Part shown: piece after piece, positions 1 through 64,000 of the stretch
Layout of the letters: each line of letters begins with the position of its first letter
How positions within the stretch are numbered: the stretch's first letter is position 1
From: a plasmid
DNA length: 64,000 bases
Direction: 5' to 3' (one strand)
Sequence record: NZ_CP069398.1
The notes under the pieces: model-generated
Databases searched by the model: none
What the model saw: the letters and a program-made list of their open reading frames with translations, nothing else
Told to the model about the DNA's origin: nothing
Made by a program: the position numbers and the translations under genes

Positions 1-200
1 AATGGTAAATATATGATATATATGTACTTTATTACTTATAATTCAAATAATATCCAATAATTTAGGTCTTAAATATTGGATATAAAAGGAATGTGGGTTC
101 ATGTAAATCGGAACACAAGTTTGATATCATGAAAAAGAATACAAAAATTCAACAAAAAACTAAAATATATCTAATTTTTAGGTCGTAGGGAGAAATTGAT

Positions 201-1181
201 TTGTTATTTTCAAAACTTATAGATCATTACGCTTTAAATGATTTGCATAAAGACCGAAGCGAGGAGTATCAATACTATATTGATTCTGCTCATATACCAA
301 TAAATATAGATAGAGAAACTTTTTTTGAAGTACCAGCATCACTTTCAGATATTGGATTGAACATAACTTCTAAAGACAAAGGATATAGCATAGGTGAGTT
401 TGGATTTGAAAGTTTGATACCTTCTGGGGATGATCTGAATGACTACGTAAGAGGAGAGGCTTACTTAAATGAATCTGAAAGTAAGCCTAATGTTATTTTT
501 GTACATGGTTGGCGAATGAAAGGATTTGATCGGGTAAAGAAGATTTTTCATAGTTCGATTATGAATAACTTAGGATGGAATATGTACTACTATACGCTTC
601 CTTACCACTTGGAACGTCAGCCAGAGACATCACTTTATAGTGGCGAATTTATGGTTAGTGCCAACATTAATAGGACCGTTGAATCTACTAGACAAGCGAT
701 TGTTGATCTCAGGGCGTTGATCCAATGGATAAAAAATAACAAACAAGGTCCTGTAATTATAATAGGTGTTAGTCTTGGTGGCTTTATCTCAAATTTAGTT
801 GCTACACTTGAGTCAGAAATCGATGCATTAGTTTCTATATTCTATTCTAATCGCCTCAGTTATTCGATATGGAATACGATTCCCGGTAAGTATATAAGAC
901 AGGACTTAGAGGCTCATGGTGTGAATTATAACGATCTAGTTAAATATTGGGAATTAACCGAACCAAATCAAGCTACTCCAAAAATGAATAAAGATAATAT
1001 ACTACTGATTTCTGCTAAACACGATCAATACGTTCACATTCAAGATGCAGATCTGTTATGGGAATCGTGGAGGAAGCCTACACGGTATGTCTACAATTGT
1101 GGGCATGCAGGCATAGTTCTTAAACGAAAAAAAATTGCAAAGGATACCATTTCGTTTCTACAAAATAAGCTAAAGAGGTAA
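201..1181 (+). CDS. alpha/beta-fold hydrolase
   Basis: The 326-aa ORF starts at a TTG preceded by AGGGAG. It contains HGW...GFDR and a nucleophile-elbow GVSLGG (GxSxG) motif. No signal peptide was seen. Confidence 0.6.
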   Translation: MLFSKLIDHYALNDLHKDRSEEYQYYIDSAHIPINIDRETFFEVPASLSDIGLNITSKDKGYSIGEFGFESLIPSGDDLNDYVRGEAYLNESESKPNVIFVHGWRMKGFDRVKKIFHSSIMNNLGWNMYYYTLPYHLERQPETSLYSGEFMVSANINRTVESTRQAIVDLRALIQWIKNNKQGPVIIIGVSLGGFISNLVATLESEIDALVSIFYSNRLSYSIWNTIPGKYIRQDLEAHGVNYNDLVKYWELTEPNQATPKMNKDNILLISAKHDQYVHIQDADLLWESWRKPTRYVYNCGHAGIVLKRKKIAKDTISFLQNKLKR

Positions 1182-1188
1182 TTAACAT

Positions 1189-2583
1189 ATGTTTATGTTT
1201 ATAATGGTGGCTTTACTGTGGTTAATGAGTTCAATTCTTTTTTTTAGAAATCCTCAAAATGAGAAAATTAGATGGGCAAGTGTTATAGGGTTTTGTGGGG
1301 GCTTTGGAGGAATAGGGGCCTTACTAGGAAAAGGGATAGATAGACCAGAGTGGATATTACACTTGGATGGAATATTTACATCAATAGGACACTATTTTAC
1401 TCCATATGGTATGTTGATTTTTGGAATAGTTTATTCAGATCTCATTGGTAATGTCCGAAAGAGAAATATATTAAAGCTACTTTTACTAATTCCGATTTTC
1501 ATTATGTATTCTATGTTTCAAGTATATCCAGAGTTTAGAGTTGATTTTCGTATTTTAGCGATTTGGGTAGCACCATATGTGATAGCAGCTAATATTTTAT
1601 TGATATACTCCGCATGGCGAGAAGATCGTCCAATTATTAAGAGAAGAAAAATACTGACTTGTGTATTTGTAGTTCCGATGTTTACATTTGCACTAACTAC
1701 AAATATTATCTTAGAAGCATTGGGGATTGTGGGCGTATGGCGTTATAATCCTTGGATTATTGTAATCCAATTTCTTGTATTTGTTTACTTTGGAGTTAAG
1801 TATGGAATTCTTGGAGTGCGGATTAGATTTGAAAAAGAAATGCGTGATTCTACAATGAAAGCAGCGCGTTCTGGTACAGCATTGTTCAACCATACAATAA
1901 AAAATGAAATAGCTAAAATTGATTTGTTAGTGAATCAGATCAAAGAACAGATTCCACCTGAAGAAAAGTCAGCTGAAAATCTAGGGTTAGTTTTAAATTC
2001 AACGAATCACGTTTTAGAGCTTTCAAGGCGTATTCAAAGTAAGTTGGATGTTATAGATCTTAAAGAATCTGAATTTTCTCTAACTGAAAGTATCGATTCA
2101 GCAATTAACTTGCTTAAACCTTACTTGAATATGAATCCTGATATTACAATCATTAAGCAGTATGAAGTTGATGCTATAGTCTTTGGTGATACCGAACAAT
2201 TACAAGAAACTTATTTAAATATAATCAAAAATGCCAGTGAGGCAATGAATGGTCAAGGTGTAATTTTAATAAAAGTCTACAAAACTCGAAAGAAGATTCA
2301 TATTGACTTTATAGATGAGGGTAAAGGAATTGGAAAAGATGAGCTTACTCGCGTGTTAGATCCATTTTATTCAACAAAACATAATCAAACAAATTTTGGG
2401 CTTGGCTTAACCTATTGTTACAATGTCCTCAAAAACCATGGTGGCGATATTTTAGTGAAAAGTAAAGTCGAAAAAGGAACAACTTTTACATTAACTTTGC
2501 CTTCCAAGAGAATTATTGAATTTAGGGTAAATGAACAATCTAACTCTAAACTAGTAGGAGAGAATAGCCTATGGACAAAATAA
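1189..2583 (+). CDS. membrane sensor histidine kinase with a polytopic N-terminus
   Basis: The N-terminal ~200 aa carry 5-6 hydrophobic helices and no large extracytoplasmic domain. The H-box region is FNHTIKNEIAKI. The C-terminal GHKL ATPase motifs are NIIKNASEA, DEGKGI and GLGLTYC...GTTFTLTLP. Confidence 0.75.
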   Translation: MFMFIMVALLWLMSSILFFRNPQNEKIRWASVIGFCGGFGGIGALLGKGIDRPEWILHLDGIFTSIGHYFTPYGMLIFGIVYSDLIGNVRKRNILKLLLLIPIFIMYSMFQVYPEFRVDFRILAIWVAPYVIAANILLIYSAWREDRPIIKRRKILTCVFVVPMFTFALTTNIILEALGIVGVWRYNPWIIVIQFLVFVYFGVKYGILGVRIRFEKEMRDSTMKAARSGTALFNHTIKNEIAKIDLLVNQIKEQIPPEEKSAENLGLVLNSTNHVLELSRRIQSKLDVIDLKESEFSLTESIDSAINLLKPYLNMNPDITIIKQYEVDAIVFGDTEQLQETYLNIIKNASEAMNGQGVILIKVYKTRKKIHIDFIDEGKGIGKDELTRVLDPFYSTKHNQTNFGLGLTYCYNVLKNHGGDILVKSKVEKGTTFTLTLPSKRIIEFRVNEQSNSKLVGENSLWTK

Positions 2584-3158
2584 AATTAATGATTGTAGAA
2601 GATGATCCTGTTTGGATGCAGTGTATAAGTGATTATATAGAAAAAGAGAATGATATTATTGTTGTTAAACAAGCTTACAACAAAGAAGAAGCCTTACAAG
2701 TTGATTATAATAATATTGATGTAGTTTTATTGGATTTAACGTTATTAAAAGATGAGGGTGACGAAGAAAACCTAAGTGGTCTTGAAGTCGCTAGGCATTT
2801 ATACAAAAAAGGTTTAAAGAAAACTATTATGCTAACATCTTGGGATGAAAAGGATATTATACTTGAATGCTTTGATACAGGGGTTGTTAATTACTTAACA
2901 AAAACATCTTATAGAGATATCCCTGACGCTATTAGAGAGGCGTTTAGAGGAAAAGTTAGCCTCCATGCCGATGTCACAAATGTATTAGTTGGAGAGTTAA
3001 GGAAAGAAAGAAAAGTAAAGATATTAACACCAACAGAACGTGAAGTTTATACCTTAAGGGAACAAGGATTAAATAAATCACAAATTGCTGACAAATTATA
3101 TAAATCTGTCGAGACAATAAAAAGACAATTAAGAATTATAAAAAGCAAAATGGAGTGA
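2571..3158 (+). CDS. response regulator with REC domain and LuxR/NarL-type HTH
   Basis: The N-terminus has MIVEDD...VVLLDLTL with an acidic pocket and phospho-acceptor Asp. The C-terminus has LTPTEREVYTLREQGLNKSQIADKLYKSVETIKRQL, a LuxR-type HTH. Its start overlaps the kinase stop, suggesting translational coupling. Confidence 0.8.
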   Translation: MDKIKLMIVEDDPVWMQCISDYIEKENDIIVVKQAYNKEEALQVDYNNIDVVLLDLTLLKDEGDEENLSGLEVARHLYKKGLKKTIMLTSWDEKDIILECFDTGVVNYLTKTSYRDIPDAIREAFRGKVSLHADVTNVLVGELRKERKVKILTPTEREVYTLREQGLNKSQIADKLYKSVETIKRQLRIIKSKME

Positions 3159-3331
3159 GAAGTTAGTTTGTAGCTAATTTTTCATTGCATTTTGCTTTTT
3201 TTATGTTTTTGAGAACCACAATCTATAAAAAGAAGGTTGTATATTATACCACACCTATGATTATTTGAGGAGGGGTATTTTTTTGACCCTCCCTTAAAAG
3301 TATTAAGTCCTGTAACATTTAAATTACATAA

Positions 3332-3742
3332 TCAATCATTATTTATTATCGAATTTAGGTGATTGGATAAATGTCTTTTTTGATTAGGGGTTAATTTATT
3401 CAGTGTTCTTAAGAGCGACATATCGTTTATAACAAGAGTTTCTGTTACTTCAATATCTTCAGAAGATAACCTATCTAATATAAGTGCGATGCGTTCATTA
3501 TGAACCTGAGGAACATTTAAATTTTCACTCTGCTCAGAAGGTAATATGTCGTAAAGGGTAATGCCTAATACATCACAGATATTTAGCATTGATTCAAATG
3601 TGCCAAATCTTGTTCCTCGTTCAATAGCACTAATAGTAGTCTGAGAAGTGTTAGATAACTTGCCTAATTCAATGGTGGTCATACCTAGGCTTTTACGATA
3701 CTCTTTAATTTTTGTACCAATATATTTTTTTAGCTCATCCAT
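3332..3742 (-). CDS. XRE-family HTH repressor (cI/ImmR-like element repressor candidate)
   Basis: It has the N-terminal HTH ...LGMTTIELGKLSNTSQTTISAIERG and a C-terminal extension. It is transcribed divergently from a small Cro-like XRE gene. Confidence 0.7.
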   Translation of the reverse strand: MDELKKYIGTKIKEYRKSLGMTTIELGKLSNTSQTTISAIERGTRFGTFESMLNICDVLGITLYDILPSEQSENLNVPQVHNERIALILDRLSSEDIEVTETLVINDMSLLRTLNKLTPNQKRHLSNHLNSIINND

Positions 3743-3844
3743 AATTATCTATCTACTTTCCTTAGATTTATTTATTAATTTTATCAAAATAAATAGTTAT
3801 TGTGAAATTAACCGTAAAAATTTAAAATTTTTTGGGTAAAAAAT

Positions 3845-3873
3845 GTTTACAACTTATTCGATAAAGAATATAA
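3845..3873 (+). promoter_or_regulatory. sigma-A-like promoter for the Cro-like gene
   Basis: TTTACA and TATAAT are separated by a 17-nt spacer in the divergent intergenic region. The site lies 14 nt upstream of the CDS. Confidence 0.45.
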
Positions 3874-3886
3874 TGTAATCAAGGAG

Positions 3887-4102
3887 GTGCTGGAAATAAA
3901 GACCATAAAAGAAAAGAGGTTGGAGAAAAAGTGGAGTCAAACCTATCTAGCTCAATTGTCGGGAGTCCCGCAACCTACTATTTCTCAAATCGAAAATGGG
4001 ACTCGTCAATATCCAACGTTTGAAAATATGAAGAAGATCGCAGAGGCATTGGATCTTAAGTTAGAAGATATTTTCTTACCAAGTCACAAGGATATGAACT
4101 AA
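3887..4102 (+). CDS. small XRE-family HTH protein (Cro-like)
   Basis: The 71-aa product has the HTH WSQTYLAQLSGVPQPTISQIENG. The GTG start is uncertain because the RBS AAGGAGG abuts it; an in-frame TTG at 3920 is an alternative. Confidence 0.6.
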   Translation: MLEIKTIKEKRLEKKWSQTYLAQLSGVPQPTISQIENGTRQYPTFENMKKIAEALDLKLEDIFLPSHKDMN

Positions 4103-4133
4103 GTTTTAGAATACTTAACGAGGGGCGATGAAC

Positions 4134-4382
4134 ATGGAAGCACAAAAGCGACTAGCATTCTATGATATATCAGACGCACGGGCGAAAAGTGCCAAAACCT
4201 TTGATGGAAAGTTGTATACGTTAAAAGGAGGGGTAGCTGTAGAAAAAGGAACGGGCGATATCAAACGTGTAGCTGATATTTATTATGAAGTACGTTCAGT
4301 AATGGATCAGGCCCATACCATCGTCGCCAAGCGAAGAAAGAAAGATGAGGAATTGAAGGAAGTTTTACAAAAGACCTGCTAG
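4134..4382 (+). CDS. hypothetical protein
   Basis: An ORF with an ATG at 4134 after GAGGGG. No recognisable motif. Confidence 0.35.
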   Translation: MEAQKRLAFYDISDARAKSAKTFDGKLYTLKGGVAVEKGTGDIKRVADIYYEVRSVMDQAHTIVAKRRKKDEELKEVLQKTC

Positions 4383-4395
4383 TTCTTAGATGCAG

Positions 4396-4834
4396 CATAC
4401 AAGCGATTTTGAAACGTGCCGAGAGCACGAGAAGTGGTACCTTGATAATCTTATATTGCGTGCCTCCCCTAAACGGATCACAAGGGGGTTAAGGTATACG
4501 ATAACGAAAAGGTTCGATGAGTGCGTCCTAAAACTCATCGGTGATCTAGCACCAAAACAGTGACGGTGTATCCATGATCTGTGAAGAGTGATGGCGTGAG
4601 GGTAACTCCGAAGAAGCGACAACACTCTAATCGGTAGATACACGAGGTTCTTCGTACATGCCGAAAACGTTGTGCATTATTGGGCTTAGTGAAAACTATG
4701 CATGCCAATATAGGGTTTTCCCTTCCAGCCAGAAACGGGTATATATTTCCTTTCATAGCCTTGAAAAGACAGAGATGATCGTTAAACATATGGTAAAATA
4801 TTACTTTCGGTAGGTTTCAGAATCGCTTGTTATG
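4396..4834. other. structured non-coding segment bracketed by ~20-bp imperfect inverted repeats (MITE or ncRNA candidate)
   Basis: The segment has elevated GC and no plausible ORF. It contains many local hairpins, for example GATGAGT-N10-ACTCATC. CATACAAGCGATTTTGAAAC at 4396-4415 is inverted relative to GTTTCAGAATCGCTTGTTATG at 4814-4834 (about 19/21 matches). Confidence 0.4.
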
Positions 4835-4858
4835 TCTGAATATTAAGAACAAAGGAGA

Positions 4859-5329
4859 ATGGTTATGAAAAACAAAAAATGGTTAATTTCTGCGGTTGCA
4901 GGAATCGTTGTGGCTCTAGGAATAGGCGCAGCGTTTGTCTCTTCCTACAATTCAAGTGAAGTGAAAGGAAATGGTGAACTAGAAGAATTAAGTCCTCTTC
5001 AAATGAAGAAATTTATGAAAGAAGATGGCACAGGATTTGTTCTCTATTCTTTCAATGCAAACAAACGAGAAGTAAATATGAATGAGGTAAAAAAAGCTTT
5101 AAAGGAAAATGAAGTTGATGGTAAAGAGTTAGATAGTAATCATCCTCAATACGATCACACAAAAAATCAAATGGACTATGGTTTAAGTCAGGATGGGGAA
5201 ACACTTGCTGTTTATAAGGAAGGAAAGTTAAAACAACAGATTGATTTAGATGAGTATGACTCATCCCAGTTAGAAACAGAACTTTCTCATTTTATTGAAA
5301 CATCCAAAGAACTGTATTTCGAAGAATAA
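4859..5329 (+). CDS. membrane-anchored hypothetical protein
   Basis: N-terminal signal anchor KKWLISAVAGIVVALGIGAAFV followed by a charged domain. Confidence 0.5.
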   Translation: MVMKNKKWLISAVAGIVVALGIGAAFVSSYNSSEVKGNGELEELSPLQMKKFMKEDGTGFVLYSFNANKREVNMNEVKKALKENEVDGKELDSNHPQYDHTKNQMDYGLSQDGETLAVYKEGKLKQQIDLDEYDSSQLETELSHFIETSKELYFEE

Positions 5330-5357
5330 GAGATTTGCTTTGAAAGGTGGTGGTATC

Positions 5358-5606
5358 TTGACGATCTCCCAAAAGGAATTAAAGAAATCAAAAGATCTTG
5401 TGGAAAAGTTGTTGAAAGTGAATGGAAACAAATACAACGACTGGTTACATCAACAACACCAACAGTTTATTGAAGAAAATCAGGATTTAATTCTTCAAGC
5501 ATTAAGCGCCTTTACAGGTGAAGAAGAGGAGGAGGAGAAAAGCGAACCAAAAGTAGCTGAACCAGTTCCTGTAAGACCACAAAGCATTCCAGTAACGCAA
5601 AACTAA
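5358..5606 (+). CDS. hypothetical protein
   Basis: The TTG start at 5358 follows AAAGGTGGTG. An acidic stretch EEEEEEK is followed by a Pro-rich C-terminus. Confidence 0.4.
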   Translation: MTISQKELKKSKDLVEKLLKVNGNKYNDWLHQQHQQFIEENQDLILQALSAFTGEEEEEEKSEPKVAEPVPVRPQSIPVTQN

Positions 5607-5627
5607 TGAAAAAGAGGAGTGAAATAC

Positions 5628-5933
5628 ATGTTAGATTTATTAAATAGCGTGGATGTGACGCAGTTAACTTCGCATTTAACCCTTGGGGCGGCTGATGGCA
5701 TGAATGGCCTCATCGAAAGTGGAAAGTCTATTATCAAGTGGATGCAGCGTATTGCAATGGTTGCCGCAGCTCTTGCCTTTTGTGTAGGAGGCTATCACTT
5801 AATTTTAGGTGGAGAACGAGGTCGTCATAAATGTATCGCATGGTTTGTTGGTGGCGCAGTTGGGTTAGTAGTTGTAATGGGTGCTTATGCATTAGCCGAA
5901 GGTGTAAATACAAATATCCGATTCGGAAGCTAA
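5628..5933 (+). CDS. small two-TM membrane protein (possible VirB2/TrbC-like T4SS component)
   Basis: The ATG at 5628 lies 8 nt after GAGGAG. Two hydrophobic helices occupy the C-terminal half. The gene sits at the head of the transfer-gene block. Confidence 0.35.
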   Translation: MLDLLNSVDVTQLTSHLTLGAADGMNGLIESGKSIIKWMQRIAMVAAALAFCVGGYHLILGGERGRHKCIAWFVGGAVGLVVVMGAYALAEGVNTNIRFGS

Positions 5934-6000
5934 GAAAGCTATACAGTTGATTGTATAGCTTTTTTCTATGCTCATTTTTAGACGAAAGGAATGGAGAAAC

Positions 6001-7125
6001 ATGCTATCTGTCATGTTTATAAAAAGTGAGGCAAAAGAGTTAAAGCCATTTCAAAAGTTATCGATTCCAGAAGCATGCGAGATAACAGAAACAGTAGAAA
6101 CACAGTATCAACGTACTAGAAAAAAGACTCATGCGGATTTTTTCATCCTTGATGAAGAGGATCATGAGGTATATGCAGGGACGTTATCCATTGGATCAGG
6201 TCTTGCTCGTCATGTAGTCGATCATATCAAGAAAAAGTTAGACAGTTTAAAAATGGACGATATACAGGAAGCTCGAAAGAGAAGTTTTCTTGAACAATTG
6301 GAAAAGGAAGTACCGGACCATCTGAAAATAACAGATGGTTCGTTTTCTTTAGAGGAAGAAACAGAGGATCATGTGCAAACGAGTCAAACACCTGTCCTTT
6401 TTACTCGTAATCGAAGGTTGATTTATGGAGGGGGGATTTTATCCCTTCTTATCCTTTCAGCAACATGTTTTTCAACAGTGGCTACTTCCCAAGATCGAGC
6501 TGAAACCATTCAAGATTTACAAAAGCAAGTCAAACTAGAACAAAAAATAACAGGAACTTATGAAAGAGCGCTCTTAGGGGATTCAAAAGGAGCTTTAAAA
6601 CGACTTTCTTCTATTGATGAACAAAGCCTTACGAAAGAACAAAAAAACGTTTATATGAGCCTTCTCGTCGATCAAAAAAAGTATAAAGAAGCTGTTCAGC
6701 TTCAGGGAAACCATCCAGAAGTAGTGGAAAGCATGATTTCAAAGAAGGGAGATGTCAATGCGTTAAAAGAGTTTCAACAAACGTTTCCTTCTCCAAATGG
6801 AGCATTTGATCTTGCCTATCACGAACAACGATGGGAAGATATGATGCGTCAATCAGGAGTGGAAATGACTGATAAACGTTATGAAATGAAGGCTTATGGA
6901 TACTTGAAGCTTGATAAAGTAAAGGAGGCCAAAGAGGAGGCAGCTCATATCCATAACCAAGACTTGAATCAAAAAATAGAAGCCTATGAGAAAACAAAGA
7001 AGGAGGTAGAAGAGACGAAAAAACAAGTGGAGGAGGAAAAGAAGAAAGATCCAAAAGATGAAAAGAAACTACAATCTTTAACGGATCAGCAGAAGAAACA
7101 AGAAGAACTCCTAAAAAATCTATAA
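6001..7125 (+). CDS. membrane-anchored coiled-coil protein, hypothetical (transfer region)
   Basis: One TM helix, ILSLLILSATCFSTVATS, and a Lys/Glu-rich coiled-coil C-terminus. Confidence 0.45.
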   Translation: MLSVMFIKSEAKELKPFQKLSIPEACEITETVETQYQRTRKKTHADFFILDEEDHEVYAGTLSIGSGLARHVVDHIKKKLDSLKMDDIQEARKRSFLEQLEKEVPDHLKITDGSFSLEEETEDHVQTSQTPVLFTRNRRLIYGGGILSLLILSATCFSTVATSQDRAETIQDLQKQVKLEQKITGTYERALLGDSKGALKRLSSIDEQSLTKEQKNVYMSLLVDQKKYKEAVQLQGNHPEVVESMISKKGDVNALKEFQQTFPSPNGAFDLAYHEQRWEDMMRQSGVEMTDKRYEMKAYGYLKLDKVKEAKEEAAHIHNQDLNQKIEAYEKTKKEVEETKKQVEEEKKKDPKDEKKLQSLTDQQKKQEELLKNL

Positions 7126-7140
7126 GAAAGGATGAACAGA

Positions 7141-7650
7141 ATGTATACACAAACGAAAGTGAAAAACCAGAAGCAAGCCTTTGTCGTAGGGGTTGAGTAC
7201 TATGAAGAAGACTTATTTTTGGAAATCGAATTAGGCAGCTTTTACACAACACAACTCCATGCCCAACGTATTGCGAACAGTGTTCATAATGTCATTCTTT
7301 TAGAAAATCAGATTGTTATTATCTTTAAAAATGCCGATTCAATCAGTCTTACAGATGATTTTCTGAAATATGCGTTCAAGTTTCGATTATGCACGAAACC
7401 AACGATGCCACCTCTTGATATCTCCAAGCTCACTCAACAAGAAAAAGACGACTTAGTTTGTAATGAAGCCTATATGGTGACAGAAGAGGATATGAAAGAG
7501 GTACAATGGAATATTAACACGGCTTTTCGTTACCTTCAGTATAAGTATGAGGCAAGAGATCGAACCTTCTTTTCCCTTTCATCAAGTGCCTATTATGTCA
7601 TTCCTACTTCTGAAGAGATTGACCAGGAGGGAATGAGAAATGCAACCTAA
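7141..7650 (+). CDS. hypothetical protein
   Basis: ORF with an RBS. No recognisable motifs. Confidence 0.4.
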   Translation: MYTQTKVKNQKQAFVVGVEYYEEDLFLEIELGSFYTTQLHAQRIANSVHNVILLENQIVIIFKNADSISLTDDFLKYAFKFRLCTKPTMPPLDISKLTQQEKDDLVCNEAYMVTEEDMKEVQWNINTAFRYLQYKYEARDRTFFSLSSSAYYVIPTSEEIDQEGMRNAT

Positions 7651-10222
7651 TAAATCCATCAAATATGTGTTCGCTGAAAAACAAGTACTTATTCCTTTAA
7701 GTGCTTGTTTTTTTGTGTCTATTCTACTCATCTTGAACTTTCTTTTTAACATGATGCTAAACCTTGTTCAAACAACGTTTAGCGATGTATTTGAACCGCA
7801 GCCTTTTCATTTGGACACATCTTTTTTGACAGAGATTCATCTCCAACAGTACTCGCCTTTATATGGAGCGATGTGTTTAGTAGCTGCCTTATTAACAGCA
7901 AAATTCGCTTACAACATTCGATCCAACTTCAAAGATTTAAACCACAATCAAAAAGGGTCGGGGCGCTTTACAACAAGACGTGAACTAAAAAAGCAATATC
8001 GAAAAGTACCTGAAAAAACGACAACGTATCAAGGTGGAGGTGGTGTTCCTGTTTCTCGTATTCAAACCTATGACCTGATTCAAACGTGGAAAGAGTACAA
8101 AGCTTTAAAGGGAATACAGAAGCTTCTCCACACACATCGATTCTTTACGAAGAAAAGCTACATGCTGATTGATGACACACCCGTTAATAATTTGATCATT
8201 GGGATTACACGATCAGGGAAAGGGGAAACGTTTGTTTTTCCAACGATTGATATCTACTCACGAGCTGAAAAACAACCTTCCCTAGTCTGCAATGATCCTA
8301 AGGGGGAGCTGCTCGCAGCTTCTAAAAATACACTAGAGGAAAGAGGGTATCATGTTGAAGTTCTAAACTTACTCAACCCATTAGAATCAATGAGTTATAA
8401 CCTGTTGGAAATGATAAAAGAAACGTATAAAGATGGTGATTACTCAACAGCTCAAGCGTTATGTAATACGTTATCCTATACGCTTTACTACAATCCAAAT
8501 GCGAAAGATCCGTTTTGGCAACAATGTGCCATGAGTTTATGTAACGCTATGATTCTCGCTGTCACAGATAAGTGTATTAAGGAAAAGGAAGAGAATAAAA
8601 TCACGATGTACACGGTGGCGAATATGTTGTCGGAGTTAGGATCGAAAGAGGTTGTCATTAATAAAAAAGGAGATACGCAAAATGCGTTAGATTTGTACTT
8701 TGATGGGCTGCCAACAGAAAGTGTCGCCAAAATGCAGTATGCGACTTCAAATTTCTCAAAAGGCACGACAAGAGGAGGGATCTTCACTCAAACGATGAAT
8801 GGACTATCCATTTTTACATTTGATGAAATCGCAAAAATGACTTCTAAAAACAGTGTCGATTTAAAGCGTGTGGGCTTTGGAAAAACGATAAAAGGAAAAG
8901 CAGCACCTCTTACTCGTTTAGAAATCATCTTTCCAGATGGGCAAACAGAAACGATTAAAACGGATGCCAAAGGGTTATTTGAAGTCAACTTTACAAGTGA
9001 AGTAAAGCAGAATGATGAAATTATATTAACGGAAAAGTTCAATGATAAAATTGTTACTTCATCGAGGCTTGAAACCGTTATATCGATTAATAGGATCACG
9101 AAGGAAACAGGAGCTACGACGTTTACAGTGAAAAGGCAACATCCAAGTATTCATGTAAAGGAAGTGACGTGTTTTACAAAACCTATCTCTATTTTCATGG
9201 TCACACCGGATTATGATTCTAGTAATCACGTTATTGCGTCCATTTTTGTTCGTCAGTTGTATTATATACTTGCCAAAAATGCTTCCTTGGCACGAGGAAA
9301 CAAGTGTCATCGAGAAGTCATTTTTTTACTTGATGAGTTCGGAAATATGCCTGCGATTGAAGGAATGTCCAATATTATCACGGTTTGTTTAGGACGAAAT
9401 ATACGTTTCAACTTAGTGATTCAAGCCTATGCACAATTAAAAAATAAATATGGGGATGATGCTGAAACGATTGAAGGGAACTGTGGGAATACGATTTACA
9501 TCTTAAGCAATAACTATGAAACAGCAAAGACCATTTCGCAAAAATTAGGGGACGGTACCATCAATTCTACCTCTCGAAGTGGGAAAGGGCTATCAACGGA
9601 TAAAAGTAAAACAGAAGGAGTAGATGGAAAGCCTTTATTAACACCCGATGAATTAATGGAACTTAAAGAAGGAGAAAGTGTGGTTGTGCGTGTTGTAAAA
9701 CGTCAAGATAAAGCACGTCAGAGAATTAAAGCACATCCAATTTATAACACTGGAAAAACAGCGTTGAAATACCGTTGGGAATACCTCGGAGAGGACTTTA
9801 ATACGGATCGTTCGATTCTAGATATTGATATTTCGTCTTTACATGAACAAGTCAATCCAAGATCCTTGGTCATTCATAATTTCTTTCCTTTTCAATCACA
9901 AGCTTCATCAGTGGAAATTGAAGAGGAACTAACCGACGATCCGTTTACTTCTCTAACGTATGAGAACTACAAAACTAAGACAGTCAAAGAGTTCTTCGGT
10001 GGAGATAAGAACGTTTCTACTGCTCTAAAAGAACACTTACCAAAAGCGATGAATAAAACGGTGGAAGAGATTGAACAGCAGTCCATGAGTGATTTTGAAG
10101 AGGAATTAACGATGTTAGGAGCTAGCGATCAACTGAATAAAAATGTTCACAAACTTCTTGAAGTGAAAATAACTACCATCATCAAGAAGTTACAACATGA
10201 GATGGAAAAACAAGAAGCTTAA
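7640..10222 (+). CDS. type IV coupling protein (VirD4/TraG/TcpA family ATPase)
   Basis: Two N-terminal TM helices, a GSGRFTT (GSARWA-like) motif, the Walker A GITRSGKGET and the Walker B IFLLDEFGNMPAI. The 860-aa length fits the family. GGAGGG lies 8 nt upstream of the ATG. Confidence 0.8.
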   Translation: MQPNKSIKYVFAEKQVLIPLSACFFVSILLILNFLFNMMLNLVQTTFSDVFEPQPFHLDTSFLTEIHLQQYSPLYGAMCLVAALLTAKFAYNIRSNFKDLNHNQKGSGRFTTRRELKKQYRKVPEKTTTYQGGGGVPVSRIQTYDLIQTWKEYKALKGIQKLLHTHRFFTKKSYMLIDDTPVNNLIIGITRSGKGETFVFPTIDIYSRAEKQPSLVCNDPKGELLAASKNTLEERGYHVEVLNLLNPLESMSYNLLEMIKETYKDGDYSTAQALCNTLSYTLYYNPNAKDPFWQQCAMSLCNAMILAVTDKCIKEKEENKITMYTVANMLSELGSKEVVINKKGDTQNALDLYFDGLPTESVAKMQYATSNFSKGTTRGGIFTQTMNGLSIFTFDEIAKMTSKNSVDLKRVGFGKTIKGKAAPLTRLEIIFPDGQTETIKTDAKGLFEVNFTSEVKQNDEIILTEKFNDKIVTSSRLETVISINRITKETGATTFTVKRQHPSIHVKEVTCFTKPISIFMVTPDYDSSNHVIASIFVRQLYYILAKNASLARGNKCHREVIFLLDEFGNMPAIEGMSNIITVCLGRNIRFNLVIQAYAQLKNKYGDDAETIEGNCGNTIYILSNNYETAKTISQKLGDGTINSTSRSGKGLSTDKSKTEGVDGKPLLTPDELMELKEGESVVVRVVKRQDKARQRIKAHPIYNTGKTALKYRWEYLGEDFNTDRSILDIDISSLHEQVNPRSLVIHNFFPFQSQASSVEIEEELTDDPFTSLTYENYKTKTVKEFFGGDKNVSTALKEHLPKAMNKTVEEIEQQSMSDFEEELTMLGASDQLNKNVHKLLEVKITTIIKKLQHEMEKQEA

Positions 10223-10242
10223 TATCAAAAGGGGGAGAAAGA

Positions 10243-10449
10243 ATGACAAGTATTTCAAAGGAATTAGAGCGTATTTTAGAGGAATATGCACCGATTGTGA
10301 AGGAAGGACATCAGGTGTTAATTGGCTTACTAGATGGCACTATCCACTTGGAAAAAGGGCAGGAAGGAGAAGCACCCGTACAAATACGTGTTTCTCCTCT
10401 GGATGAACGGTTAGAAATAACGGTTGATGCGCTATTTCAAGGCATGTAA
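10243..10449 (+). CDS. small hypothetical protein
   Basis: A 68-aa ORF that follows GGGGGAG. Confidence 0.35.
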   Translation: MTSISKELERILEEYAPIVKEGHQVLIGLLDGTIHLEKGQEGEAPVQIRVSPLDERLEITVDALFQGM

Positions 10450-10472
10450 TGCGTGTATAAGGAGATGAGCAG

Positions 10473-13283
10473 ATGAAGGATGAGGAAATTCTTAAAAAGC
10501 TACGTGAGTTTTCAGAGTACTTAGATGTTGGAAATATCGTCACCTATATGTTACGGAAAGTTGGATGGGCGTGTATTCAACTTCTTTCGTTTCTAGTGGA
10601 TGGATTGGAAGGAATTACAGATAGTATTTTAGGAATTAAGACATTTTTTAATTCACCTGAAATCCAAGATTTTATTACCAAGATTCAACCTTTTTTATAT
10701 GTATTACTGGCTTTTTCCTTTTTGTATATTGGCTACATGTTGATTATTCAGAAGAAAGTCAATCGTGAACAAATTATGATTAACATTTTTATTTCGATGG
10801 CAGTCTTACTTTTATTAAACACAAGTATGTTAAAGGCAGATAAATTCACTGACCAAGCCATTGAAGCTGTTGATTTAAATGAAAAAGGTACCGTAAGTGA
10901 AAAGATAATTAAAAGTAACATAACAGATGTAGCGCAATTCGATCTTACGAAATGGAAAAGTCCCAAATTAAAAGAACCAAATAAAGTGCCACAAAAAAAT
11001 ATTATGATGATTGATATTACGGAAAAAATTGATGATAAGTTTAAAGTAAATAAAAAAGATACTCTATCAGATGAAGGCCAAAAAATACTCACAAATAAAG
11101 CAGATATTACACCTGATGGAAAAGAAGGATTAGTTGAATTGAATAATGGATGGTTTGATTTCTTTCCAGAACTCTATTACCGATGGTCATGGAACTTCTG
11201 GACAATTGCGGTTTCCCTTTTTGTTATAGGGATGACGTTGTTATTTACCTCTATTAAATTAGCAAAGTTGTGCTTTGAGCTAGGATTTAACTCCATTTTA
11301 GCCCAAATTGTTGCGCCTGCCGATGTAGCAGATGGGCAGAAGTTAAAAGCCGTTTTAAAAAATATCCTGAATACATTCCTTGTAACGATTATGATCTTTA
11401 TATCTATGAAGGTCTATTTGATGGGAACCGTCTTTATTAGCGATAAGCTAGAAGGTATTCCATACCTGATCGCATTGATCGCCTTTAGTATTGCTGTTGT
11501 AGATGGGCCTGTAATGTGTGAACGTCTCTTTGGCATCGATGCCGGACTCAAAAGTGGTTGGGGCGCTCTGGCAGGAGGTTTTGCGATGGCAAAAGGACTT
11601 GAAAGTAGTATTGGCATGATGGGCAGAACCTTAAAAGGAGGAGCCAATCTTGCAAAGGGTGTTGGTAATGTAGGAAAAGGTCTTGGTAGTGGTGCTCTTC
11701 AGACAGCAGCAGGAGTTGGAGGGCTTGGAAAAGGATTAGCTACACAAGGAAATAAGGAAAAACAACCAGCATTGCATGAAGAAATGAAAAAGGCAGGAAT
11801 GGCAGGTGAGAAAGGAAACGTTGCTTCTAAAGGTCAAAACGCAGGAAATGAGCAGAAAGCTCAACAACAGGGATTATCCTCTACTGAAAAACAAGAGGGG
11901 GGCAAAAATGCTGAAGGAAATTCTTCAGAAGGAAAAGGATCAGGACAAGGTACATCTCTACAAGATGAAATGCAAGCAGCAGGTGTTTCTACTGATAGTC
12001 AGGGATCAACTTCCTCTGTAGAAGGTGGAAATACATCTCTACATGATGAAATGCAGGCTTCTGGTTATGGTGAAAGTGCAACTGAAGGTACTGGATCTTC
12101 CGTAGAGGGTGGAAGTGCTTCTCTACATGATGAAATGCAGGCTTCTGGCTATAGTGAAGGTGCAACTGAAGGTACTGGATCTTCTGTAGAAGGTGGAAGT
12201 GCTTCTCTACATGATGAAATGCAGGCTTCTGGTCAGAGTGGAAGCACAAATGGAGGCAGCTCTTCTGTAGGAAAGGCAAGTGCTTCTCTACATGACGAAA
12301 TGCAGACTTCTGGTCAGAGTGGAAGCACAAATGAAGGCAGCTCTTCTGTAGGAAAGGCAAGTGCTCCTCTTCATGGTGAAATGCAAGCCTCTGGTCAGAG
12401 TGGAAGCACAAATGGAGGCAGCTCTTCTGTAGGAAAGGCAAGTGCTCCTCTTCATGGTGAAATGCAAGCCTCTGGTCAAAGTGGAAGCACAAATGGAGGT
12501 AGCTCTTCTGTAGGAAAGGCAAGTGCTCCTCTTCATGGTGAAATGCAAGCCTCTGGTCAAAGTGGAAGCACAAATGGAGGTAGCTCTTCTGTAGGGAGTG
12601 CAAGTACGCCTGTTCATGAAGAAATTCAAACTTCCGGTTACGGCGGAAGTACAAGTGAAGGCAGCTCTTCTGTAGGAAGTGTGAGCACGCCCGTTTATGA
12701 AGAAATCCAAACTTCCGGTTACGGTGGAAGTACAAGTGAAGGCAGCTCTTCTGTAGGAAGTGTGAGCACGCCTGTTCATGAAGAAATCCAAACTTCCGGT
12801 TACGGTGGAAGTACAAGTGAAGGTAGCTCTTCTGTAGGAAGTGTGAGTACGCCTGTTCGTGAAGAAATTCAAACTTCCGGTTACGGTGGAAGTACAAGCG
12901 AAGGCGGATCTTCTGTAGAAAGTGTAAGCTACCCTACACCAACAAGAGAACCTTCTGTTTCTATGCCGACAGGGATGGATCAAGCACAAGCACAAGTGGC
13001 AGCTACACAGGAACCTCGACAAGGAAAACAACGGATTGAAAAAGACACAGTTCCTACTTCAACAGACGATATTCCAATGCCAGAACAGAACCGGATAGAA
13101 ACACGCAATATTGCACAAGTGGTAAAAGATAACTTTAAGGGAGGGGTAGGAAAGGTAAAAGAACGTATTGATAATTCGCAAACAATCCATAAAACAAAAC
13201 GTTCTTATCAAATTGGACGAAATACAGGGCGAGATTTACGAAACCTTGGATCAAAGAAACGAAATAAACCAGAAGAGAAGTAA
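10473..13283 (+). CDS. VirB6-like polytopic T4SS channel protein (ConG/TcpH/Orf15-like) with a Gly-rich and tandem-repeat C-terminal extension
   Basis: The first ~430 aa carry at least 6 TM helices. They are followed by a Gly/Lys-rich segment, about 12 tandem ~27-aa S/G/T-rich repeats and a basic tail. Position matches the gene order of Gram-positive (MPF_FA-type) transfer operons. Confidence 0.65.
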   Translation: MKDEEILKKLREFSEYLDVGNIVTYMLRKVGWACIQLLSFLVDGLEGITDSILGIKTFFNSPEIQDFITKIQPFLYVLLAFSFLYIGYMLIIQKKVNREQIMINIFISMAVLLLLNTSMLKADKFTDQAIEAVDLNEKGTVSEKIIKSNITDVAQFDLTKWKSPKLKEPNKVPQKNIMMIDITEKIDDKFKVNKKDTLSDEGQKILTNKADITPDGKEGLVELNNGWFDFFPELYYRWSWNFWTIAVSLFVIGMTLLFTSIKLAKLCFELGFNSILAQIVAPADVADGQKLKAVLKNILNTFLVTIMIFISMKVYLMGTVFISDKLEGIPYLIALIAFSIAVVDGPVMCERLFGIDAGLKSGWGALAGGFAMAKGLESSIGMMGRTLKGGANLAKGVGNVGKGLGSGALQTAAGVGGLGKGLATQGNKEKQPALHEEMKKAGMAGEKGNVASKGQNAGNEQKAQQQGLSSTEKQEGGKNAEGNSSEGKGSGQGTSLQDEMQAAGVSTDSQGSTSSVEGGNTSLHDEMQASGYGESATEGTGSSVEGGSASLHDEMQASGYSEGATEGTGSSVEGGSASLHDEMQASGQSGSTNGGSSSVGKASASLHDEMQTSGQSGSTNEGSSSVGKASAPLHGEMQASGQSGSTNGGSSSVGKASAPLHGEMQASGQSGSTNGGSSSVGKASAPLHGEMQASGQSGSTNGGSSSVGSASTPVHEEIQTSGYGGSTSEGSSSVGSVSTPVYEEIQTSGYGGSTSEGSSSVGSVSTPVHEEIQTSGYGGSTSEGSSSVGSVSTPVREEIQTSGYGGSTSEGGSSVESVSYPTPTREPSVSMPTGMDQAQAQVAATQEPRQGKQRIEKDTVPTSTDDIPMPEQNRIETRNIAQVVKDNFKGGVGKVKERIDNSQTIHKTKRSYQIGRNTGRDLRNLGSKKRNKPEEK
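11950..12935. repeat. 81-bp in-frame tandem repeats (~12 copies, three subfamilies) inside the VirB6-like gene
   Basis: Exact 81-bp periodicity, for example CTTCATGGTGAAATGCAAGCC at 12367, 12448 and 12529. The encoded unit is LH(D/G)EMQASG(Q/Y)SGSTNGGSSSVGKASAP. Long minus-strand ORFs across this region are repeat artefacts. Confidence 0.9.
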
Positions 13284-13322
13284 CAAGCGTTACTTCTCTT
13301 TTTTATGGGAAGGAGAAGAGTC

Positions 13323-13613
13323 ATGGCAAACTATAACATTCCGAAAGAAATCTCTACGGAATTAAAGATTAATAAATCTCTGTATCTCTTTGATTTGTTG
13401 TTCATTATTGGCTTACTTATGGTCACGATGATGTTACGTTTTTTAATTCATCCTACACTTCAAATTCCCTTTTATATCTTCATGGGCATATTTGGAGTAT
13501 TGATGATCGTTAGACCAAGTACGAACCCTAAAAAACGGATGTATGAGGCGTTATTGCTTACATTGGTACGAAAGAAGAGCACGTATTGTGCCATAGATCG
13601 AGATCAAGAATAA
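13323..13613 (+). CDS. VirB3-like small two-TM T4SS protein (TcpE/Orf17/ConD-like candidate)
   Basis: About 96 aa with two TM helices. The ATG at 13323 follows GGAAGGAGAAGAG. It sits immediately upstream of the VirB4 ORFs, as in Gram-positive (MPF_FA-type) systems. Confidence 0.45.
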   Translation: MANYNIPKEISTELKINKSLYLFDLLFIIGLLMVTMMLRFLIHPTLQIPFYIFMGIFGVLMIVRPSTNPKKRMYEALLLTLVRKKSTYCAIDRDQE

Positions 13614-13628
13614 AGGAGGGTATGATAG

Positions 13629-14342
13629 ATGGCATTATTTGATGAAAGAATCCTAGAAAAAGAGAAACCTATTTCAAAAGAAAAAAAGACAAGTAAATCC
13701 CTTCTCTTTGATGAAAAGGAAATGGATAAACGGATCGCTCAAACAAAGAAAAAGAATCCTTTTTCTCTGTTACAAACTCCAAAGGCTGAAAAGGAAAAAA
13801 AGAAAGAGAAACTACCGGAGGTAAAGAAAAGTGTAGCTGACATTATTCCCATCATCGATCAAACAGATAGTGGGTTATTTCAACTAAAAGATGATGGTGG
13901 CTTTTTTGGGATCTGGCAGCTTCAAAGTACAGATATCAATGCCATGCATGACCAAGAGGCAGGACGCAATATTTATACGCTGGCCAAAACGTACCAGGGT
14001 GATAAAGATCCGTTTAAAATTATCTCATTAAACTTGCCTGTTTCGACACAAAAGCAACAACAGTATCTTGAAAAGAAGATTCGAGAGGCAAACAATGCGT
14101 TATCCCTTCGGTTCTTACGAAAGAAATTAAAAGAACTTCAATATTTAGAATGGGGGCGAACCAATCGAGAATACTTTCTTTTTCTATATGGACCGACTGA
14201 ACTTGCTGTAAAAGAGCGAAAAGATCAATTTATGCGAGATGTTCAACTGGCTGTCCCTCTGTTACCTGTTTCGGATGAAAAACAAATTAATCTTCTTTAT
14301 AAACTCTACAATCAAAACGCCAAGCTTGGCAATAAACAATAA
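13629..14342 (+). CDS. VirB4-family ATPase, N-terminal part as a separate ORF
   Basis: A Lys-rich leader is followed by ADIIPIIDQTDSGLFQLKDDGGFFGIWQLQSTDINAM, which resembles the conserved N-terminus of Tn916 Orf16/TcpF/ConE-type VirB4. The ORF ends at a clean TAA 17 nt before the next ATG. Confidence 0.55.
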   Translation: MALFDERILEKEKPISKEKKTSKSLLFDEKEMDKRIAQTKKKNPFSLLQTPKAEKEKKKEKLPEVKKSVADIIPIIDQTDSGLFQLKDDGGFFGIWQLQSTDINAMHDQEAGRNIYTLAKTYQGDKDPFKIISLNLPVSTQKQQQYLEKKIREANNALSLRFLRKKLKELQYLEWGRTNREYFLFLYGPTELAVKERKDQFMRDVQLAVPLLPVSDEKQINLLYKLYNQNAKLGNKQ

Positions 14343-14359
14343 GAAAGGATGATAAAACC

Positions 14360-16294
14360 ATGATAACTTTACCTTTTCGTAAAAAAGAGAAAACACCTCA
14401 AGAGATCAAGCAGAAAAAAGGATATAATCCCTATTTTGTGGCACAGATTCAACCACAAGGGGGCGTGAGCTTTAAAGAAAACCTTGTTCGAAATGGCGAT
14501 GGGTATTCGACGTGTATTCATATTTATGAGTACCCAACGAACGTGAATGATTTTTGGTTGGAACCGATTATGAACATGCCAAATGCCATTACTACCTTAG
14601 ATGTGGTAAGTGATGAGCGTAAACAAGTCGTCGAAGCGATCAATAAAAATATGTCGGAACAAAACGCACGGCATGTGAATGCCAAAGAAAACATTGATCG
14701 TATGGATGCACAAGAACAGTATTTAGATATGAAAGAGTTATACCGTCAAGTCACAAATGGAGAAGTGATCAAAAGGATACACCTTCGCATTTATATTGCA
14801 GAAAAAACGATTCCTGACTTAGAAAAGCGATTAAAAGAAGTCATTCATCACCTTGAAACGCATAACTTCAGAGGATCCATTTTCTTAAATGAACAAGAGT
14901 ATGAGTGGGAATCGTTAGTGACGCACTTTGACATACAAAAGAAGTATCCCAATAAGCGAAAAGGAAAGGAAATCCCCGCATTAGCACTAGCCGGAGGGTT
15001 TCCTTTTCATTTTACTCACTTAGATGATCCATACGGTACGTATCAAGGGACAACTCGTACAGGTGGCAGCGTCATCTTTGATTTGTTTCACAAAGACCAA
15101 CAACGTAAAAGTTATAATGCGGTGTTGATGGGCTTAATGGGCGCAGGTAAATCCACATTTTTAAAGAAAGTCACCACAGATAATGCGATTAAAGGCTATA
15201 AGATTCGAGGATTCGATATTGTAGGAGAGTTTGAAAGTCTCGTCAGAGAATTAGGAGGGAAACAGATTGCCTTAGATGGATCGGAAGGGCAAATTAATCC
15301 TTTACAGGTATTTAAAACACATGAGCACGAAATAAACAGTTTTACGCAGCACCTATCCAAACTAACCGTTTTTTATCGCTTTATTGCACCAGAAGCAAAA
15401 GATGATGAATTAAAAGAGTATGAAAAGCTACTTCGTAAACTCTATATTCAAAAGCAGTTATGGAACGATGAAAAAGGCGCAAGCAGTCACATCACAGGGT
15501 TTTCACCAGAAGCCTATCCAACGTTTAGTGAGTTTCTACACCTCATTCGAAAAGAGTTATATACCGATGAGGAAACAAGAGAACACCATCCGAACTTAGG
15601 AGAGTACCGGAAGCGTAGACTTGAGCTAATCGAGCTGAACATTGAAAACTTGGTTGAAACATACGCTCATTTGTTTGATGGAATTTCTACCATTGAAGAT
15701 TTCAACGATGAACAAGTCGTATTTTTCTCTATCCGTCATTTATCAAAATTAAAAGATGAAATTGCACAAGCACAGCTTTTCAACGTCATGAGTTTATTAT
15801 GGGATGGCATGCTGCAGAATGGAGAACCACAATTGGCAGCCTATACGAAAGGGACATTATCCTTTGAAGATGCCATTCGTTATTTGATTGTCATCGACGA
15901 GGCGCACCACATTGTGAACACGAAAAAGGGCAATGAACATGCCTTAGATTTCTTAACAGAGTTTAGTCGAGAAGCTCGAAAATACTTTGCAGGCTTAATC
16001 TACGCAAGTCATTTAATCAGTGACTTTGTGCCAGATGGTTCTGAACAAACGGCGATTGAAAAAATTAAAAAGCTTTTTGACTTAACACAATATAAATTCA
16101 TCATGCAGCAGGATGATAACAACTTAGACACGATTCAACGAGTGTTTAAAACAGGGATTACGGACAGCGAATTGGCTGAAATTCCGAAGCTGCCAATTGG
16201 GGATGTGCTGCTTTGTATTAAGTCCGTAAAAAACATTTTGTTTCATATTGAAATCGATGAGGAAGAAAAAGTGCTGTACGGTGGAGGTGCATAA
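14360..16294 (+). CDS. VirB4-family T4SS ATPase (ATPase body)
   Basis: Walker A GLMGAGKST and Walker B YLIVIDEAHH. The N-terminal PQGG...GDGY...YP region is typical of Gram-positive VirB4. AAAGGATGA lies ahead of the ATG. Confidence 0.8.
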   Translation: MITLPFRKKEKTPQEIKQKKGYNPYFVAQIQPQGGVSFKENLVRNGDGYSTCIHIYEYPTNVNDFWLEPIMNMPNAITTLDVVSDERKQVVEAINKNMSEQNARHVNAKENIDRMDAQEQYLDMKELYRQVTNGEVIKRIHLRIYIAEKTIPDLEKRLKEVIHHLETHNFRGSIFLNEQEYEWESLVTHFDIQKKYPNKRKGKEIPALALAGGFPFHFTHLDDPYGTYQGTTRTGGSVIFDLFHKDQQRKSYNAVLMGLMGAGKSTFLKKVTTDNAIKGYKIRGFDIVGEFESLVRELGGKQIALDGSEGQINPLQVFKTHEHEINSFTQHLSKLTVFYRFIAPEAKDDELKEYEKLLRKLYIQKQLWNDEKGASSHITGFSPEAYPTFSEFLHLIRKELYTDEETREHHPNLGEYRKRRLELIELNIENLVETYAHLFDGISTIEDFNDEQVVFFSIRHLSKLKDEIAQAQLFNVMSLLWDGMLQNGEPQLAAYTKGTLSFEDAIRYLIVIDEAHHIVNTKKGNEHALDFLTEFSREARKYFAGLIYASHLISDFVPDGSEQTAIEKIKKLFDLTQYKFIMQQDDNNLDTIQRVFKTGITDSELAEIPKLPIGDVLLCIKSVKNILFHIEIDEEEKVLYGGGA

Positions 16295-16297
16295 GCT

Positions 16298-17410
16298 TTG
16301 CATATCGTTTTACAGCTCATTCCAAAGAAATATTTGATTGGAGGCACGTTGATCCTGTTAGGATTATCGGGCCTCTTAATCATGAGTACAATTGTAGCCA
16401 TTACAGGTGAATTTGAAAAAGATAGTCAACAAAATGAGGTAACAGAGATTGAAGGCGGAGGCATTGGTGTAGGAACGGCTAATGTGTCACCAGAGGTCAT
16501 GAAGTATCAACCCTTGCTTGAAAAGTACGCACAAAAACATGGGTTAGATGCTTCGTATGTGCCAATTATGATGGCACTTATGATGCAAGAAAGTGGAGGA
16601 AGAGGCAACGATCCAATGCAAAGCAGTGAGTCTTATTGTGGATCAGTTGGGTGTATTTCTATCCCTGAATTATCGGTCGATAAAGGAGTTTTACATTTTA
16701 AAAGTGTCCTAGAAAAGGCTCATTATGATTTGAAACTTTGCCTTCAGTCGTACAATTTTGGCGGTGGATTTATCAATTATGTCATGAAAAATGGAGGCAA
16801 ATATACACCAGAGCTAGCAATCTCTTTTTCACAATTGCAATATCAAAAGGTAAAGCATACAGGAAATTATCACTGTGTGCGTCCTGAAATGGTTCCTTAT
16901 TCCGCCTGTTATGGCGACGCGAAGTATGTCGATGCGGTACTGAAATATTATACAGGAACGATCACAGCTGACGGAAAACCGGCTGCTCCTGCGAGTGGTG
17001 GAAGTGGCGGTAAATCAGGTGTGAAAGTAATTGACGCAGGCAAAACGTTGATTGGTAAAACACGTTATGTCTTTGGTGGAGGACGATCTCAATCTGATAT
17101 TAACGCAGGACGTTTTGATTGTTCAAGTTTCGTCAGATGGGCATTCGAACAGGTAGGAATGAATGTTGGTCCAATGTCAGGCGTAACAACCGACACACTC
17201 AAAACACAAGGGCAAGCAATCAATCCAAAAGACATGAAGCCTGGGGATGTGGTGTTTTTTGATACCTATAAAATAGACGGTCACGTTGGGATATACGTCG
17301 GCAATAATCAGTTTTTAGGCTGCCAAGGAAAAACAGGTGTAGCCATCGCAAGTATGGCAAAAGGAACGTATTTTGGTGAACGATTCAATGGAAGAGTAAA
17401 ACGATTTTAA
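16298..17410 (+). CDS. bifunctional cell-wall hydrolase (lytic transglycosylase/lysozyme-like plus NlpC/P60 endopeptidase; CwlT-like)
   Basis: The N-terminal signal anchor is followed by the MQESGG motif of lytic transglycosylases. After a Gly/Ser linker, the C-terminus has an NlpC/P60 Cys-His signature (DCSSFVRWAF...GHVGIYVG). Confidence 0.75.
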   Translation: MHIVLQLIPKKYLIGGTLILLGLSGLLIMSTIVAITGEFEKDSQQNEVTEIEGGGIGVGTANVSPEVMKYQPLLEKYAQKHGLDASYVPIMMALMMQESGGRGNDPMQSSESYCGSVGCISIPELSVDKGVLHFKSVLEKAHYDLKLCLQSYNFGGGFINYVMKNGGKYTPELAISFSQLQYQKVKHTGNYHCVRPEMVPYSACYGDAKYVDAVLKYYTGTITADGKPAAPASGGSGGKSGVKVIDAGKTLIGKTRYVFGGGRSQSDINAGRFDCSSFVRWAFEQVGMNVGPMSGVTTDTLKTQGQAINPKDMKPGDVVFFDTYKIDGHVGIYVGNNQFLGCQGKTGVAIASMAKGTYFGERFNGRVKRF

Positions 17411-17479
17411 AAGACCTGCGGTAGTATGTCAACTGAAAAATGAAAGAATGTAAAGTTATCAAAGGGCAATTTACTAAAA

Positions 17480-19050
17480 AAAAGCATCACGAAACTAGAC
17501 CAGTAACGAATGTTATTTACTGGAAATTAATTGAAAGGTAGCGATGACAAGTTTTATGTCATATTTTCACGCCCCTTTCTGGCGTAAAGAGTTGGTGACT
17601 GCGTAGTAGCGCATCCACCAATCGCACGAGTTTTCTTGCGGTTAGAACGAGTGCACGTTTGTGTTGATGTTTTGGTACTTCACTGTACTTTTTCACGTAG
17701 TAATCCCGGTAATCCGGAACTTGCCTTCGTACGGAGTTGGCGGCTTCAACTAAGTAATATCGCAAGTAGTGGTTACCGTTACGTGATAGGGACGTGTCTT
17801 CGGCAGTAAAGCGCCCAGACTGATGCTTTCGCCAGTATAGACCTGCGTATTTCGCTACTTTAGTTTCATCATCAAACCGGTCTATTTGGCCAATTTCAGC
17901 TATGATACCTGCAGCGAATACGGGACCAATTCCAGGGATGGATTCAAGCGTGTGTGTCAATCCAGCCATCAGTTTTTTGATCGCTTTATCAATTTCTTTT
18001 ATCTGCTTTTGGAAGGTGCGAATGACCTCGATCGAGGTCCCTAGTATTACATCCATAGAATCTTCCACTACTTTGTCCAAGCGATAAGAAGATCGCACGG
18101 CTTTCTGAATGGAGGTTGCCACACATTTCGGGTCACCAAATCGGTTTTTCCCTTTCTCTTGAAGGAACGCTGCCAGTTCCTCCAGTGGTAGGTGGGCTAG
18201 TTCTTCCAAGCTGTATTTCTCTAAGAAAAGCTCCATCATTGCGTTACCGAAGACTGAGGAGTCTACTTCTTGAGAGAAAGTATTACACTTATAGCTTAGG
18301 TGTTGAAGAAAATGCTGCTTTTCTTTCGTCATCATACGGATGAGCTGGTAACGGGACCGAGTCAGTTGTTGTAAGGCCACGTATTGGCTTTCTTTGACCA
18401 CTGACATTTGGTTACGTCCAAAACGTAAGTAATCCGCAATGACAAAGGCATCGATTTCATCTGTTTTGTTCATATCCGAATAGCTTTTCTTAAAATTAGC
18501 TATTTGTTTAGGGTTCATGACAAACACCTTGGCACCGAAGACTTTTAAGTCTTCATCATGATGGAGAAACATCGACGGGTGAAAGCTATAGACCGATGTA
18601 GATTCTAAGCCAATCTTTAAGACGTCAATCTCTTGATCGTCTATGCAGTGTAATAAACGTTCTTTAAGCAACGTCGCGCCTGGTAAGTCATTGGTGACGG
18701 TAAAGGCGTTCAGCTTTTCTCCTTCACCATTTAAAATGCATACTTTCATATCAAACGAACTTACATCTAAACCAACAAATAATCTCACGGGAGAGACCTC
18801 CTTTCGATTTAGAATCACTTGGCATTTCCTTGGACGTCTCGAGATATCTCTAGTGTGTACGCCGACCAACAACCTCGTGTATCAGAGCTTCCCTGCATTC
18901 GAAAGCCGCCATAGAGCTACTACCCTCTAGGTTCAAATGACAGGCTGCTCAGCCTGCGAGTAGGGAGTCCCGCGCGTTCACTGAGAAACAGTCTTATATT
19001 GTGGTTAATCCACAGGAGAAAGAAGAATTGTCCCAAATGATCCTATGATC
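17480..19050 (-). mobile_element. IS110-family insertion sequence (boundaries approximate)
   Basis: A transposase gene with an approximately 250-bp GC-richer 5' leader. IS110 elements lack terminal inverted repeats, so the ends are inferred only from compositional change. Confidence 0.6.
17559..18788 (-). CDS. IS110-family transposase
   Basis: The N-terminal VGLDVS...KVCIL motif is DEDD-like. The C-terminus IPGIGPVFAAGIIAEIGQIDRFDDETKVAKYAGL matches the Transposase_20 helix-hairpin-helix region. The likely GTG start at 18788 lies 8 nt after AAAGGAGG. Confidence 0.8.
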   Translation of the reverse strand: MRLFVGLDVSSFDMKVCILNGEGEKLNAFTVTNDLPGATLLKERLLHCIDDQEIDVLKIGLESTSVYSFHPSMFLHHDEDLKVFGAKVFVMNPKQIANFKKSYSDMNKTDEIDAFVIADYLRFGRNQMSVVKESQYVALQQLTRSRYQLIRMMTKEKQHFLQHLSYKCNTFSQEVDSSVFGNAMMELFLEKYSLEELAHLPLEELAAFLQEKGKNRFGDPKCVATSIQKAVRSSYRLDKVVEDSMDVILGTSIEVIRTFQKQIKEIDKAIKKLMAGLTHTLESIPGIGPVFAAGIIAEIGQIDRFDDETKVAKYAGLYWRKHQSGRFTAEDTSLSRNGNHYLRYYLVEAANSVRRQVPDYRDYYVKKYSEVPKHQHKRALVLTARKLVRLVDALLRSHQLFTPERGVKI

Positions 19051-19168
19051 ATTATCTAGAAATATCTTGAGACGTCCAAGTAATATGTTGTTTAATTTAT
19101 TCATTAATATGGAAACAGGTCTTAGCTCTTAAATAAGGCTTAAATATAATATACGAGGAGAAAAGGCG

Positions 19169-19750
19169 ATGAAAAATAAAGCAGCACTACTATTTGGAGC
19201 GCTTGCCGTTGTGGTGGCAGGCGTGACCATTTTCAATATCTACCTTAACCACAATATCTCCAACACAACAGCTTCGAAACAAATTCAAGTCACAAATGAC
19301 AGCTTACAAGAAGAAAATAAAGAGTTAAAAAAACAACTAAGTGAAGTTCGCCCTTCTGCCCAAGAACAACAAAAACGAGATTACTTGAATACGGTTCATC
19401 AATTTATCGATGTGTCTTATCATCGTGAAAAAGAAGGGTTTGAGGAACGAAAGAAGGTTGCAAAATCCATCATGGACAAAGAGCTTTATGAGCAATTTTA
19501 TCCTTCTGAAAAGTTCGTATATGGAGATAGTTACACTTCAGTTCCAAACGATGTACAGCTTTATGTACAACAATACGATGGAGGGCAAGAAGAGGTCGAA
19601 GTCATTGCTGAATTTACGAATCATCTTGTCATAAAAGATGAGAATGTCGACGATCAAACGCATGACATTATTAAAGTTTCTCTACGAAAAGAAGAGAATA
19701 AATGGGTGGTTTATAGTATTGAAGAATTGAAAACAGAAATCATGAAATGA
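19169..19750 (+). CDS. membrane-anchored protein, possible VirB8-like T4SS component
   Basis: An N-terminal TM helix is followed by a ~150-aa soluble domain. The gene lies downstream of the hydrolase, where VirB8-like genes sit in Gram-positive (MPF_FA-type) systems. Confidence 0.35.
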   Translation: MKNKAALLFGALAVVVAGVTIFNIYLNHNISNTTASKQIQVTNDSLQEENKELKKQLSEVRPSAQEQQKRDYLNTVHQFIDVSYHREKEGFEERKKVAKSIMDKELYEQFYPSEKFVYGDSYTSVPNDVQLYVQQYDGGQEEVEVIAEFTNHLVIKDENVDDQTHDIIKVSLRKEENKWVVYSIEELKTEIMK

Positions 19751-19751
19751 G

Positions 19752-20648
19752 GTGGAGCAGATGGCATTTAAGAAGCAATTTGAAGATTATCGATTTAATT
19801 TAAATCGCAATCGGTCATGGAAGTATACAGCAATGTTGATCTTTTTCTTTATCGGTTTTTTATCCTTACTGACATCAAAAATCTATTTAAAAACGGAAGA
19901 TCCTTTGTATCATACCAAAACCTATGAGGCAGTTTCTTCTAACATAACAGGAACCGTAACCATTGAGAATCGTGTGTATCATCCGGCTAATGGCTCACTG
20001 GATATGGTCATCAAAATGGATCAAACAGATGAAGAAGAAGTAAGCTTTGTTGCACAAGAAAAAGCGAATCCAAACATCAAATTACCTGTTCATTTATTGT
20101 ATGAAGATGATGGCTATTATGTGGTAAGAATCAGCGATCTATCTCCAAATTGGGAAGCACTTGCCTTTGATCTCTATCAAGAAAATGAAGAAAAAGAAAC
20201 CGTAAACGTAGATGATGTAACGAGTGATTCAGAAACAGATTCAACAGAGGAAATAGATGCTCATGCGTTAATTACAACGCTCTATTCTGACCAACGAAAA
20301 ACGAAAAGTGAAGAAGGAAAAGGAACAAAAACCAAACAAGAATATGCGCTTTTAGTTAATGAGTTAGAAAAAGATTTTGTCAAAAAGAAAATGAAAAACT
20401 ATGAAAAAGCAATCACAGTAGAGGCCAAACATAAGCACCAAACGCAACAAGAAATGAACGAATTACAACGTGATATGAAGTACCAAGTGAATGAGGAAAA
20501 AGCCGATACGGAATCAAAAATTGCAATGAAAAAGGATGCCATTCAGTCGAGTGATGAAAGCATTCAGCTCTATGAAGATGAACAAAAAAGTTTACAAGAA
20601 AAGCTCCAAAAGTTGAATGAAAAGCAACAGGATTTAGCCATGAAGTGA
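19752..20648 (+). CDS. membrane-anchored coiled-coil protein, hypothetical (transfer region)
   Basis: An N-terminal TM helix and an acidic, coiled-coil C-terminus. The start overlaps the previous stop. Confidence 0.4.
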   Translation: MEQMAFKKQFEDYRFNLNRNRSWKYTAMLIFFFIGFLSLLTSKIYLKTEDPLYHTKTYEAVSSNITGTVTIENRVYHPANGSLDMVIKMDQTDEEEVSFVAQEKANPNIKLPVHLLYEDDGYYVVRISDLSPNWEALAFDLYQENEEKETVNVDDVTSDSETDSTEEIDAHALITTLYSDQRKTKSEEGKGTKTKQEYALLVNELEKDFVKKKMKNYEKAITVEAKHKHQTQQEMNELQRDMKYQVNEEKADTESKIAMKKDAIQSSDESIQLYEDEQKSLQEKLQKLNEKQQDLAMK

Positions 20649-20649
20649 A

Positions 20650-20880
20650 AAAACACAGGGGGACGCAAAGGGGACATGGCTCAAAAACAGGGGGACATAA
20701 AGGGGACATCGGGATTTTAAAAGGGGACGTAAAAGGGACGTACACCCAAAAAAAGGGGACGTAAAGGGGACATTAAGCGACTTTCTTTGATATCACGGTT
20801 TTGCTAGGCTCTGCCTAGCCTATCACACCCTGTGATAGCAAAAACCCCTTATGCTCTTCTCTCTTTTATAGTGGGGAACC
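20650..20880. promoter_or_regulatory. candidate oriT / relaxosome assembly region (iteron array plus palindromes)
   Basis: Eight direct copies of GGGGAC(R)T are spaced 11, 21, 11, 21... bp apart over 20655-20775. Next come the palindromes CTAGGCTCTGCCTAG at 20804-20818 and TATCACACCCTGTGATA at 20821-20837. The region lies directly upstream of the RHH accessory gene and the relaxase. Confidence 0.5.
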
Positions 20881-20907
20881 ACAATTTACAGGAAAGGAAC
20901 GAATGTT

Positions 20908-21165
20908 ATGGATATTCTTTTACGAGATATTGATCCAACTGCCGTAAAAAAAATAGATGAGATTGCAAAAGAAAAAAAGATTTCTCGTCAAGAATTCTTA
21001 AAAGGTCAGGTTGAAACGCTGGCTGTTTTTCAAGAACAAAAAGTTCGTGAAGCAGAACTCGAAAATATCATCTATAAAAATATAAAGATGATGGAAAAAT
21101 GTGCAGTGGCAATTGAAACAATCAATGGATTTATTCGAGATATGACGGGGGAAGATGAGGAATGA
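20908..21165 (+). CDS. small relaxosome accessory protein candidate (ribbon-helix-helix-like)
   Basis: An 85-aa basic/acidic protein immediately upstream of, and overlapping, the relaxase gene. Confidence 0.4.
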   Translation: MDILLRDIDPTAVKKIDEIAKEKKISRQEFLKGQVETLAVFQEQKVREAELENIIYKNIKMMEKCAVAIETINGFIRDMTGEDEE

Positions 21166-22358
21166 GTACGCCTTCTGTTATTCCAGGCGTGGTGTTGAAA
21201 ACAAAATTTGTTACATCCGATAAAAAGGCTTTTCAAGATTATGTTGATTATGTAGATCGTGATGATGCGAAAAAAGAACAGGAAGCCCACGAGAAACTAT
21301 TTACTCTTTATCAAGATTATATGGATAACCCTGATAAGGCATCTTCTTTGTTCACCCACCAATCGAATCAATTGAATGACGAGGAGAAAAAGCAATTAAA
21401 AAAGTTGTTTGAAAAAGCGCAGAAAAATAACAGTATTATGTGGCAAGATGTTATCACATTTCATAATCCTTGGCTCCAAGAAAATGGTTTATACGATGCT
21501 GATACTCATACAGTGGATGAGAAAAAATTAATGGATATTACCCGTCAGTCTATGAAGGAAATGCTTAAAAGGGAAAGGTTAAATGAGTCGGCTGTTTGGT
21601 CAGCTGCCATTCACTACAATACGGGAAACATTCATATTCATATTGCGACAGTAGAACCACAACCTACTCGTGAACGAGGCAAAAGAAAGCCTAAAACGTT
21701 GGATGCGATGAAGTCAACAGTCGTGAATCAAATTTTAAATCGAGGTGAGCAGCACCAGAAAATAAATGAGTTAATTCGAAAGGATATGGTCGGAAAAAAG
21801 AAGCAGGATTCTTCATTAAGGTGGAAGAATCGTGACATTCAACCATTGTTTCTACAAATCTATAATCATCTTCCAGAAGATAAAAGGCAGTGGCAATATA
21901 GTTACCGAACATTAAAACCAATGAAGCCATTTATTGATGTGTTGAGTCAAAAATATATTGAAAAGTATCATCGTAATGAGTACCAACAATTACTTGGAAA
22001 ATTAGATAAGGAAGTAGAGGAATTAAAGAAAGCCTATGGAGAAGGAAAGGTTGATGAGAAACGATATAAGGACTATAAGCAAACGAAAATTGATGATCTT
22101 TATAAGCGAATGGGCAATGCTTTCTTAAAAGAAATGAAAGATTATGATAAGCAGCAGCAACAGATTAAAAGAATGATAGAAAGTAAGAAACAATCAAAAC
22201 GTCCTGCAAGTTTTAACCAAAAGGTCTCTATGCATTTTGCATTAAAAAAGATGGAGCGAGCGTTTAAATCAGAATATGAAAGTTGGAAAAACCAACAACA
22301 TTATGAACGATTACAAAAAGAAATTGAACATAATCGTCAGGAAGAGAGGAGTTATTAA
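21162..22358 (+). CDS. MOBP/MobA-type conjugative relaxase
   Basis: Motif III is HYNTGNIHIHIATV, a 3-His HxDxxxxHxH-type. The N-terminal relaxase domain is followed by a Lys/Glu-rich C-terminus. Confidence 0.7.
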   Translation: MSTPSVIPGVVLKTKFVTSDKKAFQDYVDYVDRDDAKKEQEAHEKLFTLYQDYMDNPDKASSLFTHQSNQLNDEEKKQLKKLFEKAQKNNSIMWQDVITFHNPWLQENGLYDADTHTVDEKKLMDITRQSMKEMLKRERLNESAVWSAAIHYNTGNIHIHIATVEPQPTRERGKRKPKTLDAMKSTVVNQILNRGEQHQKINELIRKDMVGKKKQDSSLRWKNRDIQPLFLQIYNHLPEDKRQWQYSYRTLKPMKPFIDVLSQKYIEKYHRNEYQQLLGKLDKEVEELKKAYGEGKVDEKRYKDYKQTKIDDLYKRMGNAFLKEMKDYDKQQQQIKRMIESKKQSKRPASFNQKVSMHFALKKMERAFKSEYESWKNQQHYERLQKEIEHNRQEERSY

Positions 22359-22793
22359 ATGAATAAACAACGTATGAAATTATCACTGGATGAGGAAACA
22401 AAACAATATATTCAAGCGTATATGGAAGAAAATAATATCGGATTTACGGGTGAAGCTATTGCTCAAATTTGTAAGGAACATAAAGTTGCTAAAAGTAATG
22501 AATGGTCGTTGCAATATATTTCGGAAGTGGTCAGCAATAACTTACATCAGGTTTTAAAAGATGAATTAACAAGGATTCGTCTTGGGGCAAATAGTGCTGA
22601 TAAAAACACACAAATTTTAATTGAATACATGAACGGTCTTTTCTTCCATCACGGTTTTGATGGATTAATGACAACCGATTTACAAGAGTTAGATAGCACA
22701 AAGGTTGCGAAGGAAGCTGTTGAGAAGCGTATTGCGAATCAACGTCAAAAACGGATTGATTGGGAAGAGTCCAAAGGGAAACAACCATCTTAA
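22359..22793 (+). CDS. hypothetical protein
   Basis: A 144-aa ORF tightly linked to the relaxase. Confidence 0.4.
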   Translation: MNKQRMKLSLDEETKQYIQAYMEENNIGFTGEAIAQICKEHKVAKSNEWSLQYISEVVSNNLHQVLKDELTRIRLGANSADKNTQILIEYMNGLFFHHGFDGLMTTDLQELDSTKVAKEAVEKRIANQRQKRIDWEESKGKQPS

Positions 22794-22843
22794 TGATGGT
22801 TTTATATAAATATAGATTTTAAAAATTAAAGGAGGAAGCATTC

Positions 22844-23119
22844 ATGTTTTTTAACAAAGATTTAGTGTTAGCTTCGATTAAAGCTGTAGGAGAGGATCAT
22901 GCCATTGTACAGTATCAAGACAAAGAAATAGAGGTGAATTTAAGTCCAGAAGAAGCGAAGGAGTTTCATCAATATGTGGTGCATCAAGAAAATATGTTGG
23001 TGCCAATGAATATTAAAACACAGAAGCTTTTTGTGGATTTAGAGGAACCTTGGTATGAACAAGAATTAGAAGAGCTTAAGGGGATCTCCTATCAAGAAGA
23101 GGGGGATGAAAATGAGTAA
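22844..23119 (+). CDS. hypothetical acidic protein
   Basis: A 91-aa ORF with AAAGGAGGAAG as RBS. Confidence 0.4.
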   Translation: MFFNKDLVLASIKAVGEDHAIVQYQDKEIEVNLSPEEAKEFHQYVVHQENMLVPMNIKTQKLFVDLEEPWYEQELEELKGISYQEEGDENE

Positions 23120-23798
23120 AACGTATGCGAAAAAATCTGTGGAAGATAAGCGTAAAGAGGTTGAAGAGTTAACGAAAGGGATGGAACAAAAAGTAGAGCA
23201 GCATTTTCATTCTGCCGATGAATTAAAAGACTATTTATCTTTTATGGGTAAGTTTTATCAATACTCCATGTCGAACACAGCTCTTATTCAAGAACAATTC
23301 TTTGGTGCTCAAGCTGTTGGCTCATTTAAGTTTTGGAAAGATAAAGGTTTTTCTGTTAATAAAGGGGAGAAAGGCATTAAGATTCTTGTGCCAAATAAAA
23401 CGGTTCCTAAATTTAAAGATGAAAATGGGAAATTAAAGTCCATTAATAAAGCCACTCCTCAAGAAAAGAAGCTAATTAAAGAGGGGAAAAAAGAAGTCAC
23501 TCAAGGCCGACTGTATTTTTCAGTCGGCCATACGTTTGATATTAGCCAGACGAATGCGAAAGCAAGTGATTTACCTAAGATATTCCCAAATCGTTGGTTA
23601 GAAGGCAACGTGGAGGACTACAAGGCGCTTCATAAAGGAATGGAAGCCATTGCCGAAAAGAATGGTATTTCCATCATTGCTCCTAAAGAAGAACTAGGCA
23701 GCGCAAAAGGCGTGTGTTATCCATTAACGAAGGAGGTTGCGTTAAATCCTCGTAACTCTGAACGTCAAAATGTAAAGACGCTTCTTCACGAAATGACT
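23106..23798 (+). CDS. ArdC-like protein (ssDNA-binding N-domain plus zincin metalloprotease), exon 1
   Basis: The ArdC-N-like motif is YQYSMSNTALIQEQ. The exon ends ...LLHEMT immediately before the intron 5' GTGCG at 23799. It ends in phase 0. Confidence 0.65.
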
Positions 23799-26388
23799 GT
23801 GCGTCCATAAGGATGTGTTTGGGATTGCTGTCGTAGCAAACAGCTGATGTGGTCATAACATCATAAGGTCAAAGACTTATTGATATTCTTAAATATCAAG
23901 ACACTCGTGGTGGGAAACCATCAGGGGGACAATAGCATGTCTATAAAGCCACAAGTTACTGGCGTGTTACAGTACGACTGGATGGCAAGACCAAAGTAAT
24001 AGACAAGGATGAAAGCTATACTGCTTAAATGATAGCCAGAGGGGTTATATCGTGGACCATAGTAAACAACACGTGAAATGCTATGCAAGTGGGGATTTCA
24101 ACGGATGCGTCATACGTTGAAATATGACCTCCCACTGACCAACATCGATAAGATGATAAATGGCGAAAGTCACATCCGATACTATTACAAGCTTCCCTGC
24201 ATAATCTAAATGGAGATTGTCTAAGTCAATAAGCCCTTACGGGCTATGTTCATTGGGAACTGAAAAATTGATATGACAACGGAGTCTTCGTACTAGTTTG
24301 AGATAGGGAAAGCCTATCACGCTAACATCAGATAACGCATGTTAGATCATAGCTGTGAAGCTAGGATGGCGAAGGAAGACAGTTAACTGAATCCAATATT
24401 ATAAGAAGAAGGAGCGAGAGGCTCTATGAGAAATCCTCAAGTGGTATTGGACAATCTAACGAGTAAGTCCAAGGATGAAAACTACAAGTATCAAAGAGTT
24501 TACAGAAACTTATACAATCCTGAGTTTTATCTTATGGCATATGATGAAATCTACCCTAACCCTGGTAACATGACTAAAGGGTCAGATAATAAAACAATCT
24601 ATGGCATGAGTATGAAGAGAATTACTAATATTATTGATTCTCTCAAGGACGAAAAGTATCAACCGACTCCAGTAAGAAGAACCTATATCCGCAAAAAACG
24701 TGGTAATGGCAAAAGGCCACTTGGTATTCCATCATTTGATGACAAACTGTTACAAACTGTAGTCAAATATATTCTGGAAAGTATTTATGAAAGTTCGTTC
24801 AGTAACAAATCCCATGGGTATCGGCCAAACAAAAGCTGTCATACGGCTATTAAGCAAATTGCTGACACATTTAATGGAGTAAAGTGGTTTATAGAAGGAG
24901 ACATAAAGGGCTTCTTTGATAACATAGACCATTCTATTTTAATTGATTTACTTCGCAAAAGAATAAAAGATGAAAAGTTCCTAAGGCTTATTTGGAAATT
25001 TCTTAAAGCAGGATATGTAGAGGACTGGAAATATAATAATTCATACAGTGGTGTGCCTCAAGGAGGGATTATTAGTCCTATCTTATCTAATATTTACCTT
25101 AACGAATTAGATAAATTCATCGAAGAATTCCAACATAAATTCAATAAAGGTAAAAATAAGGCACAAAACCTTGACTACAAAAAACTGCACGCAAAAAGTA
25201 TGCGTCTTAAAAAGAAATTAAAGGACAAAGTCGCTAAAGGAACTCTCAAAGAAGGCGAACGTGAAGAAATTATTGGTTATATCAAAGAAGCGAATAGTAG
25301 AAAAATGAAATTACCTTCAAAAGATCCTATGGATCAAAACTACAGAAGACTGAAATACGTCCGGTATGCGGACGATTGGCTAATTGGCATTATTGGCAGT
25401 AAGGAAGATGCGGTCAGAATCAAAAAAGAACTAACTGAGTTTATCAGGAACAAATTGAAACTTGAACTTTCACAAGAAAAGACACTTATTACAAACGGTA
25501 GGAAGTTTGCTAGATTTCTAGGCTATGACATTGCCATCAGCAGAAATCAACAACCAAAACCGACTTCAAGAACTGCAGGGGAACAAATGAAGGTTCTTTC
25601 ACGTTCTAACTCTGGAACAGTCTCCATTTACATGCCAAAAGAGGCTTGGGTTAGTAAACTTATAGAATATAGGGCTATAAAAATGGAGGGAGCTAACTGG
25701 AAACCAATGCATCGTAGGGTACTGGTCAATAACGATGATTTGGAGATTCTCACTCGTTATAACGCTGAAATTAGGGGCATGTACAACTATTATAGGCTAG
25801 CACTAAATGTAAGTGGACTCAACAAGTTTAAATATTTTATGGAATACAGTTTATACAAAACCTTTGCCAATAAATATAAAACATCTATAAGCAAAATAAA
25901 AAATAAATACTGCATTAACGGAGTCTTTGCGGTTAGATACAAAACGAAGAAGGATCATAGAACTCAATACTTGTATAATGATGGATTTAAACGAAATAAT
26001 TCTATAAAGACAGACCACATTAACACAGACCTGCCTATCAGTAAATTTGACTTTGGTAGAACTAGTCTCATTTCAAGGCTAAAGGCGGAACGATGTGAAT
26101 GGTGCCATAAAGAAAATGTTGAATTAGAAATTCATCATGTAAGAAAATTGAAGGACTTGAAAGGTAAAAAGCTATGGGAAAAAGCAATGATAGCCAGAAA
26201 CCGCAAGACAATAGCACTTTGTGCTTTAGGAAAAGGGAATGACTGTCATCGCAAACTCCATGCTGGACTGTTAGATTGAAGTAAGTTAATGGCGAGCCGT
26301 ATACATGGAGACGTGTACGTACGGTTCTGGGGGGGATGCTTGGGAACCTACCATAGTAATATGGCAAGGCACTGGGTATCTACCCTAC
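23799..26388 (+). mobile_element. group II intron (bacterial, ORF-containing)
   Basis: The 5' end is GTGCG. Domain V, GAGCCGTATACATGGAGACGTGTACGTACGGTTC at ~26294-26327, is a near-perfect match to the group II catalytic-hairpin consensus. An RT/maturase ORF lies in domain IV. Splicing at 23798/26389 restores an in-frame HEMTHAKLH (HExxHxxxH). Confidence 0.8.
24426..26279 (+). CDS. group II intron-encoded reverse transcriptase/maturase with C-terminal HNH endonuclease
   Basis: RT motifs are present, including YADD (VRYADDWLIG). The C-terminus has the maturase X domain and an HNH/Zn endonuclease-like CEWCH...HH...C...C..H region. Confidence 0.9.
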   Translation: MRNPQVVLDNLTSKSKDENYKYQRVYRNLYNPEFYLMAYDEIYPNPGNMTKGSDNKTIYGMSMKRITNIIDSLKDEKYQPTPVRRTYIRKKRGNGKRPLGIPSFDDKLLQTVVKYILESIYESSFSNKSHGYRPNKSCHTAIKQIADTFNGVKWFIEGDIKGFFDNIDHSILIDLLRKRIKDEKFLRLIWKFLKAGYVEDWKYNNSYSGVPQGGIISPILSNIYLNELDKFIEEFQHKFNKGKNKAQNLDYKKLHAKSMRLKKKLKDKVAKGTLKEGEREEIIGYIKEANSRKMKLPSKDPMDQNYRRLKYVRYADDWLIGIIGSKEDAVRIKKELTEFIRNKLKLELSQEKTLITNGRKFARFLGYDIAISRNQQPKPTSRTAGEQMKVLSRSNSGTVSIYMPKEAWVSKLIEYRAIKMEGANWKPMHRRVLVNNDDLEILTRYNAEIRGMYNYYRLALNVSGLNKFKYFMEYSLYKTFANKYKTSISKIKNKYCINGVFAVRYKTKKDHRTQYLYNDGFKRNNSIKTDHINTDLPISKFDFGRTSLISRLKAERCEWCHKENVELEIHHVRKLKDLKGKKLWEKAMIARNRKTIALCALGKGNDCHRKLHAGLLD

Positions 26389-27054
26389 CATGCCAAGTTG
26401 CATACGACTGAATCACGAGCAAACTATACGGATGCGGAAAGAGAATTTCAGGCGGAGATGACAGCCTATACGGTTTCGTCTTATTTTGGCATTGATACGA
26501 GTGAATATTCTCTAGGGTACTTGTCACACTGGACGAAAGGAAAGAGCTTTGAAGATAAAACCAAGCTTTTAAAAGAAGTACATGAAACGTCCGTTGGCTT
26601 TATTGAAACAATAGAAGAAACGTTGGTAAAAGAACGAGAAAAAAACCAGTCACCAGAAAAAAACGATGAAAAACAGCAGCAAGCAGATCCTCTTTCTTCT
26701 CAAAACGTGCATGAGAAAATGAAAGAAGGTTATGAGAACTATAAGCAAAAGCAGCAACAGGAATCGTCACAAAATGTAGATAGTATTTTAGATCGTGTCA
26801 CGGCTGAAGAGAAATATTATTCAACCAAAACACAAGCGATCAAAAATGGATGGATGACAAAAGAAGAAGTCGTGAAACTTGAACATCAGATCGATTCGAA
26901 CGTCACTAAAAACGAGAAGGGAGTCATCAATGGTCAAGTTCAGGAACAATCTCTTACTTTTCAAGAACGTGTTGAAGTGGGTAATCACATGCAATTCCAA
27001 AAACGTACAGGCACCGTCAAAAAGAAAAAAGAAGAACAGGAACTCGAAAGGTAA
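26389..27054 (+). CDS. ArdC-like protein, exon 2 (metalloprotease domain and C-terminal tail)
   Basis: It begins HAKLHTTESRANYTDAEREFQAEMTAYTVSSYFGID. This matches the ArdC-C zincin pattern HExxHxxxH...E....AE. The METCTY start given in the ORF track lies inside intron domains V/VI and is an artefact. Confidence 0.65.
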   Translation, partial: HAKLHTTESRANYTDAEREFQAEMTAYTVSSYFGIDTSEYSLGYLSHWTKGKSFEDKTKLLKEVHETSVGFIETIEETLVKEREKNQSPEKNDEKQQQADPLSSQNVHEKMKEGYENYKQKQQQESSQNVDSILDRVTAEEKYYSTKTQAIKNGWMTKEEVVKLEHQIDSNVTKNEKGVINGQVQEQSLTFQERVEVGNHMQFQKRTGTVKKKKEEQELER

Positions 27055-27145
27055 AGTATAGCAAGAGTATTTGACGGCACATCAGATAAATATTGTGCAA
27101 ACAAAGAATAGCAAAAAGACGATGCCAATCACCGTCTCAATAGAA

Positions 27146-27301
27146 CTAGTTTTTGTTTCCAGTGAACTTATTTTTAAAATAAAGGTAATCAACCTTGTGT
27201 TTAGTGGCCATCAACTGTGATGCAAGTATTGCTGTATAAACTGTTGTTAATAGTATTGAAAGAATTCCAATACCAACTAACGGGTTATTTTTATTACCCA
27301 A
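27146..27301 (-). CDS. small hydrophobic peptide (51 aa) with strong RBS (type I toxin or small membrane protein candidate)
   Basis: Minus-strand AAGGAGGGGG is followed 5 nt later by TTG. The product is MGNKNNPLVGIGILSILLTTVYTAILASQLMATKHKVDYLYFKNKFTGNKN, with a single TM helix. It lies in an otherwise empty 430-bp gap. Confidence 0.3.
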   Translation of the reverse strand: MGNKNNPLVGIGILSILLTTVYTAILASQLMATKHKVDYLYFKNKFTGNKN

Positions 27302-27409
27302 GTTTTCCCCCTCCTTGTTCATAATTCGTAGATAAGGATATTTTCTGTAAAGAGATCAATTTTATACTGGAAAAATGAAGTGATTTGAACCTAACAAAAT
27401 TAAATTTAA

Positions 27410-27445
27410 AAAGCAGAGCTGGTTAATTCCTCTGCTTTTTCTTTT
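27410..27445. terminator. rho-independent terminator-like hairpin (bidirectional)
   Basis: AAGCAGAG..CTCTGCTT stem followed by TTTTTCTTTT. Confidence 0.5.
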
Positions 27446-27495
27446 ATAAATAATCCTTTCTTTCACATTTAAAACCAAATTAATTGGAGGAATAT

Positions 27496-28530
27496 ATGAT
27501 GAAAAAAATTACGTCTCTTTCAAATGGCCAATTTAAAACGTTTATTTCCGATAAACGAGAACTCAAGAAGTTTATGAAACACCCACAAAATGAAAAGATC
27601 GAGGCAGGTTGGGCAAATATCAGTGGTGAACAGCTGCAAGACATTCCTTCTGGTGCTGTTTACTTAACACAATCAGCTATAGGGGAAGAAAAACCGCAGG
27701 TTTTGTTTGTTTCCACCGATGAAAGAGGGCAAAAACAAGCCTATGAAAGTGAAGCAACACTTGATTTTTTAAAGAGTCATGATGTGAACCCTGTTTTAGA
27801 GAAAGGTCGAGAAACGCAGCTCAAAACGAGCTATATTACGTTTTTACAGGCTCATGATAAAGAGAAACCTCAAGATATTGATAGCATGTTAGCCCGTGTG
27901 AATGCAGAAAACGATTATGTCATGTTGAAATCAAGTGCCTTAAAGGAAAAGCAGTTCACCTCTGACCAATTGAAAGGTATGGAGAATGAGCTTTCTCATC
28001 AGTTTCAAGCACGTAAACAGACACAAGAAAAGGACCGATATCAAGAAGATTACAAACAAGAAGTACTAGAAGTTATGCAGCAGCCTAGCGAAGAAACACA
28101 GTATAAGCAGCTATTTAAACAAAGCTTGTTAGCCCAATTAGGCATATCAGATGAAAAAGATTCTTCTAAAGGAGTGAAAAAGGAAGCTGAATCAGAAAAG
28201 ACTCCTGTCGAAAAGCAGCTCAAGCAAGAAACACCTCAAGAGAAAGAGCAGCGTTTGGCCAAAATGAAGGAGTTTGAACAAAAGCATTCCTTTGATAAGG
28301 TGTACAAATTGAAAAAAGAAGTGCTGCAGGAATTAAAAGAGCTCAATTTGACTGATTCTCAACGTGAGAAATTAACCAAGCTTGAAAAGGCTTTAGACAC
28401 GGAGAAAAAGGATCATGACAAGCAGAAAAAAGAAGAGAAATCACAGAATGGATTTACGAAGTTTTTTGCACGGAATAGTGGAGCAAATTCTTCGAGAAAA
28501 CAGAAAGAGACACAAGAAATGGAACGTTAA
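27496..28530 (+). CDS. hypothetical coiled-coil protein
   Basis: GGAGG precedes the ATG at 27496. The C-terminal half is Lys/Glu/Gln-rich. Confidence 0.45.
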   Translation: MMKKITSLSNGQFKTFISDKRELKKFMKHPQNEKIEAGWANISGEQLQDIPSGAVYLTQSAIGEEKPQVLFVSTDERGQKQAYESEATLDFLKSHDVNPVLEKGRETQLKTSYITFLQAHDKEKPQDIDSMLARVNAENDYVMLKSSALKEKQFTSDQLKGMENELSHQFQARKQTQEKDRYQEDYKQEVLEVMQQPSEETQYKQLFKQSLLAQLGISDEKDSSKGVKKEAESEKTPVEKQLKQETPQEKEQRLAKMKEFEQKHSFDKVYKLKKEVLQELKELNLTDSQREKLTKLEKALDTEKKDHDKQKKEEKSQNGFTKFFARNSGANSSRKQKETQEMER

Positions 28531-28644
28531 AAAAAGCAAAAGTTTAGACGGAATGGGAGGGCTGAAAAGCTCTCCTTTTTCATATCGTGGAGTGAAGGAG
28601 GGATTTAGGTGGGAGAACGAAAATACGTCAAGGAGGAGGAGGTT

Positions 28645-29598
28645 ATGAAAGCCAGAGATATTGATTTGTTGTCGTATCTGGAAGCCAAAGGCGAAATCTT
28701 TGTAAAAGAAGGAAAGTACTATCGTCATACGGAACATGATAGCTTACTCATCAAAGGAAATATGTACGCTTGGAACAGCCGGAATGAAACAGGATATGGA
28801 GCGATCAGTTTCGCTCGAATGTATTATGGAATGTCATTTCCACAAGCCGTATTAGATATTAATAAAGGTGATTATAAAGAGCTTTCTCAGTCACATGAAC
28901 AACCGTCGGTTTCACTATCAAAAGAGCCTTTTCGCTATCCAAAAGAGTTAGAAGTAAAGGATCAAAGCAAAATAAAGGACTATCTCATAAAAGAACGTAA
29001 AATAGATTCTCGGTTAGTTGACTGGCTCCTTCAAAAAGATTTAATCGCCCAGGACAAACGGAACAATGTGGTGTTTAAATGGCGTGAACATGGAGGTAAA
29101 GGAAAGGTAATTGGGGCAGATCGGCAAGGTACAGCTTCGATAAAAAATAAACGAGGTTCTTTTAAACAAGTCTTACCGAACGATAACCCACATACAGGCT
29201 TTTCAGTTGATGTTGGTCGTCCAAATAATATTTATTTCTTTGAAAGCCCCATTGATCTTCTTTCTTATTGGAGTATACAGGAAAATAAATTGCAGAATAC
29301 GCGCCTTATTAGTATGAATGGCTTAAAACCTAAAACTGTTGCCCAATCTTATATCGAAGCTCGAAGAGAAGGCTTAGGCATTAAAGAAATGGTGCTAGCT
29401 GTCGATAATGACCAAGGAGGAAAAGAATTTATTGACAAAATGAACCAAATCGTTAATGCTGATTTAATAAGAGCAGATATTCCAAAGGGAGCGAAAGACT
29501 GGAACGATCAATTAAAGAAGAATGGAAAAAGCATTCAACCTGTGGCATCACGTCTCCGAAATAAACAAACAGAACAGGAGCTTTCAATGAATGGATAA
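28645..29598 (+). CDS. DUF3991-Toprim conjugative primase-like protein
   Basis: The N-terminus, YYRHTEHDSLLIKGNMYAWNSR...ISFARMYYGMSF, resembles DUF3991. The C-terminal Toprim has FFESPIDLLS (the Glu) and AVDNDQGG (DxD). AGGAGGAGGAGG is the RBS. Confidence 0.65.
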   Translation: MKARDIDLLSYLEAKGEIFVKEGKYYRHTEHDSLLIKGNMYAWNSRNETGYGAISFARMYYGMSFPQAVLDINKGDYKELSQSHEQPSVSLSKEPFRYPKELEVKDQSKIKDYLIKERKIDSRLVDWLLQKDLIAQDKRNNVVFKWREHGGKGKVIGADRQGTASIKNKRGSFKQVLPNDNPHTGFSVDVGRPNNIYFFESPIDLLSYWSIQENKLQNTRLISMNGLKPKTVAQSYIEARREGLGIKEMVLAVDNDQGGKEFIDKMNQIVNADLIRADIPKGAKDWNDQLKKNGKSIQPVASRLRNKQTEQELSMNG

Positions 29599-30256
29599 AG
29601 TGTTTCAAAGTGTATTTTATCTTTTTCTTATCATCATTCTATTTAAGCTTTCTCAATTTGCTTACCGTGTCATTCGTGAACGGAAGTATATGAAAGAGCT
29701 AGCCCAATCAGGTATGCCCTATATTGATAAAATGGATGGTTATCAGTTCGAAATTTATCTAAAAGCACTTTTTCAGCAATTAGGTTACAAAACTCAAGTG
29801 ACGCAAAAGTCTGGTGATTTTGGGGCTGACTTGGTGATGGAAGGCAAGGATAAGATTGTGATTCAGGCCAAACGATATGGAGTTAAAAACCGGGTGAGTC
29901 TTTCTGCTGTACAAGAAGTTTATGGAGCAAAAGCGTATTATAAAGCGAATCAAGCTTGGGTCGTGACCAATAGTTATTTTACGAAACAGGCTAAAGAGTT
30001 AGCAGCTGCATGTGATGTAACGTTAGTGGATCGTGCGGATCTTCAAAAGTTTATTAATGAAGTCAAACCTGTCTTTAAGGCACGGGAAATCTTTGAAAAT
30101 ATCACACCAGAACCTCGTAAGTGTCCGAAATGTGGGCAAGATCTAGTCGTACGAGATGGGAATGGCACTCGCTTTTTTGGTTGTTCCTCTTTCCCTTCTT
30201 GTCGTCATACAGAGAAAATTAATAAGGAAGTAAGTAAAAGCAGACCTTCAGTATAG
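29591..30256 (+). CDS. membrane-anchored Mrr-cat restriction endonuclease-like protein with C-terminal C4 zinc ribbon
   Basis: An N-terminal TM helix, then GDFGADLV...IQAKRY (the Mrr_cat/PD-(D/E)xK core), then CPKCG...GCSSFPSCRH (a topoisomerase-type zinc ribbon). Confidence 0.6.
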   Translation: MDKVFQSVFYLFLIIILFKLSQFAYRVIRERKYMKELAQSGMPYIDKMDGYQFEIYLKALFQQLGYKTQVTQKSGDFGADLVMEGKDKIVIQAKRYGVKNRVSLSAVQEVYGAKAYYKANQAWVVTNSYFTKQAKELAAACDVTLVDRADLQKFINEVKPVFKAREIFENITPEPRKCPKCGQDLVVRDGNGTRFFGCSSFPSCRHTEKINKEVSKSRPSV

Positions 30257-30272
30257 TAAGGTCTGTTTTTTC
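30241..30272 (+). terminator. rho-independent terminator
   Basis: CAGACCTT..AAGGTCTG stem followed by TTTTTTC, overlapping the stop codon. Confidence 0.65.
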
Positions 30273-30606
30273 TTGCTCTAAAAAGGAGCCGATGTTATAA
30301 GTTCATATACTGGTCTTAATTGATCGGTGAAGGGATATTTTTTATGTATAACTCATTAGATTCATCACATAATATCAGTGTAATGGTATTGTTCTCTCTG
30401 CAAAGGGATTCAATCACACTTACCCTACTTAAATCTTCCTTCTAACTAACTGATTGAGTGGGGTTCTTTTTTAGGTGTATTTTTAAGACACTGATACTTG
30501 CATCAAATGTACTTACGCAAAACAAACGTTAATTGCGATAGAGAATGTTTCTTTACATGTCAAAATCATCAATGAAATAGGCTTTTGTTCATAAATTATT
30601 GTTACG

Positions 30607-30650
30607 AAAAACACCTTCAAATAAAGAAGGTGTTTTTTCTGTTTTATATA
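30607..30650. terminator. terminator-like hairpin upstream of the ldt gene
   Basis: AAACACCTTC-AAATAAA-GAAGGTGTTT followed by TTTCTGTTTT. Confidence 0.4.
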
Positions 30651-30678
30651 CAAATGATAAAAAGAGGAGTGTTTGAGA

Positions 30679-31238
30679 TGAAGAATCTATTCATTAAATT
30701 AGTCACTGTTTTTATATTATTGATGGCTACACTATATGGAATGCCGGTAGGGGAAACGGAAGCTGCCAATAAAGCATCTAATCAAGACTTCATTATTATT
30801 AACAAAAAATATAACAAGCTTGCATATTTTCATAACGGTTATATTGAAATCGTTGATCCAGTAGCAACGGGTAAAACATGGGAGAAAACACCTGTTGGAT
30901 TTTTTAAAGTGGTGAACAAGATTAAAAATCGCCCTTATTATACAGGACATATTCCCGGGGGAGATCCTCGTAATCCATTAGGAAAGCGTTGGTTAGGATT
31001 AAATGCAGGCGGTACGAATGGTGATACATACGGCATTCACGGAAATAATAATGAAAGCAGCATTGGAAAATACGTGAGTCACGGATGTGTCAGAATGCAT
31101 AATACAGATGTGGAGAAGCTTTATGAGAAAGTTGAAGTTGACACACCGGTTGTGATTACGTATTCCTATAAGAGCTTTATTGATCTCACTAAGATTTATG
31201 GATATACGTTTAAAGGCTACAAGTTAAAAAATAACTAA
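30679..31238 (+). CDS. secreted L,D-transpeptidase (YkuD domain)
   Basis: A signal peptide and the catalytic SHGCVRM motif. The ATG follows AAAGAGGAG. Confidence 0.75.
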
Positions 31239-31341
31239 TGATTAGGCAGCATTCCGTTATTACGGGATGCTGTTTTTTCTTTGTCTTCTTTCCATATAGC
31301 CCTTATCATAGAAATAGATGAAAAATATGGTGGAGGGGGAT

Positions 31342-31566
31342 ATGGTTATGCGAGCAAAAATAGAAAAGGCTAAACATGTGGTAATGTTTAGAGCTACAGG
31401 AGAGTTTTATGCGCATGAGGTCAATCAAGATAAAATAAGAATGGGTTTCTTTGTCTGTCCTTCATGTGAAGTCACAGTACATTATAAACACGATCATTTC
31501 TTTTCCCGTGAACATACACGAAATTGTATCTATGTGAAAGAACAATTTAAGAAAAAAGCCTACTAG
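31342..31566 (+). CDS. hypothetical small protein
   Basis: The ATG at 31342 follows GGAGGGGG. A CPSC motif is present. Confidence 0.35.
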   Translation: MVMRAKIEKAKHVVMFRATGEFYAHEVNQDKIRMGFFVCPSCEVTVHYKHDHFFSREHTRNCIYVKEQFKKKAY

Positions 31567-31622
31567 GTAAATGAAGATTCAATGGTTTTATATGGAACTA
31601 CGGAGAAAAGGGGGAAAACGAT

Positions 31623-31934
31623 ATGAAAAATCATGTTTATCAAAATGGACGCTTAATTCAAACGAATAAAAAGTTTTCAGCATTGAGGCAAAAGCAGAAA
31701 GAATGGATAACAAACGAATTAAGACAACGCTATATTCGTGCGATTAACTACCCTCACGTCAAATTACACCCTAGGAAACGAGATCAAATTTTAGACGAAG
31801 TTTATGATCTTATTGAGGGAAAAGAAATTTGGATACCTTATGGTGAAGTGAAGAGACACTATTTTAGCAAAATCCCTTCGTTTATTCGTAAGAATAAGAA
31901 AATGATGCAAGAAGAAATAAAAGGTGAATCATAA
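31623..31934 (+). CDS. hypothetical protein
   Basis: A 103-aa basic ORF preceded by AAAGGGGGAAAACG. Confidence 0.4.
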   Translation: MKNHVYQNGRLIQTNKKFSALRQKQKEWITNELRQRYIRAINYPHVKLHPRKRDQILDEVYDLIEGKEIWIPYGEVKRHYFSKIPSFIRKNKKMMQEEIKGES

Positions 31935-32131
31935 GATGGCTAGAGTAGTTATAGAATGGGACTATTTTAAACATTCGACAGCGTTGAGACTACATAAACA
32001 GGCTAAGCTTGTTTTAGTACCATTTATATGATGTAGGAAGGAGCACTTAAGGTTCCTTTGTTGGATTGATAAATCTATTCATAGAAAATCAAATGAAGTA
32101 GAATATTGCAGCAGGAAGGGGAGAATATAAA

Positions 32132-32413
32132 ATGAAATCAACAGGTATTGTACGAAAAGTAGATGAATTAGGTAGAGTTGTTATTCCAGTTGAGCTAAGA
32201 AAGGTTCTTGCTATTAAAGAAAAAGACCCTATCGAGATCTTTGTTGATGGGAATCAAATTATTTTAAAGAAATACATGTCTTATAACGAATGTATAGTAA
32301 CAGGTGACATCACTCCTCAAAATAAGGAATATGCAAAAGGTTTAGTGCTAAGTCCAAGAGGGGCAGAAATTTTAAAGAATGAAATAGAGTTTAAGTTCAA
32401 TATAAAAGCTTAA
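32132..32413 (+). CDS. AbrB/Abh-family transition-state regulator
   Basis: MKSTGIVRKVDELGRVVIPVELRKVL matches the AbrB N-terminal swapped-hairpin DNA-binding domain almost exactly. The C-terminus, QNKEYAKGLVLSPRGAEIL, is more Abh-like than AbrB-like. Confidence 0.85.
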   Translation: MKSTGIVRKVDELGRVVIPVELRKVLAIKEKDPIEIFVDGNQIILKKYMSYNECIVTGDITPQNKEYAKGLVLSPRGAEILKNEIEFKFNIKA

Positions 32414-32517
32414 TTTATTCATGATTTTATAGAGTTGAGGTGATTTTTCAAAGGCTTGAAGCCTTGATAAATCTATAATGTGTAAAATTATGTATAAACG
32501 ATAAATTTTGATGTTAC

Positions 32518-32556
32518 GCCATCCCTTGTCTCCTGAGGGGTGGCGTTTTGTTTTTA
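32518..32556. terminator. rho-independent terminator
   Basis: CGCCATCCC..GGGGTGGCG stem followed by TTTTGTTTTT. Confidence 0.55.
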
Positions 32557-33033
32557 TTTCTTTCCTGCTAAGAGCTTATTTTCCAGCTTATATATCCATT
32601 TATAATATCCTAATACAATAAGTAAAAGTAAAGGATCCATAATGGCTGAATGCCATAGATTCCACCAACCGTATTTAAAGTATCCCCACGGTTCAGGTAA
32701 TAATGTGATGGCTTCATAAAGTAAAATAGCTATCATCCAATAGAAAATATACATAATACGTTTATGAAAGGCTTCTCCAGAAGGATACCAATTTAGAAAC
32801 ATCATATTCACTGGTGGAATCAATACTGTTAATGTAAGAATTTCACGCCACCCATCAATATCTTTAGAAAAGTACCAATAGCCATGATATTTTGTATCAA
32901 TATATAAATCGCCGAGTTGTTGCAAAGCAATTGTAAATGCCCAAATATGTACGGTTTGATTTGCCGTCAATCTTTTATTTGTTTTAAACGCAATAAAGTT
33001 AAACAGAATAATAGCAATAATAAGTCCTATCAT
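32554..33033 (-). CDS. integral membrane protein, hypothetical
   Basis: Four to five TM helices. Rich in Trp and Tyr. Confidence 0.5.
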   Translation of the reverse strand: MIGLIIAIILFNFIAFKTNKRLTANQTVHIWAFTIALQQLGDLYIDTKYHGYWYFSKDIDGWREILTLTVLIPPVNMMFLNWYPSGEAFHKRIMYIFYWMIAILLYEAITLLPEPWGYFKYGWWNLWHSAIMDPLLLLIVLGYYKWIYKLENKLLAGKK

Positions 33034-33749
33034 AAGGTCAATTTTCCTTTTTAACCAAATATACCATATACTGTTAATTAAAGAAAACTGCTAGTTACTT
33101 TATTTCGAATTTATCTTTATCCTGTTCACTCCAAGATCACACTTATCGACAAAAAGACAGTCTAAAAAAGTACACCTTTTTAGACTACAGGAAAATCAAT
33201 AATAATAAGTCTATTTATGTCACTTTAGGAGTTATTTTGCATCTATTTCAAGCGTTATTTTGCACTATAAGTAAATATAAAAAAGAAACCTGTACATATT
33301 TCTCAAACTCAATATTTGTTACAAAACTCGTCCTTTTCTGAACACACCTAGATCCGAGTTAAAAAGGATGTTTTTTCTTGCTATAGACGTTACAAAACTC
33401 TGTTCATTATTCTACGTCCAATAACCTAATAAAATCTATCTTAGGTTACAATGAAATCAAAGGAAAACCGAAATCAATCACCTGACATCCGTTACAACAG
33501 AAGTCGTAGCAGTTGCACGAAACAGCTTAATGATTGGACGTAAATAATGAAGAAACCCAGCTAATCTTTTCATGTGAAGGTAGCCGGGTATTAAAGTTAA
33601 ATGTGCAAAATAACACTTAAAATAAGCGCAATTTATCGGTCAAAGTGACAATCATGCTGAACATTAACGTTGCTCCACAGGGGAATAAAGAGAATATCAA
33701 GAAACGTTTACGTTTTATCAAATACTATATATTTTTAAATAACACAAAA

Positions 33750-33778
33750 AGAGAGGAGTTGTTCCTCTCTTTTCTTTA
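33750..33778. terminator. bidirectional terminator hairpin
   Basis: GAGAGGA-GTTGT-TCCTCTC, flanked by A-runs and T-runs. Confidence 0.55.
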
Positions 33779-33796
33779 CATTCTTATTTATCCAGG

Positions 33797-35458
33797 TTAG
33801 TTATCTAGTTGTTTTCTATTTGATTTAAAGATTAATTTTTTTAATATAGCAGGTTCGTTACCAAATATTAGCTGAACCAAACCTGTTTTCATTGATAATA
33901 ATAAGTATGTGTAAGCACCTATTACACCGCAAATTAAGACAATAAGTACTGATTTAATTCGCAAATCAATATTAAAGAAATTTAAAAAATAGCTTAACAT
34001 TGCTGCAATAGCTCCCATTATTATTACTAATATAAACATGAATATAATTCTTTTTATCGCCACATTATAATTATAGTTCAAATATTTTTTTATCACCCAA
34101 AGGTTATATAATACCGATATTGTATAACCGATGTAAGTAGCGAAGACTGGTCCTAGTTCATGAAATGGATTAACAAGTAAAAAGTTGAAAATTATTTTAA
34201 AAACAATGCCAATACCAAGCCCTACTATAACCAATTTTTGTTTATCTATTCCTTGAAGCATAGCTGCTGTTACAGAGAACATAGCAAATAATAATGCAAC
34301 TGGAGAATACCACTTTAAAATTACACTTCCAATTTCATAAGCATTATGTATCCCGAAAAATGTAATATAGGCTGATTTTGAAAGAACTGAAAGACCTACT
34401 ACAGCAGGCAAAGTTACAAAAAATAGCATTTGGAAAGTTTGAGTTACCTGCTTTTTTAATGGTTCAATCTCCCTGGCGGTATACAATCTAGTGATACTTG
34501 GAATTAAAGATAAGCTTAGTGCTGTTGCCAATGAAACTGGAATTAGTACTAGAGTCTGTGTAAGTCCTAAAACTGAGTTTATAGTTTCTGCCTTTTTAAG
34601 AGTATACCCTATAGACATGTAAAGTTTGTTAACCATAAAAGTATCTATTAACTGATAAAATGGTATAGCTAAACCCACTAATACAAAAGGTATAGCATAA
34701 GCAATTAACTCTTTATACATGCTACCTAGAGGTATATTTTTTCTAACAGTTGATTCATTATATAAATTGTTAATATGACTACGTTGTTTTTTCCAGTAGT
34801 AATAAATCACCACTAAACCCGCTAACGCCCCAGAAAAAGCACCAAAAGTAGCTACACCAGCTGCTACTGATACACTTTTATCTAATAACTTAACTACGAC
34901 GAATCCTCCTAAAAGAATCCATATAATTCTTATGATCTGCTCAATAACTTGTGATACACCTGTTGGTTCCATAGAATTATACCCTTGAAAGAAACCTCTT
35001 GAAATACTTAATATAGGAACAATAATTAAAGCAAAGCTTACTGTTCTCATTACCATAATAACATCACTAATTGAGTTACCGGAGTGATCATCTTTACCAA
35101 TTAAAAAAGAGGCTAATATAGGCGACAAATTATATAAAATTAAAAATGCTAAAAATCCCGTTATAGACATAATAATCATACTGGTTTTCATTAACCTTCT
35201 GCCTGTATGATAATCACCCAATTGATTATATTTAGATACAAATTTTGACACCGCTAAGGGTAAACCAGCAGTTGCTATACTGAGCATAATAGTATAAGGC
35301 CTATATGCATACATATAGAGTGCGAACCCTTGTGTACCTACCAGTGAAGTGAAGGGAATAACATAAATAAATCCTAAAAATTTTGAAATGAATGTTGCCA
35401 TTGTTAAAATTAAAGTGTTCCTCATAAGGCTTGAAGATTTTGATTCCATATATTCCAA
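33797..35458 (-). CDS. MOP-superfamily polysaccharide/oligosaccharide flippase (SpoVB/YtgP-like)
   Basis: A 553-aa protein with about 14 TM helices. The N-terminus LILTMATFISKFLGFIYVIPFTSLVG is typical of the polysaccharide biosynthesis protein family. Confidence 0.65.
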   Translation of the reverse strand: MEYMESKSSSLMRNTLILTMATFISKFLGFIYVIPFTSLVGTQGFALYMYAYRPYTIMLSIATAGLPLAVSKFVSKYNQLGDYHTGRRLMKTSMIIMSITGFLAFLILYNLSPILASFLIGKDDHSGNSISDVIMVMRTVSFALIIVPILSISRGFFQGYNSMEPTGVSQVIEQIIRIIWILLGGFVVVKLLDKSVSVAAGVATFGAFSGALAGLVVIYYYWKKQRSHINNLYNESTVRKNIPLGSMYKELIAYAIPFVLVGLAIPFYQLIDTFMVNKLYMSIGYTLKKAETINSVLGLTQTLVLIPVSLATALSLSLIPSITRLYTAREIEPLKKQVTQTFQMLFFVTLPAVVGLSVLSKSAYITFFGIHNAYEIGSVILKWYSPVALLFAMFSVTAAMLQGIDKQKLVIVGLGIGIVFKIIFNFLLVNPFHELGPVFATYIGYTISVLYNLWVIKKYLNYNYNVAIKRIIFMFILVIIMGAIAAMLSYFLNFFNIDLRIKSVLIVLICGVIGAYTYLLLSMKTGLVQLIFGNEPAILKKLIFKSNRKQLDN

Positions 35459-35633
35459 TCCTAACTTAATAAATTATTGATCATTTCATTAACCTTCTAA
35501 AAAAGTTAAATATTTCAACAAGTTATATTGTACAGATAATTCTTATATTTTTCATCTAAATTTGTAATATCATTATAAAAGACTATTACTATAGAGATAT
35601 CTTAGAATCTTTATAGCAACAGTCTTTTTTTCA

Positions 35634-36168
35634 TTAACTTATCTTAGTATTTTTCACGCTTAAATCTCTAATTAAATCTTGAATTTCGTTATTATCATAA
35701 ATTTTCTTTATCATTCCCTCTTTATCTAACAAGAACAAAGTAGGTACTTCTTTTATTTGATAATTAACCGAGAGGTCGTTCGATCGAATTAAATACATAT
35801 TCTTGTGAGTGACTAAGTTTGATAAATTTTCAAGTTCAGGATTTTCATCAGCTATAACAATTACTCTAATTGAAGGTGGAATCTTATTTTTAATTAATAT
35901 AAAGGTTTCTTTACACATATTACATATATCATCCGCAAAGAATAACAAAGTAAATGAATTATTAAAGTCACTTAATTTAACTAAATTCCCTTCATTATCG
36001 GTTTCTTTAAAAAGTGGAGCTTTCTTTCCAGCTGCCAACAAATTAGAATTTGTTTTTTCGATACGTAGATTTTTAAGGAAATGAGTAATAGATTTTGTGA
36101 GTAGAAATATAAATAAAGTTTGGATTATCACAACAACCCAAAGAATTATATTAGAGTATACTAAAGTA
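35634..36168 (-). pseudogene. TlpA/redoxin-like thiol-disulfide oxidoreductase, severed from its start codon and first 4 codons by the Tn3-family insertion
   Basis: The body encodes a signal anchor, then ...FADDICNMCKE (a CxxC variant) and a thioredoxin fold. The original ATG GGA CAT ACT lies at 49301-49312. Joining the minus strand across the TSD gives MGHTLVYSNIILWVV... in frame, with AAAAGGTG as RBS. At present the frame reads into the IR (MTLFYKYLGRTPT-), so residual expression is possible. Confidence 0.6.
36164..36168. repeat. target-site duplication AAGTA (left copy)
   Basis: Identical 5-mers directly abut the outer ends of both terminal IRs, as is typical for Tn3 family. Confidence 0.8.
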
Positions 36169-36210
36169 GGGGTACGACCGAGGTACTTGTAAAAAAGGGT
36201 CATAGCATGG
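36169..36210 (+). repeat. Tn3-family terminal inverted repeat (left)
   Basis: GGGGTACGACCGAGGTACTTGTAAAAAAGGGTCATAGCATGG. Confidence 0.85.
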
Positions 36211-36582
36211 ATTTTTTTTACATTTACAACCCTTTTTACTCTGTAGGGTAGGGTGGGGTCAGAAAAGTGCGGTTGTTGGTAGGATCCTAATAGGGGTAGT
36301 GTCATTGTCGCTACTCCTATTAAGGAATACTTAAACTAAATCACAAATTAATAAGAAGAAACACATCTTAAAAAATGAGCATTGAACCTTTGCATAATAA
36401 GCAAAAGTCCTTTAAAATTTGTTAGCCGGGTAGAAAATGCTATAATGCTCTTATAAAAAAGAATGGATGCAAAATAGTTTAGGTAAGTTCTAAAACGATT
36501 TCTTTTATTCTTCGACAAACAGGCCAGATTCGTAATTTCTCAAGAGAATAATACAAGTCGCTGTAGGGGTTTTTGTGTTTTT

Positions 36583-37570
36583 TCACTTATGATTACTTTG
36601 ATATACAAGACCTATTTCATCTCTCACTTTATCCAACACTTGTATCGTGGTGTATGAATTTTTATATGAGTTAGTATCAGACTCTGTTTTTCCTCGGTTG
36701 ATTAATTCAATAAATTCTTTCACTTCGTAATACATAGCTGGATGAGATTGGTCGACTGTTAATTGTTCAACCGTGCCGTCAGTGTAGTGAATTTCTACTT
36801 TTTCAGCCGTATGAATCTTATCAATCATGATACTTCCTTTTTCGCCTTGAATTTCGCTTGGTAAATAAGAGTTCGTTATTTTGGAATACATCACAATCGC
36901 ATCTTTATCATCATATTTTAAGATGACGCTACCTTCACCATCCACACCCGAATCAAGCATAATGCCAGTTGCCTTCACTTCTTTTGGTTCACCAAATAAT
37001 GTAATAAGTGGATACAAACAATAGACACCAAGGTCCATTAATGAACCGTTCGCAAACTCTGGATTGAAGGCATTAAGGACAATTCCTTCTTTGTATTTAT
37101 CATAACGAGATGAATACTGACAATAGCTTGCAAAGTATCTACGGATAGGACCAATTTTATGTAAATTATCTTGAATGACCTTGAAGTTTGGAAGTAAGGT
37201 TGATTTCATTGCTTCCATTAATAGGGCGTTATGATCTTTTGCGGCTTGAATCATCCTCGCTACTTCGGTTGCATTAACAGCCAGTGGCTTTTCACATAAC
37301 ACATGTTTGCCATTTTGCAAAAATAAAATAGCTTGTTCTGCGTGATATGAATTGGGAGTAGCCAATGTACACCGCGTCAATTTCTTGACTAACTGCCATT
37401 TCTTTTAGGTTTGTAAATATTTTTGTTACTCCATATTTACTTGCAAATTCTTCTGCTCTACTAATCGTGCGAGAATAAACAGCAGTTAGTTTAAAATCTT
37501 CTACATCATTTGCTGCTTCAAGTAATCTTTCTGTAATCCAATTAGTACCGATTACGCCGAATCGAACCAT
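36583..37570 (-). pseudogene. Gfo/Idh/MocA-family NAD(P)-dependent oxidoreductase, frameshifted
   Basis: Two overlapping ORFs together encode MVRFGVIGTNWI...IDAVYI / ATPNSYHAEQA... An apparent +1 insertion (extra G in TACATTGGCTAC) near 37362 changes the frame. Confidence 0.55.
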
Positions 37571-37928
37571 TTATTCAACCTCATTCCTTTGTTTTATAAA
37601 ACGAAGAGTTTTGTTTACTACACTTATGAAGCGTTTTTCATCGCCAATAGGATTTTATTTTCCCATAAAAAAACTTATATAGACATGGGGCCTACCAGTG
37701 AAATATTGGTGATAACCCAAATAGGGCTCATACTGTGAGTGATGGCTAAATTCTTGGCTGTGCCCCACCCAATAATGATCTCTGATCCGGCCATAGAAGG
37801 GACTGAATCAGAGGCTATTTTTTCTTTCCTGTATGGACTGTGTTATTTGTAATATGCAGTAAAGACCGCAATTCATAAAAGAAATAAATGCGGTCTTTAC
37901 GATGTTTCCATATTTTTTAAAGTGTACT

Positions 37929-38486
37929 CTATTCGAGATTGGCATGTTTGCCGTACATTTTAGTAGAGTCTAAGCCTTTTTTTTCCATAAAACGCAAGAT
38001 CAATGCATCATAAAATAATAACATCGTTTGCTCAAAAAGTGACCCCATTGGTTGTATGGTCTTATATTCACTTTCAGATTGATCTTTCGGTGATCCAGGC
38101 AATTTAATGATAATATCAGCTAATTTTCCAATCGTGGAGTCAGGGGAAATCGTTACAGCTGCGACCGTCCCACCTAAACTTTTTGCTTTTTCAGCGATTG
38201 AAACCAAGGTTTTCGTTTCACCTGAACCTGAACCGATGATCAACAAATCACCTTTTTCTAAATTTGCTGTTACAGTTTCACCGACTACATAAGCATCGAT
38301 CCCCATGTGCATCATTCTCATCACGAAAGATTTGCCCATAAATCCAGATCTGCCCGCACCTGCAACAAAGATTTTTTTGGATTCCAGAATCTTATTAACC
38401 AACTTCTCTGCTTCTTCGTCAGAGATTAAGTCGACTGTCCGACTTAATTCTTGAACGACTTCAGCTAAATATTGAGTAGTTTTCAT
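37929..38486 (-). CDS. hxlB: 6-phospho-3-hexuloisomerase (SIS domain)
   Basis: A 185-aa SIS-domain protein (VAGAGRSGFMGKSFVMR...IIGSGSGET) directly downstream of hxlA, as in the Bacillus hxlAB operon. Confidence 0.8.
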   Translation of the reverse strand: MKTTQYLAEVVQELSRTVDLISDEEAEKLVNKILESKKIFVAGAGRSGFMGKSFVMRMMHMGIDAYVVGETVTANLEKGDLLIIGSGSGETKTLVSIAEKAKSLGGTVAAVTISPDSTIGKLADIIIKLPGSPKDQSESEYKTIQPMGSLFEQTMLLFYDALILRFMEKKGLDSTKMYGKHANLE

Positions 38487-38494
38487 AGTTATAA

Positions 38495-39127
38495 TTAACC
38501 TTGTTTAATTAATTCTTGCATTTTAGCTGCAACTGCTTTTTTATCGTCTTTGCTTGTGATACCGCCACCTACGATGACAAGATCTGGTTGTACTTTAATC
38601 ACATCTGGAAGTGTTTCTAATTTGATTCCGCCTGCAATAGCAGTTTTCGCATTTTTTACAACGCTCTTAATGGTTGCAAGGTCTTCGAAAGAATTTTTTC
38701 CTACAGCTTGAAGGTCATAACCTGTGTGAACGCAGATATAATCTACTCCTAGTTCATCCAGTTCTTTCGCACGACCTTCAATGTCTTTAACTGCGATCAT
38801 ATCAGCAAGGATTTGTTTACCTTGTTTTTTTGCTTCTTCTACAGCACCTTTAATGGACTCGTCTTCAGCTGTACCAAGAATGGTGATGATGTCAGCGCCT
38901 GCTGCAGATGCTTGGCTAACTTCATATCCAGCTGCATCCATGATTTTAAGGTCAGCTAATACAGTTAAGTTAGGGAAGGCAGCTTTCACTTCCTTTACTG
39001 CTTTAAGGCCTTCATTAATCACAACCGGCGTGCCGATTTCTACAACATCTATATGATTTTCTACTTCTTTCACCAATTCAATGGCTCCTGGAATATCTAC
39101 AAGATCTAATGCTAATTGTAATTTCAT
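38495..39127 (-). CDS. hxlA: 3-hexulose-6-phosphate synthase
   Basis: MKLQLALDLVDI...VEIGTPV...VLADLK..DA...GVDYICVHTGYDLQAVG...IAGGIK...VIVGGGI is about 70% identical by eye to B. subtilis HxlA. Confidence 0.85.
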   Translation of the reverse strand: MKLQLALDLVDIPGAIELVKEVENHIDVVEIGTPVVINEGLKAVKEVKAAFPNLTVLADLKIMDAAGYEVSQASAAGADIITILGTAEDESIKGAVEEAKKQGKQILADMIAVKDIEGRAKELDELGVDYICVHTGYDLQAVGKNSFEDLATIKSVVKNAKTAIAGGIKLETLPDVIKVQPDLVIVGGGITSKDDKKAVAAKMQELIKQG

Positions 39128-39331
39128 TTATTACTCGCTCCTTATATAATAGTATAATTGTGCCGTATAGCTTTCTTTTGCACAGTGTTATTGTATCCAA
39201 TTGATAGCTATTTACTAACGGTATGATACTCAGTATACTGGGTATGTTACTAAATTAAAAGTATGCACTTTTTTATCATATAGTAACAAAAAGTATACTA
39301 TGGGACATAATAAGGGTTGGAGGTGAAATGA

Positions 39332-39697
39332 ATGCCGAATCTTGGGGAAAAAGTGTTTAATTGTGAAAAAGAATTGACTCTTTCGATTATTGGTGGAAAA
39401 TGGAAAATGTTGGTATTGTGGCATCTAGGAAAAGAAGGAACCAAACGTTTTGGTGAACTAAAGGCCCTCATGCCGGGTATCACTCAAAGAATGCTTGTTA
39501 ATCAATTGCGCGAACTTGAAGACCATTTGATTGTTCATCGTGAAGTCTATCCTGTCGTTCCACCAAAAGTTGAATACTCACTCACTGAGTATGGAAGAAG
39601 TCTGATGCCTATTCTGGAAGCTATGTATGACTGGGGTAAAGATTATATTGAGAATGTATTGGAAAAAGAAACAGAAAACAAATCGTCTATTCAGTAG
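39332..39697 (+). CDS. hxlR: HxlR-type winged-helix transcriptional activator
   Basis: The HxlR/MarR-like sequence ...[16 protein letters not shown]...[25 protein letters not shown]... lies divergent from hxlAB. Confidence 0.8.
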
Positions 39698-39863
39698 AAA
39701 AAAGAGTTTCTCCTAGGGGTTCGAAAAAGTGTAAAAAAGTTCATATACTAACAAACCACGGTTAGCTATCTTAATAAAGATGCTGTCCGTGTTTTTTTAT
39801 ATCTCTACGTATTTAAAAGGTTGAAAAAACACAACATTTAATAAAAGAATCAGTTACTAAAAA

Positions 39864-39908
39864 GCCAAGGGCAGCGAATCTTGTATAATCGCTGTCCTTG
39901 GCTTTTCA
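39864..39908 (+). terminator. strong rho-independent terminator after hxlR
   Basis: A 14-bp stem, GCCAAGGGCAGCGA..TCGCTGTCCTTGGC, followed by TTTT. Confidence 0.7.
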
Positions 39909-40158
39909 CTCTTGGTATTGGATTCAAGTTTATAGTATTATTTTTAACACTATGTTATACCAATGTATCTATATGTTAATAAAGTGCGTACTTTCAAAAG
40001 TATAACATACGTAATATACTGATTTTGCTCAAGTAATAGCGAGCTTAAAGAATACTACCAAACCTTAAGGGAATACTGCTACAAGCATGGTGAGATGAAG
40101 TGAAACTTCATTTAATAATTTATACATGTTGTTGCTTTTTACGAAAGGAGAGATCCGC

Positions 40159-40323
40159 ATGGAAAGGTTCAAAACTAAGCAGCGAAAAGTTTGTGAAAGA
40201 TGTCTAATCATCACCATAAATAATGAAACCTGTCCAAAATGTGGACATTCTCAATTAAGAGATATCATTATTACCGGACAAGCTGGGAGAAATAAACGAA
40301 ACTTACATCCAAAAGTAGGATAA
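40159..40323 (+). CDS. small zinc-ribbon protein, hypothetical
   Basis: CERC...CPKCGH (four Cys). AAAGGAGAG lies 8 nt upstream of the ATG. Confidence 0.4.
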   Translation: MERFKTKQRKVCERCLIITINNETCPKCGHSQLRDIIITGQAGRNKRNLHPKVG

Positions 40324-40419
40324 CGCAATAGCGAAAATCCTTGTTGTTTTGTAGGGGAAACGAAGAAAATCAGACATTTTTCTATTTGAAAATGCTTTGA
40401 AAAAGTGGAGGAATGAAAA

Positions 40420-41892
40420 GTGGATTCTATGACGTTTGTCTTATTTGGGGCAACTGGGGATTTAGCTAAGCGAAAAATCTACCCTGCCTTGTTTAATTTA
40501 TATTTGAATCAAAAATTACCAGATTCTTTTTTGATCATTGGTGTAGGAATAGACGAAATGTCTGATGTTGATTTTCAAAACCATGTAACAGACTCGCTAT
40601 ACACTTTTTCTAGACACTTGATAAATGATAAATCCGAAAAACAAGAGTTTGTAAAGGCATTTCGTTATTGCCAGTTAGATTTCACGAATGCTGAAGGGTA
40701 TAAGAAGTTAGTTGAAGTCGTTCAACAAAATGAAAAAGACCAGAGTATTGAAGAGAATCGAATGTTTTATCTTTCTGTTGCTCCTGAATTCTTTGATGTA
40801 ATTGCTTTAAACATAAAGGAGAGTGGCTTAGGTTCGACAAAGGGATGGAAACGATTGATTATCGAAAAACCATTTGGGTATGACTTAAAATCTGCTGAAG
40901 ATTTAAACGAAAAATTAAGCAAAGCTTTTGAAGAAGATGAAATTTTCCGGATTGACCATTATCTCGGAAAACCAATGGTTCAAAACCTTGAAGCCTTGGA
41001 ATTTGCCAATCCTGTGCTGCAATCACTTTGGAACAATCGGTTTATTGCCAATGTGCAAATTACGGCTAGTGAAACGGTTGGTGTAGAAGAGAGGGCTGGT
41101 TATTATGACCAAGCAGGCGCTATTCGTGATATGGTTCAAAATCATATGCTACAGCTGTTGATGATGACAGCCATGCATCTCCCAAAACAGATTAGTGCAA
41201 AAGATATCCGTAATGAGAAAAGAAAAGTTATGGAATCTCTGCGACCATTACAGAAAAATACTGTAGGTATCCACGTCGTTCGTGGCCAATATGGATCAGG
41301 TGAAATAAACGGTACACCAGTAGTCAGATACTTAGAAGAACCTGGCGTTGATGCTTCTTCTAAAAACGATACATTCGTCGCTGCTCGTCTATGGATTGAT
41401 AATTCCTTCTGGGACGGGGTCCCATTCTATATCCGGACAGGAAAAAGAATGACGGAAAAATTAACGCGGATTGTGATTGAATTCAAAAACCCATTAAAGA
41501 ATTTGTATACCAATGAAATCCAAAATGCTGAACCCAATCTATTAGTTATTAATGTAAGTCCTAATGAAGGTGTTTCGTTGCAGTTAAATAGTAAAAACCC
41601 GATAAATGGAAAATTAGAACCTATTGTTGTTGATTTTTCAGCGAGTAAAAAAGACGTGCCCGAAGCATATGAACTCTTAATATTTGATGCTCTGCGTGGG
41701 GACTCTACCTTCTTTGCTCATTGGGACGAAGTTGAATTATCTTGGAAATGGGTACAGCCCGTTTTAGAGGCGTTTGAGGAAAATGCCCTTCCACTCCACC
41801 TATATCAAGCCGGTTCGATGGGGCCACAAGCTGCTTCGCAATTATTGGAGGAGGATGGTTTTAAATGGTGGGAAACTAGGGGGGGAGTTTAA
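40420..41892 (+). CDS. zwf: glucose-6-phosphate 1-dehydrogenase
   Basis: The N-terminal NADP-binding motif FGATGDLAKRKIYPAL and the G6PD signature RIDHYLGKPMVQNL. GGAGG lies 9 nt ahead of the GTG start. Confidence 0.9.
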   Translation: MDSMTFVLFGATGDLAKRKIYPALFNLYLNQKLPDSFLIIGVGIDEMSDVDFQNHVTDSLYTFSRHLINDKSEKQEFVKAFRYCQLDFTNAEGYKKLVEVVQQNEKDQSIEENRMFYLSVAPEFFDVIALNIKESGLGSTKGWKRLIIEKPFGYDLKSAEDLNEKLSKAFEEDEIFRIDHYLGKPMVQNLEALEFANPVLQSLWNNRFIANVQITASETVGVEERAGYYDQAGAIRDMVQNHMLQLLMMTAMHLPKQISAKDIRNEKRKVMESLRPLQKNTVGIHVVRGQYGSGEINGTPVVRYLEEPGVDASSKNDTFVAARLWIDNSFWDGVPFYIRTGKRMTEKLTRIVIEFKNPLKNLYTNEIQNAEPNLLVINVSPNEGVSLQLNSKNPINGKLEPIVVDFSASKKDVPEAYELLIFDALRGDSTFFAHWDEVELSWKWVQPVLEAFEENALPLHLYQAGSMGPQAASQLLEEDGFKWWETRGGV

Positions 41893-42090
41893 TCCGCACC
41901 TCCCTGGAAGGCTATTGGTATGAAGAGAGCAAACCGAGGTTGGATTTGACAGATAATTGTTACGCGATTTACCCAAGGAACTTAAAGTATTTGTTGAATC
42001 CTTATGGTTCCATAAGGAGACCATGAAGAACAACAAATGGGTAGCATAATAATACAGGCTATTTTTTGTAATTTAAAGGAGGAAACTCAA

Positions 42091-42984
42091 GTGAAAGTAG
42101 GATTAATTGGATTAGGGAAAATGGGTATGAACTTAGGAAAAAACTTAATTGACAATAAACACCGTGTAATGGCGTTTGATCTAAATACAAATACTATTGA
42201 AGAAATTAAAAAATACGGAGTTGAAGGAGCATCCAGTTTACAAGATCTTGTTCAATCATTAGAAAAGCCACGAGTTGTTTGGATAATGGTCCCACACTCC
42301 GTCGTTGATTCAGTTATTAGTGAAATCACACCATTTCTAAGTGAAGGAGATATCGTCATTGAAGCTGGTAATTCGCATTATAAGGAATCCATTCGTCGTT
42401 ACGAACAGTTGAAGAAAGTTGGAGTGAGCTTTATGGATGCCGGTACTTCTGGGGGGATGGAAGGTGCTCGCTATGGTGCTTGTTATATGATTGGTGGAGA
42501 TCCTGAAGCATGGAGCATTGTCGAGCCGATTTTTAGAGATACAGCTGTAGATAATGGGTATTTATATGCTGGGAAATCTGGTAGTGGCCACTTCTTAAAA
42601 ATGGTCCACAATGGAATAGAATACGGAATGATGGCCGCCATTGGTGAAGGATTCGAAGTCCTGGAAAAAAGCGATTTCGATTTTGACTATGAAAAAGTGG
42701 CACGGGTGTGGAATAACGGTTCTGTCATCCGCTCATGGCTCATGGAATTGACAGAACGCGCATTTTCTAAAGATGCAAAATTAGATGAAATTAAGGGCAT
42801 TATGCATTCTTCTGGGGAAGGGAAATGGACAGTTGAAACCGCTTTGGATCTTCAAACAGCTACCCCTGTTATCGCTATGTCTTTACTAATGCGTTACCGT
42901 TCATTAGACAATGATACATTTACAGGTAAAGTGGTAGCTTCCCTTCGTAATGAATTTGGCGGACATGCTGTGGAAAAATCATAA
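42091..42984 (+). CDS. 6-phosphogluconate dehydrogenase (decarboxylating), short ~300-aa form (YqeC/GndA-like)
   Basis: The GTG start at 42091 follows AAGGAGG. It has the Rossmann fold GLIGLGKMGMNLGKNL plus GGDPEAW and KMVHNGIEYGMMAAIGEGF. Confidence 0.8.
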   Translation: MKVGLIGLGKMGMNLGKNLIDNKHRVMAFDLNTNTIEEIKKYGVEGASSLQDLVQSLEKPRVVWIMVPHSVVDSVISEITPFLSEGDIVIEAGNSHYKESIRRYEQLKKVGVSFMDAGTSGGMEGARYGACYMIGGDPEAWSIVEPIFRDTAVDNGYLYAGKSGSGHFLKMVHNGIEYGMMAAIGEGFEVLEKSDFDFDYEKVARVWNNGSVIRSWLMELTERAFSKDAKLDEIKGIMHSSGEGKWTVETALDLQTATPVIAMSLLMRYRSLDNDTFTGKVVASLRNEFGGHAVEKS

Positions 42985-43094
42985 AGTCATCTGCTGTATA
43001 TGTCTTTCGTTAAAATGAGCCGGAAATTCATTGGATTTTTAGTTTGGTATATCCCAAAAATTGGTAGATTTACTTAAGTCGTTGATAGTGCTAA

Positions 43095-43300
43095 CTATGT
43101 TGATTGAAGCGGAAGGAGCGAGACTCCTCGAAAATGCATTCACATTTTCTCGTGCGGTGCCTATTCACGGATGATGATTCAACGTCCTGCGGGAAAAACA
43201 TGACAAGGGAGACCCCGCAGCCGCACAGCGCCGAGGAGGCTCCCGGCTCGCCCGCGGAAAGCGAGCACCTGGAGCCAACAGACAAGTTTAACAGAGCCAA
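43095..43300. other. GC-rich multi-hairpin intergenic element of unknown function
   Basis: Four local hairpins, GGAGCGAGACTCC, GAAAATG-CATTCA-CATTTTC, CTGCGGG-N20-CCGCAG and GCTCGC-CCGCGGAAA-GCGAGC, sit in an AT-rich context. ORFs across the region on both strands have implausible composition. Confidence 0.35.
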
Positions 43301-43330
43301 AAAAATAAAACAATATTGAGGTGTGACATC

Positions 43331-43822
43331 ATGAACGTATTGGATGCAAAAATCATTAACACACAATATGGTTTAGAAACCTATTTAGACATGGTGAAGA
43401 ATATCGAAGTAAAAGAACTCCATTCTCCATCAGATAATGAGCCCTTTTATGAAATAGTATTAGGGATAGAGTATTTTCTTCTAAGGGACGGAAAATATTA
43501 TGATAGTGAAAGGAATTATTTTCGGATTCAAATGAGCGAAGATTTTAATTCAATCACGTTAAGAGAGACAGATACCGAAAGTTTATTTGCTGTCAAAACC
43601 GAACACGAGAGAGACTCAACTAAGCTACTGGTTGGAGAATGGCTTATAAAAACCAATGCTTTCAAGCAAGTAATAAGTGAACTGATCCAACAAAAGAAAA
43701 TGGAGAATGTTCAAAATGAGGGAGACACTCGAAAAGTATTAGGAACGATAAGATTCTTGGAAATATTACTTGAAATCAAAACAGAAGACATACTAAGTGC
43801 CGATGTAGAGAGGGACCATTGA
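43331..43822 (+). CDS. hypothetical protein
   Basis: The ATG at 43331 lies 7 nt after GAGGTG. A 163-aa acidic product. Confidence 0.45.
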   Translation: MNVLDAKIINTQYGLETYLDMVKNIEVKELHSPSDNEPFYEIVLGIEYFLLRDGKYYDSERNYFRIQMSEDFNSITLRETDTESLFAVKTEHERDSTKLLVGEWLIKTNAFKQVISELIQQKKMENVQNEGDTRKVLGTIRFLEILLEIKTEDILSADVERDH

Positions 43823-44062
43823 GTTTTCTTAATACTAACTGTCTTTTAATGTACGCTATTGATAATTACACGGTCCCACTAAGGATTTTTCAAAATTGAA
43901 AAGGGGGAGTTTAAATGTGTTTTTAAAAACTTCCCTTATATACTGTAGAAAAGGAGAATGCACTAACATGAAACGTTTTACTATGCCGAGAGATCTTTTT
44001 TACGGAGAAGGATCTCCGATTGAAGCAGCTAAGCTAAATTTGATTGAAAGGGGAAGTAATGT

Positions 44063-45400
44063 ATGACTATTTCGTTTGATTACTCCAATGCATTAGCATT
44101 TATGAAAAAGAGTGAAGTAGATAATCTAAGTGAATTTGTAAAAGTGGCTCATAAAATGCTACATGAAAAAACAGGCCCCGGCTCTGATTATCTTGGTTGG
44201 GTCGATTTGCCACTAAACTATGATAAGAGTGAATTTGAAAGAATTAAACAAGCTGCTGAAAGAATCAAGAAACATTCAGACGCAATGGTTGTAATTGGTA
44301 TTGGTGGTTCGTATTTGGGTGCAAGATCAGCTATAGAAGCTTTGTCCCATAGCTTTCATAACCAAATGAACGATAAGACAAAAGTGTATTTTGCCGGTCA
44401 CAATATCAGTTCTACTTATATATCTCATTTATTTGAACTATTAGAGGGGAAAGATATCTCTGTTAACGTCATTTCCAAATCAGGAACAACGACAGAGCCA
44501 GCCCTTGCTTTCCGTATTTTTCGTGACTATATGGAGAAAAAATACGGAAAAGAAGAGGCGAGAAAACGTATTTTTGCCACTACTGATCAGGAAAAAGGCG
44601 TATTAAAAAAGCTCGCGGACAAAGAAGGATATGAAACGTTTGTTATTCCGGATGATGTAGGTGGAAGGTATTCTGTGCTAACAGCAGTTGGTCTCTTACC
44701 AATTGCCGTAGCAGGACTTGATATTGATCATATGATGGAAGGGGCAGCAGCAGCAGCCCGTAAATACAACAATCCTGATTTATTGACAAATGAGAGCTAT
44801 CAGTATGCTGCGGTCCGAAATGTACTCTACAATAAGGGAAAAGCAATTGAAGTGCTTGTTAACTATGAGCCCTCCCTTCACTACGTATCGGAATGGTGGA
44901 AGCAGCTGTTTGGGGAAAGTGAAGGAAAAGATCAAAAGGGGCTATTCCCTGCTTCCGTTGATTTTTCAACGGATTTGCATTCCATGGGGCAATATGTACA
45001 AGAAGGTCGACGAAACCTTTTAGAAACGGTTTTACAGATTAAGAAACCTCGAATTGAAGTGACTATTCAGGAGGATCCAGAAAATATTGATGGATTAAAC
45101 TTCCTGGCAGGTAAGACGATGGATGAAGTCAACAAAAGTGCATTTCAGGGTACCCTTATGGCCCATATAGATGGAGAAGTACCTAATCTCGTGATTGAAC
45201 TGGATGAAATGAATGAATACACTTACGGTGAGATGGTTTACTTTTTTGAGAAGGCATGTGGGATTAGTGGCCATCTATTAGGAGTTAACCCATTTGACCA
45301 GCCTGGAGTCGAAGCATACAAGAAGAATATGTTTGCTTTACTTGACAAACCTGGTTTTGAAGCAGAAAAAGCTACTCTCATGGAGCGTTTATCAAAATAA
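44063..45400 (+). CDS. pgi: glucose-6-phosphate isomerase (Bacillus-type ~450 aa)
   Basis: The N-terminus [16 protein letters not shown]...[17 protein letters not shown] closely matches Bacillus Pgi. The SIS domains are present. Confidence 0.9.
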
Positions 45401-45409
45401 TTATATCTG

Positions 45410-45600
45410 ATTGGTTTTGTATTAATAAAAAGATTGTTACCAAAAACCATATTTTTTGTAACAATATTTATGAGAAATACTGATGCTTGATTTTACTAAT
45501 TTTATAGGTTACCAAAAATAATTACCAAAAGTTTTACCAAATACTTTTACAAAAATGATGTCTCTTGTACAATTAGATTATTAAATTGTGCAGGAGGCTT
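45410..45600. promoter_or_regulatory. res (resolution) site candidate upstream of tnpR
   Basis: TTACCAAAA-type motifs are repeated (TGTTACCAAAAACCA, GGTTACCAAAAATAATTACCAAAAGTTTTACCAAATAC). TGTNACA-like half-sites are consistent with three resolvase binding subsites. Confidence 0.45.
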
Positions 45601-45604
45601 CTTT

Positions 45605-46171
45605 ATGATAATCGGTTATGCTCGAGTTTCGACAGTTGACCAAAATTTAGACCGACAAATTATATTACTTTCTGAGTACGGCTGTGAAAAAATGGTTCAA
45701 GAGAAATTTACTGGGACTACAAAGGATAGAGATGGACTTAACTCATTGCTAGATGTAATAAGGAAAGGTGATACCGTTGTAGTAGAAAGTATTTCACGCT
45801 TAGGGAGAAAAACACTTGATATTCTTTCTATTATTCAGCAATTCGAGGATACTGGTGTAAAGTTCGTTTCTATTAAGGAGAACATGGATACAAGAACATC
45901 AACGGGAAAAGCCATGTTTCAAATGATGTGTGTCATCGCAGAGTTAGAAAGAAATTTAATTGTAGAAAGAGTTAAAGAAGGGTTAGAAGCGAGTAAAAGA
46001 AGAGGAAAAAAACTAGGAAGGCCTAAAGTGGATCAAGGGAAAATTGAAATAGCCTTGAGGATGTATGACAGTAAAGAATACTCGGTAAAAGAAATTGTAG
46101 AAGGTACAGGACTTTCACAGGGATCATTATATCGAGCGATTAATAAAAGAAAACTAGTAGAAGCAAATTAA
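45605..46171 (+). CDS. tnpR: serine recombinase / resolvase
   Basis: MIIGYARVSTVDQNLDRQ... carries the catalytic Ser, and the C-terminus is an HTH. The gene is co-directional with tnpA. Confidence 0.9.
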   Translation: MIIGYARVSTVDQNLDRQIILLSEYGCEKMVQEKFTGTTKDRDGLNSLLDVIRKGDTVVVESISRLGRKTLDILSIIQQFEDTGVKFVSIKENMDTRTSTGKAMFQMMCVIAELERNLIVERVKEGLEASKRRGKKLGRPKVDQGKIEIALRMYDSKEYSVKEIVEGTGLSQGSLYRAINKRKLVEAN

Positions 46172-46242
46172 TAATCTCTTATATTTTTAGGGAATTATGT
46201 GACGGACTAGGGCAGCTACTCTGTCACCACCCCCAACTTAAT

Positions 46243-49209
46243 TTGAATGGAGTTGGTAATTTGGCATCTATAGAACGTACGGCTTATCCAAGATTTAAAA
46301 AACGTCCTACTTCAAAAGAACTTCGTGATGTTTACTCCCCTACACCTGAAGAAAACCAATTTGCGCATAAAGTTGCTAGAGGACCTGTTTCAGTTCTAAG
46401 TCTATTAGTTATGTTAAAGTCTTTCCAACGACTTGGTTACTTTCCTCGACCGAAAGATATTCCTGTAGAGATCATGATTCATATTCGGACCTGTTTGAAT
46501 CTCTCTGCTAGTGTTGAACCGAATTACAATAGTAAATCAATTTACCGACATCAAAAAGCAATTAGAGATTACCTCAATGTACGTCCTTATGGAAAAGAAG
46601 CCTTACATATTGCAACTACTTCAATTTATAAGGCTACACAGGTAATGGACAATCCAGCCGATCTTATCAACGTATCCATTGAAATATTAATAAAAGAAAG
46701 GTGTGAATTACCTGCTTTTAGTACATTAGATCGATTGGCTCGTCGTATAAGAACATTAGTGAATCACCAGTTATTTAATTCAGTATTTTCAAAATTGACT
46801 CCTGAAATTGAGCGAAAATTAGATCAATTACTAGTTACTAAAAATGATAATCGGACTTCTGAATATAACTTATTAAAAGAAATTCCAAAAAGCGCAACAC
46901 TTTCGCATATGAAAGAAATACAAAATAGGTTACTTCTGTTAACTGATTTTATAGAAGAAATTGATAGCTTACTAGAGGATATTCCAAATTTAAAAATTAA
47001 ACACTTCGCTTTAGAAGCAAAAGCGCTTGATGCATCAGAATTAAAAGACTTTAATTTAGCTAAAAGATATATGCTGCTACTTTGTATGATTTATCGCTCA
47101 AAAATTTCAGCTATAGATAGTTTGGTAGAGATGTTTCTCAAAAGAGTCAGAACAATACATAACAAAGGCAAAGAGGAGCTAGAACTTCTTCGAGAAAAAC
47201 ATAGATCAAAAACTGAAAATCTTATATCTGTTTTGGCGGAAGTCTTAAATGCCACAAGTATAAATGAGAACGATACCTTGACTGGTCAGAAAATAAGGGA
47301 GTTATTAGGGAGAAGAGGTGGTATCGACGCATTAAAAGAAGATTGTGAATCAATTTCATCATATAATGGCAATAACTACCTTCCTCTTTTATGGAAGTTC
47401 TATAAAAGCCACAGGAAAACTCTTTTTAGATTGATTAGTATGATTGAAATTAATTCAACCACACAGGATCAATCACTTTTAGAAGCTTTACAATTTTTAC
47501 GTGATAATGAGAACCGAAAAATTGAAAATCTACAAATAGATTTGGATCTTTCATTTGCTAGTGAACAGTGGAAAAAAACGATTTATGTACCTAAAGAAAA
47601 TAACTTAATCCATCGTAAACACCTTGAAATCTGTATTTTTTCCTATCTTGCAAGCGATTTAAAAACGGGAGACCTTTGTGTAAAAGGATCAGAGAATTTT
47701 GCTGATTACCGTGAACAGCTCCTTTCTTGGGATGAGTGTAAACCTATGGTAGATGAATACTGTAAGGAACTTGGCTTTTCTTCAAATTCAGGGGATTTTG
47801 TTCAACAATTAAAGCTCTGGCTAGGAGATACTGCACAAAAAGTAGATTTAAACTACCCTGATAACGGCCAGGTAATCATTAATGAAAATGGAGAACCAAC
47901 GTTGAGAAAAATAATGAGAAAAGAACAACCTCAGACAAGTAAGGCGTTAGAGGTAGTTATTTCTCAACGGTTACCTGAACGAAATGTCTTAGATATTCTT
48001 TGTAATGTAGAACATTGGACAAATTGGACACGGCATTTTGGACCATTATCTGGTTCAGATCCTAAGCTTGAAAATGCAATGGAACGTTATATCATTACTT
48101 CTTTTGGATACGGATGTAATTTAGGACCAACACAGACTTCTAAGCACATGAAAAAAGCAGTAACCCCACACATGATTTCATTTGTAAATCGGCGACATAT
48201 TAATGCATCTAAAATAGACGAAGCTATTCGTAATATTTTAAATCAATACAATCAATTTAGTTTGCCTAGACTATGGGGTGATGGAAAAACGGCTGCTGCA
48301 GATGGAACAAAATTTGATCTCTACGAAGAAAACTTAATCTCTGAATACCACATTCGATACGGAGGTTATGGGGGGATTGCATATCATCATGTTTCAGATA
48401 CTTATATTGCACTCTTTAGTCACTTCATTCCATGTGGAGTTTGGGAAGCAGTTTATATTATTGATGGTTTGCTGAAAAATAAATCAGACATTCAGCCCGA
48501 TACGTTACATGCTGATACGCAAGGTCAATCAACGCCTGTTTTTGCACTTGCACATTTATTGGGGATTAATTTAATGCCTCGTATTCGAAATTGGAAGGAT
48601 TTAAAATTTTACAGGGCTGATAAGGACACAAAATATCACCACATTGATCAGTTGTTTAGTGATACCGTTGACTGGGACCTAATTGAAACACACTGGCAAG
48701 ATCTGCTCCAAGTGGTTCTTTCTATAAAAGCTGGTAAAATATTACCCTCTACACTACTTAGAAAACTAAGTAACTATAGTAGAAAAAACCGATTATATCA
48801 AGCTTTTAGGGAATTAGGAAGGATTGTAAGAACTGTATTTTTGCTTAAATATATTTCTGATATAAAACTAAGAGAGCAAATTGGTGCTAGTACAAACAAA
48901 GTCGAAGCATATAACGGCTTTTCCAAATGGCTATTTTTTGGTGGCGATGGGATCATTTCAGAAAATGATCCAGAAGAACAAGAAAAGCGAATTAAATATA
49001 ATGATTTAGTTGCCAACGCAGTAATATTCCAAAATGTATGTGATATAACACTTATTTTGTGGGAACTTTCTAAAGAAGGCTATGTATTTTCAAAAGAAGA
49101 TATTGTCATGCTTAGCCCTTATCTGACTAGGCATATAAAACGTTTCGGAGACTATATGATCGATTTAGAAAATATTCCACAACCAATCGAGGGAGATATT
49201 CCTGTATAG
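46243..49209 (+). CDS. tnpA: Tn3-family DDE transposase
   Basis: The 988-aa length is typical. It ends about 50 bp inside the right IR. The C-terminal catalytic region includes ...DGTKFD... and ...LHADTQGQS.... Confidence 0.8.
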   Translation: MNGVGNLASIERTAYPRFKKRPTSKELRDVYSPTPEENQFAHKVARGPVSVLSLLVMLKSFQRLGYFPRPKDIPVEIMIHIRTCLNLSASVEPNYNSKSIYRHQKAIRDYLNVRPYGKEALHIATTSIYKATQVMDNPADLINVSIEILIKERCELPAFSTLDRLARRIRTLVNHQLFNSVFSKLTPEIERKLDQLLVTKNDNRTSEYNLLKEIPKSATLSHMKEIQNRLLLLTDFIEEIDSLLEDIPNLKIKHFALEAKALDASELKDFNLAKRYMLLLCMIYRSKISAIDSLVEMFLKRVRTIHNKGKEELELLREKHRSKTENLISVLAEVLNATSINENDTLTGQKIRELLGRRGGIDALKEDCESISSYNGNNYLPLLWKFYKSHRKTLFRLISMIEINSTTQDQSLLEALQFLRDNENRKIENLQIDLDLSFASEQWKKTIYVPKENNLIHRKHLEICIFSYLASDLKTGDLCVKGSENFADYREQLLSWDECKPMVDEYCKELGFSSNSGDFVQQLKLWLGDTAQKVDLNYPDNGQVIINENGEPTLRKIMRKEQPQTSKALEVVISQRLPERNVLDILCNVEHWTNWTRHFGPLSGSDPKLENAMERYIITSFGYGCNLGPTQTSKHMKKAVTPHMISFVNRRHINASKIDEAIRNILNQYNQFSLPRLWGDGKTAAADGTKFDLYEENLISEYHIRYGGYGGIAYHHVSDTYIALFSHFIPCGVWEAVYIIDGLLKNKSDIQPDTLHADTQGQSTPVFALAHLLGINLMPRIRNWKDLKFYRADKDTKYHHIDQLFSDTVDWDLIETHWQDLLQVVLSIKAGKILPSTLLRKLSNYSRKNRLYQAFRELGRIVRTVFLLKYISDIKLREQIGASTNKVEAYNGFSKWLFFGGDGIISENDPEEQEKRIKYNDLVANAVIFQNVCDITLILWELSKEGYVFSKEDIVMLSPYLTRHIKRFGDYMIDLENIPQPIEGDIPV

Positions 49210-49257
49210 TATATAAGAAAGTAAAGAGCAAGAAAGGGTTATAAATGGTAAACAATA

Positions 49258-49299
49258 CCATACTATGACCCTTTTTTACATGTATCTCGGTCGTACCCC
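49258..49299 (-). repeat. Tn3-family terminal inverted repeat (right)
   Basis: The reverse complement, GGGGTACGACCGAGATACATGTAAAAAAGGGTCATAGTATGG, matches the left IR at 39/42. Confidence 0.85.
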
Positions 49300-49304
49300 A
49301 AGTA
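49300..49304. repeat. target-site duplication AAGTA (right copy)
   Basis: Identical to 36164-36168. Confidence 0.8.
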
Positions 49305-49326
49305 TGTCCCATAGCAAACACCTTTT

Positions 49327-49914
49327 CTAATTGTTATTTTTTAAAGACGAGATAATCTTATTAAAGTTTTCTATTATATGAATTAGTTCTCTAATTAGCA
49401 ATAATAAAATAATTATACAAATGGAAATGATTAAATATTGCCATGATTTATATCCAAATGCATAAACAGGGTTATTCGTATTTATTAAAGTATCAATAGA
49501 GAACAATGAATTTTTATTAAATGAAATTAAAAGTGCGGTTATAATGAGAAGAATATTTCTCACAACCAGTTTCCACGATAATTGATGATTCCCTAAAACT
49601 CCTCCACATCCACATGATATTTCTGTACGTCCCCGTAATAAATTTATAGAAATAGCAGTAATATAGACAAATAACAACGAAACTGCGCCTATGATAGCTA
49701 CTATTTCTAAAAGTCCGATTATTAGAAGTATTCCAACGGCTAATTCTGCTATAAAGTCCAATCTTCCAGCTATCTTAGAAAAATTAGAAGGTATTACTTT
49801 ATAATCGCTAATTATTCCAATATGTTTATCAAAATTGTTATATTTTGAAATAGCACTACTTAGAAAGATAAACGCTAAAAATACCCTTAAAAATAATTCT
49901 AATGCTGAGTTCAT
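49327..49914 (-). CDS. MauE/DoxX-like integral membrane protein
   Basis: Four to five TM helices and a CGCGG motif. The gene overlaps the ABC transporter stop by 4 nt (operon). Confidence 0.5.
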   Translation of the reverse strand: MNSALELFLRVFLAFIFLSSAISKYNNFDKHIGIISDYKVIPSNFSKIAGRLDFIAELAVGILLIIGLLEIVAIIGAVSLLFVYITAISINLLRGRTEISCGCGGVLGNHQLSWKLVVRNILLIITALLISFNKNSLFSIDTLINTNNPVYAFGYKSWQYLIISICIIILLLLIRELIHIIENFNKIISSLKNNN

Positions 49915-51725
49915 ACAAGCACCTCTTGAACTTCTTTCTTATCTTGATACCATTGAGCCTGACTATTATACATTTCTGCGTATAGGGCACCTAATTTTAT
50001 TAAATCATCATGAGTTCCTTCCTCAACGATCTGTCCATTTTTTAAAACTAGAATACGATCCGCAAGTTTAGCAGAGGCCATTCTGTGAGAAATAAATAAT
50101 GTCGTTTTATCTTTAGAAAGTTCATTAAACTTGTTATATATATTTAATTCCGTGATAGGGTCTAAAGCTGAAGATGGTTCATCTAATATTAATACCTCAG
50201 CATCCCTAAATAATGCTCTAGATATAGCGATTTTTTGCCATTGTCCACCAGATAAATCCACTCCACTCCCCAAAAAATTCCCTAACAAAGTATCGTATCC
50301 CTTATTAAGCTTATTGATAAAATCATGCGAATCTGCCAATTGAGACGTAGCTAGTATCTTTTCTTTGTTATTTATTTCACCAGTAGAACTTATTGCTATA
50401 TTCTCAAAGGCTTTAAAGTAATATTTCATAAAATCTTGAAAGATGATGGAGAACTTGTTTCTTATGTCATTAGGGTTTATATAATTTGAATCAATATTAT
50501 CATATAAAATTGACCCACTGGTTGGTTTGTACAAACCTGCTAAACACTTAACTAAAGTAGTTTTCCCGGAACCATTCCTACCAACAATGGCGATTTTCTC
50601 CCCTGGTTTAATTGTTAAAGAAATATCTTTCAGAATCTCATTTTCACTATTTAAATATCTGAAAGAAATGTTCTTTAATTCTATACCCTTCTGCAATTTT
50701 TCATGTAAGAGCTGTTGCACTTTTCGATTGTCATTTAATTCATCTTCAGTGTTATAATCTACAAATTTATAATAATCATTAATATATAATGATTTCTCAT
50801 AAATTTGCGCCAAATCAACTGCAATTCCATTAATTGAACTTTGAGTAGTATGGACTGCTTCACCTATTACAACAAACTCCCCAATTTGAATTTTGGTTTT
50901 TTTTATGAGCCATATTATAATGAATGCTGCCCCTCCGTAAAACAAAGCCGATGCTCCATCTAAAGCAATTTTAGATTGATGTTCTTTTTTGGCTAACAAT
51001 AAATTTGCTTTATTATTCTTAATAAATTTTTTAGACCACTTATGTAATAAAAAATCTCTTAAATTAAAAGAACGGATTTCTTTAGAAGCTTCCCGAACTT
51101 TGATCAATTGTGAAATATAATCAGCCTCACGAGCTTCAGGTGTAGTATTGTATAGCAACCAGAAGCGTTTATCTCCAAATTTAGAGTTAATAATAAACAT
51201 AGGTATACATACAACTAAACTAAAGACTACTAAAGACCAATGGATGCTAAATAAGAACCCTAGCATAGAGATTAAAGTAATAAAAGTCCTAAAAATTTGT
51301 ATTACTGACTTAAAAGGAGCCAAGAAAGCATTCCCACTACCATCTAATCTCGATAAATGATTGTAAAAATTATTATCATCAAAATACTCTAAAGGAATAG
51401 AGGAAGCCCTTTTTAATATTTCAGATTCTAAATAATAATTTAAATGCAATTGGAATTTTTTATCTATATAGTCATTAATATTAGTTATAAATGTACTAGC
51501 TAAAGAAATGAATAACTGTAAAATTAACAATGTAATTGGTAAAGAAAAATCATAATCAGAGTGATTGATGCTGTAAGCTAAGGAGTTAACTAGTTCTTTA
51601 GTTATGAATAGTACGAGAACAGGCACAACCCCTAATAAAATATTAGAAAAAACAGAAATAAAAATCCAAGATTTTCCCATGGACCAAATTAATTTAAAAG
51701 CTTTTGTCATGTTAATTATGTTCAA
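49911..51725 (-). CDS. fused ABC exporter (6-TM permease plus ATP-binding domain), bacteriocin/peptide-export type, without C39 peptidase domain
   Basis: Walker A GRNGSGKTT, signature LSGGQWQKIAISRAL and Walker B ILILDEPSSALD. The N-terminal half is a hydrophobic transmembrane domain. Confidence 0.8.
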   Translation of the reverse strand: MNIINMTKAFKLIWSMGKSWIFISVFSNILLGVVPVLVLFITKELVNSLAYSINHSDYDFSLPITLLILQLFISLASTFITNINDYIDKKFQLHLNYYLESEILKRASSIPLEYFDDNNFYNHLSRLDGSGNAFLAPFKSVIQIFRTFITLISMLGFLFSIHWSLVVFSLVVCIPMFIINSKFGDKRFWLLYNTTPEAREADYISQLIKVREASKEIRSFNLRDFLLHKWSKKFIKNNKANLLLAKKEHQSKIALDGASALFYGGAAFIIIWLIKKTKIQIGEFVVIGEAVHTTQSSINGIAVDLAQIYEKSLYINDYYKFVDYNTEDELNDNRKVQQLLHEKLQKGIELKNISFRYLNSENEILKDISLTIKPGEKIAIVGRNGSGKTTLVKCLAGLYKPTSGSILYDNIDSNYINPNDIRNKFSIIFQDFMKYYFKAFENIAISSTGEINNKEKILATSQLADSHDFINKLNKGYDTLLGNFLGSGVDLSGGQWQKIAISRALFRDAEVLILDEPSSALDPITELNIYNKFNELSKDKTTLFISHRMASAKLADRILVLKNGQIVEEGTHDDLIKLGALYAEMYNSQAQWYQDKKEVQEVLV

Positions 51726-51754
51726 TTTAAATCACCTTAGTCTTTACATTTTGT

Positions 51755-52270
51755 TCATTTAGTAAGAAATGAATGTAGCTTTCCTGCTAATGAGGTTACC
51801 ATCTCAATTTTTCCGTCATGATTAATAAAAATAAACGTTGGATATTGAGATATATCTGCTCTGTCCAAAAATTCTTTTGAGTACGGTAATGTTTTCACTG
51901 AGTCTTTATATTGATAAATAAACTCTTTAATTTTATTTTTTTCCTCATCTCTATTTCCAGATGCCACAGACATGACATAGTATTCAGCTTTATATTTATT
52001 TTTATTTTTTAGTAATTGTTCAAGTGCTACATGACAACTTGAACAACTAGTTAAAGAAACCTGTATGATTAACCTTTTGGAAGGAATATTCCAGTTGTGT
52101 GGCATTATTGTTCGAATATCTTCTCCCATCAAAGAGTGTTCTAGTTGTTCTACATTAGCTTCTATATTGGGTAAATAGCTCAATTCTATATTTAATGCTC
52201 GATACTGACAAAAATTAAATATTAATAGTATAAAAAAGCAGACACATATAATGCTTAAAATAATGTTCAT
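51755..52270 (-). CDS. membrane-anchored thioredoxin-like thiol-disulfide oxidoreductase
   Basis: A signal anchor, then LTSCSSCHVA (CxxC), then a thioredoxin fold. Confidence 0.6.
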   Translation of the reverse strand: MNIILSIICVCFFILLIFNFCQYRALNIELSYLPNIEANVEQLEHSLMGEDIRTIMPHNWNIPSKRLIIQVSLTSCSSCHVALEQLLKNKNKYKAEYYVMSVASGNRDEEKNKIKEFIYQYKDSVKTLPYSKEFLDRADISQYPTFIFINHDGKIEMVTSLAGKLHSFLTK

Positions 52271-52447
52271 AAAGACACTTCCTTAAATTTACATAACCTT
52301 GGGAGGTATACAAGGCAAAAAATAAAATGCTTACCTTTTCCTATAATTAAAAATTTAATTATAGGAAGGGAGCATTCTAATCTGTTTTGAATAAGATCCA
52401 GTTAATTAATAACCTTTGTAATTCAAAAGATAAATAGAGTTGCTAAA

Positions 52448-52630
52448 TTAAGAAGAAGATTTACAACAACCAATCTTTTTCTTACTACCGTCACGACAAA
52501 TTTGATATTTCACTGGCGTTGGCTTTAAAATACCAGAACAACTAGTGAAAAATTCGTCCTCACACACCGTTGAACAAAAAGTATCTGCTTGAGTAGTTAC
52601 TCCAAGGCTTTTCATGAACTTTTGTAACAT
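52448..52630 (-). CDS. Cys-rich small secreted peptide precursor (candidate disulfide-rich bacteriocin-like peptide)
   Basis: The 60-aa product is MLQKFMKSLGVTTQADTF-CSTVCEDEFFTSCSGILKPTPVKYQICRDGSKKKIGCCKSSS. Six Cys lie in the C-terminal ~42 aa. AAGGAGG lies 8 nt upstream. It is the first gene of the Trx-ABC-MauE-TlpA operon. Confidence 0.5.
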   Translation of the reverse strand: MLQKFMKSLGVTTQADTFCSTVCEDEFFTSCSGILKPTPVKYQICRDGSKKKIGCCKSSS

Positions 52631-52722
52631 ATGTATAACCTCCTTTTTTTTACATTGTTTATTTTAACCATATTTTTCATATGTGTAAATAGAATTATTA
52701 AAATTTTCCTAAAAAAATGTCT

Positions 52723-52750
52723 ATTATATCTAATTTGAACTTTCTGTTAA
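52723..52750 (-). promoter_or_regulatory. sigma-A-like promoter for the peptide operon
   Basis: On the minus strand, TTAACA and TATAAT are separated by a 16-nt spacer, about 90 nt upstream of the peptide ATG. Confidence 0.4.
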
Positions 52751-52756
52751 TTAATC

Positions 52757-52812
52757 AAGGAGAAGACAGGAACCTTAGAGAAATTCTTTAAGGTTCCTGT
52801 CTTCTCCTTGTA
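52757..52812. terminator. long perfect hairpin (20-bp stem), terminator or insulator between the upstream gene and the peptide operon
   Basis: CAAGGAGAAGACAGGAACCTTA-N12-TAAGGTTCCTGTCTTCTCCTTG. Confidence 0.55.
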
Positions 52813-52832
52813 TTTATCTGACTTAAACCAGC

Positions 52833-53228
52833 TTAGACTTCTTTAAGAAATGGGCTACTAATTATTGTATATCTCCGAGCGAACTTTTTATAAGAAATCT
52901 CTGTATAATGATTTCCTTTTTGAAGAGTAAGAGTTTTATGTTTTAGATCTTTCTCCGTTAGTTTATATCCTTTTTCTTTCATCATACTGATATATGTATC
53001 TAGATGCCCTTTAGGTACTAAGTATAAGATATTATTATCTACATCTGATGTTTCTGCGATCTCCTTCTTATTGAATTCTAACTGATAAATAGCTTTTACA
53101 TTTGCGATTGGCCTATTGTCCCCAAATATAGATTGCCAATTAATAAATATAATTACTAATAAAACAATCATTACTAATATAAACCCAAGAGTAAATTTAA
53201 AAATTCTATACATTAAGACTTCCTCCAA
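52833..53228 (-). CDS. membrane-anchored hypothetical protein (immunity-protein candidate)
   Basis: An N-terminal TM helix. The likely start is the internal Met (MYRIF...). It is adjacent to the peptide operon. Confidence 0.4.
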   Translation of the reverse strand: MEEVLMYRIFKFTLGFILVMIVLLVIIFINWQSIFGDNRPIANVKAIYQLEFNKKEIAETSDVDNNILYLVPKGHLDTYISMMKEKGYKLTEKDLKHKTLTLQKGNHYTEISYKKFARRYTIISSPFLKEV

Positions 53229-53409
53229 ATATAATTTAAATCAATACCTTATTTTACAACAATATCATATTTTATAATTTCTTGGAATTCAAAGAGAGGA
53301 TGTTAAATTATTGAAAATTTCGCAAATAAAAAACAACCTTTATCCTTTTGAATGAACATAGGTTGTTTAAACTTATGAGTTGTTATTTTATAAATCCAAA
53401 TAAATGTAA

Positions 53410-54006
53410 TTAGTAATTGTATAATACTGTTCCTTGCTTTAAAGATACTGTTCCTGAACCAAGGTTGACTAATTTAATTTTGTAAGACTTACCTTTCGGA
53501 AGGATACCATACTTCTCGAAATTAACACTTCTCCAACCAGCACCCTTAGCTGTTACACCTTTTCCGTAGTATTTACCTGCACTATCATAAACTCTAACTT
53601 CAAGGCTCTGCCCCGATGAATTTTCCATATCGATACACGCTAAATTCTTAAAGGTAGTGCCATCTTTTACCCATTTAGATGTTTTAAAAGTATATTTCCC
53701 AAAATCAACCCCAGTATATTTACCGTAAGGGTAGGACTTGCCCGCAGCTTCTATTTGAGCTTCCACCGAAGTTGACATGCTTTGTTTAGATTGTGAATTC
53801 TCCATCAAGGATTTAATAGCATATTCATAGCTTTCAAAATTAATTTCTTGATCTAGTTCATCATTACTTATTTCACTGTCATCAATTTCTTCGCTTCCAT
53901 CAGCGAGGGCAGTATTACTTACACTAAAGAGCGTAGCTGCACTAAAAGCTGTAACAACTAATTTTTTAATAAAACCTGAATTATTCATACCTTCGGTATG
54001 AGTCAT
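53410..54006 (-). CDS. secreted hypothetical protein
   Basis: Signal peptide KKLVVTAFSAATLFSVSNTALA, then an acidic region, then a Gly/Lys/Tyr-rich beta-like domain. The likely start is the internal Met at MNNSGF. Confidence 0.45.
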   Translation of the reverse strand: MTHTEGMNNSGFIKKLVVTAFSAATLFSVSNTALADGSEEIDDSEISNDELDQEINFESYEYAIKSLMENSQSKQSMSTSVEAQIEAAGKSYPYGKYTGVDFGKYTFKTSKWVKDGTTFKNLACIDMENSSGQSLEVRVYDSAGKYYGKGVTAKGAGWRSVNFEKYGILPKGKSYKIKLVNLGSGTVSLKQGTVLYNY

Positions 54007-54099
54007 GATTTAGTCGAAAATTAATTACTTTTCTATTCTTTTGAAAAATAATTGATCATCCCAATGTTTAAAAGCAGTGTTTCTAAAATTAGTTTCTTA

Positions 54100-55560
54100 A
54101 CATGGCTGTTTTTAGACAGACTACTCCCTTGAAATAAAAATTGCTTTTTAAATTAAACCAATAAGTTCGTTATTCTATCTTCAATTTATGAATTCGGCTA
54201 AGCACTTTCCAAAAGAATTCTTGATAAACGAAACTTGAAGATAATTTAAAGTAAAGGGATCGCCCTGACTTTACCAATTTACTAGCCACTTTAATGATCC
54301 TAGTACGTATGGTCTCTATTTGCATGTTCTTTTGTTCTTTTGGAAAGGAAAGGGTCCGCAGCCAATTTGTTAAGTTATAGGCTAGAAGACTTACCAACAT
54401 CTTTACTTCATTCACTTGGAATGCGTGGCTATTCATTCTATCTAAATTGAACCCATTTTTGGCTTCTTTGATGTAGTTCTCCATCGTCCCCCTTTTTTGA
54501 TAAGCAAGGACGATGTCCTTTGTAGAAAAGGCATCTACTAAATTGGTTACAAAGAACGAATGGATAAAAAACAGTTCATTCGCTGGGCGTACAGATTTAA
54601 CAATTACTTTTCTTGGTTTGGCCCATGATTTCGCTTGATAAATAGTTTCTTCAAAGTAGCATTCAGTTTTTGTAACATCAGATGGCATTGATGAAGGATG
54701 GAGTTCTTCTGCAATCCTCTGTAGATTAGCATTAGATTTTAGGCGGATGACAAAGTAAACCGATTCTTTGTCGCACAAATCATATAATGCAGGAACAGCA
54801 AAGCCACTGTCTCCACGAACAAACAATGTAGTCGCTGGGAATTTATCATTATAATGTTCAATCAGTGGTTGTATGAATTCTACTACACCAGTAGAGGTAT
54901 ACACATTTCCAGGACGTAGTTTAGCTTTAAGAAAATCGCCTGTTACGCCATCAAAGGCAACTAATGGATGGAAACCAACCGTTCCATAATGGGAATTAAA
55001 AGCCGCCTCTTCTTGATTGCCATAGGTGTCTGAATGAGTAGAATCCAGGTCAAAGATGAGTGCTTTCGGGAGTCCTTGGGACTCTCTGAATTTATGTACT
55101 TTATCCAGTAGTTCTTGATTGGCATGTTCCAATTGTAGGATTGACTGTTGATCAAACCGTCTAAAAAAACGGGATAAACTTGGCTGGGAAGCTAACGCAT
55201 CTGTTCCAAGAACTTGGGTAAACACCGGATCTTGTGTTAATTGATCTGCAGCGTCATCTTCAGAATACCCGGCAATTAGTTGATAAATCTTTTGCCGAAG
55301 TAAATTTTCATTTGAATGAATAAAGTAAGCCCTTGTGTCTTTCAAACTTAGATGGGTAGCTAAGGTCTTTGAAAAACCGAGTTTTTCATCGAATTCTCGA
55401 AAGATGAATTCACCTGTATCAGAGGAAAGAGAACCTCCATCATTTGATACTTTAATCTTACGATTGAAATTTAGAGTTAATTGCGGTAAAGTAGCCATTA
55501 AAAGAATCCTTTCTGATGGTTATTTCGTGGGTGTTTTAACCTTATCAGAAATGGATTCTT
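54100..55560 (-). mobile_element. IS4-superfamily (IS1380-like) insertion sequence, boundaries not resolved
   Basis: A single DDE transposase gene with short AT-rich flanks. No convincing terminal IRs could be aligned by eye. Confidence 0.4.
54170..55498 (-). CDS. DDE transposase, IS4 superfamily (IS1380-family-like)
   Basis: The 442-aa product has FDLDSTHSDTYGNQE...HYGTVGFHPL...VRGDSGF..., the DDE pattern seen in IS1380/IS4-type transposases. Confidence 0.6.
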   Translation of the reverse strand: MATLPQLTLNFNRKIKVSNDGGSLSSDTGEFIFREFDEKLGFSKTLATHLSLKDTRAYFIHSNENLLRQKIYQLIAGYSEDDAADQLTQDPVFTQVLGTDALASQPSLSRFFRRFDQQSILQLEHANQELLDKVHKFRESQGLPKALIFDLDSTHSDTYGNQEEAAFNSHYGTVGFHPLVAFDGVTGDFLKAKLRPGNVYTSTGVVEFIQPLIEHYNDKFPATTLFVRGDSGFAVPALYDLCDKESVYFVIRLKSNANLQRIAEELHPSSMPSDVTKTECYFEETIYQAKSWAKPRKVIVKSVRPANELFFIHSFFVTNLVDAFSTKDIVLAYQKRGTMENYIKEAKNGFNLDRMNSHAFQVNEVKMLVSLLAYNLTNWLRTLSFPKEQKNMQIETIRTRIIKVASKLVKSGRSLYFKLSSSFVYQEFFWKVLSRIHKLKIE

Positions 55561-56146
55561 TTTTCATTTATTTCGTGCATATTCAAATTCAAAAAAAGTG
55601 TATGAAATAAGTCATATCAGCCTATTTTAGAAAAACTATGAATAATTCAGGTAAAAGATTTTTTCACCATAAAGATTAACCTCTCTCCATACTATAAATT
55701 GGTAATTTATAAAACAACAGCTTGAATAGTAATATAATAATCATATTTTGTCAAATTTTTTAAAAAATAGAAATAAAATAATTATAATTAAATAGTTTTC
55801 AAAGCACGAATACTTTCTTTATATTCAATTTCCAATAATTGTTTATTTTTTAGACTAAAATATATAAATGGAGCGATCTGCATCAACTGCGGTCAGGAAA
55901 TTTGGACGATTGGCAGTGCAGTCGCTTATCAGGGATGTTTTTCGTGTTTAACTGGGGAGGCGGATTCCTCGGAAGACTATGAGATCGATGAGGTGTGTTG
56001 GTCATAGATTAAAAAATACCTGTTTGGGCTCCAAATAATAATAAAAAAATACCCTAAAGGAGTTAATTGAAGAAATTTCTATGCTTAGGCAAGATTTATA
56101 AATACATTAATTAAAGCCTGCTTATCGCTACGTTGAAATTGTCTAA

Positions 56147-56180
56147 CCCCCATCATACTACTGTATGACGGGGGTTTTTT
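56147..56180 (+). terminator. rho-independent terminator
   Basis: CCCCCATCAT..ATGACGGGGG stem followed by TTTTTT. Confidence 0.55.
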
Positions 56181-56312
56181 GTCTACTACAGTGCAACGCT
56201 GAAGAGTTATTCTTCAATCAAAAACACATGACGTATTCCATTAGCATCTAACGATTACCTACTGCGGTACATTTTCTTTTTTATTTCTAGAAGTAAACAG
56301 GCAATCTTGCTG

Positions 56313-56335
56313 CTTTAGATACATAGTATCTAAAG
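56313..56335. promoter_or_regulatory. perfect 10-bp-arm palindrome (operator or recombination site candidate)
   Basis: CTTTAGATAC-ATA-GTATCTAAAG upstream of the FtsK/Rep module. Confidence 0.35.
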
Positions 56336-56519
56336 AATCACTACTTCACTCATTAATCAGTATCTATTTGTTTAATGTTACCGCATTAATACAAGCTTTA
56401 TACGCCTAGGGAAGCCCTTCATGGAATCTGTAAGGGAGCTGAGCCGAAGAGGCGAAGGAAGCGACCGGATGTCTTGAGCTTACATAATCCATACATGAAA
56501 GGCGAAAAAAATAAAAAGA

Positions 56520-56837
56520 ATGAAAGTAGGTACCAACATGAGAAAAACACAATGGTTTAGCTTTCGAAACCTCTTTCATAAACCTTCTTTAACATCCTCA
56601 ATGAAACCTCGTCCTGTTAATGCTTATTCATTTGTTCCTTTCAGTCCATTCGTGATGCTTGATCCTACCATTCTCACCATAGGAGGCATTGTCTTAGCAG
56701 TAGCATTAATCGAATGGTTATTAGATCGATGGGGTGTGATGGATCTTGCCGATCAGTTTGAAAAAGTGATGCGCTTTATCTTGCCAGTCACCTTTTATGG
56801 AGCCTTATTTTACTTCTTTGCCACATTTATGTTTTAA
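56520..56837 (+). CDS. small membrane protein, hypothetical
   Basis: Two TM helices. Immediately upstream of the FtsK-like gene. Confidence 0.4.
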   Translation: MKVGTNMRKTQWFSFRNLFHKPSLTSSMKPRPVNAYSFVPFSPFVMLDPTILTIGGIVLAVALIEWLLDRWGVMDLADQFEKVMRFILPVTFYGALFYFFATFMF

Positions 56838-56848
56838 GGGGGATTTCG

Positions 56849-57982
56849 ATGTTTGAGAAACTAAAATTACGTGGCCAATTGATTAAAGCGTTTCGCACGG
56901 CAGAAATTTATCGAGTCATCAAGCGTGGAGACCGTACCTCGTATCAATTTCCAAAGATCCATCAGATTGATCATCAGCACACCTACACTCGGTATGCTTT
57001 TTCATTACTTAATGGCATTGATCCTGAACTCTTAAACAAAAAAAGATGGGCGTTACGGCAAGTATTAGGTAGCAACATTGAAGTGAATGGCAGCTTAAAG
57101 AATTTTAGTATTACCGTTCATCATAAGGGCTTGCCTAAGATGCTCGAATACAAATATGAAGCCATTCATGCTCACATTGAGAAAATGGAGCTTCCAGTAT
57201 GTATTGGTCAAGATATCTATGGAAACCCCGTTTCATGGGATTTTGCGGATTTAGAAACGTTACTGATTTCTGGCGAAATCGGTGCAGGAAAAAGTAGTCT
57301 CATGCGTGTCATCCTCACAACGTGGGTAAAGTACACCTCACCTTCCGATTTACGATTAGTGTTAGTGGATCTCAAAAGAGCTGATTTAGGCTTATTTCAT
57401 GGCATTGAACATGTGGATGCGCTTTGTTTTGAAGCGAAAGACATGCGAAAGCCTTTTGCCTTATTACGGTCTGAAATGTATCGACGAGGAGATTTATTGT
57501 TAGAGCATGGTGTGACGCATATTAGCCGGCTTCCTTTTAAGCTGCCTCGGATTGTCGTCGTTTTAGACGAGATGAGCATCATTAAGCGAGAAACGGAGCT
57601 TGTAGAGATGGTGCAGCAATTTGCAACTCAAGGTCGTGCGTTAGGCGTTCATACGATTATTGCGATGCAGCGTCCTGATGCTGATTTGTTGAACTCAGCA
57701 CTAAAGGCGAATTTACGTGTAAGGATCTCTGGAAGGCAAGCAGATGCCACCAATGCGAAAGTAGCCGGAGTGATCGGAGCAGAAGAAATCGATGCAGCAG
57801 CCAGGGGACGTATGAAAATTAAAATAGACGACGTTAAAGAGTTTCAAGCCTATTTCTTGGATGAAGGAGCTTGTAAGGAAATACTTTCACCATATAAAAC
57901 ACGGGTGAAAGATTCTGAGCCACAAATAGAGGTTGTGTCACAGCCTCTATTTGGATTATTAGAGAAGGAGGAACAACGATGA
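56849..57982 (+). CDS. FtsK/SpoIIIE-family DNA-translocase ATPase (Tn916 Orf21 / TraB-like)
   Basis: Walker A GEIGAGKSS, Walker B IVVVLDEM and the family motif HTIIAMQRP. Confidence 0.7.
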   Translation: MFEKLKLRGQLIKAFRTAEIYRVIKRGDRTSYQFPKIHQIDHQHTYTRYAFSLLNGIDPELLNKKRWALRQVLGSNIEVNGSLKNFSITVHHKGLPKMLEYKYEAIHAHIEKMELPVCIGQDIYGNPVSWDFADLETLLISGEIGAGKSSLMRVILTTWVKYTSPSDLRLVLVDLKRADLGLFHGIEHVDALCFEAKDMRKPFALLRSEMYRRGDLLLEHGVTHISRLPFKLPRIVVVLDEMSIIKRETELVEMVQQFATQGRALGVHTIIAMQRPDADLLNSALKANLRVRISGRQADATNAKVAGVIGAEEIDAAARGRMKIKIDDVKEFQAYFLDEGACKEILSPYKTRVKDSEPQIEVVSQPLFGLLEKEEQR

Positions 57983-58674
57983 GTTTTCGGTTATCTCAAC
58001 GTGATAAAGACATCATTGGGTTTATCAATCAGTTTCGAGCTGTGGATCGAGACTCATTAGTTGAACGGTTCTTTAAACAGCTTAAATCGCCTGTAAATGC
58101 GTGTAATAGCGTCATGGTACGTTTATACCGGTTAGGGCTTATCGAACGCACACAGCAGTATTCTCCAACGGTCTATTTGCCTGTAGATGCCAAGATTAAA
58201 AAGAACTCGCAAAAAATACTCCATTTCCTTTCAATTCTAGATGTCTATAAGCAAATGAGTTCGTATAGTACGCCTAAGAATGTCATTGTGGAAGATAAGC
58301 CGACTGGACGTAAAGGAGGCATTGAGCCAGATCTTTTTTGTATCTTTAAAGGATCTCCCTTCTGGATTGAAATTCAACGAAATCAGTATTCAGAACAAAA
58401 GATGGAACAAAAGATCAAGTTATATGAGGAGTTTCTCTTTTCTGACGAATGGAAAACGTTGCATTGGCAGCCAGAAGATCGAGCAGCTGTTTTTCCTTCC
58501 GTTATTCTTATTACACCTGTTCGGTATGCTGTTTCCTCAGATCACATCCGAATTATACAAGTGGCAAGCATACATGAACTCATGGAAAAATATAAGAGTC
58601 CTACTAAGCAGCAAAGAGGGGCAAAAACAAAGGTAAGCCCTTCTTCTGGAGAAATTAAAATCAATCTAACATAA
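57979..58674 (+). CDS. replication-relaxation family protein candidate (winged-helix)
   Basis: Overlaps the FtsK-like stop. The N-terminal wHTH, LSQRDKDIIGFINQFRAVDRDSLVERF, resembles replication-relaxation domain proteins that accompany FtsK-like genes on small integrative elements. Confidence 0.4.
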   Translation: MSFRLSQRDKDIIGFINQFRAVDRDSLVERFFKQLKSPVNACNSVMVRLYRLGLIERTQQYSPTVYLPVDAKIKKNSQKILHFLSILDVYKQMSSYSTPKNVIVEDKPTGRKGGIEPDLFCIFKGSPFWIEIQRNQYSEQKMEQKIKLYEEFLFSDEWKTLHWQPEDRAAVFPSVILITPVRYAVSSDHIRIIQVASIHELMEKYKSPTKQQRGAKTKVSPSSGEIKINLT

Positions 58675-58678
58675 ATAA

Positions 58679-58702
58679 GCACATCTGTTGGATGTGCTTT
58701 TT
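58679..58702. terminator. bidirectional terminator hairpin
   Basis: GCACATC-TGTTG-GATGTGC followed by TTTTT. Confidence 0.5.
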
Positions 58703-58934
58703 AAATATCAAAAAAATCTTCTGCTTTTGCATTGGGGTCAATCTTTCGTATTACCTTCATGATTTTTCCTATCGTTCTTGTTGTAGGTGAACGATCATTA
58801 CTGTTTGCTAAATCTCCTATTGTATTTCTCCCTAATCCTGACTGTCTTACAAGCCATTCTTGGTCTATTTTATGCTTATCTAAAAATTTCCCTAGCTTGC
58901 TACGCTTTTTTCTAGAACCGAACAAGGTTTTCAC
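58701..58934 (-). CDS. small HTH DNA-binding protein (XRE-like)
   Basis: QEWLVRQSGLGRNTIGDLANS is an HTH, and the N-terminus is basic. Confidence 0.5.
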   Translation of the reverse strand: MKTLFGSRKKRSKLGKFLDKHKIDQEWLVRQSGLGRNTIGDLANSNDRSPTTRTIGKIMKVIRKIDPNAKAEDFFDI

Positions 58935-59340
58935 GCTCCAATACTTTTTATGTTCTAGTTATGACCAGTTTCACTAAAAATAAACCCCTATATATAGGGA
59001 ATACCGGACAAGCAGCGCTCATATCATTTATTAAGACTTCATTTTAAAACATCAAGAATAGAGTCGAAAAAGTGTCTTTTTAACGTTGGAAGGAAATTAA
59101 AAGTCTAAAAATCCAAGAAGCGCGTGTAGACCAACAGTACGGTATCATTCTGTGTATCATACATATATAGATAGCCTTTTCAGATTACTAAGTTAGACCG
59201 AAATCAAATTATAAGATGTTTGCTGGCGTCAAATTGAATAATGTCGATATTTTTGTCATAAACATATAGCATGAATACAGCTAAGACCGCCTTATACACT
59301 AATACATAATGGGCGGTCTTTGTTGTAGGTATGCACAAAT

Positions 59341-59394
59341 AATAACTGACTTAAAAGGCATACGTTTTAAAACGTATGCCTTTTAAGTCAGTTA
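59341..59394. repeat. 54-bp perfect palindrome (27-bp arms, no spacer)
   Basis: ATAACTGACTTAAAAGGCATACGTTTT|AAAACGTATGCCTTTTAAGTCAGTTAT. It is not followed by a U-run on either strand. Confidence 0.8.
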
Positions 59395-59573
59395 TTACAA
59401 GAATAAGATTGAAGAAAAAATACCATAGATTATGCAAATGGGGTTCGTCAAAAGTTATTTTATCAAAAAATGTGAAAACACTAAATATGGAAATATAATC
59501 AATTGAATGGTTTTATTTGGAATTAACTAGGAATTTAGTTTTGATTATAGATGGTGGTGGGAGATCCCGTTAT

Positions 59574-60377
59574 TTATTGAAGTGAAGCAATAGCTACCGA
59601 TAACACAACTAATAAATCAAATACTGCGTGTTCCGTATAGGTAGCAAATAAGTTCTTGGTTTTTGCATACAAAAGAATTTTAATCATACTAGGTAGCCCA
59701 ATGACAAGTAAGCACTGAATTACATTGAAGTCGTAAGATGATAAATGACTTAAACCAAATACTAAGCATGCGAATAGACCAGAGAAGATAAAAGATGTAT
59801 AGTATGCTGGTTTTTTTTGTTTAGTGAAAATAGATAACATCAAAAAGAAAGCTGAAAAGAATAAGAATTCTTCACCAAAAAGGGAAACTAGAAAGGCAAA
59901 CATATGTTTAAATGAAAGATTAACTATTCCTGCATTTGTTGCTGTATCAATCTGCAATACAGCATTAACAAAAGTAACTGAAGCCCAAGAAACAATTATA
60001 GAAACGCCAGCAACTTTTACAGATACTAATAACTGTTTGATATTCATTTTTCTTAGATAAATGAAAAATTTATCTTTAAATAGTAAATAAAACAATGCTA
60101 ATTGTGGCAACGTATAGACAATTGCAGTGCAAGAAGATTGTAAGACTTCATTGCTCTTAAAAAGTAATAAAGACCAGTTACTAAATACATTTTCTATATA
60201 GAGAAGCATCCATGAAACTGAAAACAAAAACTGAATCAAATACTTATATGTAGGTGTGTATTTGACATTAACGAATGACAACACAATGTTGTTAAAAAGT
60301 TCTTGCTTGTTTCGTTCAATACGTTCTTTGTCTGTCTCCTTGTCTTTTTTTTGCTTAGAAGAAATTACAATGCTCAT
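59574..60377 (-). CDS. CPBP-family intramembrane metalloprotease (CAAX protease / Abi bacteriocin-immunity-like)
   Basis: Motifs EEFLF (EExxxR-like), FGLSHL (FxxxH) and HAVFDLL (HxxxD) on a polytopic membrane protein. The ATG for MSIVIS follows GAAGGGAGAG. Confidence 0.65.
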   Translation of the reverse strand: MSIVISSKQKKDKETDKERIERNKQELFNNIVLSFVNVKYTPTYKYLIQFLFSVSWMLLYIENVFSNWSLLLFKSNEVLQSSCTAIVYTLPQLALFYLLFKDKFFIYLRKMNIKQLLVSVKVAGVSIIVSWASVTFVNAVLQIDTATNAGIVNLSFKHMFAFLVSLFGEEFLFFSAFFLMLSIFTKQKKPAYYTSFIFSGLFACLVFGLSHLSSYDFNVIQCLLVIGLPSMIKILLYAKTKNLFATYTEHAVFDLLVVLSVAIASLQ

Positions 60378-60467
60378 AAATAACTCTCCCTTCACGTGTT
60401 ATTATATATAGAATAACATTGCCAAAAAAACATTTGTATACTTTTTCCAATAACCTTAAAGGTTTAT

Positions 60468-60737
60468 TTGAACAGGCTTAAGCCTGTTTGTATATTTAAT
60501 GGGGGTGTTGAAATAAAGATTATCTTTATTGGTTTCATATGTAGTCTTTGCTTAGCATTAGCATGGGAAAGCTTTCGTAAAATGGTTTTCACCGTACATC
60601 AATTAGAATCGATAGACCTGCATACAGATAAAAAACTAGCGCGAATTTTAAAGAGAAAAATCAACATGTACCGTTTTTTTTATTCATTTATAGGTGTAAT
60701 TGTAATTTTGATTTTATTTTCTGCATTCGGTCCCTAA
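60468..60737 (+). CDS. small membrane protein, hypothetical
   Basis: Two TM helices in an 89-aa product. Confidence 0.35.
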   Translation: MNRLKPVCIFNGGVEIKIIFIGFICSLCLALAWESFRKMVFTVHQLESIDLHTDKKLARILKRKINMYRFFYSFIGVIVILILFSAFGP

Positions 60738-60860
60738 AGAGACTTTTTAAATTGCATCGAATGAAGAGTTATACGTAAAATAAAAGTTAATTTCGTCAGA
60801 GAGCGTTTCTCAGTCAAAAAAAGAAGTACCAAATTAGTTGGTCACTTCTTTTTCTACATA

Positions 60861-63302
60861 TTATGAATTTATGTTTTGTTTAATCTTATTCAATATATCT
60901 TTTTGAGTATTCGTTATTTTTGGTGTTTCATCTTCTACTGTTTTCTCCAAAGTTGCTACAACTTGTTGTTTTTCAGTTGCCGCAGCGACTTGTTGATTTT
61001 GAAAATGTACAATAGCTTCATTAACAATTTCTCGATTTTTCTTTTGTTGCTCCATTTTCTTTTCTTCTTCTGCCTTTATACGCTGCTGCTCTTTTTCCTC
61101 TTCCAATTCCTTTTTACGTTGTTCCATACTAGCTATTTGCAGTTCTTCGTACTGCTTCACTTTTTCATCAAACAAGGCTTTTGCGTCTGCGTCTGTAGAT
61201 AGTTCATAGTCCTGCAAATCTATTTTATATTTCTCTGTTAACGCTACTTTGTTTTCATCTAGAAAGTACTTATATTGATAAGCTTTATTTAGTCGTATAG
61301 GGTTAGTATTATCTGTAACTAATAAAGCTTCATCTTTTGGTAATGATTTTACTTCTGTTGGGTCTAATAAAGGACGTTTCACTACGCTTGTAGACTCACT
61401 GCTTGAACTTCCAGTATTGGACGTATTTTTGGATTTAGATACGGCTTCTACTGTCGTAGAACCTAGCAGGTTACTAAATAATTCTTGTGTTGCTTTATCT
61501 GATGCTTTTAATAAAAGCTTAGCAGAACAATTGGCCAGAAAACTATCCGTTTCCTTCGGATAAGTTTTTTCAATTTGAGTGATATTTTGTAGGATTGGAA
61601 CTACCGATATACCGTAGCCTCGACACGTACTTAAAAATGTAGTGAAATCTGGTAGTTTAGAAATGTTTGCAAATTCATCTAAAATAAATTGTACAGGTAC
61701 ATATAACTCTTTCTTTTGCGTTTCCCTTGCCACCATTTTTAACTCTCGGAATAGCTGCCTAATGAATAAACTTACTAACGATGCAAATGATTTATCATCC
61801 TCATCAATAATTAGATATAGAGCTACCTTTTTACGTCCTATATTTCCTAATAAAAAATCACTGCTGCTTGTTAATCTGCGTACTGCGTTTGATGCAAAAT
61901 CTGATACAGTTGTAAGTAATGAAATGATAATCCCTGCACGTGTTTTACCAATCGATTTTTTATAACCTAATTCATATTGTTCTCGGGCAGGGTGATTAAA
62001 GCTGAGTCGCCCAAACATGGCATCTAAAGCCGACTGTTCTTCCTCTTTGTTGAAAGTATCTTCAAACTCACGCAAGAAGTTCAAAATCCCCCCTAGATTA
62101 CGGTCTTGAGGTTCAAATTCATATACTGCATAGAGAATTAAGGCTTTTAATAATGCTAATTGAGCGTTAATCCACACATTGGACTGGGACATATCATTTT
62201 TACTTGAAACTATGGCATGGGCTACAGTTGATGCATCAGTTTCTTTTCTAACATAGTCCAGAGGATTCCAACAGTTAGATGACCACATATCTAGAAAATT
62301 CATCACAATGACTTGATAACCTTGCTTTTCTTTAATACGCGCCGTATTAACAAATACCTCACCTTTTGGATCTGTTACAACTACACTTGATTGAGTTTGG
62401 AACATAACATTCCCCATTACAAAACCTTGAGTTTTCTTTCCACCTGAGCCCCCAACAACTATTACATTACGATTACCTAATTCTGAATCAAATGTTTGAA
62501 TGACAGGTGAAGAATCTTTTATGCCAAATATAGTTCCTGATTGGGGATATAGCTCTTTAAATTTCTTTTTTTGCAGTTCTGTATAGTAATCCATACTAAA
62601 AGGAATATAAGAAACCATTTCTTCTTCTGATAAATCTTGAAGGTTATATGAATACGATTCGTTCCCCTTATTGACTGTTAGCATTTTTTTCTCAGAAAGC
62701 TGCAACTCATATTTTAGAAATTCATCCCGTCTTTCTGGTTTTATTCTTTCGGCTGCATCTTCTATTTTCTTTACACGAGACATTTCAAACCGTTTTAACC
62801 TTGATAAGTTGTCTTTAATTGAAGTAACAATTTCTTGGTCAACCTCGGCTTCACCGTTCAATATCTTTTTGTACTCTTCGTCAACTTCCTTTTGAATATT
62901 AAAACTTGCTTCAATATCAGCAACCAGTTGTTTACTTGGCATTTTTTTAGCGAAGTAACTTAAGTCAAATGCTTCTTTGATTGTTGCCCATCTTGATGTA
63001 CCATGCACACCCACATGATGGGCGGCTTTATACCCTTTTTGACTGCTTCCAGATGCACGAAGCATTACAAAAATGATTCCTAGTAGTAACAGAGGTTGAG
63101 CGATTTTAAAGGGAACTTGCTCCCATGCGGATGGGAGCAAGTCAATAGGCGATTGAGCAAAGTTTAAAGCTACATTAATTACTTCTTGAGGTTGTTTAAT
63201 AACGACGGGGACAGTAGCGAATACAACAGCTAAAACATAGTCTACTATAAGTGCTAAAACGAATAGAAAAGTAAATATTCCGGCTTTAGGCAAAACAATC
63301 AC
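60861..63302 (-). CDS. second type IV coupling protein (VirD4/TraG family)
   Basis: Two N-terminal TM helices, GTSRWAT (GSARWA-like), Walker A VVGGSGGKKT, Walker B FILDEFANI and a coiled-coil acidic C-terminal tail. Confidence 0.75.
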   Translation of the reverse strand: MIVLPKAGIFTFLFVLALIVDYVLAVVFATVPVVIKQPQEVINVALNFAQSPIDLLPSAWEQVPFKIAQPLLLLGIIFVMLRASGSSQKGYKAAHHVGVHGTSRWATIKEAFDLSYFAKKMPSKQLVADIEASFNIQKEVDEEYKKILNGEAEVDQEIVTSIKDNLSRLKRFEMSRVKKIEDAAERIKPERRDEFLKYELQLSEKKMLTVNKGNESYSYNLQDLSEEEMVSYIPFSMDYYTELQKKKFKELYPQSGTIFGIKDSSPVIQTFDSELGNRNVIVVGGSGGKKTQGFVMGNVMFQTQSSVVVTDPKGEVFVNTARIKEKQGYQVIVMNFLDMWSSNCWNPLDYVRKETDASTVAHAIVSSKNDMSQSNVWINAQLALLKALILYAVYEFEPQDRNLGGILNFLREFEDTFNKEEEQSALDAMFGRLSFNHPAREQYELGYKKSIGKTRAGIIISLLTTVSDFASNAVRRLTSSSDFLLGNIGRKKVALYLIIDEDDKSFASLVSLFIRQLFRELKMVARETQKKELYVPVQFILDEFANISKLPDFTTFLSTCRGYGISVVPILQNITQIEKTYPKETDSFLANCSAKLLLKASDKATQELFSNLLGSTTVEAVSKSKNTSNTGSSSSESTSVVKRPLLDPTEVKSLPKDEALLVTDNTNPIRLNKAYQYKYFLDENKVALTEKYKIDLQDYELSTDADAKALFDEKVKQYEELQIASMEQRKKELEEEKEQQRIKAEEEKKMEQQKKNREIVNEAIVHFQNQQVAAATEKQQVVATLEKTVEDETPKITNTQKDILNKIKQNINS

Positions 63303-63311
63303 GCTCCTTAA

Positions 63312-63998
63312 TTATGCTTTGTTAATGTTTTCAATCTCTTTTTGAATAGACTCAATTTCTTTTTTCTTTTGGTCATCATCTTTTTCCTTATCGGATTTAA
63401 TGAGATCGATTTGTTTGTTTTTCGCTTGAATCATAAGACTTTTATCGTTCAAACCTTTAGCAAGGTCAAATGCCTCTTTTGCTTTATTTGTATTAATATA
63501 AGAACTAGCAAGCATCCCCTTTTGTCTATCGTCAGGTTTAATTTTATCTTTCAATTCAATTACTTTATTAAAATCTCTATTAATATAAGCCTGCTCAAAC
63601 TGCACTAATGGCGAGTCTGATTTCCAATTCTTCAATCCTTCATCATTATGAGCAACTAAGTATTTAACAACGTCTTCTTCAGAAGACATTTTAGCTGCTT
63701 CAGCATAATTTCCAATACCTATATAACCCTGCTGTAATAATGACTTTTCTTCGGCATTTAGCTGCTTCTTAGTACTTAACAACTTAACTAATTCATCATT
63801 TTGTCCCTTATATTGTAATCGATAAGCCTGTAATATTTCATTTGACTGTTTTAAATCGTTTTGATTAGTTGTTGCGGCTACTGTTGAAGCTTCTGAAGGG
63901 GCATAGATTGATTTCCCTAAAGCAAATGATCCTCCAGATAAACCAATCGCTAAAACAATTGCACCGCCAATCGTTAAGAGCTTATTTGGTTGTGGCAT
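63312..63998 (-). CDS. secreted/membrane-anchored coiled-coil protein, hypothetical (start may lie beyond the window)
   Basis: N-terminal signal anchor LLTIGGAIVLAIGLSGGSFALG. Co-directional and tightly linked with the coupling-protein gene. Confidence 0.45.
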   Translation of the reverse strand: MPQPNKLLTIGGAIVLAIGLSGGSFALGKSIYAPSEASTVAATTNQNDLKQSNEILQAYRLQYKGQNDELVKLLSTKKQLNAEEKSLLQQGYIGIGNYAEAAKMSSEEDVVKYLVAHNDEGLKNWKSDSPLVQFEQAYINRDFNKVIELKDKIKPDDRQKGMLASSYINTNKAKEAFDLAKGLNDKSLMIQAKNKQIDLIKSDKEKDDDQKKKEIESIQKEIENINKA

Positions 63999-64000
63999 AG

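Follow-up and report, generated by a model that had tools for sequence, protein, structure and literature searches.

The sublancin/glycocin operon of Bacillus subtilis SPβ (sunA-sunT-bdbA-sunS-bdbB) brings together a bacteriocin precursor with Cys, its own ABC exporter, a thioredoxin-like (Trx-like) protein and a membrane-bound thiol oxidase (PMC4336743, PMC6391423). In pediocin-type class IIa loci, the CxxC Trx-like protein PedC, encoded beside the exporter PedD, is needed for correct disulfides (PMC4919988, PMC5465099). MauE, first reported as a DsbB-like oxidase in 2026, carries a CXC active site and a proposed quinone site consisting of a Lys on transmembrane helix 1 (TM1) and a Glu on TM2 (bioRxiv 10.64898/2026.03.05.709764). 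In Streptomyces, decRiPPter identified candidate RiPP families in which a mauE homologue stands beside a small Cys-rich precursor while the rest of mau is missing (Kloosterman et al. 2020, PMC7794033). One of these families also has mauD, and the families are uncharacterised (PMC7794033). Besides these systems, the laterosporulins of Brevibacillus (class IId, defensin-like) are small, β-rich peptides of Bacillales in which six Cys make three disulfides.

The locus described here lies within a window of 64,000 nucleotides of a plasmid (NZ_CP069398.1), the window being the whole stretch of DNA that was analysed. It comprises five minus-strand genes encoding a six-Cys precursor, a Trx-fold CxxC protein, an ABCB-type exporter, MauE and a MauD-like CxxC redoxin. 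Judging from sequence and conservation, it is likely to be a self-contained cassette for the maturation and export of a leader-bearing ribosomal Cys-rich peptide, most likely a bacteriocin, and to represent a Bacillales-wide family. This family is without earlier description, and its precursors are all annotated as "hypothetical". The original prediction, made from the sequence of the window, had listed a six-Cys ORF, a CxxC Trx-like protein, an ABC exporter without C39 peptidase, MauE and a redoxin, all of which were found; four of the genes fall within the span it gave (49327-52630), whereas the fifth, the redoxin gene, lies outside it.

The cassette and the sublancin operon have in common the logic of dedicated disulfide formation and export. 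However, MauE replaces the DsbB-type BdbB, a MauD-like redoxin is added, and the cassette has no SunS-like glycosyltransferase, no C39 domain on its exporter, no double-glycine leader and no conserved SunI-like immunity gene. Membership in the sublancin/glycocin group was rejected as no S- or O-glycosyltransferase occurs in the cassette, and no glycosyltransferase is found among the five conserved genes. As in pediocin loci, a CxxC Trx-like accessory gene adjoins the exporter gene, but the exporter lacks C39, the YGNGV pediocin box is missing in all 23 family precursors and no PedB-type immunity gene is conserved, so that class IIa membership was also rejected. Lanthipeptide, sactipeptide and ranthipeptide (SCIFF) membership was discarded in the absence of a dehydratase-cyclase and of a radical-SAM maturase. 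In the cassette genes, no LanB/C/M/KC/L, radical-SAM or YcaO domain occurs, nor do the loci have one in common. The claims that lanthipeptide, sactipeptide and glycosyltransferase genes are missing and that the operon fits no lantibiotic, sactibiotic or sublancin gene set, the marker enzymes of all three being absent, thus hold for the cassette and, for the former, across the loci.

With methylamine dehydrogenase (mau) clusters, the cassette shares the mauE-then-mauD order, the RGRxxIxCGC loop and, apparently, the TM1 Lys and TM2 Glu of MauE, and a Cys-rich client. This client is a peptide of about 45 residues that would leave via an ABC transporter, whereas the mau client is a Tat-signal protein, and the cassette MauE differs from the usual one by GG rather than FG behind its CGC and by an extra fifth TM helix. 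A mau cluster was rejected as mauA, mauB and mauG are all missing, in the cassette of the window as in each of the 17 loci (locus L022 is a true mau cluster). The decRiPPter precursors (e.g. MFKKLEAVGSALLERLVPRVDASAC...) resemble those of the cassette by a short N-terminal segment and an even Cys number (8-10), but they belong to Actinobacteria and have at least 8 Cys, whereas the Bacillales precursors have 4-8, the comparison being one of features (PMC7794033).

The precursor family and its distribution in Bacillales

The precursor gene (52448-52630, minus strand) encodes 60 aa made of a leader (MLQKFMKSLG, with V next), a short spacer and a core with a CRDGSK motif. Its Cys residues, C19, C23, C31, C45, C55 and C56, all lie in residues 19-56, in agreement with the six-Cys C-terminal part first proposed, and all six are invariant. 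Between the precursors of the window and of locus L002, 24 of the 27 nucleotide differences fall on codon position 3, and 23 codons differ synonymously versus 3 non-synonymously; the differences being mostly synonymous, the precursor is under purifying selection.

Throughout the family, the 7-13 N-terminal residues form a leader M-φ-x-x-φ-x-K-φ-φ-G-[IV], behind which the cores are hypervariable. The number of Cys is even in 23/23 precursors and ranges from 4 to 8. None of the Pfam and NCBIfam models matches the family precursors, no Sec signal is present on the precursor, and its leader ends with φ-G-[IV] instead of a double-glycine type (GG, GA or GS). Several family precursors are strongly acidic, with a net charge of -6 to -8 in the Tumebacillus members. 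An AlphaFold model of the precursor, built from a six-sequence input, leaves residues 1-16 disordered and folds residues 17-60 into a three-stranded sheet (pLDDT 75-87), within which the six Cys would form three disulfides. No significant structural neighbour was found with Foldseek; the laterosporulins, to which this predicted fold may be compared, came at rank 32 (TM 0.23, not significant), are leaderless and have no sequence similarity to the precursor. As the family is recognisable by its leader and 4-8 Cys, it could be mined for disulfide-stabilised antimicrobial mini-proteins.

The peptide and the four proteins occur in Priestia, Bacillus cereus-group megaplasmids, Brevibacillus, Tumebacillus, Paenibacillaceae and Fictibacillus. 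A plasmid of P. megaterium and a contig that Logan assembled from one public sequencing run carry close orthologues in intact operons; an intact cassette lies, for instance, at NZ_CP071467.1 65336-69206. When 1.84 billion representative proteins were searched with a precursor profile, only two further peptide clusters came up, each preceding the same four genes with unrelated flanks. A search through 185,579 species genomes, based on MauE, yielded 13 Bacillales loci, all with the ABC (35-44% identity), MauE and redoxin genes plus the Trx-fold gene; in 12 of them, one or two adjoining small ORFs carry the same leader and 4-8 Cys, while in the Longirhabdus locus (L014) the four proteins are present and no precursor was detected. 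A related MauE is also encoded on 22 B. cereus-group plasmids, with a full cassette in the one inspected (L021). The genes common to 17 non-redundant loci are those of the cassette only. Unusually for a bacteriocin, these 17 loci have neither an immunity gene nor a leader protease in common, and they share no receptor kinase or regulator in their vicinity either. A fixed four-protein machinery hence goes with the precursor family across Bacillales. The co-occurrence analysis called for by the original prediction thus finds peptide and proteins travelling together, Longirhabdus excepted, and the conservation of the peptide beside the machinery supports the proposed oxidative folding and export of a disulfide-rich secreted peptide.

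The putative exporter, its probable thioredoxin-fold partner and the MauE/MauD-like pair

The Trx-fold protein (51755-52270, minus strand; 171 aa) has an N-terminal TM helix, an ELSYLP motif and a CSSC site, and corresponds well to the CxxC Trx-like membrane protein initially reported. Domain searches gave a weak Thioredoxin_2 match (E 3.6e-4), and StoA/ResA-like NCBIfam models also matched. The next gene (49911-51725, minus strand) encodes a 604-aa ABCB/MsbA-type half-transporter with six TM helices and a nucleotide-binding domain (ABC_membrane and ABC_tran matches), which would be the exporter of the peptide. No C39 peptidase domain was matched on this protein, whose TM1 begins at about residue 21, and the domain search therefore agrees with the fused ABC exporter without C39 that had been described. 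Among NCBIfam models, MsbA scores 275 bits, CydC 176 and 136 bits, and CydD 160 and 153 bits (CydC/CydD cutoffs 329-684). A CydDC thiol-reductant exporter was rejected, given the single ABC gene without heterodimer pair and the CydC/CydD scores below cutoffs; so was a PCAT of the SunT/PedD/LagD type, there being no N-terminal peptidase domain and no double-glycine leader.

The trx-like and ABC genes abut or overlap. In Tumebacillus avium they are fused in frame into a 795-aa protein with Trx at the exporter N-terminus, and a second fusion of 791 aa, from an independent assembly, is 88% identical to it. Lys and Arg within 15 residues flanking the anchor helices of the Trx-fold proteins number 3 on the N side versus 35 on the C side. 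Because the fusion sets the Trx domain at the exporter N-terminus, and the charge bias agrees, the Trx-fold protein very probably belongs to the exporter as an accessory subunit in the cytoplasm and is not an extracytoplasmic folding catalyst. PedC, in contrast, is regarded as extracytoplasmic, whereas the cassette protein is exporter-fused in one genus. Tethered at the cytoplasmic face, it would act as a substrate-handling N-terminal module, in the place held by the C39 peptidase domain in SunT-/PedD-type exporters. This would be a new exporter architecture, with a thioredoxin-fold domain where peptide exporters normally have a C39 peptidase. As no protease is present in the conserved core of the 17 loci, the leader would be either kept or cut by a host protease.

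MauE (49327-49914, minus strand; 195 aa, five predicted TM helices) matches PF07291 with 88.8 bits (cutoff 27, E 4.8e-25), above the gathering score, which narrows the earlier MauE/DoxX-like label to the MauE family. Its loop RGRxEISCGCGG, between TM3 and TM4, is invariant, with SCGCGG in 19/19 family members, and the CXC is followed by Gly-Gly and not Phe-Gly. In the six closest members, K24 and E57 do not vary; together with CGC, they appear to correspond to the published active-site and quinone-site residues (bioRxiv 10.64898/2026.03.05.709764). The mean number of Lys and Arg per MauE segment is 5.3 in loop 1, 3.1 in the CGC loop and 3.9 in the C-tail, against 0.2 and 1.3 in loops 2 and 4.

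The redoxin gene is split by a 13.1-kb Tn3-family transposon (36169-49299), bordered by 67-nt inverted repeats (87% complementary) and by a 5-bp TACTT target-site duplication at both sides. The element encodes a resolvase and a Tn3 transposase and carries hxlA/hxlB/hxlR-like, zwf, gnd-like and pgi genes as cargo. From the redoxin ATG (49312-49310, minus strand), the right inverted repeat is reached 13 nt later and cuts the ORF after codon 4, leaving a 5' fragment (ATGGGACATACTT; 49300-49312, minus strand) that ends in TACTT. The 3' part (35634-36168, minus strand) starts with the second TACTT copy (36164-36168), and the reading frame resumes at 36163. The ORF rejoins in frame across the element, as expected from the statement that a TlpA-like redoxin existed before the transposon arrived. 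The cassette copy of the window is therefore probably impaired.

The rejoined MauD/TlpA-like redoxin (180 aa) has an N-terminal TM helix, a FLKNLR motif and a CNMC site, and is 76% identical to the product of the intact gene of a related plasmid. Its best NCBIfam match is MauD (TIGR02661), with 42.9 bits where the equivalog cutoff of 188.6 is not reached, and extends over protein residues 5-157 and model positions 2-160 of 189. It shares with Paracoccus MauD a short uncharged N-tail, a TM anchor, a basic segment and a CxxC thioredoxin fold. A MauD-like gene directly follows mauE in 17/17 loci, and the fifth gene is thus best described as MauD-like, making a putative mauE-mauD pair. Counted over 15 residues on each side of the redoxin anchor helices, Lys and Arg number 7 on the N side versus 57 on the C side. 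In the proposed relay, MauE would be a DsbB-like quinone-linked oxidase whose CGC active site re-oxidises the MauD-like redoxin, which would in turn oxidise the peptide. The cassette would provide MauE/MauD with a client that has no part in methylamine metabolism, and would do so in Gram-positive hosts that are genetically tractable.

Nature of the product and side of the membrane

The product might have another role than antimicrobial: it might be secreted for signalling or as a pheromone, or be a thiol-rich metal-binding peptide, the same machinery maturing and exporting it. This is unlikely, although the core has no conserved immunity gene, the strongly acidic Tumebacillus members (net -6 to -8) are atypical among bacteriocins, and the spacing of CxxxC and of the terminal CC would allow metal binding. 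Indeed, hypervariable cores behind a conserved leader, several paralogous precursors per locus and a patchy plasmid-borne spread follow a bacteriocin pattern; no receptor kinase or regulator stands conserved nearby, and an even Cys number in 23/23 precursors speaks for paired disulfides rather than for free thiols that bind metal. The same even count fits pairing rather than other Cys chemistry (thioether or other cross-links, persulfide, metal cluster) leading to a heavily modified RiPP. Such chemistry could be suggested by redox proteins that may lie on the cytoplasmic side, in a compartment with few stable disulfides, and by the listing of MauE-linked clusters as candidate RiPPs (PMC7794033), but it appears highly unlikely as proteins with a CxxC thioredoxin fold, like MauE, exchange disulfides, and no radical-SAM, LanB/C/M, YcaO, glycosyltransferase or further modifying enzyme is conserved. 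That the operon is instead a general redox system of the envelope, serving cytochrome maturation as ResA/CcdA do or thiol export as CydDC does, without peptide substrate and with an incidental small ORF, is barely plausible. The redoxin and the Trx-fold protein do match ResA/StoA models weakly, and CydCD-type proteins are among the distant ABC matches. However, the ResA scores (20.7 and 39.1 bits) are far from the cutoff of 170, ccdA, resB and resC are missing from the window cassette and all related loci, and the one ABC gene scores 275 bits for MsbA versus 136-176 for CydC/CydD. Cytochrome c maturation (ResA/CcdA/ResBC) was rejected on the first two of these grounds. The original prediction would have fallen with a small ORF not conserved in homologous operons or with a ResA-like cytochrome-maturation system; the ORF is instead kept beside the machinery under purifying selection, and no cytochrome-maturation genes accompany the cassette.

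For the probable Cys-rich bacteriocin retained here, the side of the membrane at which disulfides form is a separate matter. In one scheme, possible though doubtful, all three redox parts (the Trx-fold subunit, the MauD-like redoxin and the CGC loop of MauE) face inward, electrons pass from the peptide thiols to the membrane quinone, and the peptide, already cross-linked and folded, is passed straight to the exporter. In the fusion with the ABC protein, the Trx domain can only lie inside, and the Lys/Arg bias of the Trx-fold protein, of the redoxin and of the MauE loops predicts inward placement. The exporter and a 131-aa protein of the same locus, read directly from their sequences, obey the positive-inside rule. 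Paracoccus MauE and MauD have the same charge bias, and their substrate MauA has a twin-arginine leader, which fits folding before export. Both the CGC loop of MauE and the MauD-like protein may thus face inward. On the other hand, the charge rule is a prediction and not a measurement, the Bacillales cytoplasm is reducing, and members of a family usually keep one topology. Moreover, two distant MauE homologues restore periplasmic disulfides in E. coli without dsbB, a complementation that needs a periplasmic CXC, and TOPCONS puts the CXC of both in the periplasm (bioRxiv 10.64898/2026.03.05.709764). If the relay did face inward, electrons would go to menaquinone with oxidative folding ahead of export, canonical MauE/MauD would by extension oxidise the Tat-signal MauA before translocation, and the MauE family would have two opposite functional orientations. 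This conflict of topologies opens a test of the membrane side on which MauE/MauD act.

Expression signals and neighbouring genes

A GGAGG ribosome-binding site, read directly 8 nt 5' of the precursor ATG (52639-52643, minus strand), is present as had been claimed. The "strong promoter" of the original prediction is upheld in part. An 11/12 match is indeed present (TTAACA-16-TATAAT, 52723-52750, minus strand), but it is poorly conserved in two orthologous loci. The operon promoter is likely the promoter-like TTTACA-17-TAAAAT at 52661-52689 (minus strand), conserved in two orthologous Priestia-type loci. Promoter-like matches show no excess in this AT-rich region, with 29 found versus 30.2 expected from shuffles. 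In the gap between precursor and machinery, whose sequence is 85% conserved, a long and likewise conserved hairpin followed by a U-tract (52317-52379, minus strand; z = -3.4) is a candidate attenuator or partial terminator. A terminator-like hairpin with a perfect 27-bp stem (52756-52810) separates the 131-aa gene from the peptide operon.

This membrane-anchored 131-aa protein (52833-53228, minus strand), N-in by its flanking charge, is conserved upstream in Priestia-type loci only. It had been put forward for immunity or processing, together with a CPBP protease at 59.6 kb. The latter lies outside the conserved neighbourhood and the former is restricted to the Priestia lineage; therefore, neither is a core component, the 131-aa protein being a possible immunity protein. 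MurJ/SpoVB-like genes adjoin the cassette in two lineages. The one of the window encodes a SpoVB/MurJ-like MOP-family flippase (33797-35458, minus strand) and lies directly downstream, in three Priestia-type loci only. The lipid II flippase may be the target of the peptide, and the extra MurJ/SpoVB-like copy its immunity determinant. A 198-aa protein with a signal-peptide-like N-terminus (53410-54006, minus strand) is also conserved upstream in Priestia-type loci only.

Gene content of the cassette and its interrupted redoxin gene

Four tightly packed ORFs occupy the minus strand of the window between 52.7 and 49.3 kb. The first one (52448-52630) encodes a 60-aa peptide with six Cys (MLQKFMKSLGVTTQADTFCSTVCEDEFFTSCSGILKPTPVKYQICRDGSKKKIGCCKSSS), is preceded by a GGAGG sequence 8 nt 5' of its ATG, and matches no model in Pfam or NCBIfam. 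It is followed by the gene of a 171-aa Trx-fold protein (51755-52270) with a single TM helix at the N-terminus and a CSSC motif, for which both collections return weak matches to Thioredoxin_2, StoA, and ResA. The third ORF (49911-51725) corresponds to a 604-aa ABC half-transporter matching ABC_membrane and ABC_tran, with MsbA and HlyB as top curated models and no peptidase domain in Pfam or NCBIfam searches. The last one (49327-49914) codes for a 195-aa membrane protein of the MauE family (PF07291; 88.8 bits for a cutoff of 27). The original prediction of a six-Cys 60-aa peptide, a CxxC thioredoxin-like membrane protein, an ABC exporter devoid of C39 domain, and a MauE protein is thus confirmed, and its description was right on every structural point. 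The strong promoter with which it started the operon was abandoned, as the 11/12 match is not conserved. A 27-bp hairpin (52756-52810) ends the upstream transcription unit, and a long hairpin with a U-tract, located 3' of the precursor gene, is conserved. In bacteriocin operons, a hairpin after the precursor is the usual means to make precursor mRNA more abundant than machinery mRNA, a role that may also be played here.

Another ORF (ATGGGACATACTT) opens 13 nt past the stop codon of the MauE gene and passes directly into a transposon end (GGGGTACGACC...). A 37-mer of this end recurs, inverted, at 36169, and the two inverted repeats (36169-36235 and 49233-49299, 67 nt each) are 87% complementary. 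TACTT flanks both ends, a 5-bp target duplication being typical of Tn3-family elements. This 13.1-kb Tn3-family transposon (36169-49299) includes a resolvase and a Tn3 DDE transposase, and its cargo comprises HUMPS/OMPdecase and SIS domain genes (hxlA/hxlB-like, ribulose-monophosphate pathway), an HxlR regulator, and genes for glucose-6-phosphate dehydrogenase (zwf), a 6-phosphogluconate-dehydrogenase-like protein (gnd-like), and phosphoglucose isomerase (pgi). In silico excision of 36164-49299 rebuilds an ORF of 180 aa that shows 76% identity to the uninterrupted gene of a related plasmid. The rebuilt protein has a TM helix at its N-terminus and a CNMC motif, it matches AhpC-TSA and Redoxin in Pfam, and its top NCBIfam match is MauD (TIGR02661; E 3.6e-11), nearly full-length and far under the equivalog cutoff. 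The presence of a TlpA-like redoxin before the arrival of the transposon had been correctly foreseen, although the interval then delimited left out the split gene. Because this MauD-like gene is disrupted, full function of the cassette copy in the window is unlikely. A 223-aa ORF (35634-36305, minus strand) begins within the left transposon end and continues in frame into the truncated redoxin; a redoxin with an N-terminal extension could still be produced from this end of the element.

Conservation of the peptide and extent of the family

The plasmid NZ_CP071467.1 of P. megaterium, displaying 81% DNA identity to the window, carries the whole operon intact with an unbroken redoxin gene, and the operon is also found on L002, a contig that Logan assembled from the reads of a public run. 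The peptide genes of L002 and the window are separated by 27 nt differences, 24 of which affect the third codon position; 23 codons are changed synonymously and 3 non-synonymously. As a word-indexed search with the peptide recovered its own cluster alone, distant members came within reach only with an exhaustive profile search. Run over 1.84 billion representative proteins, it added just two peptide clusters, P0005 and P0006, with peptides 45-51% identical; in their loci, the peptide gene is followed by those for the Trx-fold protein, ABC protein, MauE, and redoxin in the same order, within unrelated flanks. A second cassette of L002, divergently oriented (1664-3967, minus strand), encodes a diverged six-Cys peptide, a Trx-fold protein, MauE, and a redoxin, with no ABC gene and a 383-bp gap at its expected position. 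The alignment of six peptides shows no variation at any of the six Cys or at M1, F5, G10, Y42, and D47-G48-S49. The co-occurrence check proposed with the original prediction therefore has a positive outcome: the peptide is conserved in the homologous operons, contrary to the first outcome that had been named as a refutation.

A scan with a MauE alignment of one genome per species, covering 185,579 species, identified 13 loci in Brevibacillus, Tumebacillus, a Paenibacillaceae MAG, Bacillus spp., Longirhabdus, and Fictibacillus; the same kind of scan of species genomes with a Trx-fold alignment returned zero loci. When the window proteins were compared by BLAST to all six-frame ORFs of these 13 loci, every one of them displayed an ABC protein (35-44% identity), a MauE (34-47%), and a redoxin (27-36%). 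Each also includes a Trx-fold CxxC gene, in some cases too diverged for BLAST. On plasmids, a related MauE was revealed by tblastn in 22 further megaplasmids of the B. cereus group, and the one inspected holds the full gene set along with two peptides. After clustering of the ORFs of at least 90 aa from 17 non-redundant loci, universal genes were limited to those of MauE, the redoxin, and the Trx-fold/ABC pair, no other gene being common to more than three loci.

One or two small ORFs with the same start motif and 4-8 Cys adjoin the cassette in 12 of the 13 genome loci. Aligned on an invariant Gly, their leader reads M-[LIF]-x-x-[FL]-x-K-[LI]-[LIF]-G-[IV], and the sequence that follows is hypervariable. 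The number of Cys is even in all 23 precursors, 15 of which have a CC pair near the C-terminus. Among the 1,648 small ORFs of the loci, all those combining the leader pattern with at least four Cys adjoin a cassette. Nine precursors submitted to Pfam and NCBIfam gave no match; in databases, precursors are labelled "hypothetical protein", and several are devoid of any annotation. The Longirhabdus pacifica locus (L014, 1115-4842) carries a complete Trx-ABC-MauE-redoxin set, with no recognisable precursor ORF in the fetched flanks.

Predicted oxidation and export of the peptide

MauE proteins from two phyla were reported to substitute for DsbB in E. coli, with a CXC motif in the TM3-TM4 loop being essential, a TM1 Lys and a TM2 Glu lining the predicted quinone site, and a probable action via a thioredoxin-fold partner such as MauD (bioRxiv 10.64898/2026.03.05.709764). 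The MauE of the window possesses an SCGCGG sequence in this loop, invariant in 19 of 19 family members, along with K24 and E57, invariant among the six closest ones, and the gene directly 3' of mauE displays the MauD architecture when compared with a genuine mauE-mauD pair of Paracoccus. As the precursor peptide has no Sec-type signal, its export would most obviously proceed through the ABC protein. Taken together, the MauE/MauD identity, the peptide, and the hairpin support the oxidative-folding and export pathway originally proposed, and the locus is predicted to be dedicated to disulfide formation and export. In the AlphaFold model, based on the six-sequence alignment, residues 1-16 of the peptide are disordered and residues 17-60 form a three-stranded β-sheet (pLDDT 75-87). 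Foldseek found no significant match to this model in the PDB (best E-value 0.88), and no fold family was therefore assigned; laterosporulin, at rank 32, was set aside as a structural relative because such a rank is not meaningful. An antimicrobial role is suggested by the conserved leader and variable core, by the several paralogous precursors per locus, and by the patchy, plasmid-linked distribution. No immunity gene conserved with the cassette emerged from the clustering of the 17 loci.

In Tumebacillus avium, a single 795-aa ORF unites the Trx-fold protein with the exporter through a Lys/Gln/Gly-rich linker, and its N-terminal part belongs to the Trx-fold family by profile comparison (probability 98.4%, E 1e-14). 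A mis-called ORF was considered, NCBI annotating just the 579-aa ABC part, and was rejected because the frame also stays open over a shorter and diverged linker in an independent sequence of 791 aa with 88% identity. In exporters of the ABCB/MsbA type, to which this one belongs, the N-terminus is cytoplasmic, and no TM helix stands between the Trx domain and the first exporter helix of the fusion. Thus, judging from sequence features, the Trx domain is very probably cytoplasmic, with an anchor helix in the N-out orientation. The charges around this anchor in 16 family members (K/R totals of 3 in the N-flank and 35 in the C-flank) agree with a cytoplasmic domain. As a correction to the original proposal, the first thioredoxin-like protein is very probably a cytoplasmic subunit accessory to the exporter and not a folding catalyst outside the membrane. 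The Trx module is thus predicted to occupy the place of the C39 peptidase domain in SunT-/PedD-type exporters and would receive the precursor.

Unexpectedly, a similar bias also marks the two remaining redox proteins. In the MauD-like redoxin, K/R counts are 7 for the N-flank versus 57 for the C-flank, and FLNRFR is conserved directly past the helix; mean K/R values in MauE reach 5.3 in loop 1, 3.1 in the CGC loop, and 3.9 in the C-tail versus 0.2 in loop 2 and 1.3 in loop 4. Inward-facing active sites are therefore predicted for both MauE and the redoxin. The canonical MauE and MauD of a Paracoccus kondratievae plasmid (L022, 4923-6694) show the same positive-inside pattern, and the MauA of this locus carries a twin-arginine leader (TSRRGAIG). 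All these features would suit a relay in which the Trx-fold protein, the redoxin, and the CGC loop of MauE all face the cytoplasm. Inward-facing sites conflict with the complementation data obtained with MauE, which need a periplasmic CXC (10.64898/2026.03.05.709764), and the relay is considered less likely than not.

Neighbouring genes, related systems, and plasmid context

A 131-aa membrane protein, a 198-aa secreted protein, and a 553-aa SpoVB/MurJ-like gene located 3' of the cassette (33797-35458, minus strand) show conservation in no loci other than the three of the Priestia type, namely the window, NZ_CP071467.1, and L002. The 131-aa protein, earlier put forward for immunity or processing, is thus not part of the core. 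In L003 and L004, a 427-aa MurJ gene (L003, 382-1665) lies upstream of the peptide. It shares no sequence similarity with the 553-aa gene (E 0.53), and MurJ-like genes, mutually dissimilar and absent from most loci, were rejected as a core component. Flippase neighbours in two lineages may hint at immunity or at the target of the peptide (lipid II flippase-type). In two Brevibacillus loci (L008, 8146-12959; L011, 8466-13356), the redoxin gene precedes those for a MacB-type ATPase and an FtsX-type permease of 1,373-1,400 aa ending with a Peptidase_M1 domain, a pair that possibly serves as an immunity pump and/or a leader-trimming aminopeptidase. None of these lineage-specific neighbours is core, and all are candidates for immunity or leader trimming. 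The CPBP protease (59574-60395), also proposed for immunity or processing, was discarded as it stands past an IS4-type transposase and transfer genes and is missing near the orthologous loci. A perfect 58-nt palindrome (59340-59397; 29-nt arms, no spacer) lies just 3' of this CPBP-like gene.

The nearest functional analogues are the sublancin operon, encoding the precursor, SunT, BdbA, SunS, and BdbB (PMC4336743, PMC6391423), and the pediocin loci with PedC and PedD (PMC4919988, PMC5465099). The cassette includes no glycosyltransferase, C39 exporter, double-glycine leader, DsbB-type oxidase, or YGNGV box, and the first four absences bear out the earlier view that it differs from the sublancin set. 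The closest prior report is the decRiPPter survey, which describes three uncharacterised candidate RiPP families of Streptomyces with mauE, one of them with mauD, and precursors of at least eight Cys; these share with the cassette precursors a similar short N-terminal segment and even Cys counts (PMC7794033). In the literature searched, no report was found joining MauE to bacteriocins, nor to thioredoxin, a cysteine-rich peptide, and an ABC transporter together. The cassette is assigned to the known kind of system in which a bacteriocin-like peptide comes with its own thiol-disulfide machinery and ABC exporter; the precursor family, the MauE/MauD oxidase module, and the Trx-exporter architecture appear to be new.

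An IS4-type transposase (DDE_Tnp_1_4; 54170-55498, minus strand) separates the cassette region from plasmid-transfer genes (56849-63302), among which a TraG/VirD4-type coupling protein is encoded at 60861-63302. The plasmid with the cassette is therefore mobile and mosaic. Elsewhere in the window, a 936-aa ORF (10473-13283) contains about 11 tandem repeats of 81-84 nt (11950-12965), rich in Ser/Gly/Glu and probably belonging to a surface protein. Three iteron-like direct repeats spaced 32 nt, with GGGGAC(A/G)TAAAGGGGACAT units, are located at 20659-20773, possibly at a replication or partition site of the plasmid.
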